Shown: positions 1 to 64,000 of the stretch, one piece after another
How positions within the stretch are numbered: position 1 is the first letter of the stretch
How the letters are laid out: each line of letters begins with the position of its first letter
Source of the DNA: an uncultured Candidatus Saccharibacteria bacterium
Lineage (GTDB): Bacteria > Patescibacteriota > Minisyncoccia > Phycocordibacterales > UBA2100
Direction of reading: 5' to 3'
NCBI GenBank assembly: GCA_964399865.1
Contig: CAYNRJ010000002.1
Coordinates: 161,108 to 225,107, forward strand
Length of the DNA stretch: 64,000 nt
Notes under the pieces: model-generated
Told to the model about the DNA's origin: nothing
The model's input: only the letters and a program-made list of their open reading frames with translations
The model's database searches: none
Program-made: the position numbers and the translations under genes

Positions 1-168
1 ATCAGGAATTTGTGGCAGTGCTTCAAGAAGCGAATAGTGTGAGTGGGTATGCAAATGGACGAAGTCGCGCGCGCTCATCTTCCGATTATACATTCTTTAC
101 AGAGTCGGCATTTCTGAATACAGTGCCGACTGGCTCGTTTGCGGCCAACAGATTGAGGAGCGAGAGGA

Positions 169-366
169 ATGAACACCTCGAAAGATAATGACCCTGCCGG
201 AAAGCAGGACGTTGCGGCTTCGGCTCCGCTCGCGGAGCCCGCGAAACCGGTTTTTCGCGGCCTTCGGAGAGGTAAGTCTCGCAAGAAGGAAAACCTCGAG
301 CATGACCCGTTGCGCTTTGCGGGAGCCGCTCATCGGAGGAGCCGTAAGCGTAAGGGTGGGCAATAG
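169..366 (+). CDS. hypothetical small basic protein (65 aa, Arg/Lys-rich); coding status uncertain
   Basis: ORF in track. No recognisable family. Followed by hairpins and a T-rich stretch before rnhB. Confidence 0.2.
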   Translation: MNTSKDNDPAGKQDVAASAPLAEPAKPVFRGLRRGKSRKKENLEHDPLRFAGAAHRRSRKRKGGQ

Positions 367-442
367 GCGTCATCCCTTGATTTGCCCATGCCCCCAGTTG
401 TCGGGGCGTGGGCAACGTTTTATTGATACTATAGAGAGGACG

Positions 443-1048
443 ATGCAATACTTTATTGGTATTGATGAGGCAGGACGCGGCGCGCTCGCAGGGCCAATTT
501 CAGTAGGAGCTGTACTTCTCTCCTCAGAATTTAATTGGAAAGAAGCGTTCGCACTTGTCACAAAACGAGGTGAACCAAAACTGCGTGATTCAAAGAAGTT
601 GTCTGCGCAGCAAAGAGATATTTTATATGAGTACATTATTTCTCACGGCTCGCTCAAGCACGCATGCGGACTTGTTGATGCGGAAATTGTAGACAAAATA
701 GGGATCGTGAATGCGGCATACGAAGCAGCAGCGATTGCCATAAAGCAGCTCGAAATTCGACCCGAACGTGTAGAGGTACTCCTTGATGCAGGTCTAAAGG
801 TTAGTTCAGAATGGCGTCAGCAATCTTTCGTTCGAGGAGACGAAACCATCCCAGTTATTGCCCTCGCTTCGATCATTGCGAAAGTCACTCGAGATCGACA
901 TATGGAAGGTTTGCCGGCCAAATATGCCCCATATCATTTCGAGGAGCATAAGGGCTATGGAACCTTGGCCCATCGTCGAAGCATCAAGCAATTAGGTCTT
1001 TCTGAGCTTCATCGCGCCACTTTTTGCACGAGGTTGCAAGCTGCCTGA
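443..1048 (+). CDS. rnhB: ribonuclease HII
   Basis: Internal Met MQYFIGIDEAGRGALAGPISVGAV matches the RNase HII N-terminal catalytic motif. The track ORF 188..1048 carries an unlikely N-terminal extension, so the start is taken at 443. Confidence 0.88.
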   Translation: MQYFIGIDEAGRGALAGPISVGAVLLSSEFNWKEAFALVTKRGEPKLRDSKKLSAQQRDILYEYIISHGSLKHACGLVDAEIVDKIGIVNAAYEAAAIAIKQLEIRPERVEVLLDAGLKVSSEWRQQSFVRGDETIPVIALASIIAKVTRDRHMEGLPAKYAPYHFEEHKGYGTLAHRRSIKQLGLSELHRATFCTRLQAA

Positions 1049-1070
1049 ACTTCTGTATAATCTCCCCACT

Positions 1071-1346
1071 ATGGTAGTTCGAATGCGTCGAAATAAGTCG
1101 CAGACCGCCCAGCGGCGTTCTCATCATGCGCTTCTTGGCATGACGACTGGAAAGTGCGAGTGCGGCGCACTCAAGCTTTCTCATCGCGCGTGCCCAGAGT
1201 GTGGCAAGTACAATGGACGCATCGTCATCGACGTCGTTGCTAATGCAAAGCGTGAAGCCCGTCGCACGAAACGCAAACAAACAAATCTCCGTGAGTCAGG
1301 ACAAATAACAGCAGATAGTAAAAAAGAAGAACCTGCGAAATCGTAA
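1071..1346 (+). CDS. rpmF: 50S ribosomal protein L32 with a long basic C-terminal extension
   Basis: RRSHHAL motif and C-x-C...CPECG zinc ribbon typical of bL32. At 91 aa it is longer than the canonical ~57 aa. Confidence 0.75.
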   Translation: MVVRMRRNKSQTAQRRSHHALLGMTTGKCECGALKLSHRACPECGKYNGRIVIDVVANAKREARRTKRKQTNLRESGQITADSKKEEPAKS

Positions 1347-1446
1347 ATCGCACTTTGTGCGACCTGCTCTTTTGCCCATGTTCTCCCCAGAAAATAAACA
1401 TCCTCTTCCTCTCAAAGCTGCAGATATCTGTTAGAGTTATCTCAGT

Positions 1447-2355
1447 ATGGCAAACAGACACTTAGCTCGCTCGGTAGTTCTCCAAGTCCTCTTCGAGCGT
1501 GATACGGCAGCTAATAAAATGACGGCGGCAGATATTGAGTCGCGCCTTGCGGACTACGCAAAGGAATTTGGCGCGCGTGATTCGGACCTGCCGTTCATGA
1601 AGCAGCTCGTCGAGACTGCGATCGCAAAACAGAAAGAAATAGACCAGGTCATCGTGAAGGCTGCACCTGAGTGGCCGCTCGAAAAGATCGCCGTAATTGA
1701 TAGAAACGTCCTACGATTGGGCCTCACTGAACTTTTATTTGCGGATCGTGCCCAAGTGCCAGCAAAAGTAGCGATCAACGAGGCGATAGAGCTCGCGAAG
1801 ACATTCGGAAGCAATAGCTCAGGTCGTTTCGTCAACGGCGTATTGGGCGCTGTCTATATTGAGTTGGGAGAGCCTGGAAAAGAGGACGGAGTACCTCGAA
1901 AGAAAGAGGCTCAGAAATCGGGCCCGATGCCTGTCGAGGAATTGGTCGGAGCAGTCGTGTATGCGCGCGAAAAAGGAGAGGTGTATCTCGCGCTCGTGCA
2001 TGACATTTTCGGCCACTGGACCTTATCAAAAGGAAAACTTCTCGAAGGAGAGTCTCAAGAAGACGGCGTGAAGCGCAAAGTTACGGAGGAAGTCGGACTT
2101 GAAGTTACGGTGGATGAAAAACTCGGAGAGAATGAATACATCGCAAATGATAGTGAGAATGGAGGAAAGAAACGTCGCCATGCCTCGTATTACCTCGCTC
2201 GCACGGACTTCCGCGACATTACACTAAAGCGCACGGGAGGTCTCGACGACGCGCAATGGTTTCCACTTGCTGCGGTAGGGGATCTGAACTTTTATGACGA
2301 CATCTTGCCAGTTGTGACACGTGCGATAAACTTGCTCGCTCAGAAGGAGAAGTAA
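1447..2355 (+). CDS. nusB: NusB antitermination factor fused to a C-terminal NUDIX hydrolase domain
   Basis: N-terminus RHLARSVVLQVLFE... is NusB-like. C-terminal half carries a Nudix box GKLLEGESQEDGVKRKVTEEVGLEV (G-x5-E-x7-R(E/K)-V-x-EE-x-G-L). Confidence 0.8.
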   Translation: MANRHLARSVVLQVLFERDTAANKMTAADIESRLADYAKEFGARDSDLPFMKQLVETAIAKQKEIDQVIVKAAPEWPLEKIAVIDRNVLRLGLTELLFADRAQVPAKVAINEAIELAKTFGSNSSGRFVNGVLGAVYIELGEPGKEDGVPRKKEAQKSGPMPVEELVGAVVYAREKGEVYLALVHDIFGHWTLSKGKLLEGESQEDGVKRKVTEEVGLEVTVDEKLGENEYIANDSENGGKKRRHASYYLARTDFRDITLKRTGGLDDAQWFPLAAVGDLNFYDDILPVVTRAINLLAQKEK

Positions 2356-2356
2356 T

Positions 2357-3043
2357 ATGGATTTTGGTACGTTTGAAGGAAAAATTGGATACACGTTCAA
2401 GAATAAAACGCTGCTGGAGCAGGCGTTCACGCACCGTTCATATTTGAATGAAAATCGCGCAGCGGGGCGTGAACATAACGAACGTTTGGAGTTTTTGGGA
2501 GATGCTGTACTTGAGCTTGTTGTCACGGAATTTTTGTACGCAAAATATCCAGATAAACCAGAAGGGGAATTAACTGCGTTCCGCGCTGCGCTCGTGAACA
2601 CTCAAAGTATTTCTGATGCGGGAGGAAAACTCGGCATGAATGAGTACCTGCTTCTTTCTAAGGGCGAATCAAGAGACACGGGGCGTGCTCGACAAATAAT
2701 TCTGGCGAATGCATTTGAAGCACTTATCGGTGCGATTTATTTGGATTCGGAATATTCTGCCGCTAAAGATTTCATCGCGGCCCAACTTTTCCATAAGACA
2801 GATGAAGTGGTTGAGAAACGTCTCTGGCAGGATGCCAAAAGCCGCCTTCAGGAGATCGCTCAAGAAAAGCAGGGCATTACGCCTGCGTACCAGATGCAGA
2901 GTCAGTCAGGTCCGGATCACGACAAGCAGTTCGTCGTCGGTGCATATATTGGAACCGAAAAATTAGCGACCGGCGAAGGTCGCTCGAAGCAAGAAGCCGA
3001 ACAAGATGCGGCGCAGAAGGCCCTGATCGCCAAAGGCTGGTAA
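2357..3043 (+). CDS. rnc: ribonuclease III
   Basis: ERLEFLGDAVLELVV RNase III signature and a C-terminal dsRBD. Confidence 0.95.
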   Translation: MDFGTFEGKIGYTFKNKTLLEQAFTHRSYLNENRAAGREHNERLEFLGDAVLELVVTEFLYAKYPDKPEGELTAFRAALVNTQSISDAGGKLGMNEYLLLSKGESRDTGRARQIILANAFEALIGAIYLDSEYSAAKDFIAAQLFHKTDEVVEKRLWQDAKSRLQEIAQEKQGITPAYQMQSQSGPDHDKQFVVGAYIGTEKLATGEGRSKQEAEQDAAQKALIAKGW

Positions 3044-3274
3044 AGCCGATTCTTTTTGATACGTTTCTTGCAGGATTGCGCCGCAATCCTTTCAGAGAGG
3101 TGCTCTATGAAAAGGAGTTGGAACGCGCGTAAGCGCCTGAAGTCTCGTACAAGGCAGAGCGATTTGACCCACCGCACCCGAAAGGGAACGAAGCTTCCCG
3201 GCGCCCGAGAAGCGATCAGGATGACCTGGATATTGCTCGCGCTTGAAGCGAATCTCCGCGACTAGTGCGGTTCT

Positions 3275-3309
3275 GGGCCGGACCCGCGCGTCCGGCCCGC
3301 AATCTTTTT
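3275..3309 (+). terminator. rho-independent terminator (GGGCCGGAC/GTCCGGCCC stem plus T-run)
   Basis: Perfect 9-bp GC stem gggccggac-ccgcgc-gtccggccc followed by gcaatcttttt. Confidence 0.6.
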
Positions 3310-3325
3310 GATACAATGGATACCA

Positions 3326-5530
3326 ATGTACTTGAAGAGTATAGAACTCTCGGGTTTTAAATCGTTCGGCAAAAAGACCGAGCTTCGTTTCGGTACGCCG
3401 ATCGCCTCCATCGTTGGTCCAAATGGCTCAGGGAAGTCGAACGTGGCGGAGGCTTTTCGATTCGTCCTCGGCGAGCAGTCGATGAAAGCGATGCGTGGAA
3501 AACGTGGCGAAGATTTGATCTGGGGCGGCTCGCCTGCTCTTCCTCGTGCGAATCGCGGGGCGGTGAAAGTAACTTTTGATAATTCAAAACGACTTCTCGA
3601 TCTCGACTTTAAAGAAGTCGTCATTGAACGCGTCGTCTTTCGTGACGGACAGAACGAATATCTTTTGAATGGTACGCAGGTGCGCCTAAAAGACGTCATT
3701 CGCCTTCTTGCGGGTGCAAATATCGGAGGCTCTGGATACCAGATTATCTCTCAGGGCGAGGCGGATCGCATTTTGAACGCATCTCCGAAAGAGCGTCGAG
3801 AAATGGTGGAAGATGCGCTTGGCCTCAAGCTCTATCAGCACAAAAAGGCAGAAAGTGAGAGAAAGCTTGAAGAGACAGGAATAAATATAGAGAAGACCAA
3901 GTCCCTTCGAAGGGAAATTGCACCGCACTTAAATTTCCTTCGCACACAGGTGGAAAAACTAGAGAAAGCGCGAGAACAAAAAGAAGATCTCGCCGTGAAA
4001 TTGAATGAATATCTTGCCCGAGAATATGCATGGATAAGTCAGGAAGATGCGAGACTTCTTTCTGAAGCCAGGGCCGAAGAAGGGGAATTAAAAACGCTCT
4101 CTAGTCGCGTGGAAGATGCACGAGGAAAGGGAAAACACGGAAGTGGTGCGGAAATACGAGAATTGCAGGAGAGAATCGCAGAGCGCGAGAGAAAGCTCTC
4201 TGACGCTCGAAGAAAAAGCGAAGAACTTGCACGTGAGCTTGGAAGAGCGGAAGGAGCTGCAGAGGCAACGAATGTGACCGTGGAGCAGATGGTAGCAGTA
4301 CCTCATGTACGCACTTTCACACGCGAGATCGACGAGAGTCTCGAATCAGCAGAAAGTACAGAGGACATCAGTTCGGTCCGGAAGATCATTTCGGGTGCGA
4401 GAAGTCGGATCAAAACTTTCCTAGACAATCTCACCAGTACTGCACCGCACACTAATCAGGAAGTAAAAGAGAGAGTGCAATCCCTCACGGATTCCCTATC
4501 ACGCGTCCAAAAAGAAGAGACCTCGCTAGCTGCAGAACTTGAGACATTTAGGAAGAAAATCGCCGAAGTGCGTGAACAAGGCTTTACCGCCGAGCGTGAT
4601 CTTGTTGAATTGGAGGCCGCGGTGCGCGAAGCGCAAGGGAAACTCTCATCGGTGCAATCAGCGCGCGCGAATATCGCTGATGCTCGTCGGCGATTCGAGG
4701 AAGAAGTGCGGGAAGGTGTGGCACTCGGCGCGACACTTCAGGATTGGAAAAATACGGAGATACCGGAAGGTGCACTTTCAGAGGAGCGTTCTGTGCAGGA
4801 AAAACGCCGTCGCGAGATCGAGCGCCTAAAGATCAAAATAGAGGAATCAGGTCTTGGAAACGGCGACGCTATCGTAAAAGAATTCACACAGACAAAAGAG
4901 CGTGAAGAATTCCTTACTCGAGAACTCGCAGACTTGGAGAAATCAGCCGCATCACTCAAAGACATCATCGCAGAATTGGAGAAAACGATAGACGCACGTT
5001 TCCATGATGGTCTGAAGCACATAAACGAAGCTCTCAAAAATTTCTTTGAAAAGTTATTTGGCGGCGGGAGTGCAAAACTCATGGTGGAACAACCTAGGCG
5101 TCTAAATCGCAGTACTGCGGACGAGGACATGGACGATGAGGTAGAGGATGAAATGCCCGAAGAAGAGGAGTTGTATGCCGGGCTTTCAATTGACGTCTCA
5201 ATTCCTCGCAAGAAGATCCGCGGGCTAGAGGTACTTTCGGGTGGTGAAAGAGCGCTTACCTCGATTGCTCTTATCTTTTCAATGACTCAGGTAAATCCCC
5301 CACCATTCCTAATTTTGGACGAGACGGACGCCGCGCTCGATGAAGCCAACAGCCGCCGTTATGCCGATATGATTCGCGAATTAGGAGCGAAGTCCCAGCT
5401 TATCGTTATCACACACAACCGCTCGACGATGGCAGCGGCTGGGGAGCTCTATGGGGTCACAATGGGAAGCGACGGAGTATCAAAACTTTTGTCAGTGAAA
5501 TTAGAGGAAGCAGAGAGGGTTGCGAAATAG
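3326..5530 (+). CDS. smc: SMC-family chromosome segregation ATPase, short hingeless form (~735 aa)
   Basis: N-terminus MYLKSIELSGFKSFG...IVGPNGSGKSNV (Walker A). C-terminus LSGGERALTSIALIFS...LILDETDAALD (signature motif and Walker B). Coiled-coil middle with no recognisable hinge. Track ORF begins at 3308. Confidence 0.85.
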   Translation: MYLKSIELSGFKSFGKKTELRFGTPIASIVGPNGSGKSNVAEAFRFVLGEQSMKAMRGKRGEDLIWGGSPALPRANRGAVKVTFDNSKRLLDLDFKEVVIERVVFRDGQNEYLLNGTQVRLKDVIRLLAGANIGGSGYQIISQGEADRILNASPKERREMVEDALGLKLYQHKKAESERKLEETGINIEKTKSLRREIAPHLNFLRTQVEKLEKAREQKEDLAVKLNEYLAREYAWISQEDARLLSEARAEEGELKTLSSRVEDARGKGKHGSGAEIRELQERIAERERKLSDARRKSEELARELGRAEGAAEATNVTVEQMVAVPHVRTFTREIDESLESAESTEDISSVRKIISGARSRIKTFLDNLTSTAPHTNQEVKERVQSLTDSLSRVQKEETSLAAELETFRKKIAEVREQGFTAERDLVELEAAVREAQGKLSSVQSARANIADARRRFEEEVREGVALGATLQDWKNTEIPEGALSEERSVQEKRRREIERLKIKIEESGLGNGDAIVKEFTQTKEREEFLTRELADLEKSAASLKDIIAELEKTIDARFHDGLKHINEALKNFFEKLFGGGSAKLMVEQPRRLNRSTADEDMDDEVEDEMPEEEELYAGLSIDVSIPRKKIRGLEVLSGGERALTSIALIFSMTQVNPPPFLILDETDAALDEANSRRYADMIRELGAKSQLIVITHNRSTMAAAGELYGVTMGSDGVSKLLSVKLEEAERVAK

Positions 5531-5597
5531 CGCAAAAGGCGCTTGGATTATGTTGGGCTCGGTCTGTAGAGGCGCACACCTGCGGCTCGCCGACTAG

Positions 5598-6059
5598 ATG
5601 GAGATCGCAATGTACATTGATCAGGTGACTTCGACGTTTACGGCGCTCATGATGTTCATCGTGACTGCTCTTGGGTGGGTGATTGTAATTGTTTCAAGGC
5701 GAGAGGCTGTAGACGGGGCGATGTCATTTATCGGATTGCTGAGTGGAATTTTCACTGCAGTCGCCGTCAGTCAGATCTTCGTGGCGGAGTGGTTCCCTAC
5801 GCAATTCCTATGGGCGCTCGCCTCAATTTCAAATGCCCTGCTTTTTTTGTCGAGTATTCGACTCGTCATATTTCTCGATTCGAAGCGGGGAGAGAAGTAT
5901 CGCGAAGAAGTAAGGGCTCGACACGAGTTTGATCGCAGGGCGAGGGAAGGTTCCGCAGACTTCGCTCGGCGTGCGGAGGCAACAGCTCCCGCCTTCGTCG
6001 AGATGATGGCGGAAACGAGAAGTAGGCCGCTTCCGCCTGAACGCCTGAAGAAGCCGTAA
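5598..6059 (+). CDS. hypothetical membrane protein
   Basis: Three predicted TM helices at the N-terminus and a charged C-terminal tail. Confidence 0.5.
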   Translation: MEIAMYIDQVTSTFTALMMFIVTALGWVIVIVSRREAVDGAMSFIGLLSGIFTAVAVSQIFVAEWFPTQFLWALASISNALLFLSSIRLVIFLDSKRGEKYREEVRARHEFDRRAREGSADFARRAEATAPAFVEMMAETRSRPLPPERLKKP

Positions 6060-6092
6060 CCAGACCCACCGCCTTCGGCGAGGAACACTTGG

Positions 6093-6129
6093 GCCGGCGG
6101 GGACAGCCTCCCCGCCGGCTTTGATTTTT
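6093..6129 (+). terminator. rho-independent terminator
   Basis: gccggcgggg-acagcct-ccccgccggc (10-bp stem) followed by tttgattttt. Confidence 0.65.
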
Positions 6130-6158
6130 GGGGGATTTCTGGTAGAGTACCGCGACAT

Positions 6159-6563
6159 ATGTTGAAGATCCGAATGCAGAGAACTGGGCGCATAAATATG
6201 CCCTCTTTTCGCGTAATAGTTACCGAACACGCCCGTAGCGCTAAGACGGGTAATTTCGTTGAGAAAGTTGGTACATACAATCCAAAAACAAAAGAACGAA
6301 ATCTTGATATCGAGCGGATCAAGTACTGGATGTCAGTTGGCGCACAGCCGTCAGCAACTCTCCACAACATGCTCATCACTTTGGGCGCTATAAAGGGTAA
6401 GAAAATAAACGTTCTTCCTAAAAAGACTCCACCTAAGAAAGAGGAGGTAGCGGGAGAGGCTGCAGCTCCCGCAGCAGCAGAACCAGCTGCCGAGAAGGCC
6501 CCAGAAGCAGCTCCAGCTGAAGTAAGCACAGGAAGTGGAGAAGAGGTAAAGGCAGCAGCGTAG
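6159..6563 (+). CDS. rpsP: 30S ribosomal protein S16 with an Ala/Pro/Glu-rich C-terminal tail
   Basis: FRVIVTEHARSAKTGNFVEKVGTYNP...YWMSVGAQPS matches bS16. Confidence 0.9.
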   Translation: MLKIRMQRTGRINMPSFRVIVTEHARSAKTGNFVEKVGTYNPKTKERNLDIERIKYWMSVGAQPSATLHNMLITLGAIKGKKINVLPKKTPPKKEEVAGEAAAPAAAEPAAEKAPEAAPAEVSTGSGEEVKAAA

Positions 6564-6566
6564 GTC

Positions 6567-6575
6567 TGGTATACT
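6567..6575 (+). promoter_or_regulatory. extended -10 element TGGTATACT
   Basis: tggtatact lies ~32 nt upstream of the KH-protein ATG. The same 9-mer recurs upstream of other genes in the window. Confidence 0.4.
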
Positions 6576-6606
6576 CTAAGGAATTAGCCGAGCTAGCAAT
6601 ACTGAC

Positions 6607-6945
6607 ATGGAACAAGATCAGCAATTTCTCGAATACGTTGTTAAGGCATTGGTAGATCATCCGAACGATATAAAAATAAATCGTACGGTCGACGAAATGG
6701 GTGTACTCCTCACGCTCTCTGTCCATCAAGATGATATGGGTAAGGTCATCGGACGCTCAGGTCAGACGGCAAAGGCTATCCGCACCGTCCTCCGTGTTGT
6801 CGGGATGAAAAATGACGCCCGCGTCAATTTGAAGATCGAAGAACCAGAAGGTAGTGAGAGAAGCATGGAGCGAAGCGCCCCAGCTACTCCATATCAGCGC
6901 GATACGACCGTTGACGACGTCATCAAAGACTTGAAGGGAGAATAG
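6607..6945 (+). CDS. khpA: KH-domain RNA-binding protein (KhpA/YlqC-like) with a C-terminal extension
   Basis: GKVIGRSGQTAKAIRTVL KH GXXG loop. Sits between rpsP and trmD as in other bacteria. Confidence 0.8.
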   Translation: MEQDQQFLEYVVKALVDHPNDIKINRTVDEMGVLLTLSVHQDDMGKVIGRSGQTAKAIRTVLRVVGMKNDARVNLKIEEPEGSERSMERSAPATPYQRDTTVDDVIKDLKGE

Positions 6946-6964
6946 GGGTCGCTCAGTGGAATGC

Positions 6965-7044
6965 GTTCTTTTCCGTCGCTATCTGCCGCTGCTGCGGCAG
7001 CGCTCGGTCTCGGCGTCGCCACGCCTGCGAAGCCGGAAAAGAGC
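6965..7044. repeat. long imperfect hairpin repeat, copy A
   Basis: Core ctgccgctgctgcggcagcgctcggtctcggcg is ~85% identical to the core at 14826-14878. Outer stem cttttccg/cggaaaag. Confidence 0.5.
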
Positions 7045-7079
7045 GCACACCACCTCGCTTGAAGGTTGGCCAAAATCAT

Positions 7080-7727
7080 ATGATCCACTTTCACATAGTC
7101 ACTCTATTTCAGGACTCAATTGAGCCCTATTTAAAGAGCTCGATACTAGGACGTGCGCAGGAGAGTAAGAAGATAAAGGTCACCTCGTACGATCCGAAGA
7201 AGTTCACGCGCGATAAGTATGGTCGCGTGGACCGTCGTCCATACGGTGGGGGACCTGGAATGGTGCTCGAGCCGGACGGCATGCTCCGTGCTATTGAAAA
7301 AGCAAAAGGGAAAAGAAAAGCGGAAGTGATATTTTTTTCTACTGATGGGAAACTTTTCGATGAGGAGATGGCGAAGAAACTTTCCAAGAAGAAAGATATT
7401 GTGCTTATCTGCGGACACTACGAAGGTGTAGATGAAAGAGTGGCCAAGGTTTCGAAAGCAAAGAAAGTCTCGATGGGCCCGTATGTCTTAACGGGAGGCG
7501 AGCTTCCGGCCGCGACCCTTATTGATGCTGTCTCACGCTTCGTGCCCGGTGTTTTAGGCAAAGCAGAATCCCTGGAAGCTTCCCGTGTCTCAAGTCCCGA
7601 GGTGTACACGCGCCCGGAGGTCCTCGTCTGGAAAGGGAAGAAATACCGTGTGCCGAAGGTCCTTTTGACTGGCCACCACGCTAAAATAGAGGAGTGGAAA
7701 AAGGCTAAAAGGGCCTCGTTGACATAA
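7080..7727 (+). CDS. trmD: tRNA (guanine37-N1)-methyltransferase
   Basis: GRVDRRPYGGGPGMVL and LICGHYEGVDERV motifs of the TrmD SPOUT fold. Start taken at MIHFHIV (track ORF begins at 7059). Confidence 0.9.
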   Translation: MIHFHIVTLFQDSIEPYLKSSILGRAQESKKIKVTSYDPKKFTRDKYGRVDRRPYGGGPGMVLEPDGMLRAIEKAKGKRKAEVIFFSTDGKLFDEEMAKKLSKKKDIVLICGHYEGVDERVAKVSKAKKVSMGPYVLTGGELPAATLIDAVSRFVPGVLGKAESLEASRVSSPEVYTRPEVLVWKGKKYRVPKVLLTGHHAKIEEWKKAKRASLT

Positions 7728-7737
7728 ATAGCTCGTT

Positions 7738-7746
7738 TGGTATACT
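7738..7746 (+). promoter_or_regulatory. extended -10 TGGTATACT upstream of the rpoB leader
   Basis: tttggtatactcc lies ~165 nt upstream of the rpoB start. The leader contains several short hairpins. Confidence 0.4.
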
Positions 7747-7884
7747 CCTCGCACATTTGCCTGTAGCTGATTGAGTCATTGTTGCGCTTTCAAGCAATGA
7801 AGTTTACCGAAAGGTGACTTTGCATCGAGAGATGCGTTTTAATAAAAAAACTTAATAAAAGGAGAACACACATACGGCAGAGGA

Positions 7885-10800
7885 GTGCCGCATGGGTGCC
7901 TTGTTGTAACAATGGCAAAAACAAAAGCGCGACCGCAGAAGTATTTTGGCAAGTTTCGGGAACCACTCGTTAAGCTTCCGAATCTCGTCGAAAGCCAGCT
8001 CGCATCTTTCCGTGAATTCGTGGACGGAGGTGCAGAGCGTGTATTTAAAGAATTTTCTCCAATTGCTGATCACTCCAGCAAGAAGTTCGAGCTCAAGCTC
8101 GTAAAATTTACGTTCGGCGATCTTCGCTGGGACGAACACTACGCAAAAAAGAACATGCGCACCTACGAGGCTCCTCTCTCGATGGTCGTTAAATTGAAGA
8201 ACAAGACAAGCGGCTCAGAAAAAGAGCAGGAGATCTTCCTCGCTGATTTTCCATGGATGACTCCACACGGTACGTTCATCATTAACGGTGTTGAACGCAT
8301 CATCGTCCCTCAGCTCGCACGTTCCTACGGCGTGTTTTTCGAATCAGTCCCTTACAAGGGTAAGAATTACTTTGCAGCGAAAGTTATCCCAGCTCGCGGC
8401 GTATGGATAGAAGTAGAGTCCGACCCAGACGGTGGAATTTACGTCAAAATTGACCGTAAACGCCGTTTCCCAGTGACTTCTCTCCTCCGTGTTCTTGGTC
8501 TCGCGACAGACAAAGAGATTCTCGGTCGTTTTAAAGGTGCTTCGAACGCTGCGGTGACGACTACACTTGGTCATGATCATGCAAAGACTCAGGAAGAGGC
8601 GTATGTAGAGATATACCGCCGTCTTCGTGATGGTGATATCGCAACACCTGAGAGCGCACGCACTCATGTCGACGCTATTCTTTCACCTGAACGATACGAT
8701 TTCTCTCGTGTCGGTCGTTTCCATTTCAATCGTCGTTTCGGACAGGGGATCACAGAAAAAGATCTCTTGAATGCAACTCTTAACCTCGACGATGTCATTC
8801 GTATCGTTACTCACATCGCAGATTTGAATGCAGATCCAGCTGCAATGCCTGACGATATCGACCACCTCGGATTCCGCCGTGTTCGTTTCGTTGGAGAACT
8901 CCTCGAGCAGAGAATGCGCGTAGGTCTCTCTCGTATGAAGCGCAACATTCAGGACAGAATGGCGATGGTGGACGCTGAGACAACTCTTCCAGTCCAGTTC
9001 GTGAACCCTCGCCCATTCCAGGCCGCTGTTCGCGAATTTTTCACCACAGACCAGCTCTCACAGCTGATGCAGCAGTACAACATTCTCGATGAAATAGAAC
9101 ACCTTCGTACACTTTCGACTCTTGGCCGTGGAGGTCTCACATCCGAACGTGCAGGTCTTGAAGTGCGCGATGTGCACTCATCTCACTACGGTCGCGTGTG
9201 TCCAATTCACACACCAGAAGGTAAGAACATCGGTCTCGTTCTTCACATGTCGCTCTACACACGTCCGAACGAGTTCGGCATCATGGAGACGCCATACGCG
9301 AAAGTTGAGAAGGGTGTCATCACCACAAAGATCCAATACTTGAACGCGATTGAAGAAGAGCAGTACGCAATTGCGCACGCTGCAACTCCGCGTGAAGACA
9401 GTGGCCGCATCACCGCGAAATTCGCTGAAGTCCGCAAAGAAGGGAAGCCAACACTCGTTCGACGTGAGGACGTTGATTTCATGGAGGTTTCTCCAAACCA
9501 ACCATTCTCTGTCGCGACGTCCCTCATTCCATTCGTTGAAAATAACGACGCAAACCGCGCACTCATGGGTTCGAACATGCAAAAACAGGCAGTTCCACTC
9601 GTCGTTCCTGAGGCTCCGCTCGTAGCTACCGGCGTTGAGAGCGCAGCAGCACGCGACTCAGGTCGCCTCATTCTCGCCGAAGACGCAGGAGAAGTTGTGT
9701 ACGCTGATGCACAGAAAGTATCTGTGAAAAATGCTGCAGGTAAGACAAAAGAGTATCCTCTCGTAAACTTCTCACGAACAAACGGCTTTACGACATTCCA
9801 CCAGCGCCCAGCTGTCACTGTGGGGGACACAGTTAAGAAAGGCGGAGTGCTTGCAGACTCTTCGACTTCAGTCGGGGGTCAGCTCGCGATCGGCCAAAAT
9901 GTCCGTGTCGCATTCCTCCCGTGGTTCGGAGCAAACTTCGAAGACGCTATCGTCATTTCTGAACGTCTCGCAAAAGACGCACGCTTCACTTCTATTCACA
10001 TGGAAGAGTTCGTTTGCGTCGTCCGCGATACAAAGCTTGGTCCGGAAGTAACAACTCACGACATTCCAAACGTCAGCGAATTCAAACTCCGCAACTTGGA
10101 TGAGGAAGGTGTTATCCGCATCGGTGCAGAAGTTCGCCCTGGCGACATCTTGGTTGGCAAAGTAACTCCAAAAGGCGAGACGCAGCTCACTCCTGAAGAG
10201 CGCCTCCTTCACGCAATTTTCGGTGAGAAGGCAAAGGATGTGAAGGACACATCACTCCGCATGGAAGGTGGAAAGCGCGGACGCGTTGTCGGAGTCAAAG
10301 TATTTTCTCGTGAAAGTGGCGATCAGCTCGAAAGCGGCGTCATCTCACGCGTGCACGTAGAAGTCGCACAGCTCCGCACGATCTCTGTCGGCGATAAGCT
10401 CGCAGGTCGTCACGGTAACAAGGGTGTCATCTCCCGCATTCTTCCAGAAGAAGACATGCCATTCGATGAGAACGGCAACCCTGTAGACATCATTCTCACT
10501 CCACTCGGCGTGCCATCCCGTATGAACCTCGGTCAGATTTTGGAACTCCACCTTGGTCTCGCAGCAGAAATGCTCGGTTACCAGGCAGTCGTTCCGTCAT
10601 TCTCCGGAGCATCAGAACAAGAGATTCGCGAGGAGCTCGCGAAAGCCGGCGTTCGTGAAGATGGTAAGCGCATCCTCTTTGACGGTCGCACAGGCGAAGC
10701 CTTCGCTCAGCCTGTTGCCGTGGGATACATGTACATGTTGAAGCTTCACCACATGGTGGAGGACAAGATCCACATGCGCTCTATCGGTCCTTACTCACTT

Positions 10801-11085
10801 ACGACCCAGCAGCCGCTCGGTGGAAAGGCGCAGAACGGAGGTCAGCGTGTTGGAGAAATGGAAGTATGGGCATTCCTCGGCTACGGCGCCGCATACTCTC
10901 TCCGTGAAATTCTCACCATCAAATCAGACGACATCCTCGGACGAAGTGCAGCATTCGACGCGATCGTTTCCGGCAAGCGTATTGAAGAGTCGAATACGCC
11001 AGCCACGTTTAACGTTCTCGTTCGTCACCTTCGTGGTCTTGGTATTGACATCGAATTTATCGAGCGATCAGGAGGTCTAAAATAA
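7885..11085 (+). CDS. rpoB: DNA-directed RNA polymerase beta subunit (short, 1066 aa)
   Basis: GDKLAGRHGNKGVIS and other rpoB signatures. Likely true start is MAKTKARPQ at ~7912. Confidence 0.97.
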   Translation: MPHGCLVVTMAKTKARPQKYFGKFREPLVKLPNLVESQLASFREFVDGGAERVFKEFSPIADHSSKKFELKLVKFTFGDLRWDEHYAKKNMRTYEAPLSMVVKLKNKTSGSEKEQEIFLADFPWMTPHGTFIINGVERIIVPQLARSYGVFFESVPYKGKNYFAAKVIPARGVWIEVESDPDGGIYVKIDRKRRFPVTSLLRVLGLATDKEILGRFKGASNAAVTTTLGHDHAKTQEEAYVEIYRRLRDGDIATPESARTHVDAILSPERYDFSRVGRFHFNRRFGQGITEKDLLNATLNLDDVIRIVTHIADLNADPAAMPDDIDHLGFRRVRFVGELLEQRMRVGLSRMKRNIQDRMAMVDAETTLPVQFVNPRPFQAAVREFFTTDQLSQLMQQYNILDEIEHLRTLSTLGRGGLTSERAGLEVRDVHSSHYGRVCPIHTPEGKNIGLVLHMSLYTRPNEFGIMETPYAKVEKGVITTKIQYLNAIEEEQYAIAHAATPREDSGRITAKFAEVRKEGKPTLVRREDVDFMEVSPNQPFSVATSLIPFVENNDANRALMGSNMQKQAVPLVVPEAPLVATGVESAAARDSGRLILAEDAGEVVYADAQKVSVKNAAGKTKEYPLVNFSRTNGFTTFHQRPAVTVGDTVKKGGVLADSSTSVGGQLAIGQNVRVAFLPWFGANFEDAIVISERLAKDARFTSIHMEEFVCVVRDTKLGPEVTTHDIPNVSEFKLRNLDEEGVIRIGAEVRPGDILVGKVTPKGETQLTPEERLLHAIFGEKAKDVKDTSLRMEGGKRGRVVGVKVFSRESGDQLESGVISRVHVEVAQLRTISVGDKLAGRHGNKGVISRILPEEDMPFDENGNPVDIILTPLGVPSRMNLGQILELHLGLAAEMLGYQAVVPSFSGASEQEIREELAKAGVREDGKRILFDGRTGEAFAQPVAVGYMYMLKLHHMVEDKIHMRSIGPYSLTTQQPLGGKAQNGGQRVGEMEVWAFLGYGAAYSLREILTIKSDDILGRSAAFDAIVSGKRIEESNTPATFNVLVRHLRGLGIDIEFIERSGGLK

Positions 11086-11097
11086 ATAAAAATTAAT

Positions 11098-14000
11098 ATG
11101 AAGAAAAAAGACGTCATTCCCGCAGATTTCGAAGCAGTCGCAATGCGACTCGCTTCTCCTGATCGTGTCGCTGAATGGAGCTGGGGCGAGATCACAAAGC
11201 CTGAGACCATCAACTACCGCACACAGCGCCCTGAGAAGAACGGTCTCTTCGATGAGCGCGTATTCGGTCCTGAAAAGGATTACGAATGTTACTGCGGTAA
11301 ATACCGTGGTATCCGTTTCCGCGGCATCGTGTGTGAGAAGTGTGGTGTTGAGATCACACGCGCAGTCGTTCGCCGTGAACGCATGGGCCACATTGATCTC
11401 GCAACTCCGGTCGCACACATTTGGTTCCTTCGTGGAATTCCATCTCGTATCGCACTCGTCTTAGGCCTATCCGCTGCAGAAGTTGAAAAGGTTGTGTACT
11501 TCGCTGGATATATCGTTACGTCCGTCGAGGAGCAGGAACGCGCACGCCTCCTCAAAGATCTCGAACAAGAATTCAGCACAAAAAATAAATCAGCTGCAAA
11601 CGCTGATGTAAAAACTGAGCTCAAGGAAAAGGCTCAGAAAGCGAAGAAAGAGATCGAGTCCATCCGTGAAGGTGTAGTTCTCGACGAAGCTGCATATCAC
11701 CTCTATGCCGTGAAATACGGAGCAATGTTCCGCGCAGCAATTGGCGCTGAAGCTCTCTACACGATCCTCAAACAGATCAATATTGATACGTTCATCGAAC
11801 GTTTGAAGAAAGAGTACGCAGAAGCAGGAGCGGCTGAACGCGACAAATTGCGAAAGCGCCTCGGCCTCGCAGAATCCCTCCAGCGCGCAGGTGTCCGCCC
11901 AGAGTGGATGTTCATGACACGTCTTCCAGTTGTTCCACCGGCACTCCGCCCCATGGTCGCTCTTGAAGGTGGTCGTCATGCATCTTCCGACCTCAACGAC
12001 TTGTACCGCCGTGTCATCAACCGAAACAATCGTCTCAAGCGCTTGCAGGCGATTCACGCGCCAGAAGTCATTCTCCGCAACGAAAAGCGCATCCTTCAGG
12101 AAGCAGTAGACGCGCTCCTCGACAACTCAATGCGTCGTGGAAGCGGAGTCCTCGGCATCCTCGGTGGTCGCCGTCGCGCTCTGAAGTCTCTCGCTGATTA
12201 CTTGAAAGGTAAGCACGGATACCTCCGTCAGAACCTTCTCGGTAAACGTGTCGACTACTCAGGTCGCTCGGTCATCGTTGTCGGTCCTAATCTCGCGCTT
12301 GATGAGTGTGGTCTTCCAAAGCACATGGTGCTTGAACTCTTCCGACCATTCGTTATTCAGGGACTTCTCGCACAGGAACTCGCATACAACATCCGTGGCG
12401 CAGGCCGACTTATCGAAGACGAAGCACCAGAAGTGTGGCCAATTCTTGAAAACGCGATCAAAGACAAATACGTTCTTCTAAACCGCGCGCCTACACTTCA
12501 CCGCCAGTCAATCCAGGCGTTCCGCCCAGTTCTAATTGAAGGTAACGCTATCCAGGTGCATCCACTCGTATGTCCTGCATACAACGCAGACTTCGACGGA
12601 GACGCAATGGCCGTCCACGTGCCGCTCTCAGAAGCTGCACAGAAAGAAGCAGGCATGATCATGTCTGCAAACAAGAACATCTTGAAACCAGGTTCAGGCG
12701 ATGTTGTCGTTGCATCTAAGCTTCTCGATATCGTCCTCGGCTGCTACTGGATGACAAGGGGAGTCGCAGGTCTTAAAGGAGAGGGAACTGCATTCCCTTC
12801 TACAAATGCCGCGATCACCGCGCATGACTTCGGTGTCATCGATCTCCGCGCGAAAGTAAAAGTCCTTCCTGGAGACAGTAAGAAATACGCACACTTCGAA
12901 GGTAAGGTTTTCGAGACGACCGTTGGTCGCCTTCTATTCAACTCTGTCCTCCCATCGGATTTTGCGTTCGTCAACGAAGAGATCACGAACAAGCGCATGG
13001 GTGCTCTCGTGCAGGAGCTCGTCGTTAAGTACAAGCTCGACGGTATTCCAAAGATCCTCGACAAGATAAAAGGATTCGGATTCCGCTACGCAACACATGC
13101 AGGTATCACCTGGTCCATCTCTGACGTTGTTGTTCCAAAAATTAAGGAAGAACTCGTTCAGGCAGGACGTGAAGCAGCTGCGCGCGAACAGGAGAACTTC
13201 ATGCAAGGTCTTCTTACAGAAGTTGAACGCCGCCGCATGACTGTTGAGATCTGGGGCAAAATGTCGAACGAACTCCGAAAGCACGTTGTCGACACACTCG
13301 ATGCAACAGGCCCAGTTCACGACATGATCACATCAGGCGCTCGAGGTTCCGTAGTCCAATTACACCAGATGGCCGGTATGAAAGGTCTCATCACAAACCC
13401 ACGTGGAGAGATCATCGAATTCCCTATCACATCATCCTTGAAAGAAGGTCTTACACCGATCGAGTATTTCATCTCGACTCACGGTGCTCGTAAGGGTCTT
13501 GCCGACACCGCGCTCAACACAGCACGTGCCGGTTACCTCACACGCCGCCTCTTCGACGTTGCGCATGACGTAGTGACTCTCGAAGATGACTGTGGCACGA
13601 AGGAGGGCATCATCATTGATCGTCCAGGTAAAGAAAATATTGGAGGCAGCTTCGCTGACCGTGTCACAGGACGCGTGCTCGCAGAAGATACTGCAGGCTT
13701 CAAGCGCGGAACACTTCTTACACGCGACGATGCGAAGAAGGTGGAGGCAAGCGATGCTACAAAGGCAGTCGTTCGTTCTCCGATCACATGTAAAGTAGCC
13801 CGCGGCGTATGTCGCCAGTGCTACGGTATGGATCTCACAACCGGCGAGATGGTAGATGTGGGAGAGGCAGTCGGTGTCATCGCAGCACAAGCTATCGGTG
13901 AACCAGGTACTCAGCTCACAATGCGTACATTCCACTCAGGAGGTGTCGCTACAGTGGGTGGAGACATCACAATGGGTCTTCCACGCGTTGAAGAAGTCTT

Positions 14001-14793
14001 CGAATGCCGTATGCCAAAAGCTCCGGCATCCCTCGCTCGTGTTGCAGGAACGGTTTCTGGCATCAGAAAAGAAGGTCCGGACACTATCCTCACGATCCTT
14101 CCTGATGGCGCATCTCTTGCGAAAACAGCTAAGGCCGCAAAGAAAGAGACTGAGTACGTCATTCACCCACTCCGTACGCTTATCGTCAAAGAAGGGAGTC
14201 ATGTAGAGAAAGGCGACTTCCTCACTGACGGATCTGCAGATCTTGAAGAGCTCTTCCTCCTCGCAGGAAAAGAGGCAGCTCAGGATTACATCATCGGAGA
14301 GATCACACGCATCTACGAACTACAGGGAGTTTCAACCGGACGTAAGCACCTCGAAATCATCGTGAAGCAGATGTTCAGCCGTGTATCTGTTTCTCATTCA
14401 GGTGACACAGGAGTCTCAGCGGGTGAGATCATCGCAGACTTCGAATTCGAACGCATCAACAAGGTGCAGAAAGAATCCGAAGGTGAAGGAGCGAAATCCA
14501 AACAGCTTCTCCTCGGTATCACAGAAGTTTCTCTCACGCGTGCATCCTTCCTCTCAGCAATCTCATTCCAGAACACACCTCGTAAACTCGCAGAAGCAGC
14601 AGTTTCCGGTGCGGTGGACCGCCTCATTGGTCTTAAGGAGAACGTTATCATCGGTCGCCTCATTCCAGCAGGTACTGGCTTCAAGGGCAGTAAGAAGCAC
14701 ACAATGATCGCGCAGATGGAAACGGATCTCGCGTCTCAGGCACCGAGAGAGGAAACGGATTCTCAGAAGCAGAAGGAGTCGATGGAGAGATAA
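11098..14793 (+). CDS. rpoC: DNA-directed RNA polymerase beta' subunit
   Basis: NADFDGDAMAVHVPLS catalytic motif and zinc-binding CYCGKYRGIRFRGIVCEKC. Confidence 0.97.
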   Translation: MKKKDVIPADFEAVAMRLASPDRVAEWSWGEITKPETINYRTQRPEKNGLFDERVFGPEKDYECYCGKYRGIRFRGIVCEKCGVEITRAVVRRERMGHIDLATPVAHIWFLRGIPSRIALVLGLSAAEVEKVVYFAGYIVTSVEEQERARLLKDLEQEFSTKNKSAANADVKTELKEKAQKAKKEIESIREGVVLDEAAYHLYAVKYGAMFRAAIGAEALYTILKQINIDTFIERLKKEYAEAGAAERDKLRKRLGLAESLQRAGVRPEWMFMTRLPVVPPALRPMVALEGGRHASSDLNDLYRRVINRNNRLKRLQAIHAPEVILRNEKRILQEAVDALLDNSMRRGSGVLGILGGRRRALKSLADYLKGKHGYLRQNLLGKRVDYSGRSVIVVGPNLALDECGLPKHMVLELFRPFVIQGLLAQELAYNIRGAGRLIEDEAPEVWPILENAIKDKYVLLNRAPTLHRQSIQAFRPVLIEGNAIQVHPLVCPAYNADFDGDAMAVHVPLSEAAQKEAGMIMSANKNILKPGSGDVVVASKLLDIVLGCYWMTRGVAGLKGEGTAFPSTNAAITAHDFGVIDLRAKVKVLPGDSKKYAHFEGKVFETTVGRLLFNSVLPSDFAFVNEEITNKRMGALVQELVVKYKLDGIPKILDKIKGFGFRYATHAGITWSISDVVVPKIKEELVQAGREAAAREQENFMQGLLTEVERRRMTVEIWGKMSNELRKHVVDTLDATGPVHDMITSGARGSVVQLHQMAGMKGLITNPRGEIIEFPITSSLKEGLTPIEYFISTHGARKGLADTALNTARAGYLTRRLFDVAHDVVTLEDDCGTKEGIIIDRPGKENIGGSFADRVTGRVLAEDTAGFKRGTLLTRDDAKKVEASDATKAVVRSPITCKVARGVCRQCYGMDLTTGEMVDVGEAVGVIAAQAIGEPGTQLTMRTFHSGGVATVGGDITMGLPRVEEVFECRMPKAPASLARVAGTVSGIRKEGPDTILTILPDGASLAKTAKAAKKETEYVIHPLRTLIVKEGSHVEKGDFLTDGSADLEELFLLAGKEAAQDYIIGEITRIYELQGVSTGRKHLEIIVKQMFSRVSVSHSGDTGVSAGEIIADFEFERINKVQKESEGEGAKSKQLLLGITEVSLTRASFLSAISFQNTPRKLAEAAVSGAVDRLIGLKENVIIGRLIPAGTGFKGSKKHTMIAQMETDLASQAPREETDSQKQKESMER

Positions 14794-14797
14794 GAGG

Positions 14798-14911
14798 CGA
14801 CTTTATCCGACGAGCCTCTCTCGGGTCGCTGTCTGCGGCTGCTGCCGCAGCGCTCGGGCTCGGCGCCGCCGCGCCTGTGCAGACCCTCGAAAGGCTCGTC
14901 GGTCTAAAGTC
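14798..14911. repeat. long imperfect hairpin repeat, copy B
   Basis: Outer stems gacttta..taaagtc and ccgacgagcc..ggctcgtcgg. Apical core ctgcggctgctgccgcagcgctcgggctcggcg is homologous to copy A, with compensatory C/G swaps that keep the stem paired. Confidence 0.5.
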
Positions 14912-14971
14912 TTGGGAGGAGGGCTGGGATAATACAATGCATTCTTTCCTGGAAAGGCGCATAATGTTCAC

Positions 14972-16693
14972 ATGTCCGACACTGTAGAGCGAATTAAAGA
15001 CAAACTTCCCATCGTGGATGTTGTGTCGCAATACGTGAAGCTTGAAAGGAGTGGCACAAATATGCGTGCGCGCTGTCCATTCCACGCGGAGCGCTCGCCG
15101 TCTTTTTTCGTCTCGCCTGATCGCGGTACGTATCACTGCTTCGGTTGTAATGTGGGAGGTGACATCTTCTCATTCGTGGAGCAGATTGAAGGACTCGATT
15201 TCAAGGGTGCTCTAAAAATCCTCGCTGAGAAAGCGGGGGTCACTATCGAATACGATCGGGGTCGTCCGGAGGAGCGTAACGAAAAAGATAGACTGTTCGA
15301 ACTACTCGAAGTAGCGACGATATTCTATTCATCGCGTTTGAATGAAGGGGCTAAAAAGTACCTGAAAGAGCGGGGAATTAACGACGAAACGATAAAGGAA
15401 TTTCGCATCGGATGGGCAGGGGATTCGTGGAGCGAAGCGTCCACCTATTTCCGCGAAAAGAAATTCTCCGAAAGGGAAATCGTCGACGCAGGTCTCGCTA
15501 AGAAAGGCGACCGGGGGCTAACGGATAAATTCCGTAATCGCATCATGTTCCCTATCGCAGATTCCGCGGGGCGCATTGTCGGCTTCTCTGGGCGCATCTT
15601 TGGGGCAGATGCTTCTCCTGATGCGCCGAAGTACTTAAATAGTCCCGAGACTCCCCTTTTCCATAAATCTAAAATCCTCTACGGTTTCGACAAGGCAAAA
15701 CAGGCGATGAGGAAGAACATGTGCGCCGTCCTCGTAGAAGGGCAGATGGATCTCCTTGCGTCCCATCAGGCCGGCTGGACGAATACTGTCGCAGTTTCTG
15801 GAACAGCGTTTACCGCAGAGCACGGGGCCCTTATACGTCGTATGACGGATAATCTCGTTATAGCGCTCGACCCGGATGAAGCGGGGTTTAAAGCCGCTGC
15901 GCGTGCGGCAAGAGCTGCTTTACAAGGAAATCTAAATGTGAAAGTCGCACATTTGCCTCCTGAGCTAGACCCCGCTGATCTTATTCAGAAAGAGGGGAAG
16001 GAGGCCTGGAGTAAAGCGATCCGCGAATCCAAAGACATAATTGTTTTCCTCCTTGATGTTCTTGAAAGCCATGCAAAAAATAAAGACGGTTTTCGACGCT
16101 CTGTGGAAACAGTCGTCCTTCCGTTTCTCTCTGATGTTTCGAGTCCTATCGCACGTGAAAGTTATCTCCGGGAGATAGCGGGTCGCCTCGGCGTCTCTGA
16201 GAGAGCTGTAGGTGAAGCTCTCGCGAAATTACCAACACAAAAAGATGTCGCTGGTGCACCGCAAGAGACCCAGCCAGCCACCACTCTTCATTCTGATCCG
16301 AATGCGATGAATAGAGTTAAACAAGCCTTCTCAATTCTTCTGTGGCAAGGGAAACAGCAAAAACCAGATATAGATTTGGCAGCCTTCAAGAAAGAATTCG
16401 AAGAAGCCGTAGGCGAAGAGACCTTGAAAGCTCTTCAATCACTCGAGCTGGCTGAGCAAGAATCCCTTCGCTTCTCCGCGGAGAGATTGTATGGCAAAAG
16501 TAATGCGATTAAACAAGAAGCGAGCACACTTCTCCGGGTAATCCTGCTCGACAGGCTCTCAATTGAGCACTCCGCGGCGACTGCCGCCCTAAAGGCAGCC
16601 GAAGCTCGGGGGGATGACGCTCAGGTGGGTGTGTATATGTCTGTGGTTAAACTGTTGACAGCGCGCATTGCGAAATTGCACACATCAGTGTAA
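14972..16693 (+). CDS. dnaG: DNA primase
   Basis: CHC2 zinc finger CPFHAERSPSFFV...YHCFGC and Toprim EGQMD. Upstream of rpoD as in the conserved dnaG-rpoD operon. Confidence 0.92.
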   Translation: MSDTVERIKDKLPIVDVVSQYVKLERSGTNMRARCPFHAERSPSFFVSPDRGTYHCFGCNVGGDIFSFVEQIEGLDFKGALKILAEKAGVTIEYDRGRPEERNEKDRLFELLEVATIFYSSRLNEGAKKYLKERGINDETIKEFRIGWAGDSWSEASTYFREKKFSEREIVDAGLAKKGDRGLTDKFRNRIMFPIADSAGRIVGFSGRIFGADASPDAPKYLNSPETPLFHKSKILYGFDKAKQAMRKNMCAVLVEGQMDLLASHQAGWTNTVAVSGTAFTAEHGALIRRMTDNLVIALDPDEAGFKAAARAARAALQGNLNVKVAHLPPELDPADLIQKEGKEAWSKAIRESKDIIVFLLDVLESHAKNKDGFRRSVETVVLPFLSDVSSPIARESYLREIAGRLGVSERAVGEALAKLPTQKDVAGAPQETQPATTLHSDPNAMNRVKQAFSILLWQGKQQKPDIDLAAFKKEFEEAVGEETLKALQSLELAEQESLRFSAERLYGKSNAIKQEASTLLRVILLDRLSIEHSAATAALKAAEARGDDAQVGVYMSVVKLLTARIAKLHTSV

Positions 16694-16806
16694 AGTAAGC
16701 GGCCTTGTCCTCTAACGTCATTTAAGCAAGGAAATACGAGGAAAAAAGAGGTTTTTCATATAGTTTCCTATCTCTCGAAGGGAGGGCGGATCCTTAACGT
16801 GGATGT

Positions 16807-18045
16807 ATGGTGAAGAAAGGAAAAAGCAAAAAAACAGCGACGAAAAAAACTTCAGGGACAAAGAAGGCGTCTAAAGCTGCATCAAAATCGACGCGTGTCA
16901 GCAAAGTGACTTCTGGAAAGAAGGCGAAAAATTCTGCCAGCGCGAGCGCAAAGAATGCGGGCTCTCGTGCAAAACAACACGGCAAAGTTGAGAATCTTAT
17001 AACGCTTGGTCGCGAGCGCGGATACATCACGTACGACGAAATTTTGCGCGAGTTTCCAACGATCGAAGACAACGTGCTTCTTCTCGAAGAGATCTATGAT
17101 CGTTTCAGCACGGCAGGAATAGACGTCCTCGAAGGAGGAGGAATGCTCGAAGATAATTCTGCAGATACAGTTCTCGAAAAGAAAAAGTTGCAGCACCGCC
17201 GATCTGATGCGGGCTTTGATTCCGTGCAGATGTATCTTCGTGAGATCGGTCAGTACCCACTCTTGAATGGTCAGCAGGAGAAAGACCTCGCGAAGCGAAT
17301 ACTCCAGAGCGACGACGAAGCTCGCGGGATTCTTGCTCGCTCCAACCTTCGTCTCGTCGTTTCTATTGCAAAGAAATATGTAAACCGCTCTCCGGACCTC
17401 ACTCTTCTCGACCTCATTCAGGAAGGGAACCTCGGTCTATTCAAGGCCGTTGATAAATTTGATTACACAAAGGGATACAAATTCTCGACGTACGCAACGT
17501 GGTGGATCCGTCAGGCGATCACTCGTGCTCTTGCAGACCAGTCTCGCACAATTCGTATTCCAGTCCACATGGTGGAAACTATCGCTAAGTACAAGCAGAA
17601 AGTGCGTGAACTCTCTCAGCATCTTGGCCGCGACCCGCTTCCAGAAGAGATCGCCGCAGAAATGGGTATTGAAGTAGACAAGATCTACACGATTCAGAAG
17701 ATCAACCAGGACACAGTATCCCTCGAATCTCCTGTTGGTGAGGATGATGACGAACGCTCCACACTCGGAAGCTTTATCGCTGACGATACTATTGCATCCC
17801 CAGACCAGGACGCCTCACGCAGAATTCTTGGCGAACAAATGGGTGAGATTCTCGATGAGCTTTCTCCAAAGGAGCGCAAGATTCTAGAAATGAGGAATGG
17901 ACTAACCGACGAAGGTATCTGCTTCACTCTTGAAGAGGTAGGACGTGAATTCGGCGTCACCCGTGAACGTATCCGTCAGATCGAGGCGAAAGCACTGGAG
18001 CGCATCCGCTTCCACGAAAAAGCAAAACAGCTGAGGAGTTACTAA
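16807..18045 (+). CDS. rpoD: RNA polymerase sigma factor RpoD/SigA with a Lys-rich N-terminal tail
   Basis: Region 2 [19 protein letters not shown]...[15 protein letters not shown] and region 4 [20 protein letters not shown]. Confidence 0.93.
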
Positions 18046-18049
18046 GCTC

Positions 18050-18078
18050 CTTCCTTAGGAGAGAAGGGAAGGTGGAAA
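18050..18078. terminator. putative bidirectional terminator between convergent rpoD and GNAT genes
   Basis: ccttcctt-aggagag-aagggaagg imperfect hairpin, flanked by A/T-rich sequence. Confidence 0.35.
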
Positions 18079-18083
18079 AGAAT

Positions 18084-18632
18084 TTATTCAACCGGAGTCT
18101 TTGGCAGGAGCATCTTTAAGGATGTTCGATGTGCGCCGCTCTTTAACGTTTCCGTGCCGCTTATGCCTGTTTCCACAAAACCCCATTTTTTATAAACGCT
18201 CCGGGCATTTTCATTGTAGTCGACGACCCATAGTGCAGTATCGTGAGTAGGGTTTAAAACAGTTTGCGCCTGCTTCCATAGTAATGCTCCAATTCCAGTA
18301 CGTTTCTTATCTGGTAGCACGTGGATGCGTGCAAGTAGATTCTCATCAGGCCCAGTTCTCACGCGACAATACCCGACAATAGTATTTCCATCTTTGGCGA
18401 CAAATTGATAAAGATTTGCTTCTGGTTTAATCAAATCTTCTCGATGTCTTTGAAGCCCCTCAGAGGTAAATTCCTCCTTGTAACGTTCCTCTATATCTTC
18501 CCTCGTAATTCCACGTTCTTCGTTCACGTATGTTGTCAAAAGACTGGCACGCATTAGCTCTTGGATGCCCGGAGCATCGCCAGCAGTTGCTGGGGTAACC
18601 GCTATTTGAGGCAATTTCTCTACGCTCTCCAT
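18084..18632 (-). CDS. GNAT family N-acetyltransferase
   Basis: VGYCRV...RTGIGALLW...VYKKWGF acetyl-CoA binding motifs. Confidence 0.8.
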   Translation of the reverse strand: MESVEKLPQIAVTPATAGDAPGIQELMRASLLTTYVNEERGITREDIEERYKEEFTSEGLQRHREDLIKPEANLYQFVAKDGNTIVGYCRVRTGPDENLLARIHVLPDKKRTGIGALLWKQAQTVLNPTHDTALWVVDYNENARSVYKKWGFVETGISGTETLKSGAHRTSLKMLLPKTPVE

Positions 18633-18675
18633 TACTCAATGCTACCGTTCGCATTGCATTTATCCAAATAAATCA

Positions 18676-18701
18676 AGCGGCCGGGCATGAGTATGTCCGG
18701 C
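18676..18701 (-). terminator. rho-independent terminator (minus strand)
   Basis: cggccgggcat-gagt-atgtccggccg stem with one mismatch. On the minus strand it is followed by cttgatttatttgg. Confidence 0.5.
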
Positions 18702-18723
18702 CGTATTTGCGTTGCGGCTCCCA

Positions 18724-19038
18724 TCAATTGAGCCGCAGTTCGTCGCCGATAAGGCGGATTTCGGCGGGTGTAATGAGCCCCACATGAGCCACTTCAACAG
18801 AGCGCACGGGAGCTACGAGTTCACGCTTCCAGAAGTCCAGAAACCGCAGCAGTTTTGGAAATCGGGGAGCGAGATCGTATTCCTGCCATAAATAAAGCTG
18901 AAGAATGCTGGGATGGTCGAGGCGACCGTAGAAAATCTTCGCGGTCGTTAGTCCATAGCCCTCCAGTTGTCGCCGAAAATCGCGAGACGAAGTCATCACC
19001 GCCTCCATATTTATTTGGAGCATTCCGAAGCTCCCCAA
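18724..19038 (-). CDS. hypothetical protein (104 aa)
   Basis: ORF with a plausible start. No family recognised. Confidence 0.4.
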   Translation of the reverse strand: MGSFGMLQINMEAVMTSSRDFRRQLEGYGLTTAKIFYGRLDHPSILQLYLWQEYDLAPRFPKLLRFLDFWKRELVAPVRSVEVAHVGLITPAEIRLIGDELRLN

Positions 19039-19080
19039 ATCGATGCTATACCTCTCCTTTGACTTTGTTAAGAGAGGGTT

Positions 19081-19416
19081 CTAGATAACCGTTGTTCGGT
19101 CAGTTGTAACGGTCGTTGTTGTCGCAACAGGGGTGGGTGTTTGTGCTGCGGCGATACGATGCTTTGCGAACTCGTCTTCTACTTGGCGTTTTTCGCGCTT
19201 GAGGTTCGAAAGATACATTTGGTCACGAATGACGCTTGGAAGAAGAATAAGAAGCGTCACAAGAGCGCCACAAAGAATGGAGCCGATGAGAACGAGGGCG
19301 AGGGAAGCGGTGATTTCCCATTGTAGAAAATTCACCGTCACAGTAGTTACGTTTTGAAGGGCAAATATGACTGACAGTCCGCCAACAATAACTCCCAGTA
19401 TCAAGGAAAATATCAT
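19081..19416 (-). CDS. LapA-like (DUF1049) membrane protein
   Basis: N-terminal TM helix with FALQNV..VTV.FL.W pattern, then a second TM, as in the LapA/YciS family. Confidence 0.55.
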   Translation of the reverse strand: MIFSLILGVIVGGLSVIFALQNVTTVTVNFLQWEITASLALVLIGSILCGALVTLLILLPSVIRDQMYLSNLKREKRQVEDEFAKHRIAAAQTPTPVATTTTVTTDRTTVI

Positions 19417-19544
19417 AAAAATATTCGGATGAGCTTTTAATGGTCAGCATTCATGAAGACGTTCCGGGACACGCGCCCCTTACCATTCTTCATGTCATAT
19501 GTGCATCAAAGCACGGAGCGTATGAACTTCAGATGAATTTTATT

Positions 19545-19585
19545 TTAAAAAACGAACGGTCGGGGAGCCGAAGCACCCCGACCGC
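19545..19585 (-). terminator. rho-independent terminator (minus strand)
   Basis: Minus-strand cggtcggggtgcttcggctccccgaccg (9-10 bp stem, UUCG-containing loop) followed by ttcgttttttaaaa. Confidence 0.65.
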
Positions 19586-19870
19586 ATCGCCTGCGTGTCA
19601 GCTAGGTCCGAAAGTCACGGAGGACGTATCCCTCCGCCGTGCCGACCGTCGGCGGCCTTTCGCTCGGAGGCATCGTGAAGATGCTCCTCGAACTCTGCTC
19701 GTTCTCCCTCGGCTTGCCGTGGAGCGAAGGCCTCCCATGGTGATCGTCAGGATTTCCACCCTGGCGATCGCTGTTCTTACGCATAGGCGTTTCTCCCTTG
19801 TTCACGACCACACCTAATTTGCGGTCGCGTGTCAATGGTACACCTTCACACTAAAATTGGCCAGGTCGTC
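19586..19870 (-). ncRNA. candidate structured small RNA (or small Pro/Arg/Gly-rich ORF) of unknown family
   Basis: GC-rich block in an otherwise ~50% GC region. It contains numerous short GC hairpins (ccgccg..cggcgg, ggagg..cctcc, cagg-guggaaau-ccug), ends in a strong terminator, and its only ORF (77 aa) starts at TTG. No RNase P, tmRNA, SRP or 6S motifs were found. Confidence 0.3.
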
Positions 19871-19873
19871 TTT

Positions 19874-19882
19874 GGTATACTC
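19874..19882 (+). promoter_or_regulatory. extended -10 TGGTATACT, leaderless start
   Basis: tggtatact ends ~6 nt before the ATG of the nuclease gene, implying a leaderless mRNA. Confidence 0.45.
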
Positions 19883-19887
19883 CGCGC

Positions 19888-20730
19888 ATGACGAATGCTC
19901 ATCCAAAAGGTAAATATCCGATCACGCACTGGAGTCATTCCTCTCTGATGTCGTTCCTCCGTAACCCTCTCGCATGGTACAAGCGCTATGTTGAAGGTAT
20001 ATATGACACGCCCTCATCTCCCGCTGGAATTATTGGCCGTGCAGGCCATGTGGCACTCCAACATTTCTATGGTGGTATCGCGAAGGATGGAGCAGTAGAG
20101 CTTGGCCTCGAGTATCTTAGAAGCGTCCCGGATTTTGAGATAAATTTTGGCGTTGCAAAGACAAAGCGCGACAAAAAGAAGAAGCGTCTCTCTATGGAGC
20201 GCGATTACTTGCAGGCAGTATCTTTTTATCTTGAGAAGCCGCCTAAGTACGATGTCCTCGGGATTGAAGTGAAAGCGATGGCAAAAGTGGAAGGGTTACC
20301 GATTCCCATCAAGGCAGTGTCGGATCTCGTGGTGCGTTCAAAAATAGATCCGAAAGCACTCGATGTTGTAGACCACAAATTCGTGGATTCTTTTAGCTCT
20401 CTCAGGGGGCAAAAAACGCTCTTCGTTATTCAAGCGCTTTTTAATTACTACACTGTAAGAGAGAAATATGGAAAGGAAGTGCGCCGATTCATTCTCCATG
20501 AATGCAAAAAACGCAGGAACGCCGACGGTAGCGCACAGATGAGGAGATACGTCATCAACTTTGATGAGAGCAGTGAAGATATTGCTGTTTTTCACCGACT
20601 TCTGAAGGATGCAACCGCCGAAATTACTCGGAAGAGGTTATACCTTCCGAATCCTTCAGATATGTTCGAAGGAGAGAATTCCTTTGATATCTATCGTCTG
20701 GGTCTCATCGAAGACGAGTCTGGCAATTGA
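19888..20730 (+). CDS. PD-(D/E)xK nuclease superfamily protein (RecB/Cas4-like fold without the Fe-S Cys cluster)
   Basis: N-terminus HWSHSSLMSFLRNPLAWYKRYVEG resembles the RecB-family nuclease N-terminal motif. VSDLVV and VVDHKF fit motifs II/III (D...D-x-K). Confidence 0.55.
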   Translation: MTNAHPKGKYPITHWSHSSLMSFLRNPLAWYKRYVEGIYDTPSSPAGIIGRAGHVALQHFYGGIAKDGAVELGLEYLRSVPDFEINFGVAKTKRDKKKKRLSMERDYLQAVSFYLEKPPKYDVLGIEVKAMAKVEGLPIPIKAVSDLVVRSKIDPKALDVVDHKFVDSFSSLRGQKTLFVIQALFNYYTVREKYGKEVRRFILHECKKRRNADGSAQMRRYVINFDESSEDIAVFHRLLKDATAEITRKRLYLPNPSDMFEGENSFDIYRLGLIEDESGN

Positions 20731-20733
20731 TTT

Positions 20734-21507
20734 TTAGAGGGCAGCGTCGATCAAGTTCTTAACCGTATTGTACTGCTGCGCGCCCTGAATTGCCGTCTGG
20801 TTCTTGCCGACAATCATGATGGAATGCGGCGTACCATTGCCTCCCGCATCGAATGCTTCGTTCAAATCGGTTTCAACTTTGCTGGCGTATTTACTTGTCG
20901 CAAGACACTCCTCAAATTGAGCGACGTCTAGCCCAAGTTCCGATGCGATGTCTGACAACTGGCCAGCGTCTGTCGTACTGCGTGGTGTTTTTTCGGCATA
21001 GTACGGCTTACCGTCAGCACCCGTAGGGACTGGGGATGGCGTGTTGTATACGCCGATGTCGAGGGAGTTGTTTGACTTGGTTGCTGCGTACACCATGTCA
21101 GTGTACTCCCAGAAGATGTCATTTCCGCCCTGTTCTGCGGCGCACTCAAGCGCTTCAGCTTCTTTTGGCGCTTTCGGATGGAGCTGAGCGAGTGGGAAAT
21201 GACGGTAGACCCACGCAACCTCGTTCGGGCTGTACTCGCTCACAATCTGCTGCAGGGTCTGATGGAAGCTCTTACAGAAAGGGCATTCAGTGTCGGAGTA
21301 CTCAACGATGACAACTTTTGCATCCTTGTCTCCGCGAATATGATCGTCGTTTTGCACAGTGCGGACTTTTTTCACCACCTCACTTCCATTTGATGTTCCT
21401 GGGGCCGCTGGTCCACCCGCATTTGAGAAATACACAGCGCCTGCGATAAGAGCACCGGCGATTACTATTGCCATTGGAATGCCCATTGAAGATCGTGATG
21501 AGTCCAT
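20734..21507 (-). CDS. membrane-anchored DsbA-family thiol:disulfide oxidoreductase
   Basis: N-terminal TM helix, CPFC active site (EYSDTECPFCKSFH) and a thioredoxin fold. Paralog of 35610..36347. Confidence 0.82.
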   Translation of the reverse strand: MDSSRSSMGIPMAIVIAGALIAGAVYFSNAGGPAAPGTSNGSEVVKKVRTVQNDDHIRGDKDAKVVIVEYSDTECPFCKSFHQTLQQIVSEYSPNEVAWVYRHFPLAQLHPKAPKEAEALECAAEQGGNDIFWEYTDMVYAATKSNNSLDIGVYNTPSPVPTGADGKPYYAEKTPRSTTDAGQLSDIASELGLDVAQFEECLATSKYASKVETDLNEAFDAGGNGTPHSIMIVGKNQTAIQGAQQYNTVKNLIDAAL

Positions 21508-21537
21508 ACTGTAAGAATTAATTCTAAATGTATGGCG

Positions 21538-21546
21538 AGTATACCA
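21538..21546 (-). promoter_or_regulatory. extended -10 TGGTATACT (minus strand)
   Basis: Reverse complement of agtatacca, ~30 nt upstream of the dsbA-like start at 21507. Confidence 0.4.
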
Positions 21547-21579
21547 TAACGAAAAAAGCGGCTCTTAGCCGCTTTAAAA

Positions 21580-22080
21580 TTACCTGCTACGAACCTTAAG
21601 TTTCGTCTGTTTTTTCTTGTTTATCTTAGGAAGCCGGATCATGAGGATGCCGTGCTTCTCGCTAGCCTCCGCCATATCTACGTCTACCTCTTCGGGAAGG
21701 AGAATGGTACGTGAAAATGACCCCCAATAGAGCTCGCGCTGGAAATAATGCTCCTCTTGAACCTCTCTCTCATCTTCTCGTTGGCCACTTATAGTCAACA
21801 TCTCCCTTGTGAGAGAAATATCTATAGAAGTAGGGTGTACGCCGGCAACGAGTGCCTTTACTACGATCGCGTCAGGGGTTTGATATACGTCTACCGCAAG
21901 TTCTCCCGCAGGTTCATCGCTCACTGGAGCTGCGTGCTCTTCGCGTCGAATGATATGTGCATGACGTTCTTCTCCTTCTCCCTCAAATACGGCTCTCGCA
22001 GACTTTGGTTCATCAAAATAGTCGTCGTATTTCTCATCAGTGCCGATGAGTCGTGAGAAAAAAGATGGTTTCTTTTGCAT
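21580..22080 (-). CDS. Hsp20/alpha-crystallin small heat shock protein
   Basis: ACD domain with a C-terminal GILMIRLPK motif. Confidence 0.85.
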   Translation of the reverse strand: MQKKPSFFSRLIGTDEKYDDYFDEPKSARAVFEGEGEERHAHIIRREEHAAPVSDEPAGELAVDVYQTPDAIVVKALVAGVHPTSIDISLTREMLTISGQREDEREVQEEHYFQRELYWGSFSRTILLPEEVDVDMAEASEKHGILMIRLPKINKKKQTKLKVRSR

Positions 22081-22086
22081 AGTGAA

Positions 22087-22788
22087 TTAAAAATGTCTCT
22101 TTACCAGCGGATGGATTCGCTTAATGTATTCTAGCACGGCCAGAAGCACGATAAGTCCGATCCACACACATCCGAACGTCCAAAGTAGGCGTTCTTCTGC
22201 GGTATTCAGTATAAGAAAGTTGAAAGCGCTATGCAAAACACCGGCGAGGATAACTCCGGCGAACGTGAAGAGCCTTCGTTTCCGTTTAGATTTATAAAAT
22301 GCGAGTCCGATAGCAACGCCGATGACTGCTGAAGAGAGAACATGAAGAAGCATTGCTCCGACGAATCGCAGATTTCCAGTCATAAGGGTCTGCGTGAAGG
22401 TTTCTCCGGAAAGTGGTGAGAGTAAAAAGAGCGCATTCTCTGCCGCCGCAAAGCCGAGAGCAACTGTCACCATATAAATGACAGGGTCTATGGGTTCGTC
22501 ATCTTCGCGGCGGCCGAGGACCGTGATTCTGGCCGCAAAATACTTCAATATTTCTTCAATAAACGACCATACCGTAAAGACGATCGTCGTACTTACAAGG
22601 AATCCTGCCGCAAACTGTTGAATGGGAATGGTAACTCCTACCGTCACCATGCCTGCGAGAAATGCGAACGCAAGAAGTCGCTTCGGCTCGGGGTGTTTTC
22701 TATCTTCACGCAGCCAAAACCATAGCCACGCGAGAGCAGGGAACACGCCGCCCGCGGTCGCCCAAAGGATTGCTGGAAATTCCCCCAT
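22087..22788 (-). CDS. PrsW-family intramembrane metalloprotease
   Basis: Multi-TM protein with EEILKYF and FAAAENALF motifs (the EExxK / FxxxE core of PrsW/YpdC). Confidence 0.72.
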   Translation of the reverse strand: MGEFPAILWATAGGVFPALAWLWFWLREDRKHPEPKRLLAFAFLAGMVTVGVTIPIQQFAAGFLVSTTIVFTVWSFIEEILKYFAARITVLGRREDDEPIDPVIYMVTVALGFAAAENALFLLSPLSGETFTQTLMTGNLRFVGAMLLHVLSSAVIGVAIGLAFYKSKRKRRLFTFAGVILAGVLHSAFNFLILNTAEERLLWTFGCVWIGLIVLLAVLEYIKRIHPLVKRHF

Positions 22789-22839
22789 TCCCGCTATTGT
22801 CGCACATCTCTAGCGTCTACGACGCGCTCCTTGTGTACT

Positions 22840-25014
22840 TCAGTTTGCAGGCCACTTAGCAACCATGATGAGGTCAGCATCTTTCCACGGTAGTTCTTTC
22901 CAAATTGCTTCTGTCACGAACGGCATGAATGGGTGGAGTAGTCGAAGAGACATATCGAGAATCTCTGTGAGAGCACGTTTGCGGGATTCAGCCGCTTCAC
23001 CGCCATCTTTAATGATCGGTTTAGACTCCTCAAGAATTTCATCGGCAAATCGGTGCCAGAGGTAGTGATAGATCTTATCTCCAGCGAGATCCAATCGAAA
23101 TGCATCAATATTATCCGATACCTCTTTCGCCACGGCTCGCGCCTCATCCAAGAGCTTCTCGTCGGGCGCAGTGAGGTGGGACCTCACTGCAAGGTCCATG
23201 TCGGCGGTGCTTTCGAGGACGAAGCGGGTAATGTTCCAGACTTTATTCGCAAAATGTTTGTACCCGCGCACTTTATCCTCCGACAATTTCACGTCATTTC
23301 CAGGTGCTGCGCCGATGATAAGGGAGAGGCGAGTGGCGTCTGCTCCGTATTTTTCGATCATGTCCAAGGGGTCAATGATGTTACCGAGAGACTTCGACAT
23401 TTTTCTTCCTTGCCCATCGCGCACGAGGCCATGAAGGTATACCTGCTTGAACGGCACTTCACCGACCAGGAAACCACTCATGAGGATCATGCGTGCAACC
23501 CAGAAGAAAAGAATGTCGTACCCAGTCTCGAGCACGCTCGTCGGGTGATACGTTTTCAAATCAGCGGTCTTTTCCGGCCAGCCAAGCGTGGAGAATGTCC
23601 AAAGTCCGGATGAAAACCAAGTGTCGAGTACGTCTGGGTCTTGCTCCCATCCTGCGCCCGGCGAAGTAACGCCCACTTTAATTTCATCACCTTTATACCA
23701 AACAGGAATTCGGTGTCCGAACCAAATCTGACGCGAGATGCACCAATCGCGAAGATTATCGATCCAGTGGTAGTAGATCTTCTCGAATCTTTCTGGATTT
23801 ATTTTTGTTGCGCCACTTTCAACGGCTTCTCGCATCGCCTCCTTTAGAGTCCGCTCTTTTCCGTCAGGAAATTTTGCCTTTTTGTTCACCATCACAAACC
23901 ACTGCTTCTTTATCTGCGGTTCAATGAGTCCGCCACCGCGGCTATTTGTTGCGACGTTGTGGACATACTTTTCATCCACTTTCACGATAAGTCCCTTCGC
24001 TTTTAGTTTTTCGACGATAAGAGGGCGTGCCTTTTTGATGTGCTGACCCGCAAGTTCGCCTGCGATAGGAAGGAGAATGCCGCGTTCATCTATGACTGGC
24101 TCAATATCAAGTTTGTGTCTCTGTGCTATCTCAAAGTCGACGACTGAGTGTGCCGGAGTTATCGTCATGACGCCAGAGCCCACCTCCATATCCGCAGCCT
24201 CGTCTTTAATGACGGTTGCCTTGATCGGGCCGTTGATCCACTCAAGATCTATCTGCTGTCTGTGTTTGTACTCCGCGTATCGTTTGTCGTCCGGATGCAT
24301 CACGACGTACTTGTCACCGAATTTTGTTTCTGGACGCACCGTACCGATCACGAACGGACCATACTGAAAGTAGTAGAAGGGATCTGTCTGTTCAACATAT
24401 TCCATTTCATCGTCCGAAACTGTCGTCTGTAATTTTGGATCCCAATTTACGATTCGGTTACCGCGTTCAATTAGGCCTGCATCATACATGCGGATGAATG
24501 CTTCCATGACCGCCTTGTAACGCATCTCATCCATCGTGTAAGCGTATCGGCTCCAATCGAGAGAAGAGCCCATCTTTTTGGTTTGATTGATGATCGTCGC
24601 TTTTGATTCGTCTGTGAACGCGTCGATTCGTTTCAATAATTCCTCGCGACCGATATCATGTCGTGTTTTCTTTTCCTTCTTATACATTTCTGCCTCCACT
24701 TTTGCTTGCGTCGCAATCGCGGCCGAGTCTGTGCCAGGAATCCAAAGCGTCTTGTATCCGCGCATGCGGTGATAGCGAATGAGGATATCTTCAATCGCAA
24801 GCATTGCGGCGTGTCCCATGTGAAGCGTTCCGGTGACGTTCGGTGGTGGAAGTACTATTGAATACGGCTCGGCGTCTGCTTTTGTCACCCCCTTCTCAAC
24901 GCAGGTATCAGGATTCGTGTAGCCACTCCTCTCCCATGCCTCGAGCATCTCCGGTTCGCGGCTCTTGGGGTCGTATGGCTTAAGGAATATTTCTGGCGCC
25001 TTAAAAGGTTCCAT
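22840..25014 (-). CDS. valS: valine--tRNA ligase (short form lacking the C-terminal coiled coil)
   Basis: PPNVTGTLHMGHA (HIGH) and KMSKSLGN (KMSKS) motifs with a CP1 editing domain. Start taken at MEPFKAPEIF (track ORF extends to 25101). Confidence 0.93.
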   Translation of the reverse strand: MEPFKAPEIFLKPYDPKSREPEMLEAWERSGYTNPDTCVEKGVTKADAEPYSIVLPPPNVTGTLHMGHAAMLAIEDILIRYHRMRGYKTLWIPGTDSAAIATQAKVEAEMYKKEKKTRHDIGREELLKRIDAFTDESKATIINQTKKMGSSLDWSRYAYTMDEMRYKAVMEAFIRMYDAGLIERGNRIVNWDPKLQTTVSDDEMEYVEQTDPFYYFQYGPFVIGTVRPETKFGDKYVVMHPDDKRYAEYKHRQQIDLEWINGPIKATVIKDEAADMEVGSGVMTITPAHSVVDFEIAQRHKLDIEPVIDERGILLPIAGELAGQHIKKARPLIVEKLKAKGLIVKVDEKYVHNVATNSRGGGLIEPQIKKQWFVMVNKKAKFPDGKERTLKEAMREAVESGATKINPERFEKIYYHWIDNLRDWCISRQIWFGHRIPVWYKGDEIKVGVTSPGAGWEQDPDVLDTWFSSGLWTFSTLGWPEKTADLKTYHPTSVLETGYDILFFWVARMILMSGFLVGEVPFKQVYLHGLVRDGQGRKMSKSLGNIIDPLDMIEKYGADATRLSLIIGAAPGNDVKLSEDKVRGYKHFANKVWNITRFVLESTADMDLAVRSHLTAPDEKLLDEARAVAKEVSDNIDAFRLDLAGDKIYHYLWHRFADEILEESKPIIKDGGEAAESRKRALTEILDMSLRLLHPFMPFVTEAIWKELPWKDADLIMVAKWPAN

Positions 25015-25428
25015 ATCGCGCCATCGTATCAGGGTTTCGTGCCTTGAAAAAGCTGCGATATAGTTCTCGTATGGATGGAATTCCAAGTGGGCGGAAAGCA
25101 TCTCTAGAATGGGATCAAAGAGGCGATGCGGTAGCGTATGAGGAGGTACCGGAAGAAGTGAGAGAGCTATGCATGGACGTATTGATGAAACAACCTTCTG
25201 TCTATACTCCTTTGCGTTTTAGAAAAGTCGACTACGGTAATGAAGTGGTTGAATACATCGGAATTTTCGAACCGGACGGAGCAGATATTATTCCTCCGAA
25301 TTCTCATGACCAAAATACGCTTGTCGTGAGTGTCCGGGTTGAAAAGGGGAAGGTGGAAAGTGCAAGAATTCGGAGCAGGCCTCTGTGGTACAGAGAATAG
25401 CGAATGCGATGCATGGTAAAATGAGAGC

Positions 25429-26433
25429 ATGTCGATGGAAGACGGACCGGGCGGTAAACCGGATTCGAGATTGCGCATTAAACACCGTGAACCCGCAAAA
25501 CAACCTGAAGAACCTCGGTTGCGCATTAGCCCGAGTTTTTATAAGCAACCCGCACTTCCTAAACCGGAGCCACGATTACTCATCAAATACCACCCAAGAT
25601 CTGCCGAAAATAAAGAATCAGGTGACGAAGAATCTCCGCTTTTAACAAGAGATATTGAATTCGGCGATTTCGGCGCGGGGATCGGAGACTTGAATACAGA
25701 TGGATTCGAAGCGCGACTCAGCGGATTTAACGATCCGGAGCAGGACGCTTTCGCAATAAGCGCGGATAGGAAAGTGTTTGCCGTGGCAGATGGCCTTGGT
25801 GGCGCTGGCGCAGGATCGCCGGAAATAACGGCCGCGTGGTCCCGTGCAGTCGCAGAGGCCGTAGCTGCGCACGGGAATATCGCATCGCTCACCGATGAGA
25901 AAGTCTTTAATGAGTTTGCTGCAAATGTAAAAAAGGAATTGGAGCGCAAAGGTCTAAGTTTCGAGAGTAAGTCTCGCGTGCGCAGTAGAGTATCGGGGAC
26001 GAAAACTACCCTCTCTGCAGTCGAAAGAATCGGAAGGGAAGAATTCTCAGTATTCATCATGGGTGATTCACCTGTGTATGTGATCGATGCCAAGAATAAG
26101 CGCATTATTCGATCGTATGGAGAAGATTTCGCGAGCGGGGGCGGCGACTCTCCTATGAGAGAGAACGTGATTGGTATGAATCAGGATGGGAGCTTGATTC
26201 CGTTGAACGAGGAGAATCGCCACTCGATTATCAATGAGAAAATTACGGTCAAGCCGGGTGAATTGTTGGTTATAGGGTCTGATTACCTGAGTAAGAATGA
26301 AGGCATGTTAGGCGAGCACATCGGTCTAAGTCCGGAGGATTTTCATGCACTCGCAACCCGTAAGGACGGTCATGAAAAAGATGACGCGACAATGATCGTG
26401 ATTGATCCGGAGAAATTGGAGTGGAAAGAATAA
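25429..26433 (+). CDS. PP2C-family Ser/Thr protein phosphatase
   Basis: FAVADGLGGAGAG matches the PP2C metal-binding motif. Pro-rich N-terminal region. Confidence 0.78.
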   Translation: MSMEDGPGGKPDSRLRIKHREPAKQPEEPRLRISPSFYKQPALPKPEPRLLIKYHPRSAENKESGDEESPLLTRDIEFGDFGAGIGDLNTDGFEARLSGFNDPEQDAFAISADRKVFAVADGLGGAGAGSPEITAAWSRAVAEAVAAHGNIASLTDEKVFNEFAANVKKELERKGLSFESKSRVRSRVSGTKTTLSAVERIGREEFSVFIMGDSPVYVIDAKNKRIIRSYGEDFASGGGDSPMRENVIGMNQDGSLIPLNEENRHSIINEKITVKPGELLVIGSDYLSKNEGMLGEHIGLSPEDFHALATRKDGHEKDDATMIVIDPEKLEWKE

Positions 26434-26464
26434 GGTCGGCCATTTTCGTGCAATACTTTCGAGT

Positions 26465-26806
26465 ATGACCGAGCATCATTTGCATAAGCGCAAACGCATA
26501 TCGCGCGGGCTGGAGCCGTTTCCGGCCCGGACTCTGTGGCTGAGGCTTCTGGATCGCACAGTACTTTTTGTGGGTATCGCGGGACCCCTCATGACAATCC
26601 CACAGATAGTAAAAATATTTGCGTATCAGGACGCTGCTGGCGTTTCGGTCATATCTTGGGCGACATTTGCTGTCTTTGATATACCGTGGATCTTGTACGG
26701 ACTCTCTCACAACGATCGTCCGATTCTGATTACGTATACTCTATGGCTCATCATGAATAGTATCGTCGTTGTCGGCGCGCTGATGTACGGGAACGGTCTT
26801 TTGTAA
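26465..26806 (+). CDS. semiSWEET-like PQ-loop membrane protein (3 TM)
   Basis: Three TM helices with a PQ motif in TM1 (GPLMTIPQIVKIF) and ~113 aa length, consistent with bacterial semiSWEET/MtN3 half-transporters. Confidence 0.5.
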   Translation: MTEHHLHKRKRISRGLEPFPARTLWLRLLDRTVLFVGIAGPLMTIPQIVKIFAYQDAAGVSVISWATFAVFDIPWILYGLSHNDRPILITYTLWLIMNSIVVVGALMYGNGLL

Positions 26807-26807
26807 T

Positions 26808-28007
26808 TTATTCTCCAAGAACAAGAGATCCGTTTGCGCGGAGGGAATCGCGATCCGCAAATTCTTTTTTGAGAGCGTGGAAATAGCCGGCGAGCGCGAT
26901 CATAACGGCATTGTCGGTCGCAAATTGGGGAGGGGAGACGAGGACCTTTCCCTTTGCGGAATGCTCTAACATCTTTTTTGCAAACTCCGCTTTGATATGG
27001 GTGTTAGCAGACACGCCGCCGCCTAAAATTATTGTCTCGGCGCCGTACTCTTCCGCGGCTTTAGATGTCTTTCCTATTAGGACATCGGCGGCGGCGTCCT
27101 CAAACTCGCGTGCGATTTCCTTTTTCAAGTCATCCGAAACCGGTGTATTTTTTTCTACCATCCGAAGCACTGCCGTTTTTAATCCCGCGAACGAAAAATC
27201 ATAATCCGCGCTGTCCATCATCGGCCGCGGTAGGGTAATGCGATGAGATGTCATCTCATCGCTCTCCATTCCTGACTCTTGATTCTTGTTTCTTGCCTCC
27301 GCAGCCAATCGGCTGATATGCGGGCCGCCCGGGTATGGAAGTCCGATCATTCGAGCCACTTTATCGAACGCTTCACCCACAGCGTCGTCTCGTGTCTCGC
27401 CGATGATTTTGTAGTGCATCCACTCACGCATGAGGATAAGCTCGGTGTGTCCGCCGGAAATAAGTAGGGCGAGTGCGGGAAAACTCACATCGTGCATTTT
27501 TTGCTCCTCGGTGTGTTCCATCATGGATACGATGATATGGCCCTCCATATGATTCGTTGCGACAATAGGCACATTCCATGCAAGTGAAAGTGCCCGCGCA
27601 AAATTAACCCCGACCCAAAGAGCGGGCTCAAGTCCCGGACCGTACGTCACCGCGATAGCATCAATGTTTGGTTTTGCGTGCGTTTTGAGAAAAGGAATGA
27701 GGAGTGCACCGAGATCAATATTCTGCTCCAGAAGCGCATGTAATTCTTCTTCAGGTACGGAAACGTCTGCACTCTTCAGTTCTCCCGCTTCCTTCAGTGC
27801 GAGCTCAAGCATCGGAACACTATTCTTTTGGTGCTCACGCTTCGCAAGATTAGGGAATACACCCCCGTATTTTGCGTGCATGGCGGCTTGTGTTGCGAGC
27901 GCGTTCCCCAGCACTCGAGATTTGAAATTCGCACCAAAATCGCCCTCTGCCTCAATGAGGCAAACGGCGGTCTCATCACAAGAAGTTTCTATTCCGAGAA
28001 TTTTCAT
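26808..28007 (-). CDS. tsaD: tRNA N6-adenosine threonylcarbamoyltransferase
   Basis: ILGIETSCDETAVCL and the HxxGH-type metal site of the Kae1/TsaD family. Contains an internal insertion. Confidence 0.9.
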   Translation of the reverse strand: MKILGIETSCDETAVCLIEAEGDFGANFKSRVLGNALATQAAMHAKYGGVFPNLAKREHQKNSVPMLELALKEAGELKSADVSVPEEELHALLEQNIDLGALLIPFLKTHAKPNIDAIAVTYGPGLEPALWVGVNFARALSLAWNVPIVATNHMEGHIIVSMMEHTEEQKMHDVSFPALALLISGGHTELILMREWMHYKIIGETRDDAVGEAFDKVARMIGLPYPGGPHISRLAAEARNKNQESGMESDEMTSHRITLPRPMMDSADYDFSFAGLKTAVLRMVEKNTPVSDDLKKEIAREFEDAAADVLIGKTSKAAEEYGAETIILGGGVSANTHIKAEFAKKMLEHSAKGKVLVSPPQFATDNAVMIALAGYFHALKKEFADRDSLRANGSLVLGE

Positions 28008-28017
28008 GTATCGGATA

Positions 28018-28350
28018 CTACGGCATCTCGTTAATGCCACTTACTTTTACACCTTTTTCTATTTCGCCCGCTTTCTTGAGCTGTTGAACAAAGTCGAGCA
28101 TTAGACGTGCAGTATCCTTGCCGATTCGTGATGTGTAGATCTTTTTATCTTTTTCGCTTATGAAGATTACTACACCTCGATGTTCGTCAGTGAACGAGTC
28201 GTTGACATACCTCATGTCTGACAGATCTTTAAATGCGAATACAACAAATGGAGTGTCGGGTAGGGTAAATGTATCTTCAAATACATCAGGCACCCAGGAA
28301 AGATTCTTTCTCTCTCTTTTTTTATTGAACCTTATTTTATCGAGAGCCAT
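28018..28350 (-). CDS. hypothetical protein (110 aa)
   Basis: ORF only. Confidence 0.4.
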   Translation of the reverse strand: MALDKIRFNKKRERKNLSWVPDVFEDTFTLPDTPFVVFAFKDLSDMRYVNDSFTDEHRGVVIFISEKDKKIYTSRIGKDTARLMLDFVQQLKKAGEIEKGVKVSGINEMP

Positions 28351-28380
28351 ATATACAGCCTACTAAGTAAGAAATATGAC

Positions 28381-28455
28381 TGGTGCGCGATGGGGGGATC
28401 GAACCCTCGGCCTACCCCACGTCAAGGGGTCGCTCTACCACTGAGCTAATCGCGC
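28381..28455 (-). tRNA. tRNA-Val (anticodon GAC), CCA encoded
   Basis: Hand-folded cloverleaf: acceptor GCGCGAU/AUCGCGC, D-arm GCUC-AGUGGUA-GAGC, anticodon arm ACCCC-UUGACGU-GGGGU, T-arm GAGGG-UUCGAUC-CCCCC, then A-CCA. Confidence 0.8.
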
Positions 28456-28564
28456 CCTACTCCGCTCCGGCATAAGCCGGAGCTACGAAGGGTAAGCATA
28501 CCAAGACGCGTTACTCACCCTTAGTGATTCGCAGAATAGCTTGTTTTTTCGTACTATTCAACCA

Positions 28565-29194
28565 ATGGAGACGATACGACTTTCGGAGGTGGGTCCTGAG
28601 GTTGCGGCGATAAAAGCAGCAGCCGTCCTACGTGCTGGAGGTGTCATCTTGTATCCGACCGACACTCTGTATGGGCTTGGGGCAGATGCGCTTTCTGATG
28701 AAGCTTTGCTCAAGGTACAAAAGATAAAAGGACGCGACGAGAAGAAGCCAGTGCATGCGATTGTCGCAGATATAGAAATGGCGGGAACGTACGGGGTTTT
28801 AAATGATGCAGGTCTCGCGCTTGCTCGCGCATTTTGGCCAGGTCCACTAACGCTTATCCTTAAAAAGAAGCCAGGTACCAGTACGGGCATTGCACGTGGG
28901 CTCGATACATTTGGTGTTCGTGTACCAAAAAACGATTTTTGTCTCGAGCTTGCACAGGAATTCGGGAAACCGTTCACGACGACGAGCGCCAACAAAAGTG
29001 GAGAGGAATCTAAGCTCTCGGTTCCTGAAATTGTTACGCAATTAGGAACGGCGTCAGAAAACATAGACCTCATTATTGATGCAGAGGAATTGCCTCCATC
29101 TCTACCCTCAACGATTGTTGATGTGCACTCCTCGAATTCCGTCATACTCCGAGAAGGAGCGATCTCATCCGAAACAATCAAGGATGTATCGTAG
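28565..29194 (+). CDS. tsaC: L-threonylcarbamoyladenylate synthase (YrdC/Sua5 family)
   Basis: YPTDTLYGLGADA signature. Start taken at METIRLSEV. Confidence 0.87.
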   Translation: METIRLSEVGPEVAAIKAAAVLRAGGVILYPTDTLYGLGADALSDEALLKVQKIKGRDEKKPVHAIVADIEMAGTYGVLNDAGLALARAFWPGPLTLILKKKPGTSTGIARGLDTFGVRVPKNDFCLELAQEFGKPFTTTSANKSGEESKLSVPEIVTQLGTASENIDLIIDAEELPPSLPSTIVDVHSSNSVILREGAISSETIKDVS

Positions 29195-29277
29195 GTACAT
29201 ATTGTTTTTTCAAAACGAGTAGGCTATGGTCAGGGGAGAAGACAGCGAACGGGTTCGCATGTCATGAGGAGAACTCG

Positions 29278-29529
29278 ATGGCTTTCGTTGCAATTGATTG
29301 GCCCTCCAACCTGCAGACCCGCGCCGAGCGAGAAGCTCGATCAAAGGGGCTCTATGAGGCGGTTCAGGCGGATCTCGAAGCGTCCCATCCGGGGGAATAT
29401 GTCATATTCCACGCAGTGACCGGCGAACATCTGGTCGACGACAAGGCGGCGGCTCTCTACGGTAAAGCCGACGAGAAGTGGGGTAAGGACGCCCCCACCT
29501 TATGTATGAGGGTGCGTAGTCGCACCTAG
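29278..29529 (+). CDS. hypothetical protein (83 aa)
   Basis: ORF only. A GC hairpin follows it. Confidence 0.35.
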   Translation: MAFVAIDWPSNLQTRAEREARSKGLYEAVQADLEASHPGEYVIFHAVTGEHLVDDKAAALYGKADEKWGKDAPTLCMRVRSRT

Positions 29530-29685
29530 ATCTTCAGCGCAAGAGAACATGGGGGTACAGGCTTTCGCTTGCACCCCCTCTCTGTATCTACCCGAACAGT
29601 TTTTCGACGCACTTGTTATTGAGTGTCCCTCGTATTCTCCCCAAAAGGCGTTAGAATTGCGGCATATCATTTTATTACAGAACAC

Positions 29686-30195
29686 ATGAAAAATTTCAGT
29701 ACGAATACCTGGATTATTATTGGAGTCGCAGTTGTCGTTCTTGTCGGAGGCGCTTGGTGGCTCATGGCTCGAGACACCGCGGAGAATGAAAATAATGACG
29801 CTGAAACAAATACTGAAGAAGAGATCGAAGATTCAGATGCTGCTTCCGCTCCAATCGACACCACAACAGTAAATACGACAGTCTCAAACGATGCTTCTAT
29901 TTCTGTTGCCGATCAAAGCGCAGGGACGACCGTGTCTGTTTCTTCCGTAACATTTGCAGAAATCGGTTGGATCGCCATTCGTGATGACCGTGGTTGGACA
30001 CTCGGTGCAAGTCGTTTTCCTGCTGGAACACATTCGAACGTAAAGGTTGAGTTGCTTCGCGGAACAACCGCGGGGGAAAGGTACCAGGTACTTCTATACG
30101 TAGACGACGGAGATGGCGCATTTGATCTCGACAATGAAATTCTCGTAACAAAGAGCGATGGCAGTGTCGCCGGCGCGATGTTTACGGCTAAGTAA
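29686..30195 (+). CDS. hypothetical membrane-anchored protein with a Thr/Ser-rich linker
   Basis: Start at MKNFSTNTWIIIG signal-anchor, then a low-complexity region and a C-terminal beta-rich domain. Confidence 0.45.
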   Translation: MKNFSTNTWIIIGVAVVVLVGGAWWLMARDTAENENNDAETNTEEEIEDSDAASAPIDTTTVNTTVSNDASISVADQSAGTTVSVSSVTFAEIGWIAIRDDRGWTLGASRFPAGTHSNVKVELLRGTTAGERYQVLLYVDDGDGAFDLDNEILVTKSDGSVAGAMFTAK

Positions 30196-30220
30196 AAACC
30201 GCGAAAATCCCCACCCGCAC

Positions 30221-30248
30221 TTGTCAAATCCCAATAAGTGGGTATAAT
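30221..30248 (+). promoter_or_regulatory. sigma70-type promoter TTGTCA-N16-TATAAT, leaderless
   Basis: ttgtcaaatcccaataagtgggtataat. The -10 ends 6 nt before the ATG at 30254. Confidence 0.6.
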
Positions 30249-30253
30249 CAGGC

Positions 30254-31306
30254 ATGGGTGTCAAAATCATCAAAGAAGGATTCACCTTCGACGACGTACT
30301 TATCCGGCCTGCTGCAAGCAGAATGGAGCCTTCCGAGGCGTCGCTTAAAACTGTCATTGCCGGGGTAGAGCTCTCTGTCCCGTTCCTTTCTGCTGCCATG
30401 GATCGCGTGACAGAGCCTGCTATGGCAATAGCTCTAGGGAAACTTGGCGGCTTAGGAGTACTCCATCGCAACGTCTCCGTGGAAGATCAGGTCAAGATGG
30501 TTCGCGAAGTAAAAAGCGCGGGCGTTAAAGTCGCGGCTGCCTGTGGTCCTTTTGCAGTTGACCGAGCGAAGGCTCTCGATGACGCAGAATGTGACGTCAT
30601 CGTTATCGATTGCGCACACGGTCATAATTTAAATGTTGTAGAAAGTGCAAAGAAAATAAAGCAAAGTCTCAAGCACGCAAAAATGATATTCGGTAACATC
30701 GCAACCGCAGAAGCTGCGAAAGCTGCGTGCGCATTCGCCGATGCTATTAAAGTTGGTGTGGGTCCTGGCTCCATTTGTACGACACGCATCATCTCGGGTG
30801 TTGGCGTCCCTCAGCTTTCAGCGATCCTTGATGTCGTCTCGGTCGCCGCGAAGAAAAAAGTTCCTGTAATTGCTGACGGAGGAATCCGCACGTCAGGAGA
30901 TATCGCAAAGGCGCTTGCCGCTGGAGCTTCCGCAGTCATGATTGGAAACCTGCTCGCCGGAACTGACGAAGCGCCAGGAAAAGTGGTAGAAAAGGACGGA
31001 AGAAAATTCAAGGAATATCGTGGCATGGGATCTGCTTCGGTTATAAAGAGCGCTGCTGGCCAGGAGCGTTATTTCACTCATGGAAGAAAAGCGGTCGCAG
31101 AGGGAGTTGAAGCTCTCGTCTCATACAAAGGACCCGTTATCGAAGTCATCGCATCCCTCGCGTCCGGTCTACAGGTAGGCATGGGATATGCAGGCGCGAA
31201 GACTATTCCTGAGTTCCACAAGAAAGCAGAATTCATTCGTATCACACACGCATCAATTGCAGAAGGAAAGCCTCATTCGCTCGCACACATTCATTCACAG
31301 GAATAA
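30254..31306 (+). CDS. guaB: IMP dehydrogenase/GMP reductase family protein lacking the CBS subdomain
   Basis: [11 protein letters not shown] catalytic Cys loop and [21 protein letters not shown]. At 350 aa there is no CBS pair. IMPDH versus GuaC cannot be decided from the sequence alone. Confidence 0.85.
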
Positions 31307-31353
31307 TTTCGATTTTTTGGGCACGGTTCCGAGAAGAGAAGTAGTGCGCGAAT

Positions 31354-32310
31354 ATGATGAAGCTACGTGATGTATCAGTCTCAGCAGTCCTTCTCACGGG
31401 CGCGGTTGTTTTCATGTCCCAAACTCCGCTATCTCTGCCGGAGCGTACAGAAATGGAATATCGTCGTCCTCCCGTTTCTTTCACGCCGCAAAGAAATGCG
31501 ACGATACTTTTTGGTGGGGATTTGATGTTTGACCGAAGTGTCAGACAAGTGATGGAGCGCGAGGGCGCGGATTTTATTTTCTCTTGCATGACTGAGACTC
31601 TGGAAGAGCCCGATCTTGTTGTTGCAAACCTTGAAGGCCCCATCACTGAATATCCCTCTATGTCAGTCGGAAGTGTCATTGGTTCTCCGCAAAACTTTAC
31701 ATTCACATTCCCGACCGAAACCGCCTCCATGCTAGCGCGTCACAACATCTCTCTAGTGAATCTGGGAAATAATCACATACGAAATTTCGGCAGCGAAGGG
31801 GTTGTGCAGACAAAACGGTTTCTTGATGAGGCCAATGTCCGTTATTTCGGGACACCGGATGTGCCTGAGCATGAGCGAGTTGCCGAGCTAGAGATAGGAG
31901 GTATTCCATTTTCTTTTGTAAATTGGAGCGATTGGACTAGTGAGGATGTTGAGTCGGTTATAGCAGAGATCAAGAAAGCGGCTGAAAGCGATAGAGTGAC
32001 CGTTGTGTACACACATTGGGGAGAGGAATACATAGAACCGACACCACGTGTTAAAGATCTTGCGCGCGCCTTTGTAGATGCAGGGGCGGAGATAGTGATC
32101 GGATCGCACCCACATGTCGTTCAGGAACATGAGATGTACCACGGGAAGTACGTGTACTATTCCTTGGGAAATTTTGTATTTGATCAGTACTGGAATGATG
32201 AGGTCAGTACCGGACTTTTACTTAAAGTCACTTTTTCAAAAGACGGCGTGAGTGGAGTAAGGGAAATCCCGATCAAACTCGGGCGTGATCGAAGGACGTG
32301 CCTTCTATAA
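31354..32310 (+). CDS. CapA-family metallophosphatase (poly-gamma-glutamate capsule synthesis-like)
   Basis: ILFGGDLMFDR, NLEGPIT, LVNLGNNH and VIGSHPHVVQ motifs of the PGA_cap family. Confidence 0.75.
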   Translation: MMKLRDVSVSAVLLTGAVVFMSQTPLSLPERTEMEYRRPPVSFTPQRNATILFGGDLMFDRSVRQVMEREGADFIFSCMTETLEEPDLVVANLEGPITEYPSMSVGSVIGSPQNFTFTFPTETASMLARHNISLVNLGNNHIRNFGSEGVVQTKRFLDEANVRYFGTPDVPEHERVAELEIGGIPFSFVNWSDWTSEDVESVIAEIKKAAESDRVTVVYTHWGEEYIEPTPRVKDLARAFVDAGAEIVIGSHPHVVQEHEMYHGKYVYYSLGNFVFDQYWNDEVSTGLLLKVTFSKDGVSGVREIPIKLGRDRRTCLL

Positions 32311-33450
32311 TTCTCCGTTTTTTATTGCCCTGCGGACTTTTGCGGCGAGCGCATTGAAATAATGCACGTTGTGCATGGTCGCCAATTTCATGCCGCTTAA
32401 TTCTCGCGCGCGGAGTAGATGTGCGATGTAACTGCGTGAGTATGATGCACACACGTCGCACGTACACGTTTTATCAATCGCGCCCGTGTCTTTAAGAAAT
32501 GTCGGTTTTCGGAGGTCCAGTCTTCCCTTTGAAGTAAAAAGTATTCCACGGCGTGCGTAATGCGTGGGCGCTATGCAATCAAACGTATCCATCCCGCTCT
32601 CAGCGAGAATTTCGAAATCCTCCGGGTGTCCGATACCAAGCGCATGACGTGGTTTTCCTTCTGGTAATATGTCTACCGCCCACCCCATTAACTTTCCCAT
32701 TCCGAGCTTGTCGTAGCCGTATTCACCGCCAATTGCAAAACCTTCAAAAGGAAGCGCTCCGATCACCGTCGCGCTTTCTTCTCGTAGGTCGCGATGCGAT
32801 CCTCCTTGTACTATGCCGTACATTGCTTGCGCATTGGACCGTCTTGCGTCGAGGGACTTCTTTGCCCAACGATGCGTTTTTTCAAGAGAGGTGTGCATGT
32901 ATTCTTTTGTTGCAGAAGGGGACGGGCATTCATCGAATGCGAGGATGATGTCGGCGCCGAGCGCTTCCTGAATGTGTATGGATTCCTTTGGGCCAAGAAA
33001 GAGTTCTTTGCCATCGATAGGGGAGCGGAAATGAACACCATCATCAGTGATCTTTAAATGGACTGGCTGCATATCCCTCTCCACCATTTTTCCGGTCGGC
33101 GTCTTAAGGATCTTCCCGATGCCGTGGTCTTTTCCAAACCCAAGGCTATATACCTGGAAACCGCCGGAATCTGTCATCATCGGCTTTTTCCAATTCATAA
33201 ACTTATGCAGCCCACCGGCTTTTTTGACAATTTTTTCGCCAGGCGCGAGGTGTAAGTGATACGTATTCGCAATGAGCGCAGGTGTACCTGCTTCTTCAAC
33301 TTCTTCGCTATCGAGCATCCGTACAGTGGCATGTGTAGCGACAGTAATGAATGCGGGTGTTTCGATCTCGCCGTGAGGCGTAGAAATAACGCCAAGTCGC
33401 GCCCGACTCTTCTTCGATTTCTTCAATATCTTGAACCCAAACGATTTCAT
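32305..33450 (-). CDS. tgt: queuine tRNA-ribosyltransferase
   Basis: MMTDSGGFQVYSL catalytic motif and zinc site CTCDVC...H. Confidence 0.92.
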   Translation of the reverse strand: MKSFGFKILKKSKKSRARLGVISTPHGEIETPAFITVATHATVRMLDSEEVEEAGTPALIANTYHLHLAPGEKIVKKAGGLHKFMNWKKPMMTDSGGFQVYSLGFGKDHGIGKILKTPTGKMVERDMQPVHLKITDDGVHFRSPIDGKELFLGPKESIHIQEALGADIILAFDECPSPSATKEYMHTSLEKTHRWAKKSLDARRSNAQAMYGIVQGGSHRDLREESATVIGALPFEGFAIGGEYGYDKLGMGKLMGWAVDILPEGKPRHALGIGHPEDFEILAESGMDTFDCIAPTHYARRGILFTSKGRLDLRKPTFLKDTGAIDKTCTCDVCASYSRSYIAHLLRARELSGMKLATMHNVHYFNALAAKVRRAIKNGEL

Positions 33451-33537
33451 CGGGACAGCATACCTGAACTTATCCGTAATCAGAAACAGAATAGTACGAT
33501 TGCTAAATGACCGAAAAATACGTACTATGCCTCAGAT

Positions 33538-33611
33538 TGCGGGATCGTCTAATGGTAGGACTACTGCCTCTGGAGCAGTGTATCTTGGTTCGAATCCAAG
33601 TCCCGCAGCCA
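33538..33611 (+). tRNA. tRNA-Gln (anticodon CUG), U1:A72, CCA encoded
   Basis: Hand-folded: acceptor UGCGGGA/UCCCGCA, D-arm GUCU-AAUGGUA-GGAC, anticodon arm ACUGC-CUCUGGA-GCAGU, T-arm CUUGG-UUCGAAU-CCAAG, then G-CCA. Confidence 0.85.
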
Positions 33612-33693
33612 CCACATGCTAAGTCAGGTGACTGACATGCATCAGGTCTCTATTCCGAAAAGGCATACCCGCTGAGTGCGGCATTCAAGACAG

Positions 33694-33721
33694 AAAAGTC
33701 GCCCCGAAATGGGCGACTTTT
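33694..33721. terminator. bidirectional rho-independent terminator
   Basis: aaaagtcgccc-cgaaat-gggcgactttt perfect 11-bp stem with T-runs on both strands, between tRNA-Gln (+) and the recombinase (-). Confidence 0.7.
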
Positions 33722-33724
33722 CTG

Positions 33725-35017
33725 TTATTCGAGCGTTATCTTTTTATCCTTCAGAAACAGTTTGCTTTGGAGGCATCCGAGCAATTCGCGCTTCTCTATA
33801 AGAGTTCCTTCTCTCAATAAGTACTTTGTGTAATTTCGTACATCCACATCAATAGCTATTTTGTCCTGCTTGTGTCCGAGCACACCTGATCTAAATTTGT
33901 TGAAGCGTTTTATCTCATCTTCGATTCTTGTTCTTACCCCAAGCTCGTCTAAGTTTACTGTATCCATTAATCCGATGAGTTCTTCAATCAGACTCGGCTC
34001 GTTTATCGGAGAATTCTTGCAGTCTATGTTTCGTGCCTTTGTGCAGAAGTAATACACGTGTCGATTCACGCCGCCATCTTTCAGTTTTTTGAATTTTTCG
34101 TCGGCTGATATCCCTGATCCACAGTGTCCGCATCGTATGAGTCTCGTAAAGGCGAACTCTTTGCTCTCAGTCTTTGGTATGTAGTTCGCATTCAGCGTCA
34201 TCTGTACTTTCATGAACAATTCTTTATCTATAATCGGCACATGTTTTCCTGTGTACCACTGTCCAGCACCTACTGGGTATTCAAAGTCTCCGTAGTAGAA
34301 CGGATTCCGTAAAATGATGTAAACATTTGCAAGCACAAGTGGTTTACCACGATGCGTCTTGAAGTCGATCTCTTTCAACCATCGGTATAATTTACGTCCG
34401 CTCCATTGTTCGTGTGCAACTTTCTCGAACATTTGCTTGATGACAGGCCCACGTTTTGGATCGATTCTGCACTGGCATTTTTTGTCGACATGTTTTTCGT
34501 TCAAGTATCCTGTCGGTGCAACTCCGGGTCTCCATCCCATTTCACATCTAGTGCGAAGTCCACGCTTCACATTTACTGCTTTGTTATCGTTCTCAAGTTT
34601 CGCCTGACTCCCCAGAATCATCAGAAGGAATTTCTCATTCGGGTTGTTGGTGAACTTCTGCCCATACGTGCGTATCTCGTGCAGGAGTTTCTGATCCATC
34701 AGATCTACGACCGACCCCAAATCTCCAGCATTTCTACTTAATCTATCTGGTGCCCATGTGAGTATTGCGTTGAATTTCTTCGAGCGTATATCCTCGATCA
34801 TTTGGTTGTACACAGGGCGTTGCCCAACCTCCTTTGAAGAGTGGGCCTCTCGTTTTATCTCGACAATATGCAGATGCTCTCGTTCAGCCAGTACCTGCAT
34901 TTCCTTTACTTGCGACTCTATTGAAAGCGCTTGCTTATCCTCCGCTTCGGTACTCTTACGGGCATAGAGGCAGTAGCGTAAAGCCTCTTGTGGTTGTGTT
35001 TTTTCCATATACCACAA
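33725..35017 (-). CDS. large serine recombinase (resolvase/invertase N-terminal domain, recombinase domain and zinc ribbon)
   Basis: CLYARKSTEAEDKQALSIESQ catalytic Ser region. C-terminal CGHCGSG...YYFC zinc ribbon and coiled coil. Confidence 0.88.
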   Translation of the reverse strand: MWYMEKTQPQEALRYCLYARKSTEAEDKQALSIESQVKEMQVLAEREHLHIVEIKREAHSSKEVGQRPVYNQMIEDIRSKKFNAILTWAPDRLSRNAGDLGSVVDLMDQKLLHEIRTYGQKFTNNPNEKFLLMILGSQAKLENDNKAVNVKRGLRTRCEMGWRPGVAPTGYLNEKHVDKKCQCRIDPKRGPVIKQMFEKVAHEQWSGRKLYRWLKEIDFKTHRGKPLVLANVYIILRNPFYYGDFEYPVGAGQWYTGKHVPIIDKELFMKVQMTLNANYIPKTESKEFAFTRLIRCGHCGSGISADEKFKKLKDGGVNRHVYYFCTKARNIDCKNSPINEPSLIEELIGLMDTVNLDELGVRTRIEDEIKRFNKFRSGVLGHKQDKIAIDVDVRNYTKYLLREGTLIEKRELLGCLQSKLFLKDKKITLE

Positions 35018-35131
35018 GAGATGACGCGATGGCCCTTAGGAGTCTAGGACGCATCAGTTGGTAACTGGGTGCCCAAATACCCCCCATGGGGTAGGTTTTT
35101 TCTTTATGAATTCCAGCTATACTATTCAGTA

Positions 35132-35545
35132 ATGACCTCTTGGTTTTCAATAATCGGAAAAGTGCTGCTTATCTTTGGACTTGTAGCCTTTTTGTCCCTT
35201 GGCATTTTTAGCGTGTCGAGTTCGACCATGAGCACGATGAACAGCAACGCAAACTGTCCTTTCGGTGGTCACTCAATAGTTATCTGTAAGATGAATCCGA
35301 TGGAACATATAGAGGAGTGGCAGAGCATGTTCACGATGCTACCAGCTCAAGACCTACTTTCGCTCCTTTTTGCACTCTTTGCACTTCTCGCTATAAGCAA
35401 ACTTAGATTCTGGAGTAAATTTTCAACACCTGAACCACCCCTTTTGCTTTCAAAGAATCAATACGCTCTTACAAACAGTTTTCGGATATTTGATCCGCTT
35501 AAGGAGGCGTTTTCAAGCGGAATTTTAAATCCCAAGATTTTCTAA
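35132..35545 (+). CDS. hypothetical membrane protein
   Basis: Start at MTSWFSIIGK. Two TM helices. Confidence 0.4.
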   Translation: MTSWFSIIGKVLLIFGLVAFLSLGIFSVSSSTMSTMNSNANCPFGGHSIVICKMNPMEHIEEWQSMFTMLPAQDLLSLLFALFALLAISKLRFWSKFSTPEPPLLLSKNQYALTNSFRIFDPLKEAFSSGILNPKIF

Positions 35546-35609
35546 ATAGTGTTTCTTTCTGTTAGGCAGTGCTTATCGGGCGCTGGCTTTATTAATTTAA
35601 TTTTATTCT

Positions 35610-36347
35610 ATGGAAGAAACAACACAACCACAACCAAAAACGCTTCTCACCATGCCAGTTGCAGTAATCATTGCCGGAGCACTTATTGCCGGTGCAGTTA
35701 TCTACAGCGGCAGCAAAACAGAGAGCCGAGAAGCGGCTAACAATCCGCAACAGCAGGTCGCCGCACAACAGACCGGTGATCTCGAGGCAATGAAACCGGT
35801 GTCAAAAGAAGATCATATACGAGGTAATCCGGATGCGCCGGTAAAGATTGTCGAATACTCGGACACCGAGTGCCCATTCTGCAAACGATTCCACCCGACC
35901 CTGCAACAGGTCATGGATGAATACGGCAAGAGCGGCAAAGTCGCGTGGGTATATCGGCACTTTCCACTCGATCAACTACACTCGAAAGCCCGCAAGGAAT
36001 CAGAGGCAACGGAATGTGCGGCGGAGCTTGGAGGCAATGATAAGTTCTGGGCGTACTTGGATCGGCTTATGGAAGTCACTCCGGCAAACAATGGACTCGA
36101 TCCGGCCGAGCTTCCGAAGATCGCACAGTATGTCGGTCTTGATACAGCCAAGTTCAATGAATGCCTCTCAAGCGGTAAGTACGCAAAGAAAATTGAGGAG
36201 CACGTGCAGAATGCAGTCGCTACCGGCGGCAACGGTACGCCGTGGAGCATTGTCGTAGGATCGAACGGCAAGAAGTATCCGCTCTCTGGAGCACAACCGT
36301 ACACGGCAGTAAAACAGCTCATTGATTCTGCTCTCGCTGGCAAGTAA
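35610..36347 (+). CDS. membrane-anchored DsbA-family thiol:disulfide oxidoreductase
   Basis: EYSDTECPFCKRFH is the CPFC active site. About 60% identical to the 20734..21507 product. Confidence 0.85.
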   Translation: MEETTQPQPKTLLTMPVAVIIAGALIAGAVIYSGSKTESREAANNPQQQVAAQQTGDLEAMKPVSKEDHIRGNPDAPVKIVEYSDTECPFCKRFHPTLQQVMDEYGKSGKVAWVYRHFPLDQLHSKARKESEATECAAELGGNDKFWAYLDRLMEVTPANNGLDPAELPKIAQYVGLDTAKFNECLSSGKYAKKIEEHVQNAVATGGNGTPWSIVVGSNGKKYPLSGAQPYTAVKQLIDSALAGK

Positions 36348-36352
36348 CGAGT

Positions 36353-36886
36353 ATGCAAGCCTTACTCAGCGTATTAAAAACGAGACGTTCACTGCTCATT
36401 GCGGTATGTGTGGCCGTATTCGTTTTTGCGCTCGCAGTGTGGCTACCCAATTTGCAGCTTCTAGCTACATTTTGGACTGATTCCGACGTGTCCATTACCG
36501 ACAAGGTTGCATTGTCATTGAAGCTCATTCCCTCAATCGCGACTAACTTCACCCTTCTCTCTGCCCTTTATACCGTTGTGATCGCGGTGCTCGCCGGAAT
36601 CAATGCGGCACTTATCACCGAACTGATCCGGACACGACGGATGGCAGTAGACGGAGTAGCTGCCGGTGGAGCAGGAATCATCGCAGGAGCGCTTGGTATC
36701 GGTTGTGCCGCATGTGGTTCGCTGATTATTACCGCGCTAGTCGGAACAAGCGTGGGAGCAACTCTAGTCGCTTTCTTACCGCTTGGAGACAATGAGTTCG
36801 GACTTATCGGCGTCGGCTTACTCGGCTATTCTATGTATCTCTTGACGAAGCAAATTAACAAAACAACGTGTGAAATAACAATATGA
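36353..36886 (+). CDS. hypothetical 4-TM membrane protein with an intramembrane CxxC
   Basis: GIGCAACGSL within a TM segment. Located between two DsbA genes. Confidence 0.45.
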   Translation: MQALLSVLKTRRSLLIAVCVAVFVFALAVWLPNLQLLATFWTDSDVSITDKVALSLKLIPSIATNFTLLSALYTVVIAVLAGINAALITELIRTRRMAVDGVAAGGAGIIAGALGIGCAACGSLIITALVGTSVGATLVAFLPLGDNEFGLIGVGLLGYSMYLLTKQINKTTCEITI

Positions 36887-37545
36887 AAATGAAAAGTACC
36901 TATATCTGGCTCGGCGTGGGTGTTGTAATTATTGGCGCTCTGTTCATTTCCGCAAAGTTTCTTGATAAGACTCCCGCTCCCGCAGTATCGGGTCCTGAAA
37001 CAACAAACATACTGGCGGTAGTGGCAGATGACCACATGAAAGGAAATCCGGACGCGAAAGTGACACTCGTCGAATACCTCGACTTTGAATGCGAGGCATG
37101 TGGCGCGTACTATCCGCTTATCAAACAACTTGGTGCGGAATTCCCGAACGACCTCCGTGTCGTGACGCGCTACTTCCCACTGCCCGGGCACAAGAACAGC
37201 ATGACTGCGGCAATTGCAGTCGAAGCGGCGTCAAAGCAAGATAAGTATTGGGAGATGCACGACAAGCTCTTCGAGACGCAAGAGACGTGGGGCAACAAAC
37301 AGATGCCGACGCCGCAAGTCTTTGAGCAATACGCACAAAAGATTGGTCTCGACATGGAAAAATTCAAGGCCGATGTGGCTGATCCTGCGACGAAAGCTCG
37401 GGTACAGCGCGATTTCGACGCGAGCGAGAAGCTCGGCAACAACGCTACCCCCTCTCTCTTTGTGAACGGGAAGAAGATACAGAATCCCAAAAGTTACGAG
37501 GCGTTCAAGCAGCTTATTCAATCGGAAATTGATAAAGCAAATTGA
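36883..37545 (+). CDS. DsbA-family thioredoxin-fold protein (CEAC active site)
   Basis: LVEYLDFECEACGAYYP CxxC motif and a signal anchor. Confidence 0.8.
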   Translation: MKMKSTYIWLGVGVVIIGALFISAKFLDKTPAPAVSGPETTNILAVVADDHMKGNPDAKVTLVEYLDFECEACGAYYPLIKQLGAEFPNDLRVVTRYFPLPGHKNSMTAAIAVEAASKQDKYWEMHDKLFETQETWGNKQMPTPQVFEQYAQKIGLDMEKFKADVADPATKARVQRDFDASEKLGNNATPSLFVNGKKIQNPKSYEAFKQLIQSEIDKAN

Positions 37546-38113
37546 TAGTATGACCCTTGACGCCTACTCAACCATCCTCGTATCCGGTTCAATCGCGATG
37601 TTTGCGGCACTTCTCGGGGCATGCATGGCATATTTCGCGTCACTCACCGCACGGAAAAAGTTGAGAGATATTCCGTACGAATATTACCTATCCGCTCTCG
37701 CTGCCATCTCACTCATTGCCATCGCGGGATCGTTAACCTATCAGCTCGTATACCTGACTCCGGTCTGCGAATTGTGCTGGTGGCAGCGCATCTTTCTGTA
37801 TCCGGTGAGCGTAATAACGCTTGTGGCGTTATGGTACAAGACGCGTGAGACACACGTAACGGTCGCGATACTTGCTGCGTTCGGGTTGTGGTATGCGCTC
37901 TACCATTACTATTATCATTTTCAGGGATTCGTTCTTGGTAATACACTGACGCTTCCGTGCTCGTACGGCGGACTCATGCCTGCGTGCACGGACTCGCCGA
38001 TCCTAGTGTTTGGATTCGCAACCATTCCTTTCATGGGCATCATGGTCTTCGGCAGTATACTGATGCTGTCAGGCCTTGCCTTTGGAACGCTATACCGAAC
38101 TCACAGCAAATAA
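37529..38113 (+). CDS. dsbB: DsbB/BdbC-family disulfide bond formation protein B
   Basis: PVCELCWWQRIFLYP (C-x-x-C-x-x-Q-R) and a second Cys pair LPCSYGGLMPAC. Four TM helices. Confidence 0.75.
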   Translation: MIKQIDSMTLDAYSTILVSGSIAMFAALLGACMAYFASLTARKKLRDIPYEYYLSALAAISLIAIAGSLTYQLVYLTPVCELCWWQRIFLYPVSVITLVALWYKTRETHVTVAILAAFGLWYALYHYYYHFQGFVLGNTLTLPCSYGGLMPACTDSPILVFGFATIPFMGIMVFGSILMLSGLAFGTLYRTHSK

Positions 38114-38165
38114 TTATTCTCGCAGTTATTAAATAAACACATCAAAGCTCAGTAATATAGTTCTT

Positions 38166-39386
38166 ATGGAATTACTATCGTACCTTTGGCAGTACATCGT
38201 CCAAACATTCGGTCTCATCATCGCGTACGGAGCCGCAGCGGTTCTGTTGTTTCTTCTGTTGCGCCGGTTTCATTCGTGGAAGATAACGGCCGCGCTGGTC
38301 GCGATTTTCATCGGTATCTCGATCGCGTTCTATCTTCCGAATGGCCTCCCGAATAGTTTGCAATATCCATTGAGCTTACAGACATTCGGTCCGAGTGAGG
38401 GCCCCGTGCTTCCGTTCAAGAATGTCGTACAGTTTTTCAGGAATTTCAATTCGTTTGAACGGATAAAAAACATCGCAAAGAATCCTGCCGATTTACCGCC
38501 GCCGTTAAACCGCACCGAGCCGCAAGTGGTTAAGATCGAGTTGACAACAAAAGAAGTTATCGCGGACATCGCGCCCGGAGTCACGCTCAATTACTGGACC
38601 TTCAACGGTACTGTGCCGGGGCCGTTCCTGCGCGCTCGCGAAGGCGACACGGTGGAACTCACGCTCACAAACGATACGACCAGCCTCCACGTGCACAATA
38701 TAGATTTGCATGCGGTCAACGGCCCTGGCGGAGGTGCCGGGGCGACTAACGTCGCTCCCGGGGAATCGAAGACTTTCCGTTTCAAAGCGCTCAACCCCGG
38801 CCTCTATGTGTACCACTGTGCCCATCCCAATGTGCCAAGCCATATGACGCACGGACTCTACGGGCTTATCCTCATCGAATCGAAAGAGGGATTGCCGCCT
38901 GTCGACAAGGAATTTTACGTCATGCAGGGAGAATTCTACACCTCGGGCGCTTTGGGCCGGAAGGGACTACAGCTCTTCGATGCGCAGGCGATGCTCGATG
39001 GGAAACCGCAGTACGTCGTGTTCAACGGAAAGACAGGCGCTCTTACAGACGTCATGAACGTAGACGTCGGCGAAACCGTGCGGCTCTATGTGGGAAATGG
39101 CGGTGTCAACCTCGTTTCGAGTTTCCACGTCATAGGCGAAGTGTTCGACAAAGTATATAGAGAGGGAGACATAGTGAGCCCCCCCGCGCGAAGCGTTCAG
39201 ACGACTCTCATTCCGGCAGGTGGTGCAGCTGTCGTCGAGTTCAAAGCCGACTATCCAGGTAACTACGTGCTTGTCGACCATGCACTCGCGAGAGTCGACC
39301 GCGGTGCATGGGGCCTGCTTAAAGTTGAAGGTGAACCTGATCCGAAAGTATTCGACGGAAAAATTGAAAGCGGAGGCGGGCATTAA
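38166..39386 (+). CDS. copper-containing nitrite reductase family (NirK-like) two-domain multicopper oxidase, membrane anchored
   Basis: HVHNIDLHAVNG (type 2 Cu His ligands) and YVYHCAHP...HMTHGLYG (type 1 Cu Cys/His/Met). Confidence 0.8.
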   Translation: MELLSYLWQYIVQTFGLIIAYGAAAVLLFLLLRRFHSWKITAALVAIFIGISIAFYLPNGLPNSLQYPLSLQTFGPSEGPVLPFKNVVQFFRNFNSFERIKNIAKNPADLPPPLNRTEPQVVKIELTTKEVIADIAPGVTLNYWTFNGTVPGPFLRAREGDTVELTLTNDTTSLHVHNIDLHAVNGPGGGAGATNVAPGESKTFRFKALNPGLYVYHCAHPNVPSHMTHGLYGLILIESKEGLPPVDKEFYVMQGEFYTSGALGRKGLQLFDAQAMLDGKPQYVVFNGKTGALTDVMNVDVGETVRLYVGNGGVNLVSSFHVIGEVFDKVYREGDIVSPPARSVQTTLIPAGGAAVVEFKADYPGNYVLVDHALARVDRGAWGLLKVEGEPDPKVFDGKIESGGGH

Positions 39387-39869
39387 TAAAAACAGTTACT
39401 TACTATTTGTGGAAAATACAACATCAGAAAGGAACGATGCTTCGGCAGTGAATAAGGCAAGGTTGCCGTGACTGAAGCAGAAATAGATACCTACCTTAAA
39501 GACTCAAAAGCTACTCCTCCGAAGGACGTAAAGATGGAGGACTTCAGAAGACAGATAAGCGATCAGCTCAAACAACAAAAATTCCAGCAGGAGGCACAGA
39601 AGTGGGTATCCGATCTTACCGCAAGTGCGAAGATAAAGTATTACGTAAATTACTAATCTTAATCATTCATAATTTTATGAACATTCAACTCGTATTAAAA
39701 GCATTAAAAGATCATGCAAAAGAAGAAATTCGTATCCACAAGGAAATATTCAGTGAGGCTGGTGGAGATGTGAAAGACCTGGTCGAAAAACACTTGAGTG
39801 ACACCATGGCGATTCACAAAGCTTTCTGGAAAAAACTCAAGAAAGCCGTTGAAAAATAACAAATCACTT

Positions 39870-40281
39870 ATGAATGAACACTTAGATAAAATTCAACAAA
39901 AAAGTCGCTGTCACAGTAATCTTAGCTATTCTACTTTTTGTTTTCGGTTGGTATGTTGTCAACGATAAAAACATGGCTCAAAGAGTTGATGGTCAGGACG
40001 AAAGTACAGTTATCAATACACAGCCAGAAGTAAAATCTTATACGCTGGCCGAAGTCGCCACACATAATTCTGAGACAGATTGTTAGATGGCAATCGAGGG
40101 CAACGTCTACGATGCGACTAAATTTATTCCCAGTCATCCTGGAGACAAGGCTATTCTCAACGGATGTGGGAAAGACGCGACCGTGCTTTTTCACGAACGA
40201 CCTACAAACGATAGGGGACCTCACCCCGCACAGGCAAAAGCCGCTCTTGATCAGTTTTATATAGGTGAGCTAAAACAGTAA
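39870..40281 (+). pseudogene. cytochrome b5-like heme-binding protein, disrupted
   Basis: A heme-binding HPGD motif (canonical cyt b5 HPGG) follows the stop. An in-frame TAG sits where the conserved Trp is expected (...SETDC*MAIEGNVYD). A +1 frame change at an A6 run (39898-39903) separates MNEHLDKIQQK from the TM anchor KKVAVTVILAILLFVF. Confidence 0.55.
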
Positions 40282-40434
40282 ATTGCCATAGTGTCTGTTT
40301 GGGGTGAATGGTACGTACTATCTCAACAAAAAGCTCAATTCTTGTTGGGAATAAAAAAGGTATAAAAACCCTTTATCTTAAGCCATTGTATGGAGTTGAA
40401 AATGGCGGGTTAGCTTTGGTAAAATTAAGAATCC

Positions 40435-41610
40435 ATGAATTCAATAATTCCGTTCGTGATCGGGGGTATCCTAATGGCCACCATCCCCCTCGTAAGTGGA
40501 AAAATATTAACAAACGAATCAAAGCAAGAGGTACAAGCACAGGAAAATGCAAGTACTGAACAGAAAGAGGTCGCCGAGTACGAAATCAAGCCCGGCGACA
40601 CTTTTGCAAATATATTAGGGTCTTTCAAAGTGCCTTATGATCAGGCATTAGCAATCATGAATTCCTCAAAAGAGGTGTTCGACTTTACCAAGATTCAAGC
40701 CGGCAGGGTTATTAAGCTGGTATTTATAAATGAGGCGTTCGCGGCTGTTGAGTATCCGCTCACGAGCGAAACTATAGTTATCGTTGTTAAGGATCAGGAT
40801 ACCTTCAAAGCAACAACAAAGCCCATTCCATACGAGTTACAGAACGTAGCCGCCAACGGAACTATTGCCGATTCGCTCTTTGTTGCCGCTCAAAATGCGG
40901 GCATTGAGGATAAGATCACTATGGAGCTTGCCGATATCTTTTCAAGCGATATCGACTTTGCGACTGACATCCGCGATGGTGATTCATTTTCGGTTGTCTA
41001 CCAAAAACGTTCGTTAGACGGCAAGGATGCTGGAGCTGGAAATATACTAGCGGCTCGATTCACAAACGATGGCACGACATACACCGCATTCCGTTATAAC
41101 GATGAATTTTATGATGCTGAAGGAAGATCACTCGCACGTCAGTTTCTTAAATCTCCTCTTAACTACGCTCACATAAGCTCCGGATACAGCTATCAGCGGA
41201 CGAATCCGGTAACCAAACAAGTAACTCCTCACCGAGCGATCGATTATGCCGCCGACGCAGGTACACCGGTCATTGCCACTGCTGATGGAAAAGTAACAAC
41301 GGCAGGATCAAAGGGTGGATTAGGTATTACCGTGGAGTTGAAGCATGGCAATTATCTCACGCAATACGCGCACCTTTCAAAGATCGCTAAAGGCATTAAA
41401 AACGGTGCTGATGTGGTTCAAGGTGATGTTATCGGCTATGTAGGATCGACGGGTATATCAACGGGCCCGCATCTGCAATATGCGATGTTCGAAAATAGCA
41501 ATCCCATAAACCCTCAAACTGCTGATTTCCCGCGAGGAGATTCACTGGCAGATTCAGAAAAGGAGAATTTCACTGCGACCAAAAATAAACTTCAAGGTCT
41601 ATTTAAGTAG
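40435..41610 (+). CDS. M23-family metallopeptidase with an N-terminal TM anchor
   Basis: HRAIDYAADAGTPVIATADGKV...GNYLTQYAHLS matches the LytM/M23 HxxxD ... HxH motifs. Confidence 0.85.
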   Translation: MNSIIPFVIGGILMATIPLVSGKILTNESKQEVQAQENASTEQKEVAEYEIKPGDTFANILGSFKVPYDQALAIMNSSKEVFDFTKIQAGRVIKLVFINEAFAAVEYPLTSETIVIVVKDQDTFKATTKPIPYELQNVAANGTIADSLFVAAQNAGIEDKITMELADIFSSDIDFATDIRDGDSFSVVYQKRSLDGKDAGAGNILAARFTNDGTTYTAFRYNDEFYDAEGRSLARQFLKSPLNYAHISSGYSYQRTNPVTKQVTPHRAIDYAADAGTPVIATADGKVTTAGSKGGLGITVELKHGNYLTQYAHLSKIAKGIKNGADVVQGDVIGYVGSTGISTGPHLQYAMFENSNPINPQTADFPRGDSLADSEKENFTATKNKLQGLFK

Positions 41611-41649
41611 GCAGGTTTTCCACATATTGATTTGACTCTATACCCCCTA

Positions 41650-41658
41650 GGGGGTATA
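41650..41658 (+). promoter_or_regulatory. -10-like element GGGTATACT upstream of csoR
   Basis: ccctagggggtatacttg is immediately upstream of the csoR ORF. The preceding cccctaggggg palindrome could be a CsoR operator. Confidence 0.35.
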
Positions 41659-41659
41659 C

Positions 41660-41944
41660 TTGTTGTATATGAAATACATGGACGAAAAAAGTAAGGCGAA
41701 GGTGGTTCGCCGACTCAAGCTTCTTGAAGGCCAAATTCGGGGGCTTCAAAAAATGGTTGATGCTGACACCTATTGCATAGATGTGATTACCCAAACATCA
41801 GCAGTAAAACAGGGGTTGTCGAATGTCGAAGACCTGCTCCTTGAGAATCATCTGGAGCACTGTGTGCATAATCAGATGCATTCCGGTCAGGCGACGAAAG
41901 CAAAGAACGAAATTATCAAAGTGTATAAGCTCAAACGAAAATAA
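41660..41944 (+). CDS. csoR: CsoR/RcnR-family copper-sensing repressor
   Basis: W-x-Y-C ... H ... C signature (DTYCIDVITQ...HLEHCVHNQM). Confidence 0.8.
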   Translation: MLYMKYMDEKSKAKVVRRLKLLEGQIRGLQKMVDADTYCIDVITQTSAVKQGLSNVEDLLLENHLEHCVHNQMHSGQATKAKNEIIKVYKLKRK

Positions 41945-41949
41945 TTTAT

Positions 41950-44262
41950 ATGGTGACAACAAACACATACAAAGTTAGAGGGATGCACTGCGCGAGCTGT
42001 GTCACCCTCATCCAAAACAAAGTAGCGAAAGTACCCGGTGTCGAATCCGTATCGGTCGGGCTCGCTCAGGAAAAAGCAAAGGTTGTTTTTTCTGGTACGG
42101 TGCTTCCGGTCGAGTCGCTCAACAATGCGATTTCTCCGTTTGGCTATACCCTTGAGGATACTGCAAAGTCCGCAGCTGAAATGAACATGTCGGCCGAGGA
42201 TCACGCTCGCATGGATCACTCCGGAGCGAACGCTGGAGAAAGAAACATGGCCCTTGAAATGAAATTTGTGATCCCGATGGTCATTTTCTCGTTCGTTATG
42301 ATGTTTTGGGACGTGCTCTCCGACAATAGCATCATTCCTGCAATGCCCGAAACGATCTATGAAGCATTCCATCACCTCATGCCAATCTTTGCGACTTTTG
42401 TTCTCTTTGGTATTGGGCGCAGGTACATTAAAGCAACATGGATATTCTTGAAAACTGGCATCGCCAATATGGACGTGCTTGTTGGTATTTCCACTATTGT
42501 CGCCTTTTTATACTCTTTCGCCGTCACTGCTTTTGAAGCACCTCTCTCCCGTTTTGTAGATGTAAGTTCAAATTTTTACGATGTCGTCATCATTGTCATC
42601 GGTCTCATTGCACTTGGCCAGTTCCTTGAGGCGCGAGCAAAACGAAAGACCAACGAAGCTCTCCAGAAACTGGCGCAACTTACCAGCAAGTTTGCGGTAG
42701 TCGAACGGAACGGCAAGGAACTTGAAATACCGATTGAAAAAGTCGAGGTTGGCGATGTAGTGGTCGTTAAGCCGAATGAACGTATACCTGTCGACGGCAA
42801 GGTCGTATATGGCTCATCGAGCGTGGACGAATCCAACCTCACCGGAGAGTCGGTGCCTGTGGATAAGCTTTCTGGTGCCGCCGTGTTTGCTGGGACACAG
42901 AATTTTCAAGGACTTCTCAAGGTGCAGGTTGAAAAAGATATGAAGGATACCGCTCTCGCTCATATCATAACCATTGTTGATAACGCACAGAATTCAAAGG
43001 CTCCGATTGAGAAAATTGCCGATCGGATTTCTGGCTACTTCGTGTACATAGTGATCGTGATTGCGGTTATTACGTTTGCTTCGTGGATGATTTTTGGACC
43101 CGGAGCTTTTGGTCTTTCTAAAGCATTCGCTCTGGCCCTCTCAACTACGATGGCCGTCTTGGTAATTGCCTGCCCGTGCTCGCTCGGTCTTGCGACACCG
43201 ACCGCAATCATTACTGGCGTTGGTACCGGTGCCCGGCGCGGCATTCTCATCAAGAACGCGGAGAGTCTTGAAAAGCTCTCAAAGGTAAGTGCAATCGTGT
43301 TCGACAAGACCGGAACACTTACCGAGAACAAACTCTCGATCGAAGGTATTTATTGCAAGGACGAAAACCATATCTGTGACGTGGAGGATACCGCCTTCAA
43401 GCAGTCCCTCATTTACTCCATGACAAAATCCTCAAAGCATCCAGTTTCGGCAAGCATCGCAAGCTGGCTGAAGGATGCGAAAGCAAAAAGCGTCGCTATA
43501 TCGGATATCAAAGAAGTGCCCGGCAAAGGTCTTACCGCCTCGTGGAGCGGCATGACGTATTATCTCGGCTCAATTGCCTATGTGGGCGAGATAACGAAGC
43601 AGACCGAAAAACAGATCAGAAAAGATTTCCACGACGGACGATTCGAGAGCGGACGTGAACTCTATCTCTCGAATGACAAAGAGGTGCTGTCACTTGTAAA
43701 GATTCACGACACGGTTAAAGCTGAGGCGAAAACAGAAATTGCCAAACTGAAATCGCTCGGCCTCAAGGTTATTATGGCAACTGGTGATCACAAAAAGACC
43801 GGAGAAGCCGTAGGTCGCGAGCTTGGAATCGACGAAGTGTTTTCTGACGTAAAGCCGGAGAATAAATTGAACATAGTATCAGATCTGCAAAAACAAGGTT
43901 TCAAAGTGGCAATGATTGGAGACGGGGTGAACGACTCTCCGGCACTCGCACAAGCCGATGTTGCGATCTCAATGAGCGACGGATCAGATATTGCTATTGA
44001 AAGCTCGGACATCGTGCTTCTGAAGGGTGACATCGGCAAAGTAGCAGAAGCGGTCAATCTTGCAAAGAAAACCAACCGCACCATTTGGCAGAATCTCATA
44101 TGGTCATTCGGATACAATTCGGTTGGTATTCCGGTGGCCGCAGGAATCCTCTTTCCGTTTTATGGATGGACGCTTAGTCCGGCGATTGCAGGAGCAATTA
44201 TGGCATTCGAGAGCGTAACGGTCGTAATGAATTCACTTCGTCTTAAAAATGCCAAACTCTAA
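41950..44262 (+). CDS. copA: copper-translocating P1B-type ATPase
   Basis: N-terminal HMA GMHCASCV, TM CPC motif (ACPCSLGLATP), DKTGTLT and GDGVNDSPAL. Confidence 0.95.
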   Translation: MVTTNTYKVRGMHCASCVTLIQNKVAKVPGVESVSVGLAQEKAKVVFSGTVLPVESLNNAISPFGYTLEDTAKSAAEMNMSAEDHARMDHSGANAGERNMALEMKFVIPMVIFSFVMMFWDVLSDNSIIPAMPETIYEAFHHLMPIFATFVLFGIGRRYIKATWIFLKTGIANMDVLVGISTIVAFLYSFAVTAFEAPLSRFVDVSSNFYDVVIIVIGLIALGQFLEARAKRKTNEALQKLAQLTSKFAVVERNGKELEIPIEKVEVGDVVVVKPNERIPVDGKVVYGSSSVDESNLTGESVPVDKLSGAAVFAGTQNFQGLLKVQVEKDMKDTALAHIITIVDNAQNSKAPIEKIADRISGYFVYIVIVIAVITFASWMIFGPGAFGLSKAFALALSTTMAVLVIACPCSLGLATPTAIITGVGTGARRGILIKNAESLEKLSKVSAIVFDKTGTLTENKLSIEGIYCKDENHICDVEDTAFKQSLIYSMTKSSKHPVSASIASWLKDAKAKSVAISDIKEVPGKGLTASWSGMTYYLGSIAYVGEITKQTEKQIRKDFHDGRFESGRELYLSNDKEVLSLVKIHDTVKAEAKTEIAKLKSLGLKVIMATGDHKKTGEAVGRELGIDEVFSDVKPENKLNIVSDLQKQGFKVAMIGDGVNDSPALAQADVAISMSDGSDIAIESSDIVLLKGDIGKVAEAVNLAKKTNRTIWQNLIWSFGYNSVGIPVAAGILFPFYGWTLSPAIAGAIMAFESVTVVMNSLRLKNAKL

Positions 44263-45274
44263 CTTTATGAAAACTTACACCTTACATGTTTCCGGCACTC
44301 ACTGTGCGGCATGCAAAATCTTTATTGAGGACACTTTGAATGAACAAATCGGTATCAATCGTGCCAACGTCGATTTAAAGCACGAAACCGTCTCAATCGA
44401 CACTACTCTCAATGAAAGCCAGCACAAACTTGCGGAGATATTGACTGAAAAAATAGAGCACAACGGCTATGCTCTTTCTGTTGAAAAGCAAGCTAAAGAG
44501 AGAAAAGATAACGGCATCATTTGGCAGGCATTGCCGATTGGCCTTGCGTTTCTCGCTCTCTTTTTCATAGTGCAAAAGTCAGGAATATTAAACTTTGGTC
44601 TGGGTGGCACGGTGACACCGGTAACCAGTTTTATCATCGGCCTCGTTGCCTCGGTTTCGAGCTGTCTTGCGGTGGTTGGAGGATTGGTACTCTCCCTTTC
44701 CGCCACAGTGTCTCAGGACAAAATAAGCGACGTAAAGCCGATGATGCTTTTTCATGGAGGACGGCTTGTAAGTTTTGCGGTACTTGGTGGTGTTCTCGGT
44801 GCTATCGGGAGTGCGATTGGAATAAGCTTTACGATCACCGCAATACTTGGAATCCTTGCATCAGTCGTGATGATTGTACTTGGACTTAACCTCGTAGGTG
44901 TGTTTCAGAAGAATGTGATCGCCTTGCCTTCCGGATTCTTTAGTTTCTTCCGCAAAGTGGAACATAAAACGATAGCTCCATTTCTTGTGGGTGTTGGGAC
45001 TTTCTTCTTGCCTTGTGGGTTTACTCAGGCGATGCAGGTTGCGGCGCTTTCAAGCGGTTCGTTTCTGTCGGGGCTACTCATCATGACGGCTTTTGCTCTT
45101 GGTACACTTCCAATGCTCGCGCTCCTGTCATTCGGTTCAGCATCATTCGCGCAATCAAAACACGCTCCGCTCTTTTTCAAATCAGCGGGGGTTGTCGTGA
45201 TTGGCCTTGGAGCATTTGCGCTTCTCGCAGGGCTTGCGGGACTGGGTGTAATTGATCCTTTATTTAACATATAA
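44249..45274 (+). CDS. HMA-domain protein fused to a CcdA/DsbD-like multi-TM domain
   Basis: N-terminal VSGTHCAACKIF heavy-metal-associated domain. TM Cys residues (SSCLAV, LPCGFTQ). Overlaps the copA stop, so it is operonic. Confidence 0.6.
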   Translation: MPNSNFMKTYTLHVSGTHCAACKIFIEDTLNEQIGINRANVDLKHETVSIDTTLNESQHKLAEILTEKIEHNGYALSVEKQAKERKDNGIIWQALPIGLAFLALFFIVQKSGILNFGLGGTVTPVTSFIIGLVASVSSCLAVVGGLVLSLSATVSQDKISDVKPMMLFHGGRLVSFAVLGGVLGAIGSAIGISFTITAILGILASVVMIVLGLNLVGVFQKNVIALPSGFFSFFRKVEHKTIAPFLVGVGTFFLPCGFTQAMQVAALSSGSFLSGLLIMTAFALGTLPMLALLSFGSASFAQSKHAPLFFKSAGVVVIGLGAFALLAGLAGLGVIDPLFNI

Positions 45275-45291
45275 TTTTATTAGTCAATTTT

Positions 45292-45681
45292 ATGCAAAAA
45301 AACACAATCATATCCATTATCATCAGCATTGCACTCGTCGGGGGGACTCTTTACTTTGTTTCCGACAGGTCGACTCCCTCGGGTACACAATCTCAGAATG
45401 TCGAGATTAGAGATGGCGTGCAGTATGTGACCGTAACCGCAAAGGGCGGTTATTCTCCTCGTACTACTCAACTCAAAGGAGGACTGCCGACTAAATTAGT
45501 AGTGAAGACAGATGGCACCTACGATTGTACTGCGTCGCTCATTGTTCGTTCAGTTGGATTCCAGAAAATATTGCAGCCGACAGGAGAGGAAATCATTGAC
45601 TTGGGCACTCCAAAATCTGGAGAGAAAGTTCAAGGGATATGCGGTATGGGAATGTATAACTTTGCGGTAAACTTTAATTAA
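45292..45681 (+). CDS. secreted beta-rich protein with a Cys/Met motif (CGMGM); possible Cu(I)-binding protein
   Basis: Signal anchor. No His. Conserved-looking DCTASLIV and QGICGMGMYNF. Lies in the cop operon. Confidence 0.4.
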   Translation: MQKNTIISIIISIALVGGTLYFVSDRSTPSGTQSQNVEIRDGVQYVTVTAKGGYSPRTTQLKGGLPTKLVVKTDGTYDCTASLIVRSVGFQKILQPTGEEIIDLGTPKSGEKVQGICGMGMYNFAVNFN

Positions 45682-46101
45682 ATGATCTCAAGAAAACTAA
45701 AAATTATTTTCTTGATTGCCATTCCAGCCTTTATCATTCACGGTCTGGAAGAAATTCTTACAGGATTTTACAATACCGATTCACAGGTAGATTTTTGGCT
45801 TGGCAGTTTAAATTCTTTACCAACACCACAGGCGACTTTTATACTACTCCAAATTGCGATCGCAGTGATTCTAGTTATCGGCTATCTCTTATTACTTGGA
45901 CCTAAATGGCAATTGCGAGTAATGTTCATACCGGGCATTGTCTTTATCTACGAGTTGCATCATTTGTATAAAGCCGTCACTGTCGGTGGGTATTACCCAG
46001 GATTAGTCACCGCACTATTGCTCTACGTTATCGGGTTCCTTTTCTGGAGAGAATTATTGAAAAATGTTGTCGCAAGGACTGATGTAGCAAAAAGGAGCTA
46101 A
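45682..46101 (+). CDS. HXXEE-domain membrane protein
   Basis: IHGLEEILTGFY matches the HXXEE motif (PF13787-like). Four TM helices. Confidence 0.55.
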   Translation: MISRKLKIIFLIAIPAFIIHGLEEILTGFYNTDSQVDFWLGSLNSLPTPQATFILLQIAIAVILVIGYLLLLGPKWQLRVMFIPGIVFIYELHHLYKAVTVGGYYPGLVTALLLYVIGFLFWRELLKNVVARTDVAKRS

Positions 46102-46114
46102 GATAGCTTTAATT

Positions 46115-46528
46115 ATGAACCAGACTAAGATGTGTAAAAAGTGCAACGGCACGGAGTTGTATATGTTTGACGAAAATCATATACAAACATGCGATGCATG
46201 TTGCACTCACTCAGAAGGCTGGTGGAAGTTGGAGAAGCGTTACGGCAGTGACAACGGAAAATATGCCTGCAAAAGAGGGTGCGGGACGATAGCTGATAAA
46301 CCAACTCTGGCACAATCAATGACAAGACGCATGCCGAAGCCTCGGAGCGAAGAAGATCTCATGGAACTCACCAAAGAGGCTCTTGCCGATGTCCTCGGCC
46401 GAGAACCCACAAAGCAGGAAATTTTACGCGCTCACGCTGGCTTCAAACGCATGGCATTCATGATGTATGAACATTTGCAGCATCAAGAGAGGCAAAATAC
46501 CACGCCACAGGACGAACAGAATAGTTGA
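46115..46528 (+). CDS. hypothetical Cys-rich (zinc-ribbon-like) protein
   Basis: CKKCNGT...CDACCTH...CKRGCG cysteine cluster. Confidence 0.4.
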   Translation: MNQTKMCKKCNGTELYMFDENHIQTCDACCTHSEGWWKLEKRYGSDNGKYACKRGCGTIADKPTLAQSMTRRMPKPRSEEDLMELTKEALADVLGREPTKQEILRAHAGFKRMAFMMYEHLQHQERQNTTPQDEQNS

Positions 46529-46567
46529 GTGTTTTTTACTAAGACACTGCCTCGTTAAAAAGAGTCT

Positions 46568-46780
46568 TTAAAAATCCATCAAGTCGTTCACTCTCAGACC
46601 GAGCGCTCGTGCGATCTTCTGCATATTTGTGAGAGTAATATTTTTCTCAGCCCGCTCAATCATTCCGATGTACGTTCTGTGGACGCCTGCAAGCTGGCCT
46701 AGTCGTTCTTGGGAAATACCCTTTTTGTCGCGCTCCTCGCGCACTCGCTTGCCAAATTTTTGGAGAATTTGCCTGTTCAT
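46568..46780 (-). CDS. XRE-family helix-turn-helix transcriptional regulator
   Basis: ISQERLGQLAGVHRTYIGMIERAEKNITL matches the Cro/CI-type HTH. Confidence 0.85.
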   Translation of the reverse strand: MNRQILQKFGKRVREERDKKGISQERLGQLAGVHRTYIGMIERAEKNITLTNMQKIARALGLRVNDLMDF

Positions 46781-46836
46781 ACCTACACAAACAAGTGTAG
46801 GTAGTCGCTAACTTTGGTTCTACATACTATAGTTAG

Positions 46837-46921
46837 CGCACTGAATACGCACTAAGTCCAGACTGTTGGCAACTCCTCCCAGGCCCCTTCGCAAGGTCCA
46901 TAATGTATGCTAACTATAGTA
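46837..46921. promoter_or_regulatory. pair of palindromic operator-like sites in a divergent promoter region
   Basis: catactatagttagc (46837-51) and its exact reverse complement gctaactatagtatg (46907-21) each contain the palindrome AACTATAGTT. An additional perfect hairpin cctacac-aaacaa-gtgtagg lies at 46786-46805. Confidence 0.5.
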
Positions 46922-46952
46922 TGCATTACCCGATAACACATTTATTAGCTTT

Positions 46953-47498
46953 ATGAGCCAAAAACGTTGGATAGTAGCATTGGCAATTGCAGTCCTTCTG
47001 GCAGCCTCTGGCGGCGCATACTACTGGTACACCGGCACTCCGCAGTACGCCCTTGGGCAAGTCAAGAAAGCGTACGAGACGCACGATACGGACCTTGCCT
47101 TCAAGTACATAGACTTCGATTCGGTATTTGACAGCTTCTGGTCTGACATCCAAAAGCAGTTAACCGAAGAGGCTACGAAAACCGAGAACGAATGGGAGGC
47201 ATTCGGGACGATGATCGGGCAAGGCATCGTTCAGAACATGAAACCAATGCTCAAGGATCGGCTTAAAACAGAATTGACCGATGCGGTCCGAAATACTGAG
47301 CAGGTCGAAGATAACAATCTGTCAAAGTTGGCAGAGACGTATTCACTCAGGCAGGAAGGCAAAATTGCCATTGTCGAAGGCGATAGCCCCCTGAAGCTGC
47401 ACCTTGAAAAGCGAAGTGAGCATCATTGGCGCGTTGTTGCGATAAAGGGCTGGACTGCGGACATGGGTTCGGAAGCGGCAACAACAACCGAACAGTAA
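46953..47498 (+). CDS. hypothetical membrane-anchored protein
   Basis: Signal anchor and an acidic soluble domain. Confidence 0.45.
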   Translation: MSQKRWIVALAIAVLLAASGGAYYWYTGTPQYALGQVKKAYETHDTDLAFKYIDFDSVFDSFWSDIQKQLTEEATKTENEWEAFGTMIGQGIVQNMKPMLKDRLKTELTDAVRNTEQVEDNNLSKLAETYSLRQEGKIAIVEGDSPLKLHLEKRSEHHWRVVAIKGWTADMGSEAATTTEQ

Positions 47499-47499
47499 T

Positions 47500-48285
47500 A
47501 TGGCCCTCTTTACCTTCGTCAGTTCGTTTCTCGAAAAACGCAAAGGCCTCAAAGAGTATCAAGAATTACTCAATCGTTTCTTGAGCGATGGCGTTCTCTC
47601 AGACGATGAAAAACGACAGCTCAAAGATATGCAGACACAATTTGAGCTGTCCGACGATGACGTGCGAAAACTGCAGCAAATCGGTGCTTCAAATGCATTC
47701 AAACAAATCGCATCCGATGAGCGCATTACCGAAGACGAGAAAAAGTCGCTTGAGGCGATCGTTACTCACTTCGGGCTCGACTTTAAAGACATCTCGTTCG
47801 ATCAAAAAGCCTTTAACAAGTACTATACCCTCGCTCTCATCGAACAAGGCATTCTGCCCACCATCAAGGAAGGTAATCACGATCTCAATATCCTATTCAA
47901 AGACGGAGAGATTTTGCACTACGGTCAGTCCGCGACGCTTCGCAAACTCAAACGGGTCACCACGCGCGTCAATTACGGTGGTTTTACCGCCTCCATCAAA
48001 ATCACCAAGGGCGTACGATATCGCGCAGGAACTATCGGTGTTGGAGCACAAACAACGGAGACCCTCGCAGAAGAGGACACCGGCGGCTTCTACCTCACCA
48101 ATCAACGTGTCGGATACATCGGTAGCCGCAAGCATTTCTCACTGCCGTACAGTAAGATAGGTTCGTTCGAGCTGCGTTCCGAAGGTCTCTATATCTTCAA
48201 GGACGGCAAAGAAGTCCCGTACATTCTCACCATGGACGATTACGAAGTGCCGCTTGCCATCGTCTCCCATATCCTCAACGACTAG
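47500..48285 (+). CDS. hypothetical protein with a bacterial PH-like (bPH_2/YdbT-like) C-terminal domain
   Basis: GFYLTNQRVGYIG...FSLPYSKIGSFEL resembles the bPH_2 motif. Confidence 0.45.
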   Translation: MALFTFVSSFLEKRKGLKEYQELLNRFLSDGVLSDDEKRQLKDMQTQFELSDDDVRKLQQIGASNAFKQIASDERITEDEKKSLEAIVTHFGLDFKDISFDQKAFNKYYTLALIEQGILPTIKEGNHDLNILFKDGEILHYGQSATLRKLKRVTTRVNYGGFTASIKITKGVRYRAGTIGVGAQTTETLAEEDTGGFYLTNQRVGYIGSRKHFSLPYSKIGSFELRSEGLYIFKDGKEVPYILTMDDYEVPLAIVSHILND

Positions 48286-48478
48286 TCCGACGTCTTTTGC
48301 TTTTCTTCCTAAATGGCAGTGACGGTTGGTTATGGTGTTTGGCAGACGCTTTTTCTATTTTCCGCAGCAGCTGTATGCACACGCCCAGGAGTCTCTGAAC
48401 GTATTTAATGTTCTCAATGTCCTCTGGGCGCATCACCCAAGGGATGACACAGAGGTCCGAATATGCCGAGTTGGCAAC

Positions 48479-49972
48479 TTAAAAGCGAGTATCCATCCGC
48501 AACGGATGCCAACTCTCGCCATCATCCCATCTGTTTGGACTGAGATCGATGACCAAAAATTGTGGTGCGCCTCGGTCGAATTGAATTGCGTGGTGAGCGA
48601 CGAGCGTGAACGCATCAACGAGGTCGTCGTGTCGTTCAACACCAAAGCCGACAATTTGGCGTATTAGTGCCTCTGCACCATGCCTTGGAAACTTGATCTT
48701 CCCGCTCTGGATCATCGCTGAGATAGAGATGAGGCGCGAGCGTTTGTCAGCGCTCACTTTGATGCCCTCCACGTTTAGAGCGTCATGTGTCAATTGGTCG
48801 ACTACCGCTTTTTGATACCCAACTTCTTCAACTAGAATATGTGAGGAGTATATTTTCTTGTTTGCGTCGCTGATATCTTTAATCTGTTTTATCGTCTCCG
48901 GAAAATTCATGCGCTTGTTGATGATGTTGGGAAGGATGTAGACGCAGAAATTTTCATCATGGCTAATGAGCGCACTCACCATCGCGGTATAGTCAGCGGT
49001 TTCCTTTTGAGAGATTGCCAGATCAACACCGGTGAATATGCCGTGATAGGTATCTCGCCGCTGGGGGAGCGCATCGTAGTAGTGGATCCATGTTTTCTGT
49101 ATAACCTGATCTTCGTCGGGGACGATTCGTAGGAGATACTCTCGTTGCCAGGCATACTCGTTGCCACTTTTCATTTTCTCCTCGGCGATAGCTTCCTGCG
49201 TAGGGTACTTACCTGGCCAGGCAACAGCACCTTCGGTCGTTAACAGTGGGAACATTTTGAAGATTCCATTACGCTGCCCCTCATCGATATCTCGCCGTAG
49301 CCGCATGACCAAAGAATCTTCGTGTAGAAGATTGCCCACCACTACAAACCGGGTACCGCGATCACCGAGTGGCATCACTTCGCCGCAAAGCCAGTTATAT
49401 ATCTTTTGCCGATTCTCGTACGTTTTGACCGACGCCATATCCTCAAGGTCGTCACAGATAATGAGGTCGGGACGGTGCTGGTTGTGGCGAAGACCACGAA
49501 TACTTTGCTCAGTCGAGACCGCCATGATTTTTGCTTTCAGTTGCGGAAACACTAAAGCCGAAGCACCCCACTCACCGTTTTCTTCTTGAAAGGGTCCGAG
49601 GTCGTTGCGTAGCAAACTATTGCTCTCTAATTCGCGCTTCAAGTTAATGAGGTGTTGCTTGGCTTGAGTCTGCGTTTGGCAGATGATAAGCACGAATTTC
49701 TTTTGTTGCACGCCGAGCATGGCCCAGAGGGAGTATGAAAAGGTAACAAGGGTTGATTTACCGGAACCGCGAAAAGCGACAATGACCACGAGCTTGTTCG
49801 CACTATCTTCGGTAATGCGAAATATGTCCTTTTGGAATTCAGCTATGGGATACGTGACGTAGTGGGAGAAATACACGTAAAAGAACATGAGATGACTCTC
49901 GCGGGTCACCGTGCGTCTCACTAAACGATCCCGTGCGATCGCCTCGAATGTTACGGTATCATTCGTTTCCAT
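48479..49972 (-). CDS. terL: phage terminase large subunit
   Basis: Walker A AFRGSGKST, LIICDDLEDM Walker B-like ATPase core and a C-terminal RNase H-like nuclease. Confidence 0.85.
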   Translation of the reverse strand: METNDTVTFEAIARDRLVRRTVTRESHLMFFYVYFSHYVTYPIAEFQKDIFRITEDSANKLVVIVAFRGSGKSTLVTFSYSLWAMLGVQQKKFVLIICQTQTQAKQHLINLKRELESNSLLRNDLGPFQEENGEWGASALVFPQLKAKIMAVSTEQSIRGLRHNQHRPDLIICDDLEDMASVKTYENRQKIYNWLCGEVMPLGDRGTRFVVVGNLLHEDSLVMRLRRDIDEGQRNGIFKMFPLLTTEGAVAWPGKYPTQEAIAEEKMKSGNEYAWQREYLLRIVPDEDQVIQKTWIHYYDALPQRRDTYHGIFTGVDLAISQKETADYTAMVSALISHDENFCVYILPNIINKRMNFPETIKQIKDISDANKKIYSSHILVEEVGYQKAVVDQLTHDALNVEGIKVSADKRSRLISISAMIQSGKIKFPRHGAEALIRQIVGFGVERHDDLVDAFTLVAHHAIQFDRGAPQFLVIDLSPNRWDDGESWHPLRMDTRF

Positions 49973-50357
49973 GGCTTTTGAGATTTACATCTGCAAGCTC
50001 CAGTGCCTTTCGCACTAGTTCTTTCTGTTCCGGCGAGAGTTCCTGAATCGTATTAACGGTACCCTCGATTTCGACCCGCGTTTTATATGACGGGTGGTGA
50101 TGTTTGAGCCAGTACATGATCGCGGCAAAGTTCCTGTCCTTGACTGCGCCAATGAGCTGGCTTTCTGCTAAGTCGTTTACAAGGAGTCGACCATCAAAAA
50201 TGGCTTCATCTATTTTCTTGGCGAAATCTCCATCTTCATTTTTCCATCGATAGAAGGTCCAGCGGCTGATACCGAGTTTTTCACACGCAATCTGCACGAT
50301 TGGCGTTTTCTTTAGTTGCTCGAGCAATGCCTCTTTTGTCTGTTCTGTCTTTTTCAT
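49959..50357 (-). CDS. terminase small subunit-like HTH protein
   Basis: IACEKLGISRWTFYRWK helix-turn-helix. Immediately upstream of and overlapping terL. Start taken at MKKTEQTKEAL. Confidence 0.55.
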   Translation of the reverse strand: MKKTEQTKEALLEQLKKTPIVQIACEKLGISRWTFYRWKNEDGDFAKKIDEAIFDGRLLVNDLAESQLIGAVKDRNFAAIMYWLKHHHPSYKTRVEIEGTVNTIQELSPEQKELVRKALELADVNLKSHGNE

Positions 50358-51118
50358 ATGCGCTTCGCTTTCTTGCCCGTCATTTTTTCCCAACGCTTGA
50401 TGATGGTCTGGCAGTACTCGGAGTCGAGTTCGATACCGAAACAACGGCGTTTGGTCTGCTCGCACGCCAAGAGGGTCGTGCCGCTCCCAAGGAAGCCGTC
50501 AAAGATTACGTCGCCCATACTAGTGCTGTTGAAAACAAGTCGTCGTACGAGTCCGATTGGTTTGGTGGTCGGATGCAATTTGCTCTTGTTGGGGCGTGGG
50601 TAAAAGAGTACTGATTTATCTTTGGAACGGCGGAAATGATGCGTGCCATACCAGCCATACACGATGAGTTCGTGCTGTGGGGCGTAGTCCAATCTGCCGA
50701 TGACCGACTGCTGCTTTACCCACACAAGTAGCTGTGCAATCTTGAATCCGCTGTCAGCCATGCCGTCGCGCAACGACCACACCATCTTGTCGGCGTTGAA
50801 GATGTATGCGCTGTTTTTCTTGGCGAGGTATGGCACCAACGCCTTCAACCACTCCTTGCTGAATTGGCGGTACTCGTCATCCGATTGCAACTGGTCGCCA
50901 ACGATGTCCTTGTCTTTGGTGAGCGTGCGAAAGTTGCGTTTGGATTCGGCAACCGCAACCCCATATGGAGGATCGGTGCAGAGCACATTGACGCGCTCAT
51001 CGCCAAGCAACTTCTTGAGAAGCTTCGCATCGCGACAATCTCCTTGCGCGAGTCTATGCTCTCCGAGCTGCCAGATACTAGCGGAGCTTTTTTGATTTTT
51101 GTCTGGTGAGTTTTTCAT
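50354..51118 (-). CDS. DNA methyltransferase (N6-adenine/N4-cytosine, beta class)
   Basis: Motif IV DPPYG precedes motif I FDGFLGSGTT. Confidence 0.9.
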   Translation of the reverse strand: MKNSPDKNQKSSASIWQLGEHRLAQGDCRDAKLLKKLLGDERVNVLCTDPPYGVAVAESKRNFRTLTKDKDIVGDQLQSDDEYRQFSKEWLKALVPYLAKKNSAYIFNADKMVWSLRDGMADSGFKIAQLLVWVKQQSVIGRLDYAPQHELIVYGWYGTHHFRRSKDKSVLFYPRPNKSKLHPTTKPIGLVRRLVFNSTSMGDVIFDGFLGSGTTLLACEQTKRRCFGIELDSEYCQTIIKRWEKMTGKKAKRI

Positions 51119-52355
51119 AGCGGCGTATTACCAAGTCAACGAATATCGGCTCGCGTTCGACCAAGTACGCAGAGCGCTTGAGCTGTTCACATGCCACGAG
51201 CAAGCTGCCCGAGCCACCAAAACAGTCGAGAATGATGTCGCCGGGCTTTGTGCAGCGTCGCAGAGCTTTCTCATGGAGCATCGGCGGCTTCTCGGTGGGG
51301 TGCTGGTAGTCGGTGCCGTTGAGGCGTTTGACCATCCAAATGTCGATCATGTCGTAGATGTCCTCCAGCGTGCGGTTGCCAGTACCGATCTCTTTGTTGA
51401 ACACCTCAGACAAATTCAATACTTTCTCACTCAAGTACGGCCTACCGACCGTGCCGTACACGCACGGCTCGTATTGCTTGTTGAAAGCGACTTGTGGTGT
51501 AGGTGTTGAGTTGTTCTTTACCCACAAGCACACACGCTTGTTGGCGATGCCGAGTTCGGCATACAGCGTCTGCAAGAGCCATATGTACTTCTGATCACAG
51601 TACGTGAATACGTGCGCGTCCTTGTCGAGAACCGACAGCGCATTCTCAAGCGCCATCTTGAGGAACTTTTTGTATTCATTGTCCGGCTTCGCGTCATCGA
51701 CCGTGCCGCCGTAGTTACGCTTGCCGCCGATGCCTTTGTTGTAGTCGAGCGAAATATTGTATGGAGGATCTTGGAGAATGGACTGTGCTTTCTTACCGCC
51801 CATCAATTTATTGAGCACGTCAGGATCGGTGCTATCGCCGCAGATAATGCGGTGCGTGCCGAGTTGGTACAGTTCGCCCAACTTGGATTTCGGCTTTTTG
51901 ATTTTCTCCAGCTCCTTCTCGATATCAAACTCATCGTCCTCGACCTCGAGATCATCGAAGATGTGTGCCATATCGGTGTCGTCGAAGCCGCTTACAAGGA
52001 GCGTATCGATGTCGAAGTTGTCCGCGAGTGCTTGCCAGTCCCAATCGCCATGGATGCGGTTGCTTCCAAGGAGATACTGGTCGTATTCCTTTTGTGTCAG
52101 CTTGCGGTTTGGCACGCGCACGGGAATGCTCTCGTGCTCGCGTCCCAAGAGCTTGAGCACCATGAGACGTTGGTGACCGGCGATCACGGTGTTGTCGGCA
52201 TCGACGACCGGCAATTCGACGAGGTCAAACTTTTTGAGTGAGCGCTTCAAGTCCTCGATCTGCTTCGGCGACATCGTGCGCGGATTTTTTATGTTGGGCA
52301 CGAGGTCGCTAATCTTGCATTCGGCCGTGTGCCATTGAAGTCTTTGCTGTGCCAT
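51078..52355 (-). CDS. ParB-like nuclease N-terminal domain fused to a DNA methyltransferase
   Basis: N-terminal ParB/Srx fold (PVVDADNTVIAGHQRLMVLK). Then DPPYN and DCFGGSGS methyltransferase motifs. Confidence 0.88.
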   Translation of the reverse strand: MAQQRLQWHTAECKISDLVPNIKNPRTMSPKQIEDLKRSLKKFDLVELPVVDADNTVIAGHQRLMVLKLLGREHESIPVRVPNRKLTQKEYDQYLLGSNRIHGDWDWQALADNFDIDTLLVSGFDDTDMAHIFDDLEVEDDEFDIEKELEKIKKPKSKLGELYQLGTHRIICGDSTDPDVLNKLMGGKKAQSILQDPPYNISLDYNKGIGGKRNYGGTVDDAKPDNEYKKFLKMALENALSVLDKDAHVFTYCDQKYIWLLQTLYAELGIANKRVCLWVKNNSTPTPQVAFNKQYEPCVYGTVGRPYLSEKVLNLSEVFNKEIGTGNRTLEDIYDMIDIWMVKRLNGTDYQHPTEKPPMLHEKALRRCTKPGDIILDCFGGSGSLLVACEQLKRSAYLVEREPIFVDLVIRRYEKLTRQKSKKLR

Positions 52356-52439
52356 ATATCTCTATCTGCAGAGATTTCAGCGGCAACAATAAAATGGCTC
52401 TACGCATAGCGTGAGATGCTGAGAAAATCAGAAAACGCC

Positions 52440-52470
52440 CGCTGAGATTTCAGCGGTTGCAACAATGAGT
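52440..52470 (-). terminator. rho-independent terminator (minus strand)
   Basis: Minus-strand ccgctga-aatc-tcagcgg followed by gcgttttctgatttt. Confidence 0.45.
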
Positions 52471-52477
52471 ACTCCTC

Positions 52478-53299
52478 TCAGTTCTCTTCAGAATCTTCTT
52501 CTTGGATCGCATTATCAAGCAATCTACCTCCTGAGCGATGGAGCTCACCACCACCGCGCAGAATGGATTCTGATCTGAGCTTGCACTTGAGCTGGTAGCC
52601 GCAGTGGGGGTCGTAGAAATTGAAGGGACTGTCGGCAATCCCGAGCGCTGACGAAAGTTTTTGTGCTAGTGCCTGTTTGTTTTTCTGGAGTGCTGCTTTT
52701 GTTATGTTAAGTGAGCGGGACAAATTCTCCGTCGTCGGTACCATCATCTTTTTCTGCTCTGCGATAATGGATAGCTGGAGGAGAAGACCCCATTGCTTAT
52801 CTGGTTTACGGTCGCGCGTATTCTTGCGCGCAAAGCCGAGATCCGAATAATCGCAGTCTCGCATTCGGTTTCCTTTATAGAAGACCGAGAGCGTATAGAG
52901 ATCCTTGAAGCGTAATTCAAGATGTTCCCATCGTGTATCACTCGGCAACTCAACTACAGCGCGTTTCGATTCGATAATTTCAAGATCTCGAGGGATTGGT
53001 GATACTGCCCATTCTGGCCGGGAAGGAATAGTAAGTGGTGTGGCAGCTGCTTTCATGGCGATGTCGAACCGCGACATATCTTCCACGGCAGCCTGCATCA
53101 TTCGGTGAAATCGCGTTAGCGATTCCAATGCAGGAGCCATGGATAGCATCATGCGTTTTTGAGATTCGTGCAAATTAGCTAGTGTTTGTGCATATGGCGC
53201 TATCATACGGGCGGCATACGTGGCATATCGTTCAGCATCGTGCTGAGCGTTTGTGAACAGTGAAAGTGTATTGGATCTGAGCACGGGGAAGGTCGACAT
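52478..53299 (-). CDS. hypothetical protein (273 aa), divergent from the repressor gene
   Basis: ORF only. No family recognised. Confidence 0.45.
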   Translation of the reverse strand: MSTFPVLRSNTLSLFTNAQHDAERYATYAARMIAPYAQTLANLHESQKRMMLSMAPALESLTRFHRMMQAAVEDMSRFDIAMKAAATPLTIPSRPEWAVSPIPRDLEIIESKRAVVELPSDTRWEHLELRFKDLYTLSVFYKGNRMRDCDYSDLGFARKNTRDRKPDKQWGLLLQLSIIAEQKKMMVPTTENLSRSLNITKAALQKNKQALAQKLSSALGIADSPFNFYDPHCGYQLKCKLRSESILRGGGELHRSGGRLLDNAIQEEDSEEN

Positions 53300-53321
53300 G
53301 CTTCCATTCTAACACTAGTTG

Positions 53322-53348
53322 ACAGTTGTGGACAAGGGTGTATCATTT
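53322..53348 (+). promoter_or_regulatory. sigma70-type promoter TTGACA-N16-TATCAT
   Basis: ttgacagttgtggacaagggtgtatcat ends 6 nt before the ATG at 53354. Confidence 0.5.
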
Positions 53349-53353
53349 CTCGT

Positions 53354-53971
53354 ATGAACCGGACCACAAAGAAGGACTTAGAAGGCTACGCTCTTATACG
53401 CAATCAGATCATGCATACCGGTGTTACGCCCTCCCTGCGTGAGATTGGGAGGGCTATTGGATACGTATCACCGCGCTCTGTACAGCTCATGTTGAAGCGA
53501 CTCCAAGTTCGAGGGCTTCTTTTGTATGAGGGGGGCGTTATTAAGCTTTCCTCGAAGAAAACCCCAACGATGTCGGAGCAGACAGTGAATGTTCCGTTGG
53601 TTGGTTCGGTTGCGTGCGGCCTACCGTCGCTTGCAGAGCAAGATGTTGAGGCGCTTATCCCGATTTCAACGCGCATTGCACGGCCCGGGCATACATACTT
53701 TCTGCTTCGTGCTGTCGGAACATCGATGAACAAGTCGGGCATCAATGATGGTGACCTGGCGCTAGTGCGTCAGCAGCCGAGCGCCAGCGACGGAGAGAAA
53801 GTAGTGGCCCTCATCAACGACGAGGCGACGATCAAACATCTCCATCACGAGGAGGGGGTGATTGTGCTCAAGCCGAACTCTACGGATCCGGCGCACAAGC
53901 CGATAGTTCTTTCAGACGAATTTATTATTCAGGGAGTTGTTACCGCAACACTCCCTGCCAATCTCTATTAG
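53354..53971 (+). CDS. LexA/CI-like repressor with an S24 peptidase domain
   Basis: N-terminal winged HTH. C-terminal S24 VGSVACGLP...AVGTSMNKSGINDGDLALV (Ser-Lys dyad). Confidence 0.85.
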   Translation: MNRTTKKDLEGYALIRNQIMHTGVTPSLREIGRAIGYVSPRSVQLMLKRLQVRGLLLYEGGVIKLSSKKTPTMSEQTVNVPLVGSVACGLPSLAEQDVEALIPISTRIARPGHTYFLLRAVGTSMNKSGINDGDLALVRQQPSASDGEKVVALINDEATIKHLHHEEGVIVLKPNSTDPAHKPIVLSDEFIIQGVVTATLPANLY

Positions 53972-53973
53972 GT

Positions 53974-54201
53974 ATGGCAAAAAACATACACACCGTTTAT
54001 AACTCCGACCGCGAACGCTGGGAGAATAAGGCCGAAGGCAAAAGCGACCCGCTCTCAACGCATCGTACAAAAGAGAATGCGCTCAATGCGGGCGAGAAGA
54101 TCGCCGAGACAAAACACGTTGAGCATTTTATTCACGGCAAGGATGGCAAGATCCAAGAGCGTAACAGCTACGGCAACGATCCGTTCCCACCGCGTGGGTA
54201 A
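53974..54201 (+). CDS. DUF2188-family small protein
   Basis: HGKDGKIQERNSYGNDPFPPRG matches the conserved C-terminus of DUF2188. Confidence 0.6.
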   Translation: MAKNIHTVYNSDRERWENKAEGKSDPLSTHRTKENALNAGEKIAETKHVEHFIHGKDGKIQERNSYGNDPFPPRG

Positions 54202-54222
54202 TTATTATTTAAATTCAAAAAT

Positions 54223-54669
54223 ATGGACACAGTCTTTGTTAGTTTTGATTATACGAATGATAAGCACTACAAGTACCTCCTTGAGGCGTGGCACGCCAAT
54301 CCAAAATTCCAGTTTGTTTTTGATGACGGTACGCCAACCGAGATCGACAGCACCAATGTAGGGCGCATCAAAGCTGCACTCACTTCAAAAATAAAGGAGG
54401 CGACTCACACATTGGTTATCGTTGGCAAGCAAGCTAATCAGCGACATTGGAAGAGCGACCTCATTGGTTACAAGAATTGGATTAACTTTGAGGTAAACCG
54501 AAGTATCCAAGAAGGCAAGCGACTTGCTGTTGTGCGTCTTGAACGCTCGTATGATCTGCCCGAAGAACTATCTGGAGGTCAGTATTCATTGGTTGAGGGA
54601 TTCAGCGAGACGAATGTTATGCAGGCGCTGAATACTGCTCCGTACCAACGAGTAACTCGTTATGCCTGA
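54223..54669 (+). CDS. TIR-like domain protein (DUF1863 / MTH538-type, ThsB-like)
   Basis: N-terminus VFVSFDYTNDKHYKYLLEAW and TLVIVGKQANQRHW...NFEVNRS resemble the DUF1863 TIR-like consensus (VFISF.Y..D...). Confidence 0.6.
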   Translation: MDTVFVSFDYTNDKHYKYLLEAWHANPKFQFVFDDGTPTEIDSTNVGRIKAALTSKIKEATHTLVIVGKQANQRHWKSDLIGYKNWINFEVNRSIQEGKRLAVVRLERSYDLPEELSGGQYSLVEGFSETNVMQALNTAPYQRVTRYA

Positions 54670-55258
54670 TTCTGTTTCAATTCTCTACGATCACTACAAA
54701 GACACTTGCGCGATAGTCGGCGAGGCGGTAAAGCGGCGTGATCGTGCCATGTTGCTTGTAATCATTGCAGCGGCATTTTTCGCCTTTCAAACAATATTCC
54801 CGAGCGCAGCTGATCTTGCGGTGACCGATTATCTCGGTTTTAAATTCGGACTGACACTCGGGATTAACCTATCTATCATTGGTAATGTGGTCTGGGTGCT
54901 TATTCTTTTGTTTACTTTGCGATACTTTCAAACCGCCGTGTTTGTCGAGCGACAATACGCATATCTCCATCAACTTGAAGATAAGCTAAACGTTGCGATC
55001 GGTCAGGACCTAATCACTCGCGAGGGAAAATCGTATCTTGCTGACTATCCGCGGTTCTCAGATTGGATGTGGATGATCTACACGATCATATTTCCAGCGC
55101 TTTTATTTTTTGTAACCTGCGTCAAGATAGCTGCAGAATGGCTCAGCACATCTGGCGAGGGGGTTACCTTTGGGTTGCTTGTTAATACCGGAATATTCAT
55201 ACTGCTTGCTGTTTCAATCGGACTATACCTTGGCATGTTGCACTTCAAGAAAAAGTGA
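54662..55258 (+). CDS. 4-TM membrane protein, candidate effector
   Basis: Four predicted TM helices. Start overlaps the stop of the TIR-like gene by 8 nt, implying translational coupling. Confidence 0.55.
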   Translation: MPDSVSILYDHYKDTCAIVGEAVKRRDRAMLLVIIAAAFFAFQTIFPSAADLAVTDYLGFKFGLTLGINLSIIGNVVWVLILLFTLRYFQTAVFVERQYAYLHQLEDKLNVAIGQDLITREGKSYLADYPRFSDWMWMIYTIIFPALLFFVTCVKIAAEWLSTSGEGVTFGLLVNTGIFILLAVSIGLYLGMLHFKKK

Positions 55259-55810
55259 CAGAGCAGAAGTTCAAAATAGTGTCACTTTTGTCACTTTTTG
55301 CACCCTACACAGGCCCGACTGAGACGCCTCAATTTGGTACACTGAAAGTTCTCGAAGAACCCTTACACGGCCTCAACTTGTGGGGTTCCAGACTGAGTCA
55401 GTCAGCAAAATGAGCACCGCGAATTTTGCGGCGGGACTTGGATTGGGAGAGGGTCGGAGAACGGGAGTTCTCCGTGGAGGAAGGAATGGGAAAACCGTGG
55501 CGTTTCCCAGGAGTCCTTGTCCCGCGACCCTGTTTTTTTGCAAGCCTTTACAGTAGATGAAGACGTTGTACTGTTCTGCGTATATGAACAGCAATTTTTT
55601 ATATACTCTGTTGGCTGTCGTTGTAATGGGGTTAGCGTTCGCTTTTTATTGGTACTCCTATAGACCAGAGCAGATCAGGAAAAATTGCTATCAAGCGGTC
55701 CTTCAAACATCTGATTTTGACCTAAACTACCGAAGTTGTTTGCGAGACCACGGCCTAGATAAATAAACAAAAAGGGAGCATGAAATTAGGTCCAATTCAA
55801 TTCGCGATAC

Positions 55811-56851
55811 ATGGTAACTCATGAACAGGCAGCAATTTGGGGGAATTTCTGGCAGATATTCCACCTGTCTAAAATGCTTATCTCCGATTACGAAAATATT
55901 CCCACGAAACAAGAACTGTTAAAAAATCTCCCCCAAATTGAAACGGCATATATAGATTCAATTATTGTTCACGTAGCAAAAATTTTTACACGCTCTGATA
56001 ACGAGCCGTTTAGTTTGGCGAAGTTTAAGACACTTTGTCGTGATGAAATCAGAAAAGAAATTGAAGGAGTAGAGGGTGAGTACAAAGATATCATTGGTAA
56101 GATAATTACAAACAGAAACAGGCTTATTGCGCATCTCGATAAAACGTTCTATGAACTTTATTTTTCGAAAAGCGAAATAGAAAGAATGGAACAAGCAATG
56201 AGCACAGGGATGGGGATGAGTTTAAACGACGCAAAGAGTATATACGCCTCAATGCCCCGAACCGCAGACAAAAGCAAAGAACGGTATTCTTTTGGCGACT
56301 TTAGAGAAGATTTCCCACGTATAAAGGCGATGATAGATAAGCTCGAAGATATTTGGGGTAGATCAATGCCATTTGTGGAATCGGGAGTCCGAGCGACAGA
56401 AAGAAATGCCTCTGCCTTTTTATCGCTTTCATTACGTTTTGCTAAAGAGTATCTCAAACAATTAAAGGCCTTGAGGAAGATACATGGAGAAGCTGAGATT
56501 CAAGAATTAAATGAACTAACTGTTCATCATAGAGCACTCTGGACAGCACTTATAGTTGAAATTAGGAAATTGTTCGGTGCATCTTTCAAAGGGTACAAAA
56601 ATTATTCTTTAAGAGAAATTGATTTCTTTAAAAATGAACCTCATAAAACAAAAATTGATACTGTGTATGGCAATCATATAATTCAAAGAATTTTGAAAAC
56701 AAGTAATAATTTTACTGTTCACCTCAGTCAAGAGCAGGAGGTTCCGTTAGATATAGTGCAAATTTGTAATTCCAATCTTGAGGATTTACTTACTCAACTT
56801 CAAGAGCCAATGGAAGCTTTTAGAAACACTCTCGAGCCTGAGGGAGTTTGA
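55811..56851 (+). CDS. hypothetical Abi/HEPN-like protein (Rx4-6H motif)
   Basis: NRNRLIAHLD contains the R-x5-H HEPN-type motif. AT-rich gene composition. Confidence 0.35.
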   Translation: MVTHEQAAIWGNFWQIFHLSKMLISDYENIPTKQELLKNLPQIETAYIDSIIVHVAKIFTRSDNEPFSLAKFKTLCRDEIRKEIEGVEGEYKDIIGKIITNRNRLIAHLDKTFYELYFSKSEIERMEQAMSTGMGMSLNDAKSIYASMPRTADKSKERYSFGDFREDFPRIKAMIDKLEDIWGRSMPFVESGVRATERNASAFLSLSLRFAKEYLKQLKALRKIHGEAEIQELNELTVHHRALWTALIVEIRKLFGASFKGYKNYSLREIDFFKNEPHKTKIDTVYGNHIIQRILKTSNNFTVHLSQEQEVPLDIVQICNSNLEDLLTQLQEPMEAFRNTLEPEGV

Positions 56852-56857
56852 AAAGTT

Positions 56858-57661
56858 ATGAGCAAAAATCAATTAACCCGAGTTCAACATTTTGTTCCGA
56901 GATTCATTCTAAAAAGATTTATTAGTTCAGGTAAGTTCAAGTTGGTTGATAAGAGATACGAAAAGTCCTCCCAGAGAACTCCCAAAGGGAGTATGTATAA
57001 GGAATATTTTTATGAACACGATGATTTTAACCCAAATGAAGTTGAGGATCTGCTCGCATCAAGAGAGGGTATATATGCTCCGATAATTGAAAAAATAATT
57101 TCAAGACAGGAACTTACTCTCAAAGAGCATCGGACGCTAATAGAATTTCGACATATCACATACTACAGATCAAATGAGTTTATAGGTTTCCATACATACA
57201 AGAAAAATAGAGGAGAGAGAAGCTCTGACCAAAGACTAGATTGGTTACGGATTAATGGAATATTTGGCTCCGATATCACAGATAAAAACATCAAAAGGTC
57301 TCAGCTTAAAGCTATCCAGAGCGTTATTAGTAAAAAAGATTCGGCTTATCAGATAAGTTCGGTTACCCCAATATGTCTTGTCGCTATAGCGAAAGACAGA
57401 AAGTTTGTTATTGGTGACAATGGTTCTATTTCAATGGGAGATGAATTTGAAGGAATGACGGTTATTGTCATATCGCCAACTCATGCCCTCGCTTTTCCAC
57501 GAGCAAGTACAGCACTTGAATTGATGAAAAAGATTGGAGTTACCAGCCAAACATCTACGATTGTGCGTTTAGAGATTGATAACGACCTCGTTGATACACT
57601 TAATGAGCGTATTGTTGATAATGCCTTCGAGTATTATATTGACCCGAACGCCCGTGCGTAG
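56858..57661 (+). CDS. DUF4238-like protein
   Basis: N-terminus VQHFVPRFILKRF resembles the DUF4238 H-h-V-P-x-F-h-L-k-x-F motif. Sits 6 nt downstream of the preceding gene. Confidence 0.5.
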   Translation: MSKNQLTRVQHFVPRFILKRFISSGKFKLVDKRYEKSSQRTPKGSMYKEYFYEHDDFNPNEVEDLLASREGIYAPIIEKIISRQELTLKEHRTLIEFRHITYYRSNEFIGFHTYKKNRGERSSDQRLDWLRINGIFGSDITDKNIKRSQLKAIQSVISKKDSAYQISSVTPICLVAIAKDRKFVIGDNGSISMGDEFEGMTVIVISPTHALAFPRASTALELMKKIGVTSQTSTIVRLEIDNDLVDTLNERIVDNAFEYYIDPNARA

Positions 57662-57669
57662 GATAAAAG

Positions 57670-57696
57670 AGTTCCAATATCGTCCATGACCCCCAG
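57670..57696 (+). repeat. intergenic direct repeat copy 1 (aGTTCCAAyATCGTCCATGACCCCCAG family)
   Basis: agttccaatatcgtccatgacccccag, ~25 nt upstream of the 57720 ATG. Confidence 0.5.
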
Positions 57697-57719
57697 TTAA
57701 TAAAGAATCAAAAAAGATT

Positions 57720-57971
57720 ATGGAATTATCTGAAAACCAATGTCCAAGTTGTGCCTATGATCTTGGTTTTAGGGCATGGGATAGCGAATCGCCTTCTTTG
57801 GAGATATGTCCGTCATGTGGAATTCAATTTGGTTATGACGATATGGCCGGCGGAGATGTTCAGAAAAGAAAGAAGCTTTATGTGAATTGGAAAGCAGCTT
57901 GGAACGCAAACGAAAGACAGCCCCTCAATAAACGGCAGATCCTAGATGTTATAAACGCTAGTTTGATTTAG
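57720..57971 (+). CDS. small zinc-ribbon protein
   Basis: CPSCAY...CPSCG motifs. Confidence 0.45.
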   Translation: MELSENQCPSCAYDLGFRAWDSESPSLEICPSCGIQFGYDDMAGGDVQKRKKLYVNWKAAWNANERQPLNKRQILDVINASLI

Positions 57972-57974
57972 AAT

Positions 57975-58001
57975 AGTTCCAACATCGTCCATGACCCCCA
58001 G
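57975..58001 (+). repeat. intergenic direct repeat copy 2
   Basis: agttccaacatcgtccatgacccccag, followed by cggtatact (58005-58012) and the dgkA ATG at 58020, a leaderless arrangement. Confidence 0.55.
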
Positions 58002-58019
58002 CACGGTATACTGATTTTT

Positions 58020-58364
58020 ATGAAGTACTGGATTAAGCGATTGTCGCATCCGTTTCGAGGATTGTATTATGCATTCACCCACGACAGTGCAATCCAAATC
58101 GAAACAGTTCTCGCTATAGTAGGCCTGCCAACTGTTTATTTCTTATTCAACCTTTCTGAAAGTGAATTACTATTACTGGTATTCTGTTGGTTTTTTGTAA
58201 TGGTTGCCGAGCTTCAGAACTCAGCAATTGAAATAGCACTTACTAAAATTCACCCTGAGCACGACGAGGCGATTGGGCGTAGCAAGGATCTCGCTTCAGC
58301 GGCGGTGGTCTGGGCAGCAACTTTTGGACTCGTGTGCCTTGCATTCGTGATTTTTAATAATTAG
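58020..58364 (+). CDS. dgkA: diacylglycerol kinase / undecaprenol kinase family protein
   Basis: VMVAELQNSAIEIALTKIHPEHDEAIGRSKDLASAAV matches the DgkA E-x-x-N-(T/S)-A-I-E motif. Three TM helices. Confidence 0.8.
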   Translation: MKYWIKRLSHPFRGLYYAFTHDSAIQIETVLAIVGLPTVYFLFNLSESELLLLVFCWFFVMVAELQNSAIEIALTKIHPEHDEAIGRSKDLASAAVVWAATFGLVCLAFVIFNN

Positions 58365-58373
58365 CATAGGAAA

Positions 58374-58395
58374 ATTCCAAACTCGTCCATGATCC
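58374..58395 (+). repeat. intergenic direct repeat copy 3 (degenerate)
   Basis: attccaaactcgtccatgatcc. Confidence 0.4.
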
Positions 58396-58410
58396 TTAAC
58401 GGTTGATTTT

Positions 58411-58836
58411 ATGAAAGCAACACCTGCTCTAATACCGGAATGTAAAGTTAGGGATTTTGAGAAAAGCATAGACTTCTATACTCGATTGGCCGAATTCAAA
58501 GTTTTGTACGATAGGCCAGAAGAGAAATTTGCGATGCTCGATAGAGATGGTGCGAGGCTTATGATCGAACTCCTGGAAGCTCAGGACAGGTGGGCAGTTG
58601 GCAAGCGAGAGTATCCGCTTGGCCAGGGGATTAATTTTCAAATTGAAGTAGAGAACGTTGAGGCACTATATAAGAATTTTAATGATGCAATATATCCGAT
58701 ATTCTTTGAGATGGAAGAGAAGTGGTATCGTCGAGTCGACGTGGAGGTCGGTAATCGGCAGTTCTTAGTACAAGATCCTGATGGGTATCTCTTGCGCTTC
58801 TTCCAAGATTTAGGTGCTAGACTGATCCAGAAATAA
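58411..58836 (+). CDS. glyoxalase/bleomycin-resistance (VOC) family protein
   Basis: Paired beta-alpha-beta-beta-beta modules and overall similarity to the bleomycin-resistance/glyoxalase I fold. Confidence 0.7.
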   Translation: MKATPALIPECKVRDFEKSIDFYTRLAEFKVLYDRPEEKFAMLDRDGARLMIELLEAQDRWAVGKREYPLGQGINFQIEVENVEALYKNFNDAIYPIFFEMEEKWYRRVDVEVGNRQFLVQDPDGYLLRFFQDLGARLIQK

Positions 58837-58905
58837 TTGAAGCTTCGGGTCAGATCCCAATCCTCAGCGAATCAAAACACAACGATTTCTTGATATAGTG
58901 TATTT

Positions 58906-59205
58906 ATGGAGAAAATCCGAGCCAAAGGTTTGGAATCCAAGCTATCTTACTCTGATGAGCAGATGGCCCTAGTTCGTGTGCTCGTGCAAGATGAAGCGTG
59001 CAGCACCGAAATGCTCAATCAACTTACAGGAATTCCTATCGGCTCGATCAGTGGTTTGTGTAAAAAACTCGATATCGAACGTCCTCTTAATTTCGGCGGA
59101 GGAAAAACAGGAGCCATACGTCGCGCGCGAGCGATGCCTCTTATAAGGAGAAAATACGGAGCGCAAATAGAGGCGCTTTTTGGAGTTAAGAATGACTTAG
59201 AATAA
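58906..59205 (+). CDS. hypothetical protein (99 aa)
   Basis: ORF only. Possible HTH. Confidence 0.4.
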   Translation: MEKIRAKGLESKLSYSDEQMALVRVLVQDEACSTEMLNQLTGIPIGSISGLCKKLDIERPLNFGGGKTGAIRRARAMPLIRRKYGAQIEALFGVKNDLE

Positions 59206-59209
59206 GCAT

Positions 59210-59253
59210 AGCTCCAACATCGCCTCTCTATGGAGGCAGGTCCATGACCCCGG
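59210..59253 (+). repeat. intergenic direct repeat copy 4 (with a 17-nt insertion)
   Basis: agctccaacatcgcc[tctctatggaggcagg]tccatgaccccgg, followed by tggtacaat (59269-77) and the ATG at 59284. Confidence 0.45.
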
Positions 59254-59283
59254 TACGAACGAAGCAAATGGTACAATTCCGAC

Positions 59284-59823
59284 ATGACTGAACTTGATCA
59301 AAAAGGGCAGGAAGAGTTCGTGTTTGATTTCCTCGTGAAGCATCCGCTCGCGACCCTCAGCACCGTTTCTCCAATCGACGAACCTGACTCCGCGGTCGTA
59401 TACACAAGGGTAAAGAGTGATCTCACGTGCTATTTCGGCACGCGCTCGAATACTGAAAAGGTTACGAACATCACTCAAAATCCCAGTGTTGCCTTGATGA
59501 TAGCGGACGAGCAGAGTCTTGAGACAGTACAGCTCCGTGGTACGGCAAGCGTCGTTACCTCGCCGGAAGAAGTCCATGAAGTAATGGAAGCTCTACGCAA
59601 CATTACGGATAAAGAGAAATCAAAATGGATGGGGTACACAGAGAAGTTATCTCGAGGTGCCTTTAAGTTTGACGTATCGCGCTGGATGCCTCCTGTAGGG
59701 CAACTTGAGGGCGGATCGTATGTGTTCATTAAGGTAGTGCCGAAATCCTTGCGCTATCGACGCTATGATTCCGATTGGAAGACGGGGAAGAAGTATACAG
59801 AGTATCTGATACAGAAAGCGTAA
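59284..59823 (+). CDS. pyridoxamine 5'-phosphate oxidase-like FMN-binding protein
   Basis: Split-barrel PNPOx-like pattern (general stress protein 26 family). Confidence 0.6.
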   Translation: MTELDQKGQEEFVFDFLVKHPLATLSTVSPIDEPDSAVVYTRVKSDLTCYFGTRSNTEKVTNITQNPSVALMIADEQSLETVQLRGTASVVTSPEEVHEVMEALRNITDKEKSKWMGYTEKLSRGAFKFDVSRWMPPVGQLEGGSYVFIKVVPKSLRYRRYDSDWKTGKKYTEYLIQKA

Positions 59824-59830
59824 AGTAGGC

Positions 59831-60169
59831 ATGCGTATCTGGGATATTCATCCAAAGCATCTGTGCCGCAAGCATCTCCTTGGGGAACATCGAGAGCTCC
59901 ATGGCTTGTGGAACATTCTGACCAAACACAACGGAAAGGGTGGATATTCACATCATCCAGAGACTCGAAGGTGGGTAGGAAAAACTCGCGCGCTCTATGC
60001 GCGGCATGAAGCACTTGTTATAGAAATGACTCGTCGAGGATATGTCCATCGGTCTCCTCTAGATAAGCGACTCGCGAGGGGAAGTGGTGATCAGAAAGTT
60101 CTCATCGATTCAATCCCTGCACAGAAGATCCGTTTGAATCAGAAGCCTTGTGATTGCAGATTCGACTGA
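59831..60169 (+). CDS. pyrimidine-dimer DNA glycosylase (T4 endonuclease V/DenV-like)
   Basis: HLLGEHRELHGLWNILTKHNGKGGYSHHPE aligns with the DenV L..HL..EYRELP region. Confidence 0.65.
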   Translation: MRIWDIHPKHLCRKHLLGEHRELHGLWNILTKHNGKGGYSHHPETRRWVGKTRALYARHEALVIEMTRRGYVHRSPLDKRLARGSGDQKVLIDSIPAQKIRLNQKPCDCRFD

Positions 60170-60821
60170 ACTCGTCTATGTGTACATTTCGGAGAACCCC
60201 TTATGTCTCAGTAAACATGGTATTTTACTGAGGATGGGTCTTGACTCACAACCGCAAAGAAGTTTGGATTTGGAACAGACAGAGCAGGAGCGCATTTTTA
60301 ATGAGCTTACGGACGGTGTTAAAAACGATGAGGGATTCAAGAAATTCCTCGGACCTGAATATCGCGACCTCGACGAGGCGATCGGCCCATTGATATATTC
60401 GCTATGGAAGAAACAGCTGGTGAAGACCAGGGCAAGTTGTTCCGGTCACGTAGGGCCTTCGCATTTAGATGCTGGAAGAGCTGTGACGCCAGGCAATTTC
60501 GTATATCGAAATGGATATATTCTGTTTGAAGATATGGATGAGGAACGCACGGAGAAATTCTTCCAGCTAGTTGAGAGACTCAGAAGCGAATATCCTTTCA
60601 TATCAATCCAAAAAAGTGACAAACAGCCAGAGTGGAAGAGTCATACAGTGAAACTTTTGATGGATGATATCGCTGTTATCACAAAACTTCCTGTACCAGA
60701 AACCTCATGGCCTCGTGAGGTAAAGGAAATTCCGATTCCGCTTGCTGAAGAGCGATTCAAGCTCTTTCGTGAGGCGTGGAAGAAGCTTGCACTTGAAGTG
60801 ATGCGTACGTCCGCTGAATAG
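60150..60821 (+). CDS. hypothetical protein
   Basis: ORF only. Confidence 0.4.
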   Translation: MIADSTELVYVYISENPLCLSKHGILLRMGLDSQPQRSLDLEQTEQERIFNELTDGVKNDEGFKKFLGPEYRDLDEAIGPLIYSLWKKQLVKTRASCSGHVGPSHLDAGRAVTPGNFVYRNGYILFEDMDEERTEKFFQLVERLRSEYPFISIQKSDKQPEWKSHTVKLLMDDIAVITKLPVPETSWPREVKEIPIPLAEERFKLFREAWKKLALEVMRTSAE

Positions 60822-60847
60822 CTAGATCACTAGTGTAGAATACGAAG

Positions 60848-61168
60848 ATGGGGATTTTCAGAAAATACGTGGAATATGCGAACGATAATCCACAGGGGTT
60901 GTGGTTCAAGAAGAGGCCATTCGGGTGGGGATGGGTCCCAGTAAAAAAACAAGGGTGGGCAGTACTCGGATTGTATATTCTTGCAGTTACTTTTTTTGCT
61001 CTAACAATCGACGAGAATTCGTCGACGAGAGAAGTCATATTTACTTTTCTCCTTCCTGTCGCCTTACTCACCGCCACACTTATTAGGATTTGCTACATGA
61101 AGGGCGAGAGACCGACGTGGTCTTGGGGGTTTCCTGATACTGATAATAAAGACGGACTGTCACAATAG
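60848..61168 (+). CDS. hypothetical small membrane protein
   Basis: Two TM helices. Confidence 0.4.
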   Translation: MGIFRKYVEYANDNPQGLWFKKRPFGWGWVPVKKQGWAVLGLYILAVTFFALTIDENSSTREVIFTFLLPVALLTATLIRICYMKGERPTWSWGFPDTDNKDGLSQ

Positions 61169-61181
61169 AAAAGCAGGGACG

Positions 61182-61880
61182 TTAGTCCCTGCTCAGTATC
61201 GGCCACCTGGTTTCGTTCGGGTCGATCGGACCCCACGCGGTCCACTTTGTCACGCCGCAATCGTCGTGTTCACGAACGATGTCCGGAGGCCACAGCGGCT
61301 CCTGGAGGTCGACCCTGACCTCGAAGATCGCTGCATAGCTCCACCACCCCGCGAACACCTTTGATTCGCGACGTTCGAACCGTGGCGCGACCGCGGAAGC
61401 AAAGTCAATTGCCGCAGGCTCCTCCACCATTCCGAGTTCTTCTTGGAGGCCTCCGAGAACCGCCGCGCGAAGCGTCTCGTTCGTTCGAACCGTTTCAGTA
61501 ATAGCGTACGGTTTCGTCGATTCGAGGAGGAGCTTCTTCCTCGGGTAGAATGATCGAATATGCCGCAGTTGCAGGTCCTTCCTTCGGCACGTGATAATTA
61601 CCGCAGCTGTTTTCCGGAACGTGAATGGTCGGGAATAGACATCGTCATACCCCAGCTTCACGTCCCCATCGTTCCATTCTCGAAGAAGATCTTCCGGCGG
61701 CTTCAGGCTGTCGGAAATGAACTTCTCAATATTAACGCCGAGGGACCTCGCGTGAGCAAGAAGGTCTTCGAAGGTCTTGGGCGGTGTTTCTTCCCGCCGC
61801 AGCATGGTCTCGATGCCTTTGATCTCCAAATCACGCGCAAAGTTCTCGAGCAGTTCATCCAAGGTTCTATCGTTGTTCAT
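61182..61880 (-). CDS. hypothetical protein (possible degenerate NUDIX-like)
   Basis: GGLQEELGMVE resembles part of a Nudix box. Weak. Confidence 0.35.
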   Translation of the reverse strand: MNNDRTLDELLENFARDLEIKGIETMLRREETPPKTFEDLLAHARSLGVNIEKFISDSLKPPEDLLREWNDGDVKLGYDDVYSRPFTFRKTAAVIITCRRKDLQLRHIRSFYPRKKLLLESTKPYAITETVRTNETLRAAVLGGLQEELGMVEEPAAIDFASAVAPRFERRESKVFAGWWSYAAIFEVRVDLQEPLWPPDIVREHDDCGVTKWTAWGPIDPNETRWPILSRD

Positions 61881-61954
61881 GGCGGCTCCTTTCCACGTCT
61901 GGAGTCACCCCGTCTCCACAGGTAGCGTACTTATAGAAACCGTTTATGCAAGCG

Positions 61955-63991
61955 TCACAATTCGGGAATTGCGCGGCGGAGATCGCTTAGTCCAGCAGGC
62001 TTCACAATGTAATCGTCAAACCCTGCGGCCGTACTTGCCGGAGAGTTTTTGTCCGCACTGTACCCTGTGAGCGCGATGACCCGCCCTATAAATCCTTGAT
62101 CGCGGAGGGTACGTGAGACTTCGTATCCAGTTATATCAGGTAGACCAATGTCCAGGAGGATGACATCTGGTGAATCACGGAGAGCGCGTTGGATAGTTTG
62201 CCTCCCGTTATATGCGTAGGAAATGATACAGCCCTGGAGTTCGAGAAGTCGACCGATGCCTCCCGCCGCTGCGTCGTTATCATCCGCAACGAGTATTCGG
62301 AGTGCGCGCGAAGCAGGGGAATTTTCGAGTAACTCCGGTGCCCCCACTCCATCCTTCGTGATTTTTTCGGAAGGTGAGGCAAGCGGGAGTCGCACGATAA
62401 AGCGGCTTCCCTTATCTTTCCCCTTACTTTCCGCGGTGACACTTCCCCCGTGACCTTCGACAAAATTCTTTACCAACGCTAATCCGATCCCGAGCCCCTG
62501 TTTGGTGCGCTCCCCTTGTTCAACTTGTTGGAATGGCATGAAAATCGATTCAAGCATTTTCTGCTCAAGACCGATGCCCTCGTCACTAATCTCAACTTCC
62601 GCCTTGTCGTCTACTTTGCGAACCGTCACGCGTATGGTGTCCCCGGCATTCGAATATTTTGATGCATTCGTGAGGAGATTAGAAAATACTTGCTCTATGC
62701 GCACGGCGTCGCCAATGATGCGGGCAGAAGTATCTGCGCCCTTGAATATAAGACGTTGGTGCAGTTCGTGCCGATGATGTTCGGTAGAGACAACAGCATT
62801 TTTGATCGCAGCGATAAGATCAATATTCTCTCGAGCTAAACGCACCTTACTTTCAGAAATTCGCGAGACGTCCAGTAGGTCATCTAGATGCCTTCTTACT
62901 ATATCCATCCGCTCACTCATTGTTGTGAGTGTTTCGATCTCGCTCGTATCCCGGCCGCCTTTAAGCTTAAGGAATTCGATACCGGAGAGGACGGGCGCAA
63001 GAGGGTTGCGTAATTCGTGTGCGAGAATCGCAATGAAATCATTCTTCGCTCTCGACTCAGAACTGACTCTTGCGAGCGCGTTTTTAAGCGTAAATAGTTG
63101 CGATTGGATCAAATTACTATTTACGCGACGATCTTCTTGGAGGGAAACAATGATATAGAAGATTACCGCGAGCGCGATAAGTAAGAGTTCTACCTCATAC
63201 AGGAGATGCGGTGTTACATCTATCGGCGCAGTTGTGAGTATCGTACCCATGATTGCACATATTGAGGTGATGACGATCGCGAGTGTAACGAAGCGGGGTC
63301 GTAAGCGAAGAGCAATCCAGAAAAGCGGCACGAGTAGAAAATAGAGAAGCGAGATCCCAAATACTTCCTCCGTGTCATCGAGGAAATAGACGAGGTTAAT
63401 TGAAATGAGAATGGCGAAAACGGCTAGGATCTCGATTATCTCTGCGGGATGGCGTATGAAATGACGCTTTGAGAACCAGCGGAGAATGAGTGGCGTAACG
63501 GTAAGGATGGAAAATAATGTCGCGACATATGTGTATCCCCACATTGAGAACGAATATGAAATACCACCGAGGATGCTCACTAGTCCAACGAGTGTCGGAT
63601 AGATGAGCGAAATTACAAGAGTGATAGCGACCACGTATCCCATGTCACGCGTACGTCGAAAAATAGGATCAATGCCGACACGACGCAAAAGAGCTGCTCC
63701 AAGTATTGCTTGGAGTGTCGCTCCGATAGGAAGGGCGAATCCATAAGGCTCGGGTACTCCACCGATTATGACGGATAGCGAGGATACTGCTGCTACAACA
63801 GGCCAGAGTCGTAATCCGCCTAAGAAAAGGGCGCCTATCGCTATTCCGTATTCCGGGCGGATATGGGAGTTGAGAGGCAAGAAAGAACTCGACGCGTAGC
63901 TCACCGCTAGATAGGAAATGAAGAGCGCGAAGGCCGTCACCCACTCGTGCTTGTCGTAAAAAGATAAGAACCGAAGGAATCTGGGGTGCAT
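61955..63991 (-). CDS. hybrid sensor histidine kinase/response regulator with an N-terminal multi-TM sensor domain
   Basis: HisKA H-box ILAHELRNPL, HATPase_c N/G boxes and a C-terminal receiver ILVADDN...DVILLDIGLPD. Confidence 0.85.
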   Translation of the reverse strand: MHPRFLRFLSFYDKHEWVTAFALFISYLAVSYASSSFLPLNSHIRPEYGIAIGALFLGGLRLWPVVAAVSSLSVIIGGVPEPYGFALPIGATLQAILGAALLRRVGIDPIFRRTRDMGYVVAITLVISLIYPTLVGLVSILGGISYSFSMWGYTYVATLFSILTVTPLILRWFSKRHFIRHPAEIIEILAVFAILISINLVYFLDDTEEVFGISLLYFLLVPLFWIALRLRPRFVTLAIVITSICAIMGTILTTAPIDVTPHLLYEVELLLIALAVIFYIIVSLQEDRRVNSNLIQSQLFTLKNALARVSSESRAKNDFIAILAHELRNPLAPVLSGIEFLKLKGGRDTSEIETLTTMSERMDIVRRHLDDLLDVSRISESKVRLARENIDLIAAIKNAVVSTEHHRHELHQRLIFKGADTSARIIGDAVRIEQVFSNLLTNASKYSNAGDTIRVTVRKVDDKAEVEISDEGIGLEQKMLESIFMPFQQVEQGERTKQGLGIGLALVKNFVEGHGGSVTAESKGKDKGSRFIVRLPLASPSEKITKDGVGAPELLENSPASRALRILVADDNDAAAGGIGRLLELQGCIISYAYNGRQTIQRALRDSPDVILLDIGLPDITGYEVSRTLRDQGFIGRVIALTGYSADKNSPASTAAGFDDYIVKPAGLSDLRRAIPEL

Positions 63992-64000
63992 AGAACGTAA

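Follow-up and report, generated by a model that had tools for sequence, protein, structure and literature searches.

The window, a 64,000-nt stretch of an uncultured Candidatus Saccharibacteria genome, carries four closely packed forward-strand genes. An S24 repressor of the LexA/CI type, borne by a mobile element (53354..53971), is followed by a 75-aa DUF2188 protein (53974..54201; PF09954, PDC-S16, phrog_3220), a 148-aa ThsB-type TIR protein (54223..54669; PF08937, PADLOC ThsB1) and a 198-aa protein with four hydrophobic segments (54662..55258). Gaps of 2 nt (S24-DUF2188) and 21 nt (DUF2188-TIR) separate the first three genes, and the TIR and four-transmembrane (4-TM) genes overlap by 8 nt (ATGCCTGA). 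The ORFs, their domains, the close spacing and the overlap agree with an earlier sequence-only reading of this DNA, as do the position directly behind the LexA/CI-type repressor of a mobile element and the 4-TM character of the last protein. The arrangement is more than chance, since relatives whose 4-TM protein shares as little as ~49% identity, L016 among them, keep the same order of four genes.

The TTGACA/TATCAT promoter named in that reading is present at 53319..53346 on the forward strand, composed of sigma-70-type -35 (TTGACA, 53319..53324) and -10 (TATCAT, 53341..53346) hexamers with a 16-nt spacer. It matches 11 of 12 consensus positions and is the top-scoring site of the region. Because the S24 ATG lies only 7 nt past the end of the -10 hexamer, the transcript is predicted to be leaderless, like that from the lambda cI repressor promoter. 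A divergent promoter-like site on the reverse strand (53306..53335; TTGTCC-18 nt-TAGAAT with a TG extension, 9/12 positions matched) would serve the leftward operon, whose ATG start codon is at 53299. Since the rightward spacer contains the leftward -35 hexamer, the overlapping pair could act as a compact switch. A 17-nt core (GTTGACAGTTGTGGACA) spanning both -35 hexamers is retained in L008 and L009, along with the rightward promoter geometry and the leftward -10 hexamer (~65-80% DNA identity). Gene order, small gaps and a single strong promoter would fit co-transcription of all four genes; a small terminator-like stem at the end of DUF2188 (54186..54198) counts against co-transcription with S24.

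Pfam searches of the S24 protein reveal a LexA_DNA_bind domain (PF01726, 1.5e-9) and a Peptidase_S24 domain (PF00717, 4e-25), and the S24 domain matches lambda CI at 4e-6. Predicted functional residues, numbered by hand count on the translation, are the self-cleavage site Cys88-Gly89, the nucleophile Ser124 and the general base Lys161; the positions of the Cys-Gly, the Ser (GTSM) and the Lys (ATIK) are kept in all aligned homologues. The protein therefore has the LexA/CI hallmarks of an N-terminal DNA-binding domain, an S24 domain, an Ala/Cys-Gly site and a Ser-Lys dyad. Its identification as the host chromosomal LexA was considered and rejected, since the gene lies within an element also found with a different right flank and its DNA-binding domain varies strongly among sister elements.

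The adjacent DUF2188 protein (PF09954, 1.4e-17; phrog_3220, 1e-22) corresponds to the PADLOC candidate PDC-S16 (PDLC04941, 1.2e-26, residues 1-75 of 75), for which a literature search turned up no paper. The window shares the placement of DUF2188 immediately 5' of the TIR gene with L004, L005, L008, L009, L010, L013, L016 and L026. Elsewhere its position holds a DUF3892-like protein (borderline in L006), an unrelated small protein or nothing, and DUF2188 also precedes other cargo in L054, L061, L064 and L065. DUF2188 is an optional accessory that travels with the repressor; together, S24 and DUF2188 form an optional regulatory head of a Patescibacterial integrative element, outside the TIR+4TM core.

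Profile searching places the third protein in the ThsB_TIR family (PF08937, the former DUF1863; 2.3e-12, 47.6 bits against a cut-off of 21.2 bits), bearing out its earlier designation as TIR-like, and PADLOC assigns it to ThsB1 (1.4e-12). The TIR is short and stand-alone, without a sensor or regulatory domain. Its catalytic glutamate, E90 in the motif NWINFE, is the same in 34/34 homologues of the alignment (invariant) and corresponds there to the Glu of the Bacillus cereus ThsB motif WVRYEI. The nearest characterised TIRs are those of type VII Thoeris, at 26-31% identity (E 1e-17 to 1e-19). These features predict an infection sensor and signal synthase of the ThsB type.

In the 198-aa membrane protein, Lys and Arg are concentrated at the N-terminus, the TM2-TM3 loop and the C-terminus, and an N-in/C-in topology is therefore predicted. 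The conserved motifs are YDHYKDT, RYFQ..ERQY.Y.H.LE and TREGKSYL..YP.FSDW, with all conserved Arg/Lys/His/Tyr motifs on the predicted cytoplasmic side. An AlphaFold2 model reached a pLDDT of 77.8, with low confidence for the most conserved loop (TREGKSYL). The family comprises 848 clusters at 50% identity, all of stand-alone proteins of ~200 aa, and has no relative in Pfam, PADLOC, PHROG or PDB. The window protein matched none of the SLATT_1-6 and S_4TM Pfam models. Likewise, 25 diverse family members matched neither the Pfam SIR2, SLOG, Macro, caspase, DUF2270, DUF6650 and SLATT models (for SLATT, even at E <= 10) nor the CMP-hydrolase, HIT and ion-channel models. The protein thus contains no recognisable nucleotide-binding domain and has no detectable kinship to SLATT, S-4TM, Macro-TM or DUF2270 proteins. 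By Pfam and PADLOC, the family falls outside the validated Thoeris effector families (types I-XI), and the window protein is a predicted signal-activated membrane effector.

A genome scan for the 4-TM family was run with an 18-sequence subset of the 25-sequence alignment. The TIR and 4-TM genes share a strand in 38/38 distinct loci, with a gap of -8 to +27 nt in 37/38; these loci span Patescibacteria, Proteobacteria, Firmicutes, Chloroflexi, Poribacteria, Latescibacterota, one archaeon and viral contigs. A TIR gene adjoins the 4-TM gene in all five viral contigs (5/5). TIR and 4-TM pairwise identities are correlated (r = 0.76), partly reflecting shared phylogeny. The sole genome locus lacking the TIR family of the window, L038, has an LRR-Roc-COR-TIR protein 12 nt 3' of the 4-TM gene. 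A second ThsB gene, a typical Thoeris trait, lies 3' of the 4-TM gene in L004, L010, L013 and L014, and the remaining neighbours are heterogeneous. Searches of INPHARED phages and PLSDB plasmids by blastn and tblastn gave no match to the region or to the 4-TM protein.

The functional core is therefore a ThsB-type TIR gene followed by a ~200-aa 4-TM gene. The sequence-only reading had instead treated DUF2188, TIR and 4-TM as one triplet, which does not survive as a unit: DUF2188 is found in ~9/38 loci, whereas the TIR+4TM pairing is invariant. S24 itself is present in ~16/38 loci. Most pairs occur without any S24 gene, which makes the repressor link lineage-specific.

The sequence-only reading did not recognise the combination as a described system; the pair is already listed by Yirmiya et al. 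2025 (bioRxiv 10.64898/2025.12.03.692087, Table S1), and DUF2188 is the PADLOC candidate PDC-S16. In that table, 34 TIRs from cluster 2727267812 are paired with "4TM", a putative Thoeris effector class (Yirmiya et al., bioRxiv 10.64898/2025.12.03.692087, December 2025). The L025 TIR has the same sequence as entry ga0307245_116992036 and matches the TIR of the window at 1e-38; between the protein encoded beside it in L025 and the window 4-TM protein, the match is at 4e-34. The TIR family of the window and of this cluster is one, with the motifs VFVSFDY.NDK and NW(I/Q)N(F/Y)E, and by sequence the window pair is assigned to the candidate "4TM" Thoeris class of Table S1. Yirmiya et al. 2025 deserve the credit for having noticed this pairing. 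The same cluster holds a validated type VII system of B. licheniformis that responds to canonical cADPR (bioRxiv 10.64898/2025.12.03.692087). Table S1 supplies TIR sequences and the label "4TM", with no effector description or regulatory context in the available part of the preprint; nor does that part describe the S24-DUF2188 head, the Patescibacterial element or the slot exchange set out below. Literature searches on ThsB with 4TM and on Patescibacteria with Thoeris or CBASS returned nothing relevant besides Yirmiya et al. and Lau et al.

We rate the window cassette as a Thoeris variant, its predicted effector being an uncharacterised membrane protein of four helices. Like Thoeris in general, it has a stand-alone ThsB-type TIR with a catalytic Glu and an adjacent conserved effector gene in one operon. 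Type VII Thoeris (ThsB with the SLATT effector ThsH, canonical cADPR) likewise joins its TIR gene in one operon with a single gene for a small membrane effector; the effector there is a SLATT protein, whereas that of the window has four TM helices and no SLATT match. Type II (ThsB with Macro-TM ThsA, His-ADPR) and type V (DUF2270, 3-TM, 3'cADPR) share the scheme predicted here of a TIR synthase and a membrane-disrupting effector, but their effectors contain a Macro or DUF2270 domain, which the window 4-TM protein lacks.

The mobile element that surrounds the cassette has a divergent backbone operon on the reverse strand (48479..53299) encoding a 273-aa protein, two N6/N4 DNA methylases, a TerS-like protein and TerL. 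The operon was annotated with Pfam, and PHROGs matched TerL (2e-80) and TerS (7e-12). This backbone order is common to L006, L008, L009, L011-L016 and L061. A large serine recombinase on the reverse strand (33725..35017; Resolvase, Recombinase and Zn_ribbon_recom domains) adjoins a tRNA-Gln (33538..33611), and probably marks where the element ends on the left. Between recombinase and backbone, copper-resistance cargo takes up the 35-48 kb stretch; in related elements, the recombinase directly adjoins TerL. The right boundary lies near 55436, where 99.85% identity with L001 stops and the flanks differ. It is preceded by a conserved block (55312..55436) with co-varying direct repeats ~75 nt apart, for which we found no Rfam family and no consensus fold (RNAalifold). 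Beside TerL, TerS, the methylases and the serine recombinase, no capsid or tail genes were found, and an IMG/VR search with TerL returned no relative. The prophage setting assumed earlier thus stands as a mobile element with TerL and TerS, not as a complete prophage. The recombinase/TerL/TerS/ParB/methylase backbone and the lack of detected capsid genes would make such elements possible phage satellites.

The cassette fills a cargo slot close to the right boundary of the element. In sister elements, the slot behind S24-DUF2188 is occupied by type II Thoeris (ThsB 2e-74, ThsA-Macro 3e-38), CBASS (cyclase 1e-105, 2TM/Cap15 effector 7e-56), PDC-M36 (PDC-M36A) or unknown genes. Type II Thoeris occupies the identical slot in L061 and L117. 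Alignment of L061 with L064 shows 95% identity through the end of DUF2188, divergent cargo, and resumption of the alignment right after it. The distal end of the slot is a conserved TGTCACTTTT repeat; at this boundary in the window (55250..55299), an inverted copy (55251..55260) lies over the 4-TM stop codon and a tandem TGTCACTTTT-GTCACTTTTT spans 55280..55299. The hairpin earlier noted after the last gene is present, with arms at 55250..55260 and 55289..55299, and is terminator-like, yet it is no canonical terminator, being weak at -15.4 kcal/mol (z = -1.47; 15/200 shuffles fold equally well). The tandem motif TGTCACTTTTGTCACTTTTT, including the hairpin, lies 3' of cargo in at least 10 related elements, and the exact 20-mer of the tandem repeat occurs in at least 120 metagenome contigs.

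We consider it likely that 54223..55258 is a two-gene, repressor-linked Thoeris-type abortive-infection system acting through a signal-to-membrane mechanism. Gene order, domain membership, conserved residues, strict pairing, slot exchange and the right boundary of the element are observed; signal synthesis, the ligand, membrane disruption and the targets and induction of the repressor are inferred. The ThsB-like TIR would sense phage, and Glu90 would turn NAD+ into an ADP-ribose-derived second messenger. Canonical cADPR would be the likeliest messenger, since it is made by the nearest characterised TIR relatives, at 26-31% identity. The messenger may bind where the N-terminal helix and TM2-TM3 loop of the 4-TM protein make up a conserved, positively charged surface on the cytoplasmic side; the protein would then oligomerise and breach or depolarise the membrane, halting phage replication. 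Transcription of the cassette probably starts at the leaderless promoter that the self-cleaving LexA/CI-like repressor has for itself; cassette and immunity repressor would then be expressed together, in the manner of lambda rexAB and cI, and further de-repression is possible once the repressor self-cleaves after DNA damage.

The likeness to lambda cI-rexA-rexB, which the sequence-only reading had put forward, holds for the layout: S24 repressor, cytosolic protein and 4-TM protein follow in the same order, divergent from the other genes of the element. Homology to RexA or RexB does not follow, as hhalign of the 4-TM profile with RexB gave a probability of 0.08% and BLASTP of the TIR with RexA an E of 1.6 over 8 residues. 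The window also differs from lambda in that its cytosolic partner is an enzyme-type TIR and that the TIR+4TM pair is widespread without any repressor. A Rex-like exclusion could still operate here with no diffusible signal, the TIR binding the 4-TM protein and gating it by direct contact, in the way that RexA is believed to activate the RexB channel. Besides the gene order, the start/stop overlap (suggesting translational coupling and fixed stoichiometry), the TIR/4-TM co-evolution and the absence of a known ligand-binding domain from the 4-TM protein are in keeping with direct gating. We nonetheless judge it unlikely: the catalytic Glu, invariant in all loci, argues for enzymatic function, and the nearest characterised relatives of the TIR signal via cADPR. 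The unrelated ROCO-TIR beside the 4-TM gene of L038 is more easily explained by a shared small-molecule signal than by a specific protein interface. Alternatively, the TIR itself may be an NAD+-depleting effector and the 4-TM protein a membrane sensor or anchor, for example for phage DNA entry or membrane perturbation. Many bacterial TIR domains are NADase effectors (CBASS, Pycsar, pAgo, Avs), and neither a pore domain nor a ligand domain is known in the 4-TM protein; against this role, which we hold to be highly unlikely, stand the stand-alone ThsB architecture of the TIR, the signals made by tested members of its cluster, and the pairing of a synthase with a membrane effector (Cap15 or Macro-TM) in the equivalent slot of sister elements.

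DUF2188 might also be obligatory, as a sensor or second effector in a three-gene system with TIR and 4-TM. Its place directly upstream of TIR in the window and eight further loci and its status as a PADLOC candidate favour this, and, next to other TIRs, it figures among the putative Thoeris effectors of Yirmiya et al. (bioRxiv 10.64898/2025.12.03.692087). Those TIRs, however, belong to a different cluster, the majority of TIR+4TM loci lack DUF2188 or hold other small proteins in its position, and behind the same repressor DUF2188 heads Thoeris II, CBASS and PDC-M36 cargo, so that an obligatory role appears distinctly improbable. There is only a slim chance that the pair serves the element instead of defence, for example as an addiction module or in holin-like lysis or release under the repressor. 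The pair does lie on a TerL/TerS-bearing element under the repressor of that element, and a small 4-TM protein is reminiscent of a holin; but the pair occurs in many genomes with unrelated neighbours and no such element, the same slot carries bona fide Thoeris and CBASS, and Yirmiya et al. (bioRxiv 10.64898/2025.12.03.692087) found TIR clusters of the window type to be enriched in the vicinity of defence genes.

If validated, the Thoeris-type TIR+4TM pair would add a further Thoeris type and bring with it a new small membrane protein that reads a nucleotide signal made by a TIR. The host context adds to this, since Patescibacteria are ultra-small episymbiotic bacteria whose mobile elements and phage defence are little known. 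P2/P4 prophages and satellites, PICIs and SXT have fixed backbone positions that exchange unrelated defence cassettes. The window slot shows the same fixed-position exchange, but in a Patescibacterial host, on a TerL/TerS/methylase/serine recombinase backbone in which no capsid genes were found, and directly behind an immunity-type repressor. A DNA-damage-responsive repressor/protease pair ahead of a signalling defence operon is known from CapH/CapP operons (Lau et al., bioRxiv 10.1101/2022.04.27.489752). There, as in the window, a small DUF2188 or DUF3892 protein directly follows the regulator; CapH/CapP is a divergent HTH and metallopeptidase pair, whereas the window has one LexA-type S24 polypeptide on the cargo strand. 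The theme of DNA-damage-responsive control with DUF2188/DUF3892 companions would thereby be extended to LexA-type repressors.

More tentatively, and with more doubt than confidence, we propose that the window represents an undescribed family of compact Patescibacterial integrative elements, possible satellites with a repressor-headed exchangeable defence slot bounded by the TGTCACTTTT repeat and a ~100-nt block, and with the 4-TM protein as a new cADPR-type-activated effector family. The slot would then swap nucleotide-signalling abortive-infection systems, namely TIR+4TM, type II Thoeris, CBASS-Cap15, PDC-M36 and an unknown four-gene set, and through its head, a LexA-like repressor frequently accompanied by DUF2188 or a DUF3892-like protein, the element would couple expression of this cargo to its own immunity and induction state. 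The slot behind S24 also provides a guilt-by-association catalogue in which known Thoeris and CBASS systems alternate with unknown cassettes; because of this alternation, the latter, such as a set of 302-, 439-, 144- and 280-aa proteins, are defence candidates.

The repressor-linked cassette comprises four genes on the forward strand: an S24 (LexA/CI-like) repressor (53354..53971; Pfam Peptidase_S24 4e-25, LexA_DNA_bind 1.5e-9), a 75-aa DUF2188 protein (53974..54201; Pfam DUF2188 1.4e-17, PADLOC PDC-S16 1.2e-26), a 148-aa ThsB-type TIR protein (54223..54669; Pfam ThsB_TIR PF08937 2.3e-12, PADLOC ThsB 1.4e-12), and a 198-aa protein with four hydrophobic segments (4-TM; 54662..55258). Successive genes are spaced by 2 nt, 21 nt, and an 8-nt overlap. 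These positions coincide exactly with those of the sequence-only reading, and the profile searches against Pfam and PADLOC place the second and third proteins in the DUF2188 and TIR families, as that reading had; the 4-TM protein has no match in either collection. The best explanation, which we regard as quite probable, is a Thoeris-type abortive-infection cassette of the TIR and 4-TM genes (TIR+4TM) that occupies the cargo slot next to the repressor in a Patescibacterial integrative element.

The 4-TM protein, with >150 close homologues, belongs to a family of 848 clusters at 50% identity by profile search, each ~200 aa and stand-alone. Querying 33 genome loci collected via a conserved peptide, 5 viral contigs, and several metagenome contigs with the window proteins revealed 38 distinct loci carrying both genes, on the same strand with the TIR gene upstream in 38/38 and with a TIR stop to 4-TM start distance of -8 to +27 nt in 37. 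Pairwise identities of the two proteins are correlated (r = 0.76), and the hosts span Patescibacteria, Alpha- and Gammaproteobacteria, Desulfobulbaceae, Firmicutes, Chloroflexi, Poribacteria, Latescibacterota, and one Methanotrichaceae archaeon. At L038, the sole genome locus without this TIR family, an 865-aa LRR-Roc-COR-TIR_2 protein begins 12 nt after the 4-TM gene, so that the 4-TM gene is paired with a TIR protein at every genome locus. S24 is present in ~16 and DUF2188 in ~9 of the TIR+4TM loci, almost all of these from Patescibacteria; the neighbours outside this group vary and include methylases, integrases, HTH proteins, and RHS. The pairing throughout, together with the patchy S24 and DUF2188, therefore replaces the proposed DUF2188/TIR/4-TM triplet with a core two-gene TIR+4TM module to which S24 and DUF2188 are accessories. 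A second ThsB gene, common in Thoeris, lies downstream of the 4-TM gene in four loci.

The L038 locus (10001..13200) is from a Cyclobacteriaceae MAG, where the LRR-Roc-COR-A-COR-B-TIR_2 protein stands in place of the short ThsB, downstream of the 4-TM homologue; this bacterial ROCO (LRRK-like) protein may serve as TIR sensor for the same 4-TM effector family. Three other loci (L021 7894..9417, L022 1235..2596, and L050 7454..8231) encode LexA_DNA_bind-Peptidase_S24 fused to a DNA methylase domain as a single 450-525-aa protein, an unusual self-cleaving repressor-methylase fusion whose gene is divergent from TIR+4TM in L021 and L022.

Members of the TIR family retain the motifs VFVSFDY.NDK.YK.LL.AW and G..AN..H....IG..NWINFE, and the Glu of the second motif (E90 in the window) is invariant and aligned to the catalytic Glu of B. 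cereus ThsB. The 4-TM protein has its Lys/Arg residues clustered at both termini and in the TM2-TM3 loop, a pattern that predicts an N-in/C-in topology. Its (near-)invariant residues comprise H11, Y12, K13, T15, and R26 in the N-terminal helix; R87-Y88-x-Q90, E96-R97, Y99, Y101, H103, and E106 in the TM2-TM3 cytoplasmic region; and R120-E121-G122-K123-x-Y125-L126, Y129-P130, F132, and W135. We infer that this basic and aromatic cytoplasmic surface has the usual look of nucleotide-signal receptors. The AlphaFold2 model is all-helical (pLDDT 77.8), with a low-confidence TREGKSYL loop.

Resemblance to lambda cI-rexA-rexB, as suggested earlier, holds for the gene layout and fails for homology: RexB and the 4-TM profile align with an hhalign probability of 0.08%, RexA has no similarity to the TIR protein, and lambda CI has only the S24 domain in common with the window repressor. 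The original observation is borne out, and its interpretation only partly supported. The TIR+4TM pair has been listed before. Yirmiya et al. (bioRxiv 10.64898/2025.12.03.692087, December 2025) scanned ~600 million proteins, annotated 29 putative Thoeris configurations, and validated types V to XI; their Table S1 lists 34 TIRs with the putative effector label "4TM", every one in TIR cluster 2727267812 and none chosen for experiments. The "4TM" TIRs share the motifs of the window family, and entry ga0307245_116992036 is identical in sequence to the TIR of L025, a related locus whose neighbouring gene product is homologous to the window 4-TM protein (4e-34). The pair is therefore already catalogued, and this TIR+4TM effector class is listed by others as a candidate. 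The same cluster includes the B. licheniformis type VII system (ThsB + SLATT effector), which has been validated and for which canonical cADPR is the signal (10.64898/2025.12.03.692087), and the window TIR is 26-31% identical to type VII TIRs; on the basis of this shared cluster and identity, canonical cADPR would be the best, though weak, guess for the TIR+4TM signal. The TIR+4TM system itself comes as no surprise; the leads of greater value are the element with its slot and the uncharacterised effector family.

To the left of S24, the opposite strand encodes a 273-aa protein, two N6/N4 methylases, TerS (PHROG 7e-12), and TerL (2e-80). Beyond TerL lie ~13 kb of copper-resistance genes and then a large serine recombinase (33725..35017, reverse strand) adjoining tRNA-Gln. 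Over 48662..55436 the window shares 99.85% identity with a contig from another sample, which then carries different genes; this places the right end of the element at ~55436, 178 nt past the 4-TM stop. The ~22-kb integrative element (33538..55436) probably runs from tRNA-Gln/serine recombinase through copper cargo, TerL, TerS, two methylases, S24, DUF2188, and TIR to 4-TM. The copper cargo (35-48 kb) comprises a DsbA-like protein, a multicopper oxidase, an M23 peptidase, a Cu P-type ATPase, and DsbD_2-HMA, and the same element, this cargo included, recurs in another sample, where its right flank differs. The window proteins have cluster mates annotated as LexA (Patescibacteria group bacterium) and Cu-ATPase (Candidatus Adlerbacteria). 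Outside the element, just beyond its right end, two back-to-back genes (55811..57661) encode proteins with HEPN_AbiU2 (346 aa, 4e-8) and DUF4238 (267 aa, 5e-26) matches. They lie in a low-GC stretch (37.8% vs ~50%) that is missing from the flank of the other copy, and are probably a separate small defence island.

Other Patescibacteria share a compact backbone of a serine recombinase, TerL, TerS, a methylase, and a small gene; facing these are S24, TIR, and 4-TM, with an optional small gene after S24 and an optional second TIR after 4-TM. These sister elements are only ~8 kb, no capsid genes were found in them, and they may be phage satellites. The S24 homologues all keep the Ala/Cys-Gly cleavage site, Ser, and Lys, and their DNA-binding domains are strongly divergent, as expected of element-specific immunity repressors. 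One sister element, L109, has a LOOT RNA (2437..2553; Rfam RF03000, 69.5 bits) between its serine recombinase and TerL; Rfam gives no LOOT match in the window.

Tracing close DUF2188 homologues to their contigs revealed the same backbone and S24-DUF2188 head with different cargo in four contigs: ThsB + ThsA-Macro, that is, type II Thoeris, in L061 (PADLOC 2e-74 and 3e-38); a CBASS cyclase + 2TM/Cap15 effector in L064 (1e-105 and 7e-56); PDC-M36A and a 221-aa protein in L065; and four function-unassigned proteins (302, 439, 144, and 280 aa) in L054. Identity between L061 and L064 is 95% across S24 and DUF2188, breaks down in the cargo, and resumes at 88% directly after it. Defence cassettes are genuinely exchanged at the repressor-linked position, and this slot sharing is strong guilt-by-association evidence that TIR+4TM is, like its slot-mates, a signalling synthase with a membrane effector. 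The L054 set (4243..7789), behind S24-DUF2188, has no precomputed Pfam hit and no PADLOC match; it is the commonest cargo type among the motif-bearing contigs sampled and a defence candidate. Homologues of its 439-aa protein occur in L084, L095, L103, L109, L126, L130, and L133.

The distal cargo boundary is a tandem motif, TGTCACTTTT-GTCACTTTTT, in front of which there is often an inverted copy or a GTTACA-N6-TGTAAC hairpin. The motif is found in the window (55251..55299; tandem motif at 55280..55299, inverted copy at 55251..55260), in L006, L009, L011, L012, L013, L016, L054, L061, and L065, and also in L066-L145. Its exact 20-mer is present in at least 120 metagenome contigs, many with backbone genes; among the matches listed, the element backbone is present in about half of the longer contigs, and the rest lack these genes in the fetched stretch. 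The motif may act as a terminator, bind a protein, or mark a recombination boundary. The hairpin reported 3' of the last gene is present but weak (-15.4 kcal/mol, z = -1.47); being part of this motif, it is a conserved backbone feature. Downstream, a conserved block of ~100 nt (55312..55436; GCGCTCGAGAcGCGTCG ... CCTTACnGGGCTTG ... GGTTCtAgCTCGAGacGGCCaGC in relatives) holds a direct-repeat pair ~75 nt apart that co-varies between loci (window copies CGACTGAG and AGACTGAG). The block matches no Rfam family and yields no consensus RNA fold; located just within the element's right border, it may be an attachment-site arm.

Not every head includes DUF2188: L015 and L117 lack it, L006 has a borderline DUF3892-like protein (E = 2.7e-4) in its position, and L011 and L012 have unrelated small ORFs there. 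Lau et al. (bioRxiv 10.1101/2022.04.27.489752) reported that DUF2188 and DUF3892 genes can stand immediately behind the CapH/CapP repressor-protease pair that regulates defence operons, an arrangement to which that of the window is a LexA-type counterpart. In Table S1 of Yirmiya et al., DUF2188 is a separate putative-effector label tied to a different TIR cluster. The model shows a small β-β-β-α-β-β fold and a disordered C-terminal tail, SYGNDPFPPRG, that is highly conserved; its structural neighbours include none that is informative.

The proposed promoter upstream of S24 (53319..53346) is recovered as TTGACA-16 nt-TATCAT, matching 11/12 consensus positions, and its -10 stops 7 nt upstream of the ATG. 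A leftward promoter-like site (53335..53306) overlaps it and ends 6 nt from the divergent ATG at 53299. This geometry and a core, GTTGACAGTTGTGGACA, are common to L008 and L009, related loci with ~65-80% DNA identity to the window. The entire divergent control region (53300..53353) is only 54 bp. Its two promoters overlap, their -35 hexamers making up an imperfect inverted repeat (TTGACA gttgt GGACAA), and the genes on both sides appear leaderless. In the sister elements L011, L012, L015, L016, and L061, the -10 hexamer likewise lies 6-8 nt upstream of the S24 start codon. At the extreme end of the DUF2188 gene, the codons for the conserved PPRG tail form a small GC-rich stem, CCCACCGCGTGGG, with a T-rich tract after it (54186..54198). 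The stem could lower read-through into the TIR+4TM genes or arise by coincidence from codon choice.

Follow-up and report, generated by a model that had tools for sequence, protein, structure and literature searches.

A tandem AbiU2-like HEPN gene and a DUF4238 gene lie side by side in a variable, AT-rich spot of a Candidatus Saccharibacteria genome

A 64,000-nt stretch of DNA from an uncultured Candidatus Saccharibacteria bacterium (the window) carries, on the plus strand, a gene for a 346-aa tandem AbiU2-like HEPN protein (55811..56851) and, next to it, a gene for a 267-aa DUF4238 protein (56858..57661). On balance, we favour the reading that these are two separate, horizontally mobile anti-phage genes placed side by side in a variable spot to the right of a LexA-DUF2188-TIR-TM block, in which the tandem HEPN protein would be a restrained RNase and the DUF4238 protein would work independently. 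The tandem AbiU2 HEPN is new; HEPN and DUF4238 proteins are already known as kinds of defence, and current ideas are not overturned. Descriptions of defence systems in Patescibacteria are very scarce, and only one phage is known for the group (PMC12366544). The stack of a TIR-TM cassette, a predicted HEPN RNase and a DUF4238 protein indicates that such reduced genomes, too, maintain several layers of immunity in a variable hotspot.

The HEPN gene ends with a TGA codon at 56849-56851 and the DUF4238 gene starts with an ATG at 56858, giving the 6-nt gap that a previous, sequence-only reading of this DNA had reported. An SD-like GGGAG (56842..56846, plus strand) is located inside the HEPN gene at its very end and precedes the DUF4238 ATG by 11 nt, a position compatible with co-translation, and the two genes are probably co-transcribed. 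In addition, a promoter-like TTGATA-16-TATAAT (11/12, by consensus match only; 56655..56682, plus strand) lies within the HEPN gene, 176 nt 5′ of the DUF4238 ATG. As 16 promoter-like sites are found in the region and 12.2 are expected, this site merely leaves room for expression of DUF4238 on its own.

The GC content is 0.369 for the HEPN gene and 0.376 for the DUF4238 gene, with a GC3 of ~0.33, versus a GC of 0.52–0.53 and a GC3 of 0.58–0.62 for the upstream LexA and DUF2188 genes. When GC was calculated in 1851-nt windows over the 64 kb (mean 0.487, sd 0.031), the HEPN-DUF4238 locus, at 0.371, gave the lowest value of all, so the pair is indeed AT-richer than its flanks, as had been noted. 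The sequence-only reading had taken this composition to suggest recent acquisition. However, in 16 of 16 other loci examined the homologues of both genes have a higher AT content than the flanking DNA, indicating that low GC is characteristic of the two families and is not sufficient to date their arrival. Acquisition in a variable spot is supported by the loss of synteny with related contigs at 55298.

The N-type HEPN domain (residues 1–190; 55811..56380, plus strand) matches Pfam HEPN_AbiU2 (PF18734) over residues 17–112, with an E-value of 4e-8 and 33.4 bits against a gathering cut-off of 26.8, and is 52–68% identical to stand-alone proteins of ~193 aa encoded between Mod and Res genes. Homologues align from residue 1, supporting the chosen start codon. 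The Rx5H motif NRNRLIAH, recognized earlier as HEPN-type, is intact at residues 101–108 (R102–H108 codons, 56114..56134, plus strand), and R102 and H108 are invariant across 11 homologues. All 12 of the short-form (~193-aa) loci with readable flanks contain orthologous Mod and/or Res genes, Mod being an N6_N4 methylase and Res a ResIII helicase-nuclease in our search for Mod-HEPN-Res operons. An ORF and Pfam scan of the genes neighbouring the window HEPN found neither Mod nor Res.

Our analysis also reveals a second HEPN domain, absent from the sequence-only reading and lacking the motif arginine, which by sequence comparison makes the 346-aa protein a tandem HEPN. This C-type domain (residues 191–346; 56381..56848, plus strand) is divergent and AbiU2-like, as judged by phmmer and hhalign. 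Its motif, TSNNFTVH, is degenerate (S298–H304 codons, 56702..56722, plus strand; alignments A2 and A3), with Arg replaced by Ser and His kept. An exhaustive phmmer search with the C domain retrieved 23 cluster representatives, mostly stand-alone proteins of 150–176 aa. In alignment A3, most stand-alone members have T-R-N-T-F-T-A-H, the His is invariant, and the Arg position is occupied by S or G in the window protein, P0063, P0065 and P0078; in alignment A2 it is G in P0002 and S in P0003. Eight of 10 members of the C-type family give sub-threshold matches to HEPN_AbiU2. Furthermore, when the N and C profiles were compared by hhalign, the two motifs were aligned with a probability of 86% (E=5e-6), superseding, after the addition of 20 more sequences, an earlier comparison with 3 C-domain sequences only (probability 8%), and the N and C HMMs each pick up members of the other family.

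The same fused long-form ORF occurs independently in loci L004 and L005, and tandem fusions number only 3 among cluster representatives of 1.84 billion proteins; a quick N-domain NJ tree left the monophyly of the long forms unresolved. Stand-alone C-type HEPN genes come after a gene for a Type IIG/ISP restriction enzyme or a DUF2726 protein. AbiU2 is an Abi family of HEPN proteins, and AbiU2 embedded in restriction-modification loci has been listed (Anantharaman et al. 2013, PMC3710099). Like the AbiU2 family at large (PF18734; Lactococcus AbiU), the window N domain scores above the Pfam threshold with Rx5H intact and, like the R-M-embedded AbiU2, the window protein has close short relatives that sit in restriction-modification operons. 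Unlike the latter, it stands outside a Mod-HEPN-Res operon and is fused to a second AbiU2-like HEPN without the catalytic Arg. The tandem HEPN may mark an evolutionary route by which a restriction-operon accessory became a free-standing protein through fusion to a catalytically crippled HEPN.

In HEPN proteins, an RNase site is formed by two Rx4-6H motifs, one on each side of a dimer interface. From this established biology, we infer that the N domain (R102-x5-H108) and the Arg-less C domain (S298, H304) would pair within one chain, creating an asymmetric, probably restrained RNase that would cut RNA upon infection and thereby abort it. Cas13, which is crRNA-guided, has two HEPN domains per chain and keeps both Rx4-6H motifs. 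As in Cas13, the two HEPN domains of the window protein are in one polypeptide and could form one RNase centre intramolecularly; unlike in Cas13, the second motif has no Arg and the domains are small and AbiU2-type. The tandem HEPN may serve as a simple natural test case for the regulation of asymmetric HEPN active sites.

The AF2 model of the HEPN protein is all-helical and only moderate in quality (pLDDT 73, pTM 0.58). Foldseek of this model against the PDB gave no match at E<=1e-3; the entries with top probability are 7ae6 (0.90) and 3jrt (0.80), with a TM of ~0.53 on the target and E>1, and profile searches of PDB sequences gave no match. These two highest-probability matches, E>1 as they are, correspond to HEPN/MNT and to an integron-cassette HEPN, respectively. 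Unlike integron-cassette HEPN, the window locus has no attC sites. As 7ae6 is a HEPN toxin of a toxin-antitoxin system, the locus could instead be an addiction module that stabilizes the island and has no primary anti-phage role, with the HEPN RNase as toxin and its own Arg-less C domain or the DUF4238 protein as neutralizer. The mobile, AT-rich and variable setting fits such a module, as does an antitoxin-type SocA_Panacea gene that adjoins one stand-alone C-type HEPN. Nevertheless, we consider it very improbable. The neighbouring ORFs contain no NTase domain and encode neither an MNT nucleotidyltransferase nor another known HEPN antitoxin, the relatives are linked to defence through their restriction-modification operons, and there is direct anti-phage evidence for DUF4238.

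The second protein matches Pfam DUF4238 (PF14022) over nearly its full length (profile positions 2–274 of 281; E=5e-26; 92.2 bits, cut-off 27). The DUF4238-like opening motif that had been pointed out, VQHFVPRFILKRF, corresponds to residues 9–21, within which all 24 homologues share Q10, H11, F16, L18 and F21. The alignment of 24 sequences contains 43 invariant columns, and the dense clustering of invariant His, Glu, Asp and Arg residues is suggestive of enzymatic activity. The AF2 model is confident (pLDDT 89, pTM 0.88). Foldseek of the model against the PDB returned nothing at E<=1e-3, and the sole significant fold match is an uncharacterized protein of Stenotrophomonas phage Smp131. A confident model with no solved structural relative makes the family worthwhile for structural and mechanistic work.

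With a strongly deviant GC and two profile matches above the curated Pfam thresholds, the sequence-only reading stands up to both of the checks that could have refuted it. The association of both families with defence, proposed from the sequence, agrees with published anti-phage evidence. In E. coli, the DUF4238 gene of a P2 prophage hotspot confers protection against T7 as a single-gene system (Rousset et al. 2022, PMC9122126). For AbiU2 (PMC3710099), a cassette of an integron with a single AbiU2-HEPN confers protection against T4 and T7 (bioRxiv 10.64898/2026.03.17.712381). The window DUF4238 protein aligns with the validated E. coli TA007 protein by BLASTP with 25% identity over 106 residues (the N-terminal ~100; E=2e-5) and by hhalign with a probability of 68.6% over ~100 columns. 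By these alignments it is a member of the same Pfam family in a distant subfamily, and transfer of function from E. coli is tentative, as identity is ~25% over ~100 residues only. Like the E. coli system, it is encoded by a single gene without a conserved partner, in a variable hotspot near mobile-element genes; unlike it, it is only ~25% identical over the N-terminal ~100 residues and the host is Patescibacteria-type. DUF4238 would be placed in our favoured reading as an independent second module, a distant member of a family that acts alone against T7. PADLOC, PHROGs and NCBIfam gave no match for the HEPN or the DUF4238 protein, PADLOC-DB 2.0.0 giving no DUF4238-type match in a release that may hold no DUF4238 model, and neither protein was matched by tblastn against 50,697 phage records or by IMG/VR pattern scans.

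Directly after the DUF4238 stop codon, there is the first copy (57664..57696, plus strand) of a ~30-nt intergenic repeat, the junction motif TTCCAAYATCGTCCATGACCCC, with further copies at 57969-58001, 58367-58399 and 59209-59251. Its 22-nt core has 3 matches versus 0.00 expected, and a repeat search found it neither in the gap that separates HEPN from DUF4238 nor at any other place in the window. Inspection of the aligned repeats revealed no attC cores (RYYYAAC/GTTRRRY) and no hairpin, and an integron was rejected; a test for an IntI integrase found no tyrosine recombinase in the downstream ORFs scanned. We also considered that the tandem HEPN, with one live and one Arg-less half-site, and DUF4238 could be a single mobile sensor-effector abortive-infection cassette specific to Patescibacteria, heading an array of gene cassettes joined by an undescribed ~30-nt junction element (57664-59251), that is, non-integron gene capture. 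This proposal is distinctly unlikely.

A search of 80 DUF4238 loci from GTDB species genomes found neither HEPN type within 5 kb in any of them, even at E<=1, and none of ~14 distinct other HEPN loci carries DUF4238; the co-occurrence check thus came out negative. In the only other long-form HEPN loci, L004 and L005, unrelated genes come next, and the five close DUF4238 loci have unrelated neighbours, except for one ORF common to two MAGs of the same study. Close relatives are few, with 3 lineages for the long-form HEPN and 5 close loci for DUF4238. The pair, seen only in this genome, makes better sense as two stacked modules than as a dedicated two-gene system.

A few local features count against independence and fit a single co-inherited unit: genes only 6 nt apart, an SD within the first of them, nearly equal GC and GC3, and the lack, between the pair, of the repeat that separates the genes that follow.

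The same spacing, SD and matched composition, together with a junction repeat that is absent between the pair and present in each of the next three intergenic spacers, would also be expected of one obligate two-component system, in which one partner (e.g. DUF4238) would detect infection and thereby license the asymmetric tandem-HEPN RNase, or with the roles exchanged. Partnership of a DUF4238 domain has a precedent in a multi-domain TIR defence system of E. coli (PMC11350192). Such a system is unlikely here, however, given the lack of pairing in the 80 DUF4238 and ~14 other HEPN loci, published assays that show each family working alone, and the promoter-like site upstream of DUF4238 inside the HEPN gene.

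The two stacked modules of our preferred reading have a TIR-TM cassette as neighbour. A ThsB-like TIR gene (54223-54669, plus strand; Pfam ThsB_TIR E=2.3e-12, PADLOC ThsB 1.4e-12) overlaps a gene for a hydrophobic, putatively membrane-spanning 198-aa protein (54662-55258, plus strand; helices read by eye, no Pfam domain). The upstream TIR-like cassette is therefore real, and "small defence island" is a fair description, since the TIR-TM cassette is directly upstream of the pair. TIR systems with TM partners are protective in E. coli. Like Thoeris and TIR-TM systems, the cassette combines a ThsB-type TIR with an adjacent hydrophobic, apparently membrane-spanning protein; unlike in Thoeris, Pfam detects no SIR2 or Macro ThsA domain in the 198-aa partner.

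The DUF4238 protein could in principle be an extra effector or sensor for this TIR protein in Thoeris-like signalling, as the TIR gene is on the same strand, 2.2 kb upstream, and the E. coli TIR system mentioned above contains a DUF4238 domain. We regard this link as extremely improbable. The conserved partner of the TIR is the overlapping 198-aa protein, and the two occur together in contigs L098-L102 without any DUF4238. Furthermore, the right-hand part of the block shared with L098-L102 (53305..55298, plus strand; blastn, 84–85% identity) stops at 55298, short of both the HEPN gene and the DUF4238 gene, with no blastn homology and different genes beyond, and the GC of the TIR gene is 0.46 versus ~0.37. 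Only this left breakpoint is available and no clean "empty site" is definable, because the glyoxalase genes found after the TIR-TM block in L098 and L101 and those of the window are not orthologues.

The "repressor" of the sequence-only reading passes the NCBIfam lexA equivalog cut-off; its setting is a conserved TerL/TerS/methylase block, not an evident complete prophage. A complete prophage at 33.7-53.3 kb was rejected, as only TerL, TerS, an M23 peptidase and a serine integrase are phage-like, and a 770-aa "ATPase" in this interval is a CopA-type P-type ATPase. A comparison of the tRNA-Gln/serine-integrase end (33.4-33.8 kb) with everything downstream of 48000 for att-type direct repeats found no shared exact word >=11 nt.

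An Rfam scan of 55000-58500 gave only a chance snoRNA match (E=0.93), and the GC-rich spacer at 55290-55560 folds no better than shuffled sequences (z=-0.74). A small, putatively coding 69-aa ORF (55557..55766, plus strand; GC 0.40), which marks the left margin of the AT-rich stretch, would encode a hydrophobic helix, and identical copies of it are present only in L001-L003.

The two genes lie 6 nt apart in the window, as the sequence-only reading had it: ORF calling places a 346-aa HEPN ORF at 55811–56851 on the plus strand, ending in TGA at 56849–56851, and a 267-aa DUF4238 ORF in the same direction at 56858–57661, with a GGGAG sequence 11 nt ahead of its ATG. Pfam searches confirmed both family assignments. 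The first protein matches HEPN_AbiU2 (E=4e-8, 33.4 bits, cut-off 26.8), and the second matches DUF4238 (E=5e-26, 92 bits) over profile positions 2–274 of 281. In addition, the proposed HEPN-type motif NRNRLIAH occupies residues 101–108, and its R102 and H108 are invariant in 11 homologues. The AF2 model of the HEPN protein is all-helical and of moderate quality (pLDDT 73, pTM 0.58); its highest-probability PDB matches are the HEPN proteins 7ae6 and 3jrt, with E-values that are not significant.

Most homologues of the HEPN protein are ~193 aa long and match residues 1–190 only, while a 150-aa C-terminal extension is present in only three lineages, those of the window, of P0002 (locus L004) and of P0003 (locus L005). 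With residues 191–346 as the query, an exhaustive phmmer search through 1.84 billion cluster representatives retrieved 23 proteins, mostly stand-alone and 150–176 aa long; of ten members of this C-type family, eight give sub-threshold HEPN_AbiU2 matches. The hhalign program pairs the profile of the short N-type form with the C-type family (probability 86%, E=5e-6) such that both Rx5H motifs superpose, and the N-type and C-type HMMs each pick up members of the other type. The motif of the C-type family is T-R-N-T-F-T-A-H, its His being invariant. The corresponding motif of the window protein is TSNNFTVH (S298...H304), so the Arg has been lost, a loss common to P0002, P0003 and the nearest stand-alone C-type members. 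These comparisons show two HEPN domains within the single chain of the window protein, the catalytic motif being complete in the first and lacking the Arg in the second; the protein is a rare tandem fusion.

The genomic contexts of the relatives show that the tandem HEPN descends from restriction-associated HEPNs. All short-form loci with readable flanks (12/12; L006–L011, L092, L093, L095–L097) carry an orthologous Mod and/or Res gene; in the Mod-HEPN-Res operon, an N6_N4 methylase gene lies just upstream of the short HEPN gene and a ResIII helicase-nuclease gene just downstream, in agreement with the listing of "R-M operons" as the AbiU2 context (Anantharaman et al. 2013, PMC3710099). Furthermore, the stand-alone C-type HEPN gene directly follows that of a Type IIG/ISP restriction enzyme (loci L106–108) or of a DUF2726 protein (L109–111). 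Pfam has no dedicated model for this small stand-alone family; in L106–L108 (5001–5501), its gene lies 6 nt past that of a 1013-aa Type IIG/ISP restriction-methylase and ahead of an HTH-SocA_Panacea gene. The Res protein is a ResIII helicase with a TnsA-like nuclease match at its C-terminus, and a SEC-C motif protein follows the operon in L006 and L007, the latter with a serine recombinase as well.

The DUF4238 protein opens with the motif VQHFVPRFILKRF that had been noticed from the sequence, five positions of which are invariant among 24 homologues. The alignment contains 43 invariant columns, including H11, E53, H54, E96, R98, H99, R104, E107 and D187, which, by their conservation, could form an enzyme-like active site. 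DUF4238 has been reported as a single-gene defence system from an E. coli P2 hotspot with strong protection against T7 and a molecular function stated as unknown (PMC9122126), and a TIR system of E. coli also contains the domain (PMC11350192). The window protein shares 25% identity over about 100 residues with the validated E. coli protein (hhalign probability 69%) and is a distant family member. AF2 gives a confident model (pLDDT 89, pTM 0.88); no solved structure matches the model at E<=1e-3, no PDB sequence matches the profile, and the sole significant fold match is an uncharacterised Stenotrophomonas phage Smp131 protein (E=5.6e-6). In the public annotation (P0012, 222 aa), the start is placed at an internal Met, and the conserved QHFVPRF motif of the N-terminus is missing; the homologues support the 267-aa form. 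Directly downstream, at 57720–57971, is a gene for an 83-aa double CxxC zinc-ribbon protein with weak matches to the PHROG "Lar-like restriction alleviation protein" (E=4e-4) and the PADLOC candidate PDC-M14A (E=6e-3).

Three features speak for an obligate two-gene system: the 6-nt spacing, the matched base composition of the two genes and the places at which a junction repeat occurs. However, the N-type and C-type HMMs found no HEPN within the 5-kb flanks of 80 DUF4238 loci from GTDB species genomes, even at E<=1, and HEPN loci contain no DUF4238 apart from the copies of the window's own genome (L001–L003); in published work, moreover, the AbiU2 HEPN and DUF4238 (PMC9122126) families are each protective alone. 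An obligate system, the main rival, is thus improbable, and we favour, with some reserve, a pair of independent modules, probably transcribed together. Downstream of the other two long-form HEPNs (L004, L005), the genes are unrelated to DUF4238 and to one another. Neighbours of five close DUF4238 genes include no conserved partner and gave no significant Pfam match bar a borderline nucleoside 2-deoxyribosyltransferase (28.9 bits, cut-off 28.8). The sequence-only reading of an acquired defence operon is upheld overall and refined on three points: the two genes do not form a conserved system, the HEPN is a rare tandem fusion, and the DUF4238 belongs to a distant subfamily.

The ~30-nt junction repeat (core TTCCAAYATCGTCCATGACCCC, consensus TAGAAnAGTTCCAAYATCGTCCATGACCCCCAG) fills the spacers after the DUF4238, Zn-ribbon and DAGK genes (57664–57696, 57969–58001 and 58367–58399). 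A fourth copy, interrupted by an 18-nt insert, lies behind orf99 (59209–59251), and a weak half-copy lies near 55786. The 22-nt core has 3 matches against 0.00 expected, and the repeat is absent from the rest of the window and from 110 other loci. Its minus strand reads GGGGG-TC-ATG and continues with a 5–17-codon ORF opening with MD, MDD(I/V)GT.. in the two best copies. The repeat does not resemble attC, and an integron reading was rejected; it may act as a junction between cassettes or as an intercistronic regulatory element.

HEPN RNase centres are formed by two Rx4-6H motifs joined across a dimer interface, and the two fused HEPN domains therefore probably pair within one chain. Such pairing would yield an asymmetric, restrained RNase, whose release upon infection could shut down translation and cause abortive infection. 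DUF4238 would act separately, probably by an enzymatic route.

The HEPN and DUF4238 genes have GC contents of 0.369 and 0.376 (GC3 ~0.33), and 1851-nt windows across the 64 kb (mean 0.487 ± 0.031) reach their minimum at this locus, bearing out the AT-richness from which recent acquisition had been proposed. However, in 16/16 other loci examined, the homologues of the two genes exceed their own flanks in AT content, so low GC characterises these mobile gene families. Better evidence for acquisition is a synteny break. Upstream lie a serine integrase gene beside tRNA-Gln, and genes for a CopA-type ATPase, an M23 peptidase, TerL/TerS and two ParB/N6_N4 methylases; next come those for LexA, DUF2188, a ThsB-like TIR protein and, overlapping, a hydrophobic 198-aa protein (TM). 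The TerL-to-TM block is common to the window and five related contigs (L098–L102) at 78–85% nucleotide identity. Homology stops at 55298, ~40 nt beyond the TM stop codon; what follows differs in gene content from lineage to lineage, and the HEPN and DUF4238 genes thus occupy a variable spot bordering the conserved block on its right. The closest relatives of both proteins are in MAGs of Paceibacterota, Kaiserbacteria and Portnoybacteria.

The adjacent repressor scores 137 bits with the NCBIfam lexA equivalog model (cut-off 111) and falls into one 90%-identity cluster together with a "Patescibacteria group" LexA. This clustering and the MAG relatives make a CPR/Patescibacteria genome probable. 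The ~7-kb conserved block (48292–55298) comprises TerL, TerS, the two methylases, a 273-aa ORF, this bona fide lexA, which is divergently transcribed, and then DUF2188-TIR-TM; some contigs have a serine recombinase no more than about 2 kb from the terminase gene. The block may represent a small element, phage-derived or satellite-like, with LexA itself as its repressor. The TIR and 198-aa genes (54223–55258) overlap by 8 nt and follow LexA-DUF2188 in all five related contigs; the 198-aa protein, without a Pfam domain, is conserved at 88% aa identity, and the pair is a candidate for a patescibacterial TIR-TM defence system. The CopA-type copper P-type ATPase (41950–44262) and a T4 endoV-like pyrimidine-dimer glycosylase (59831–60169; Pyr_excise, E=4e-26) near the island are stress-resistance cargo mixed among the defence genes.
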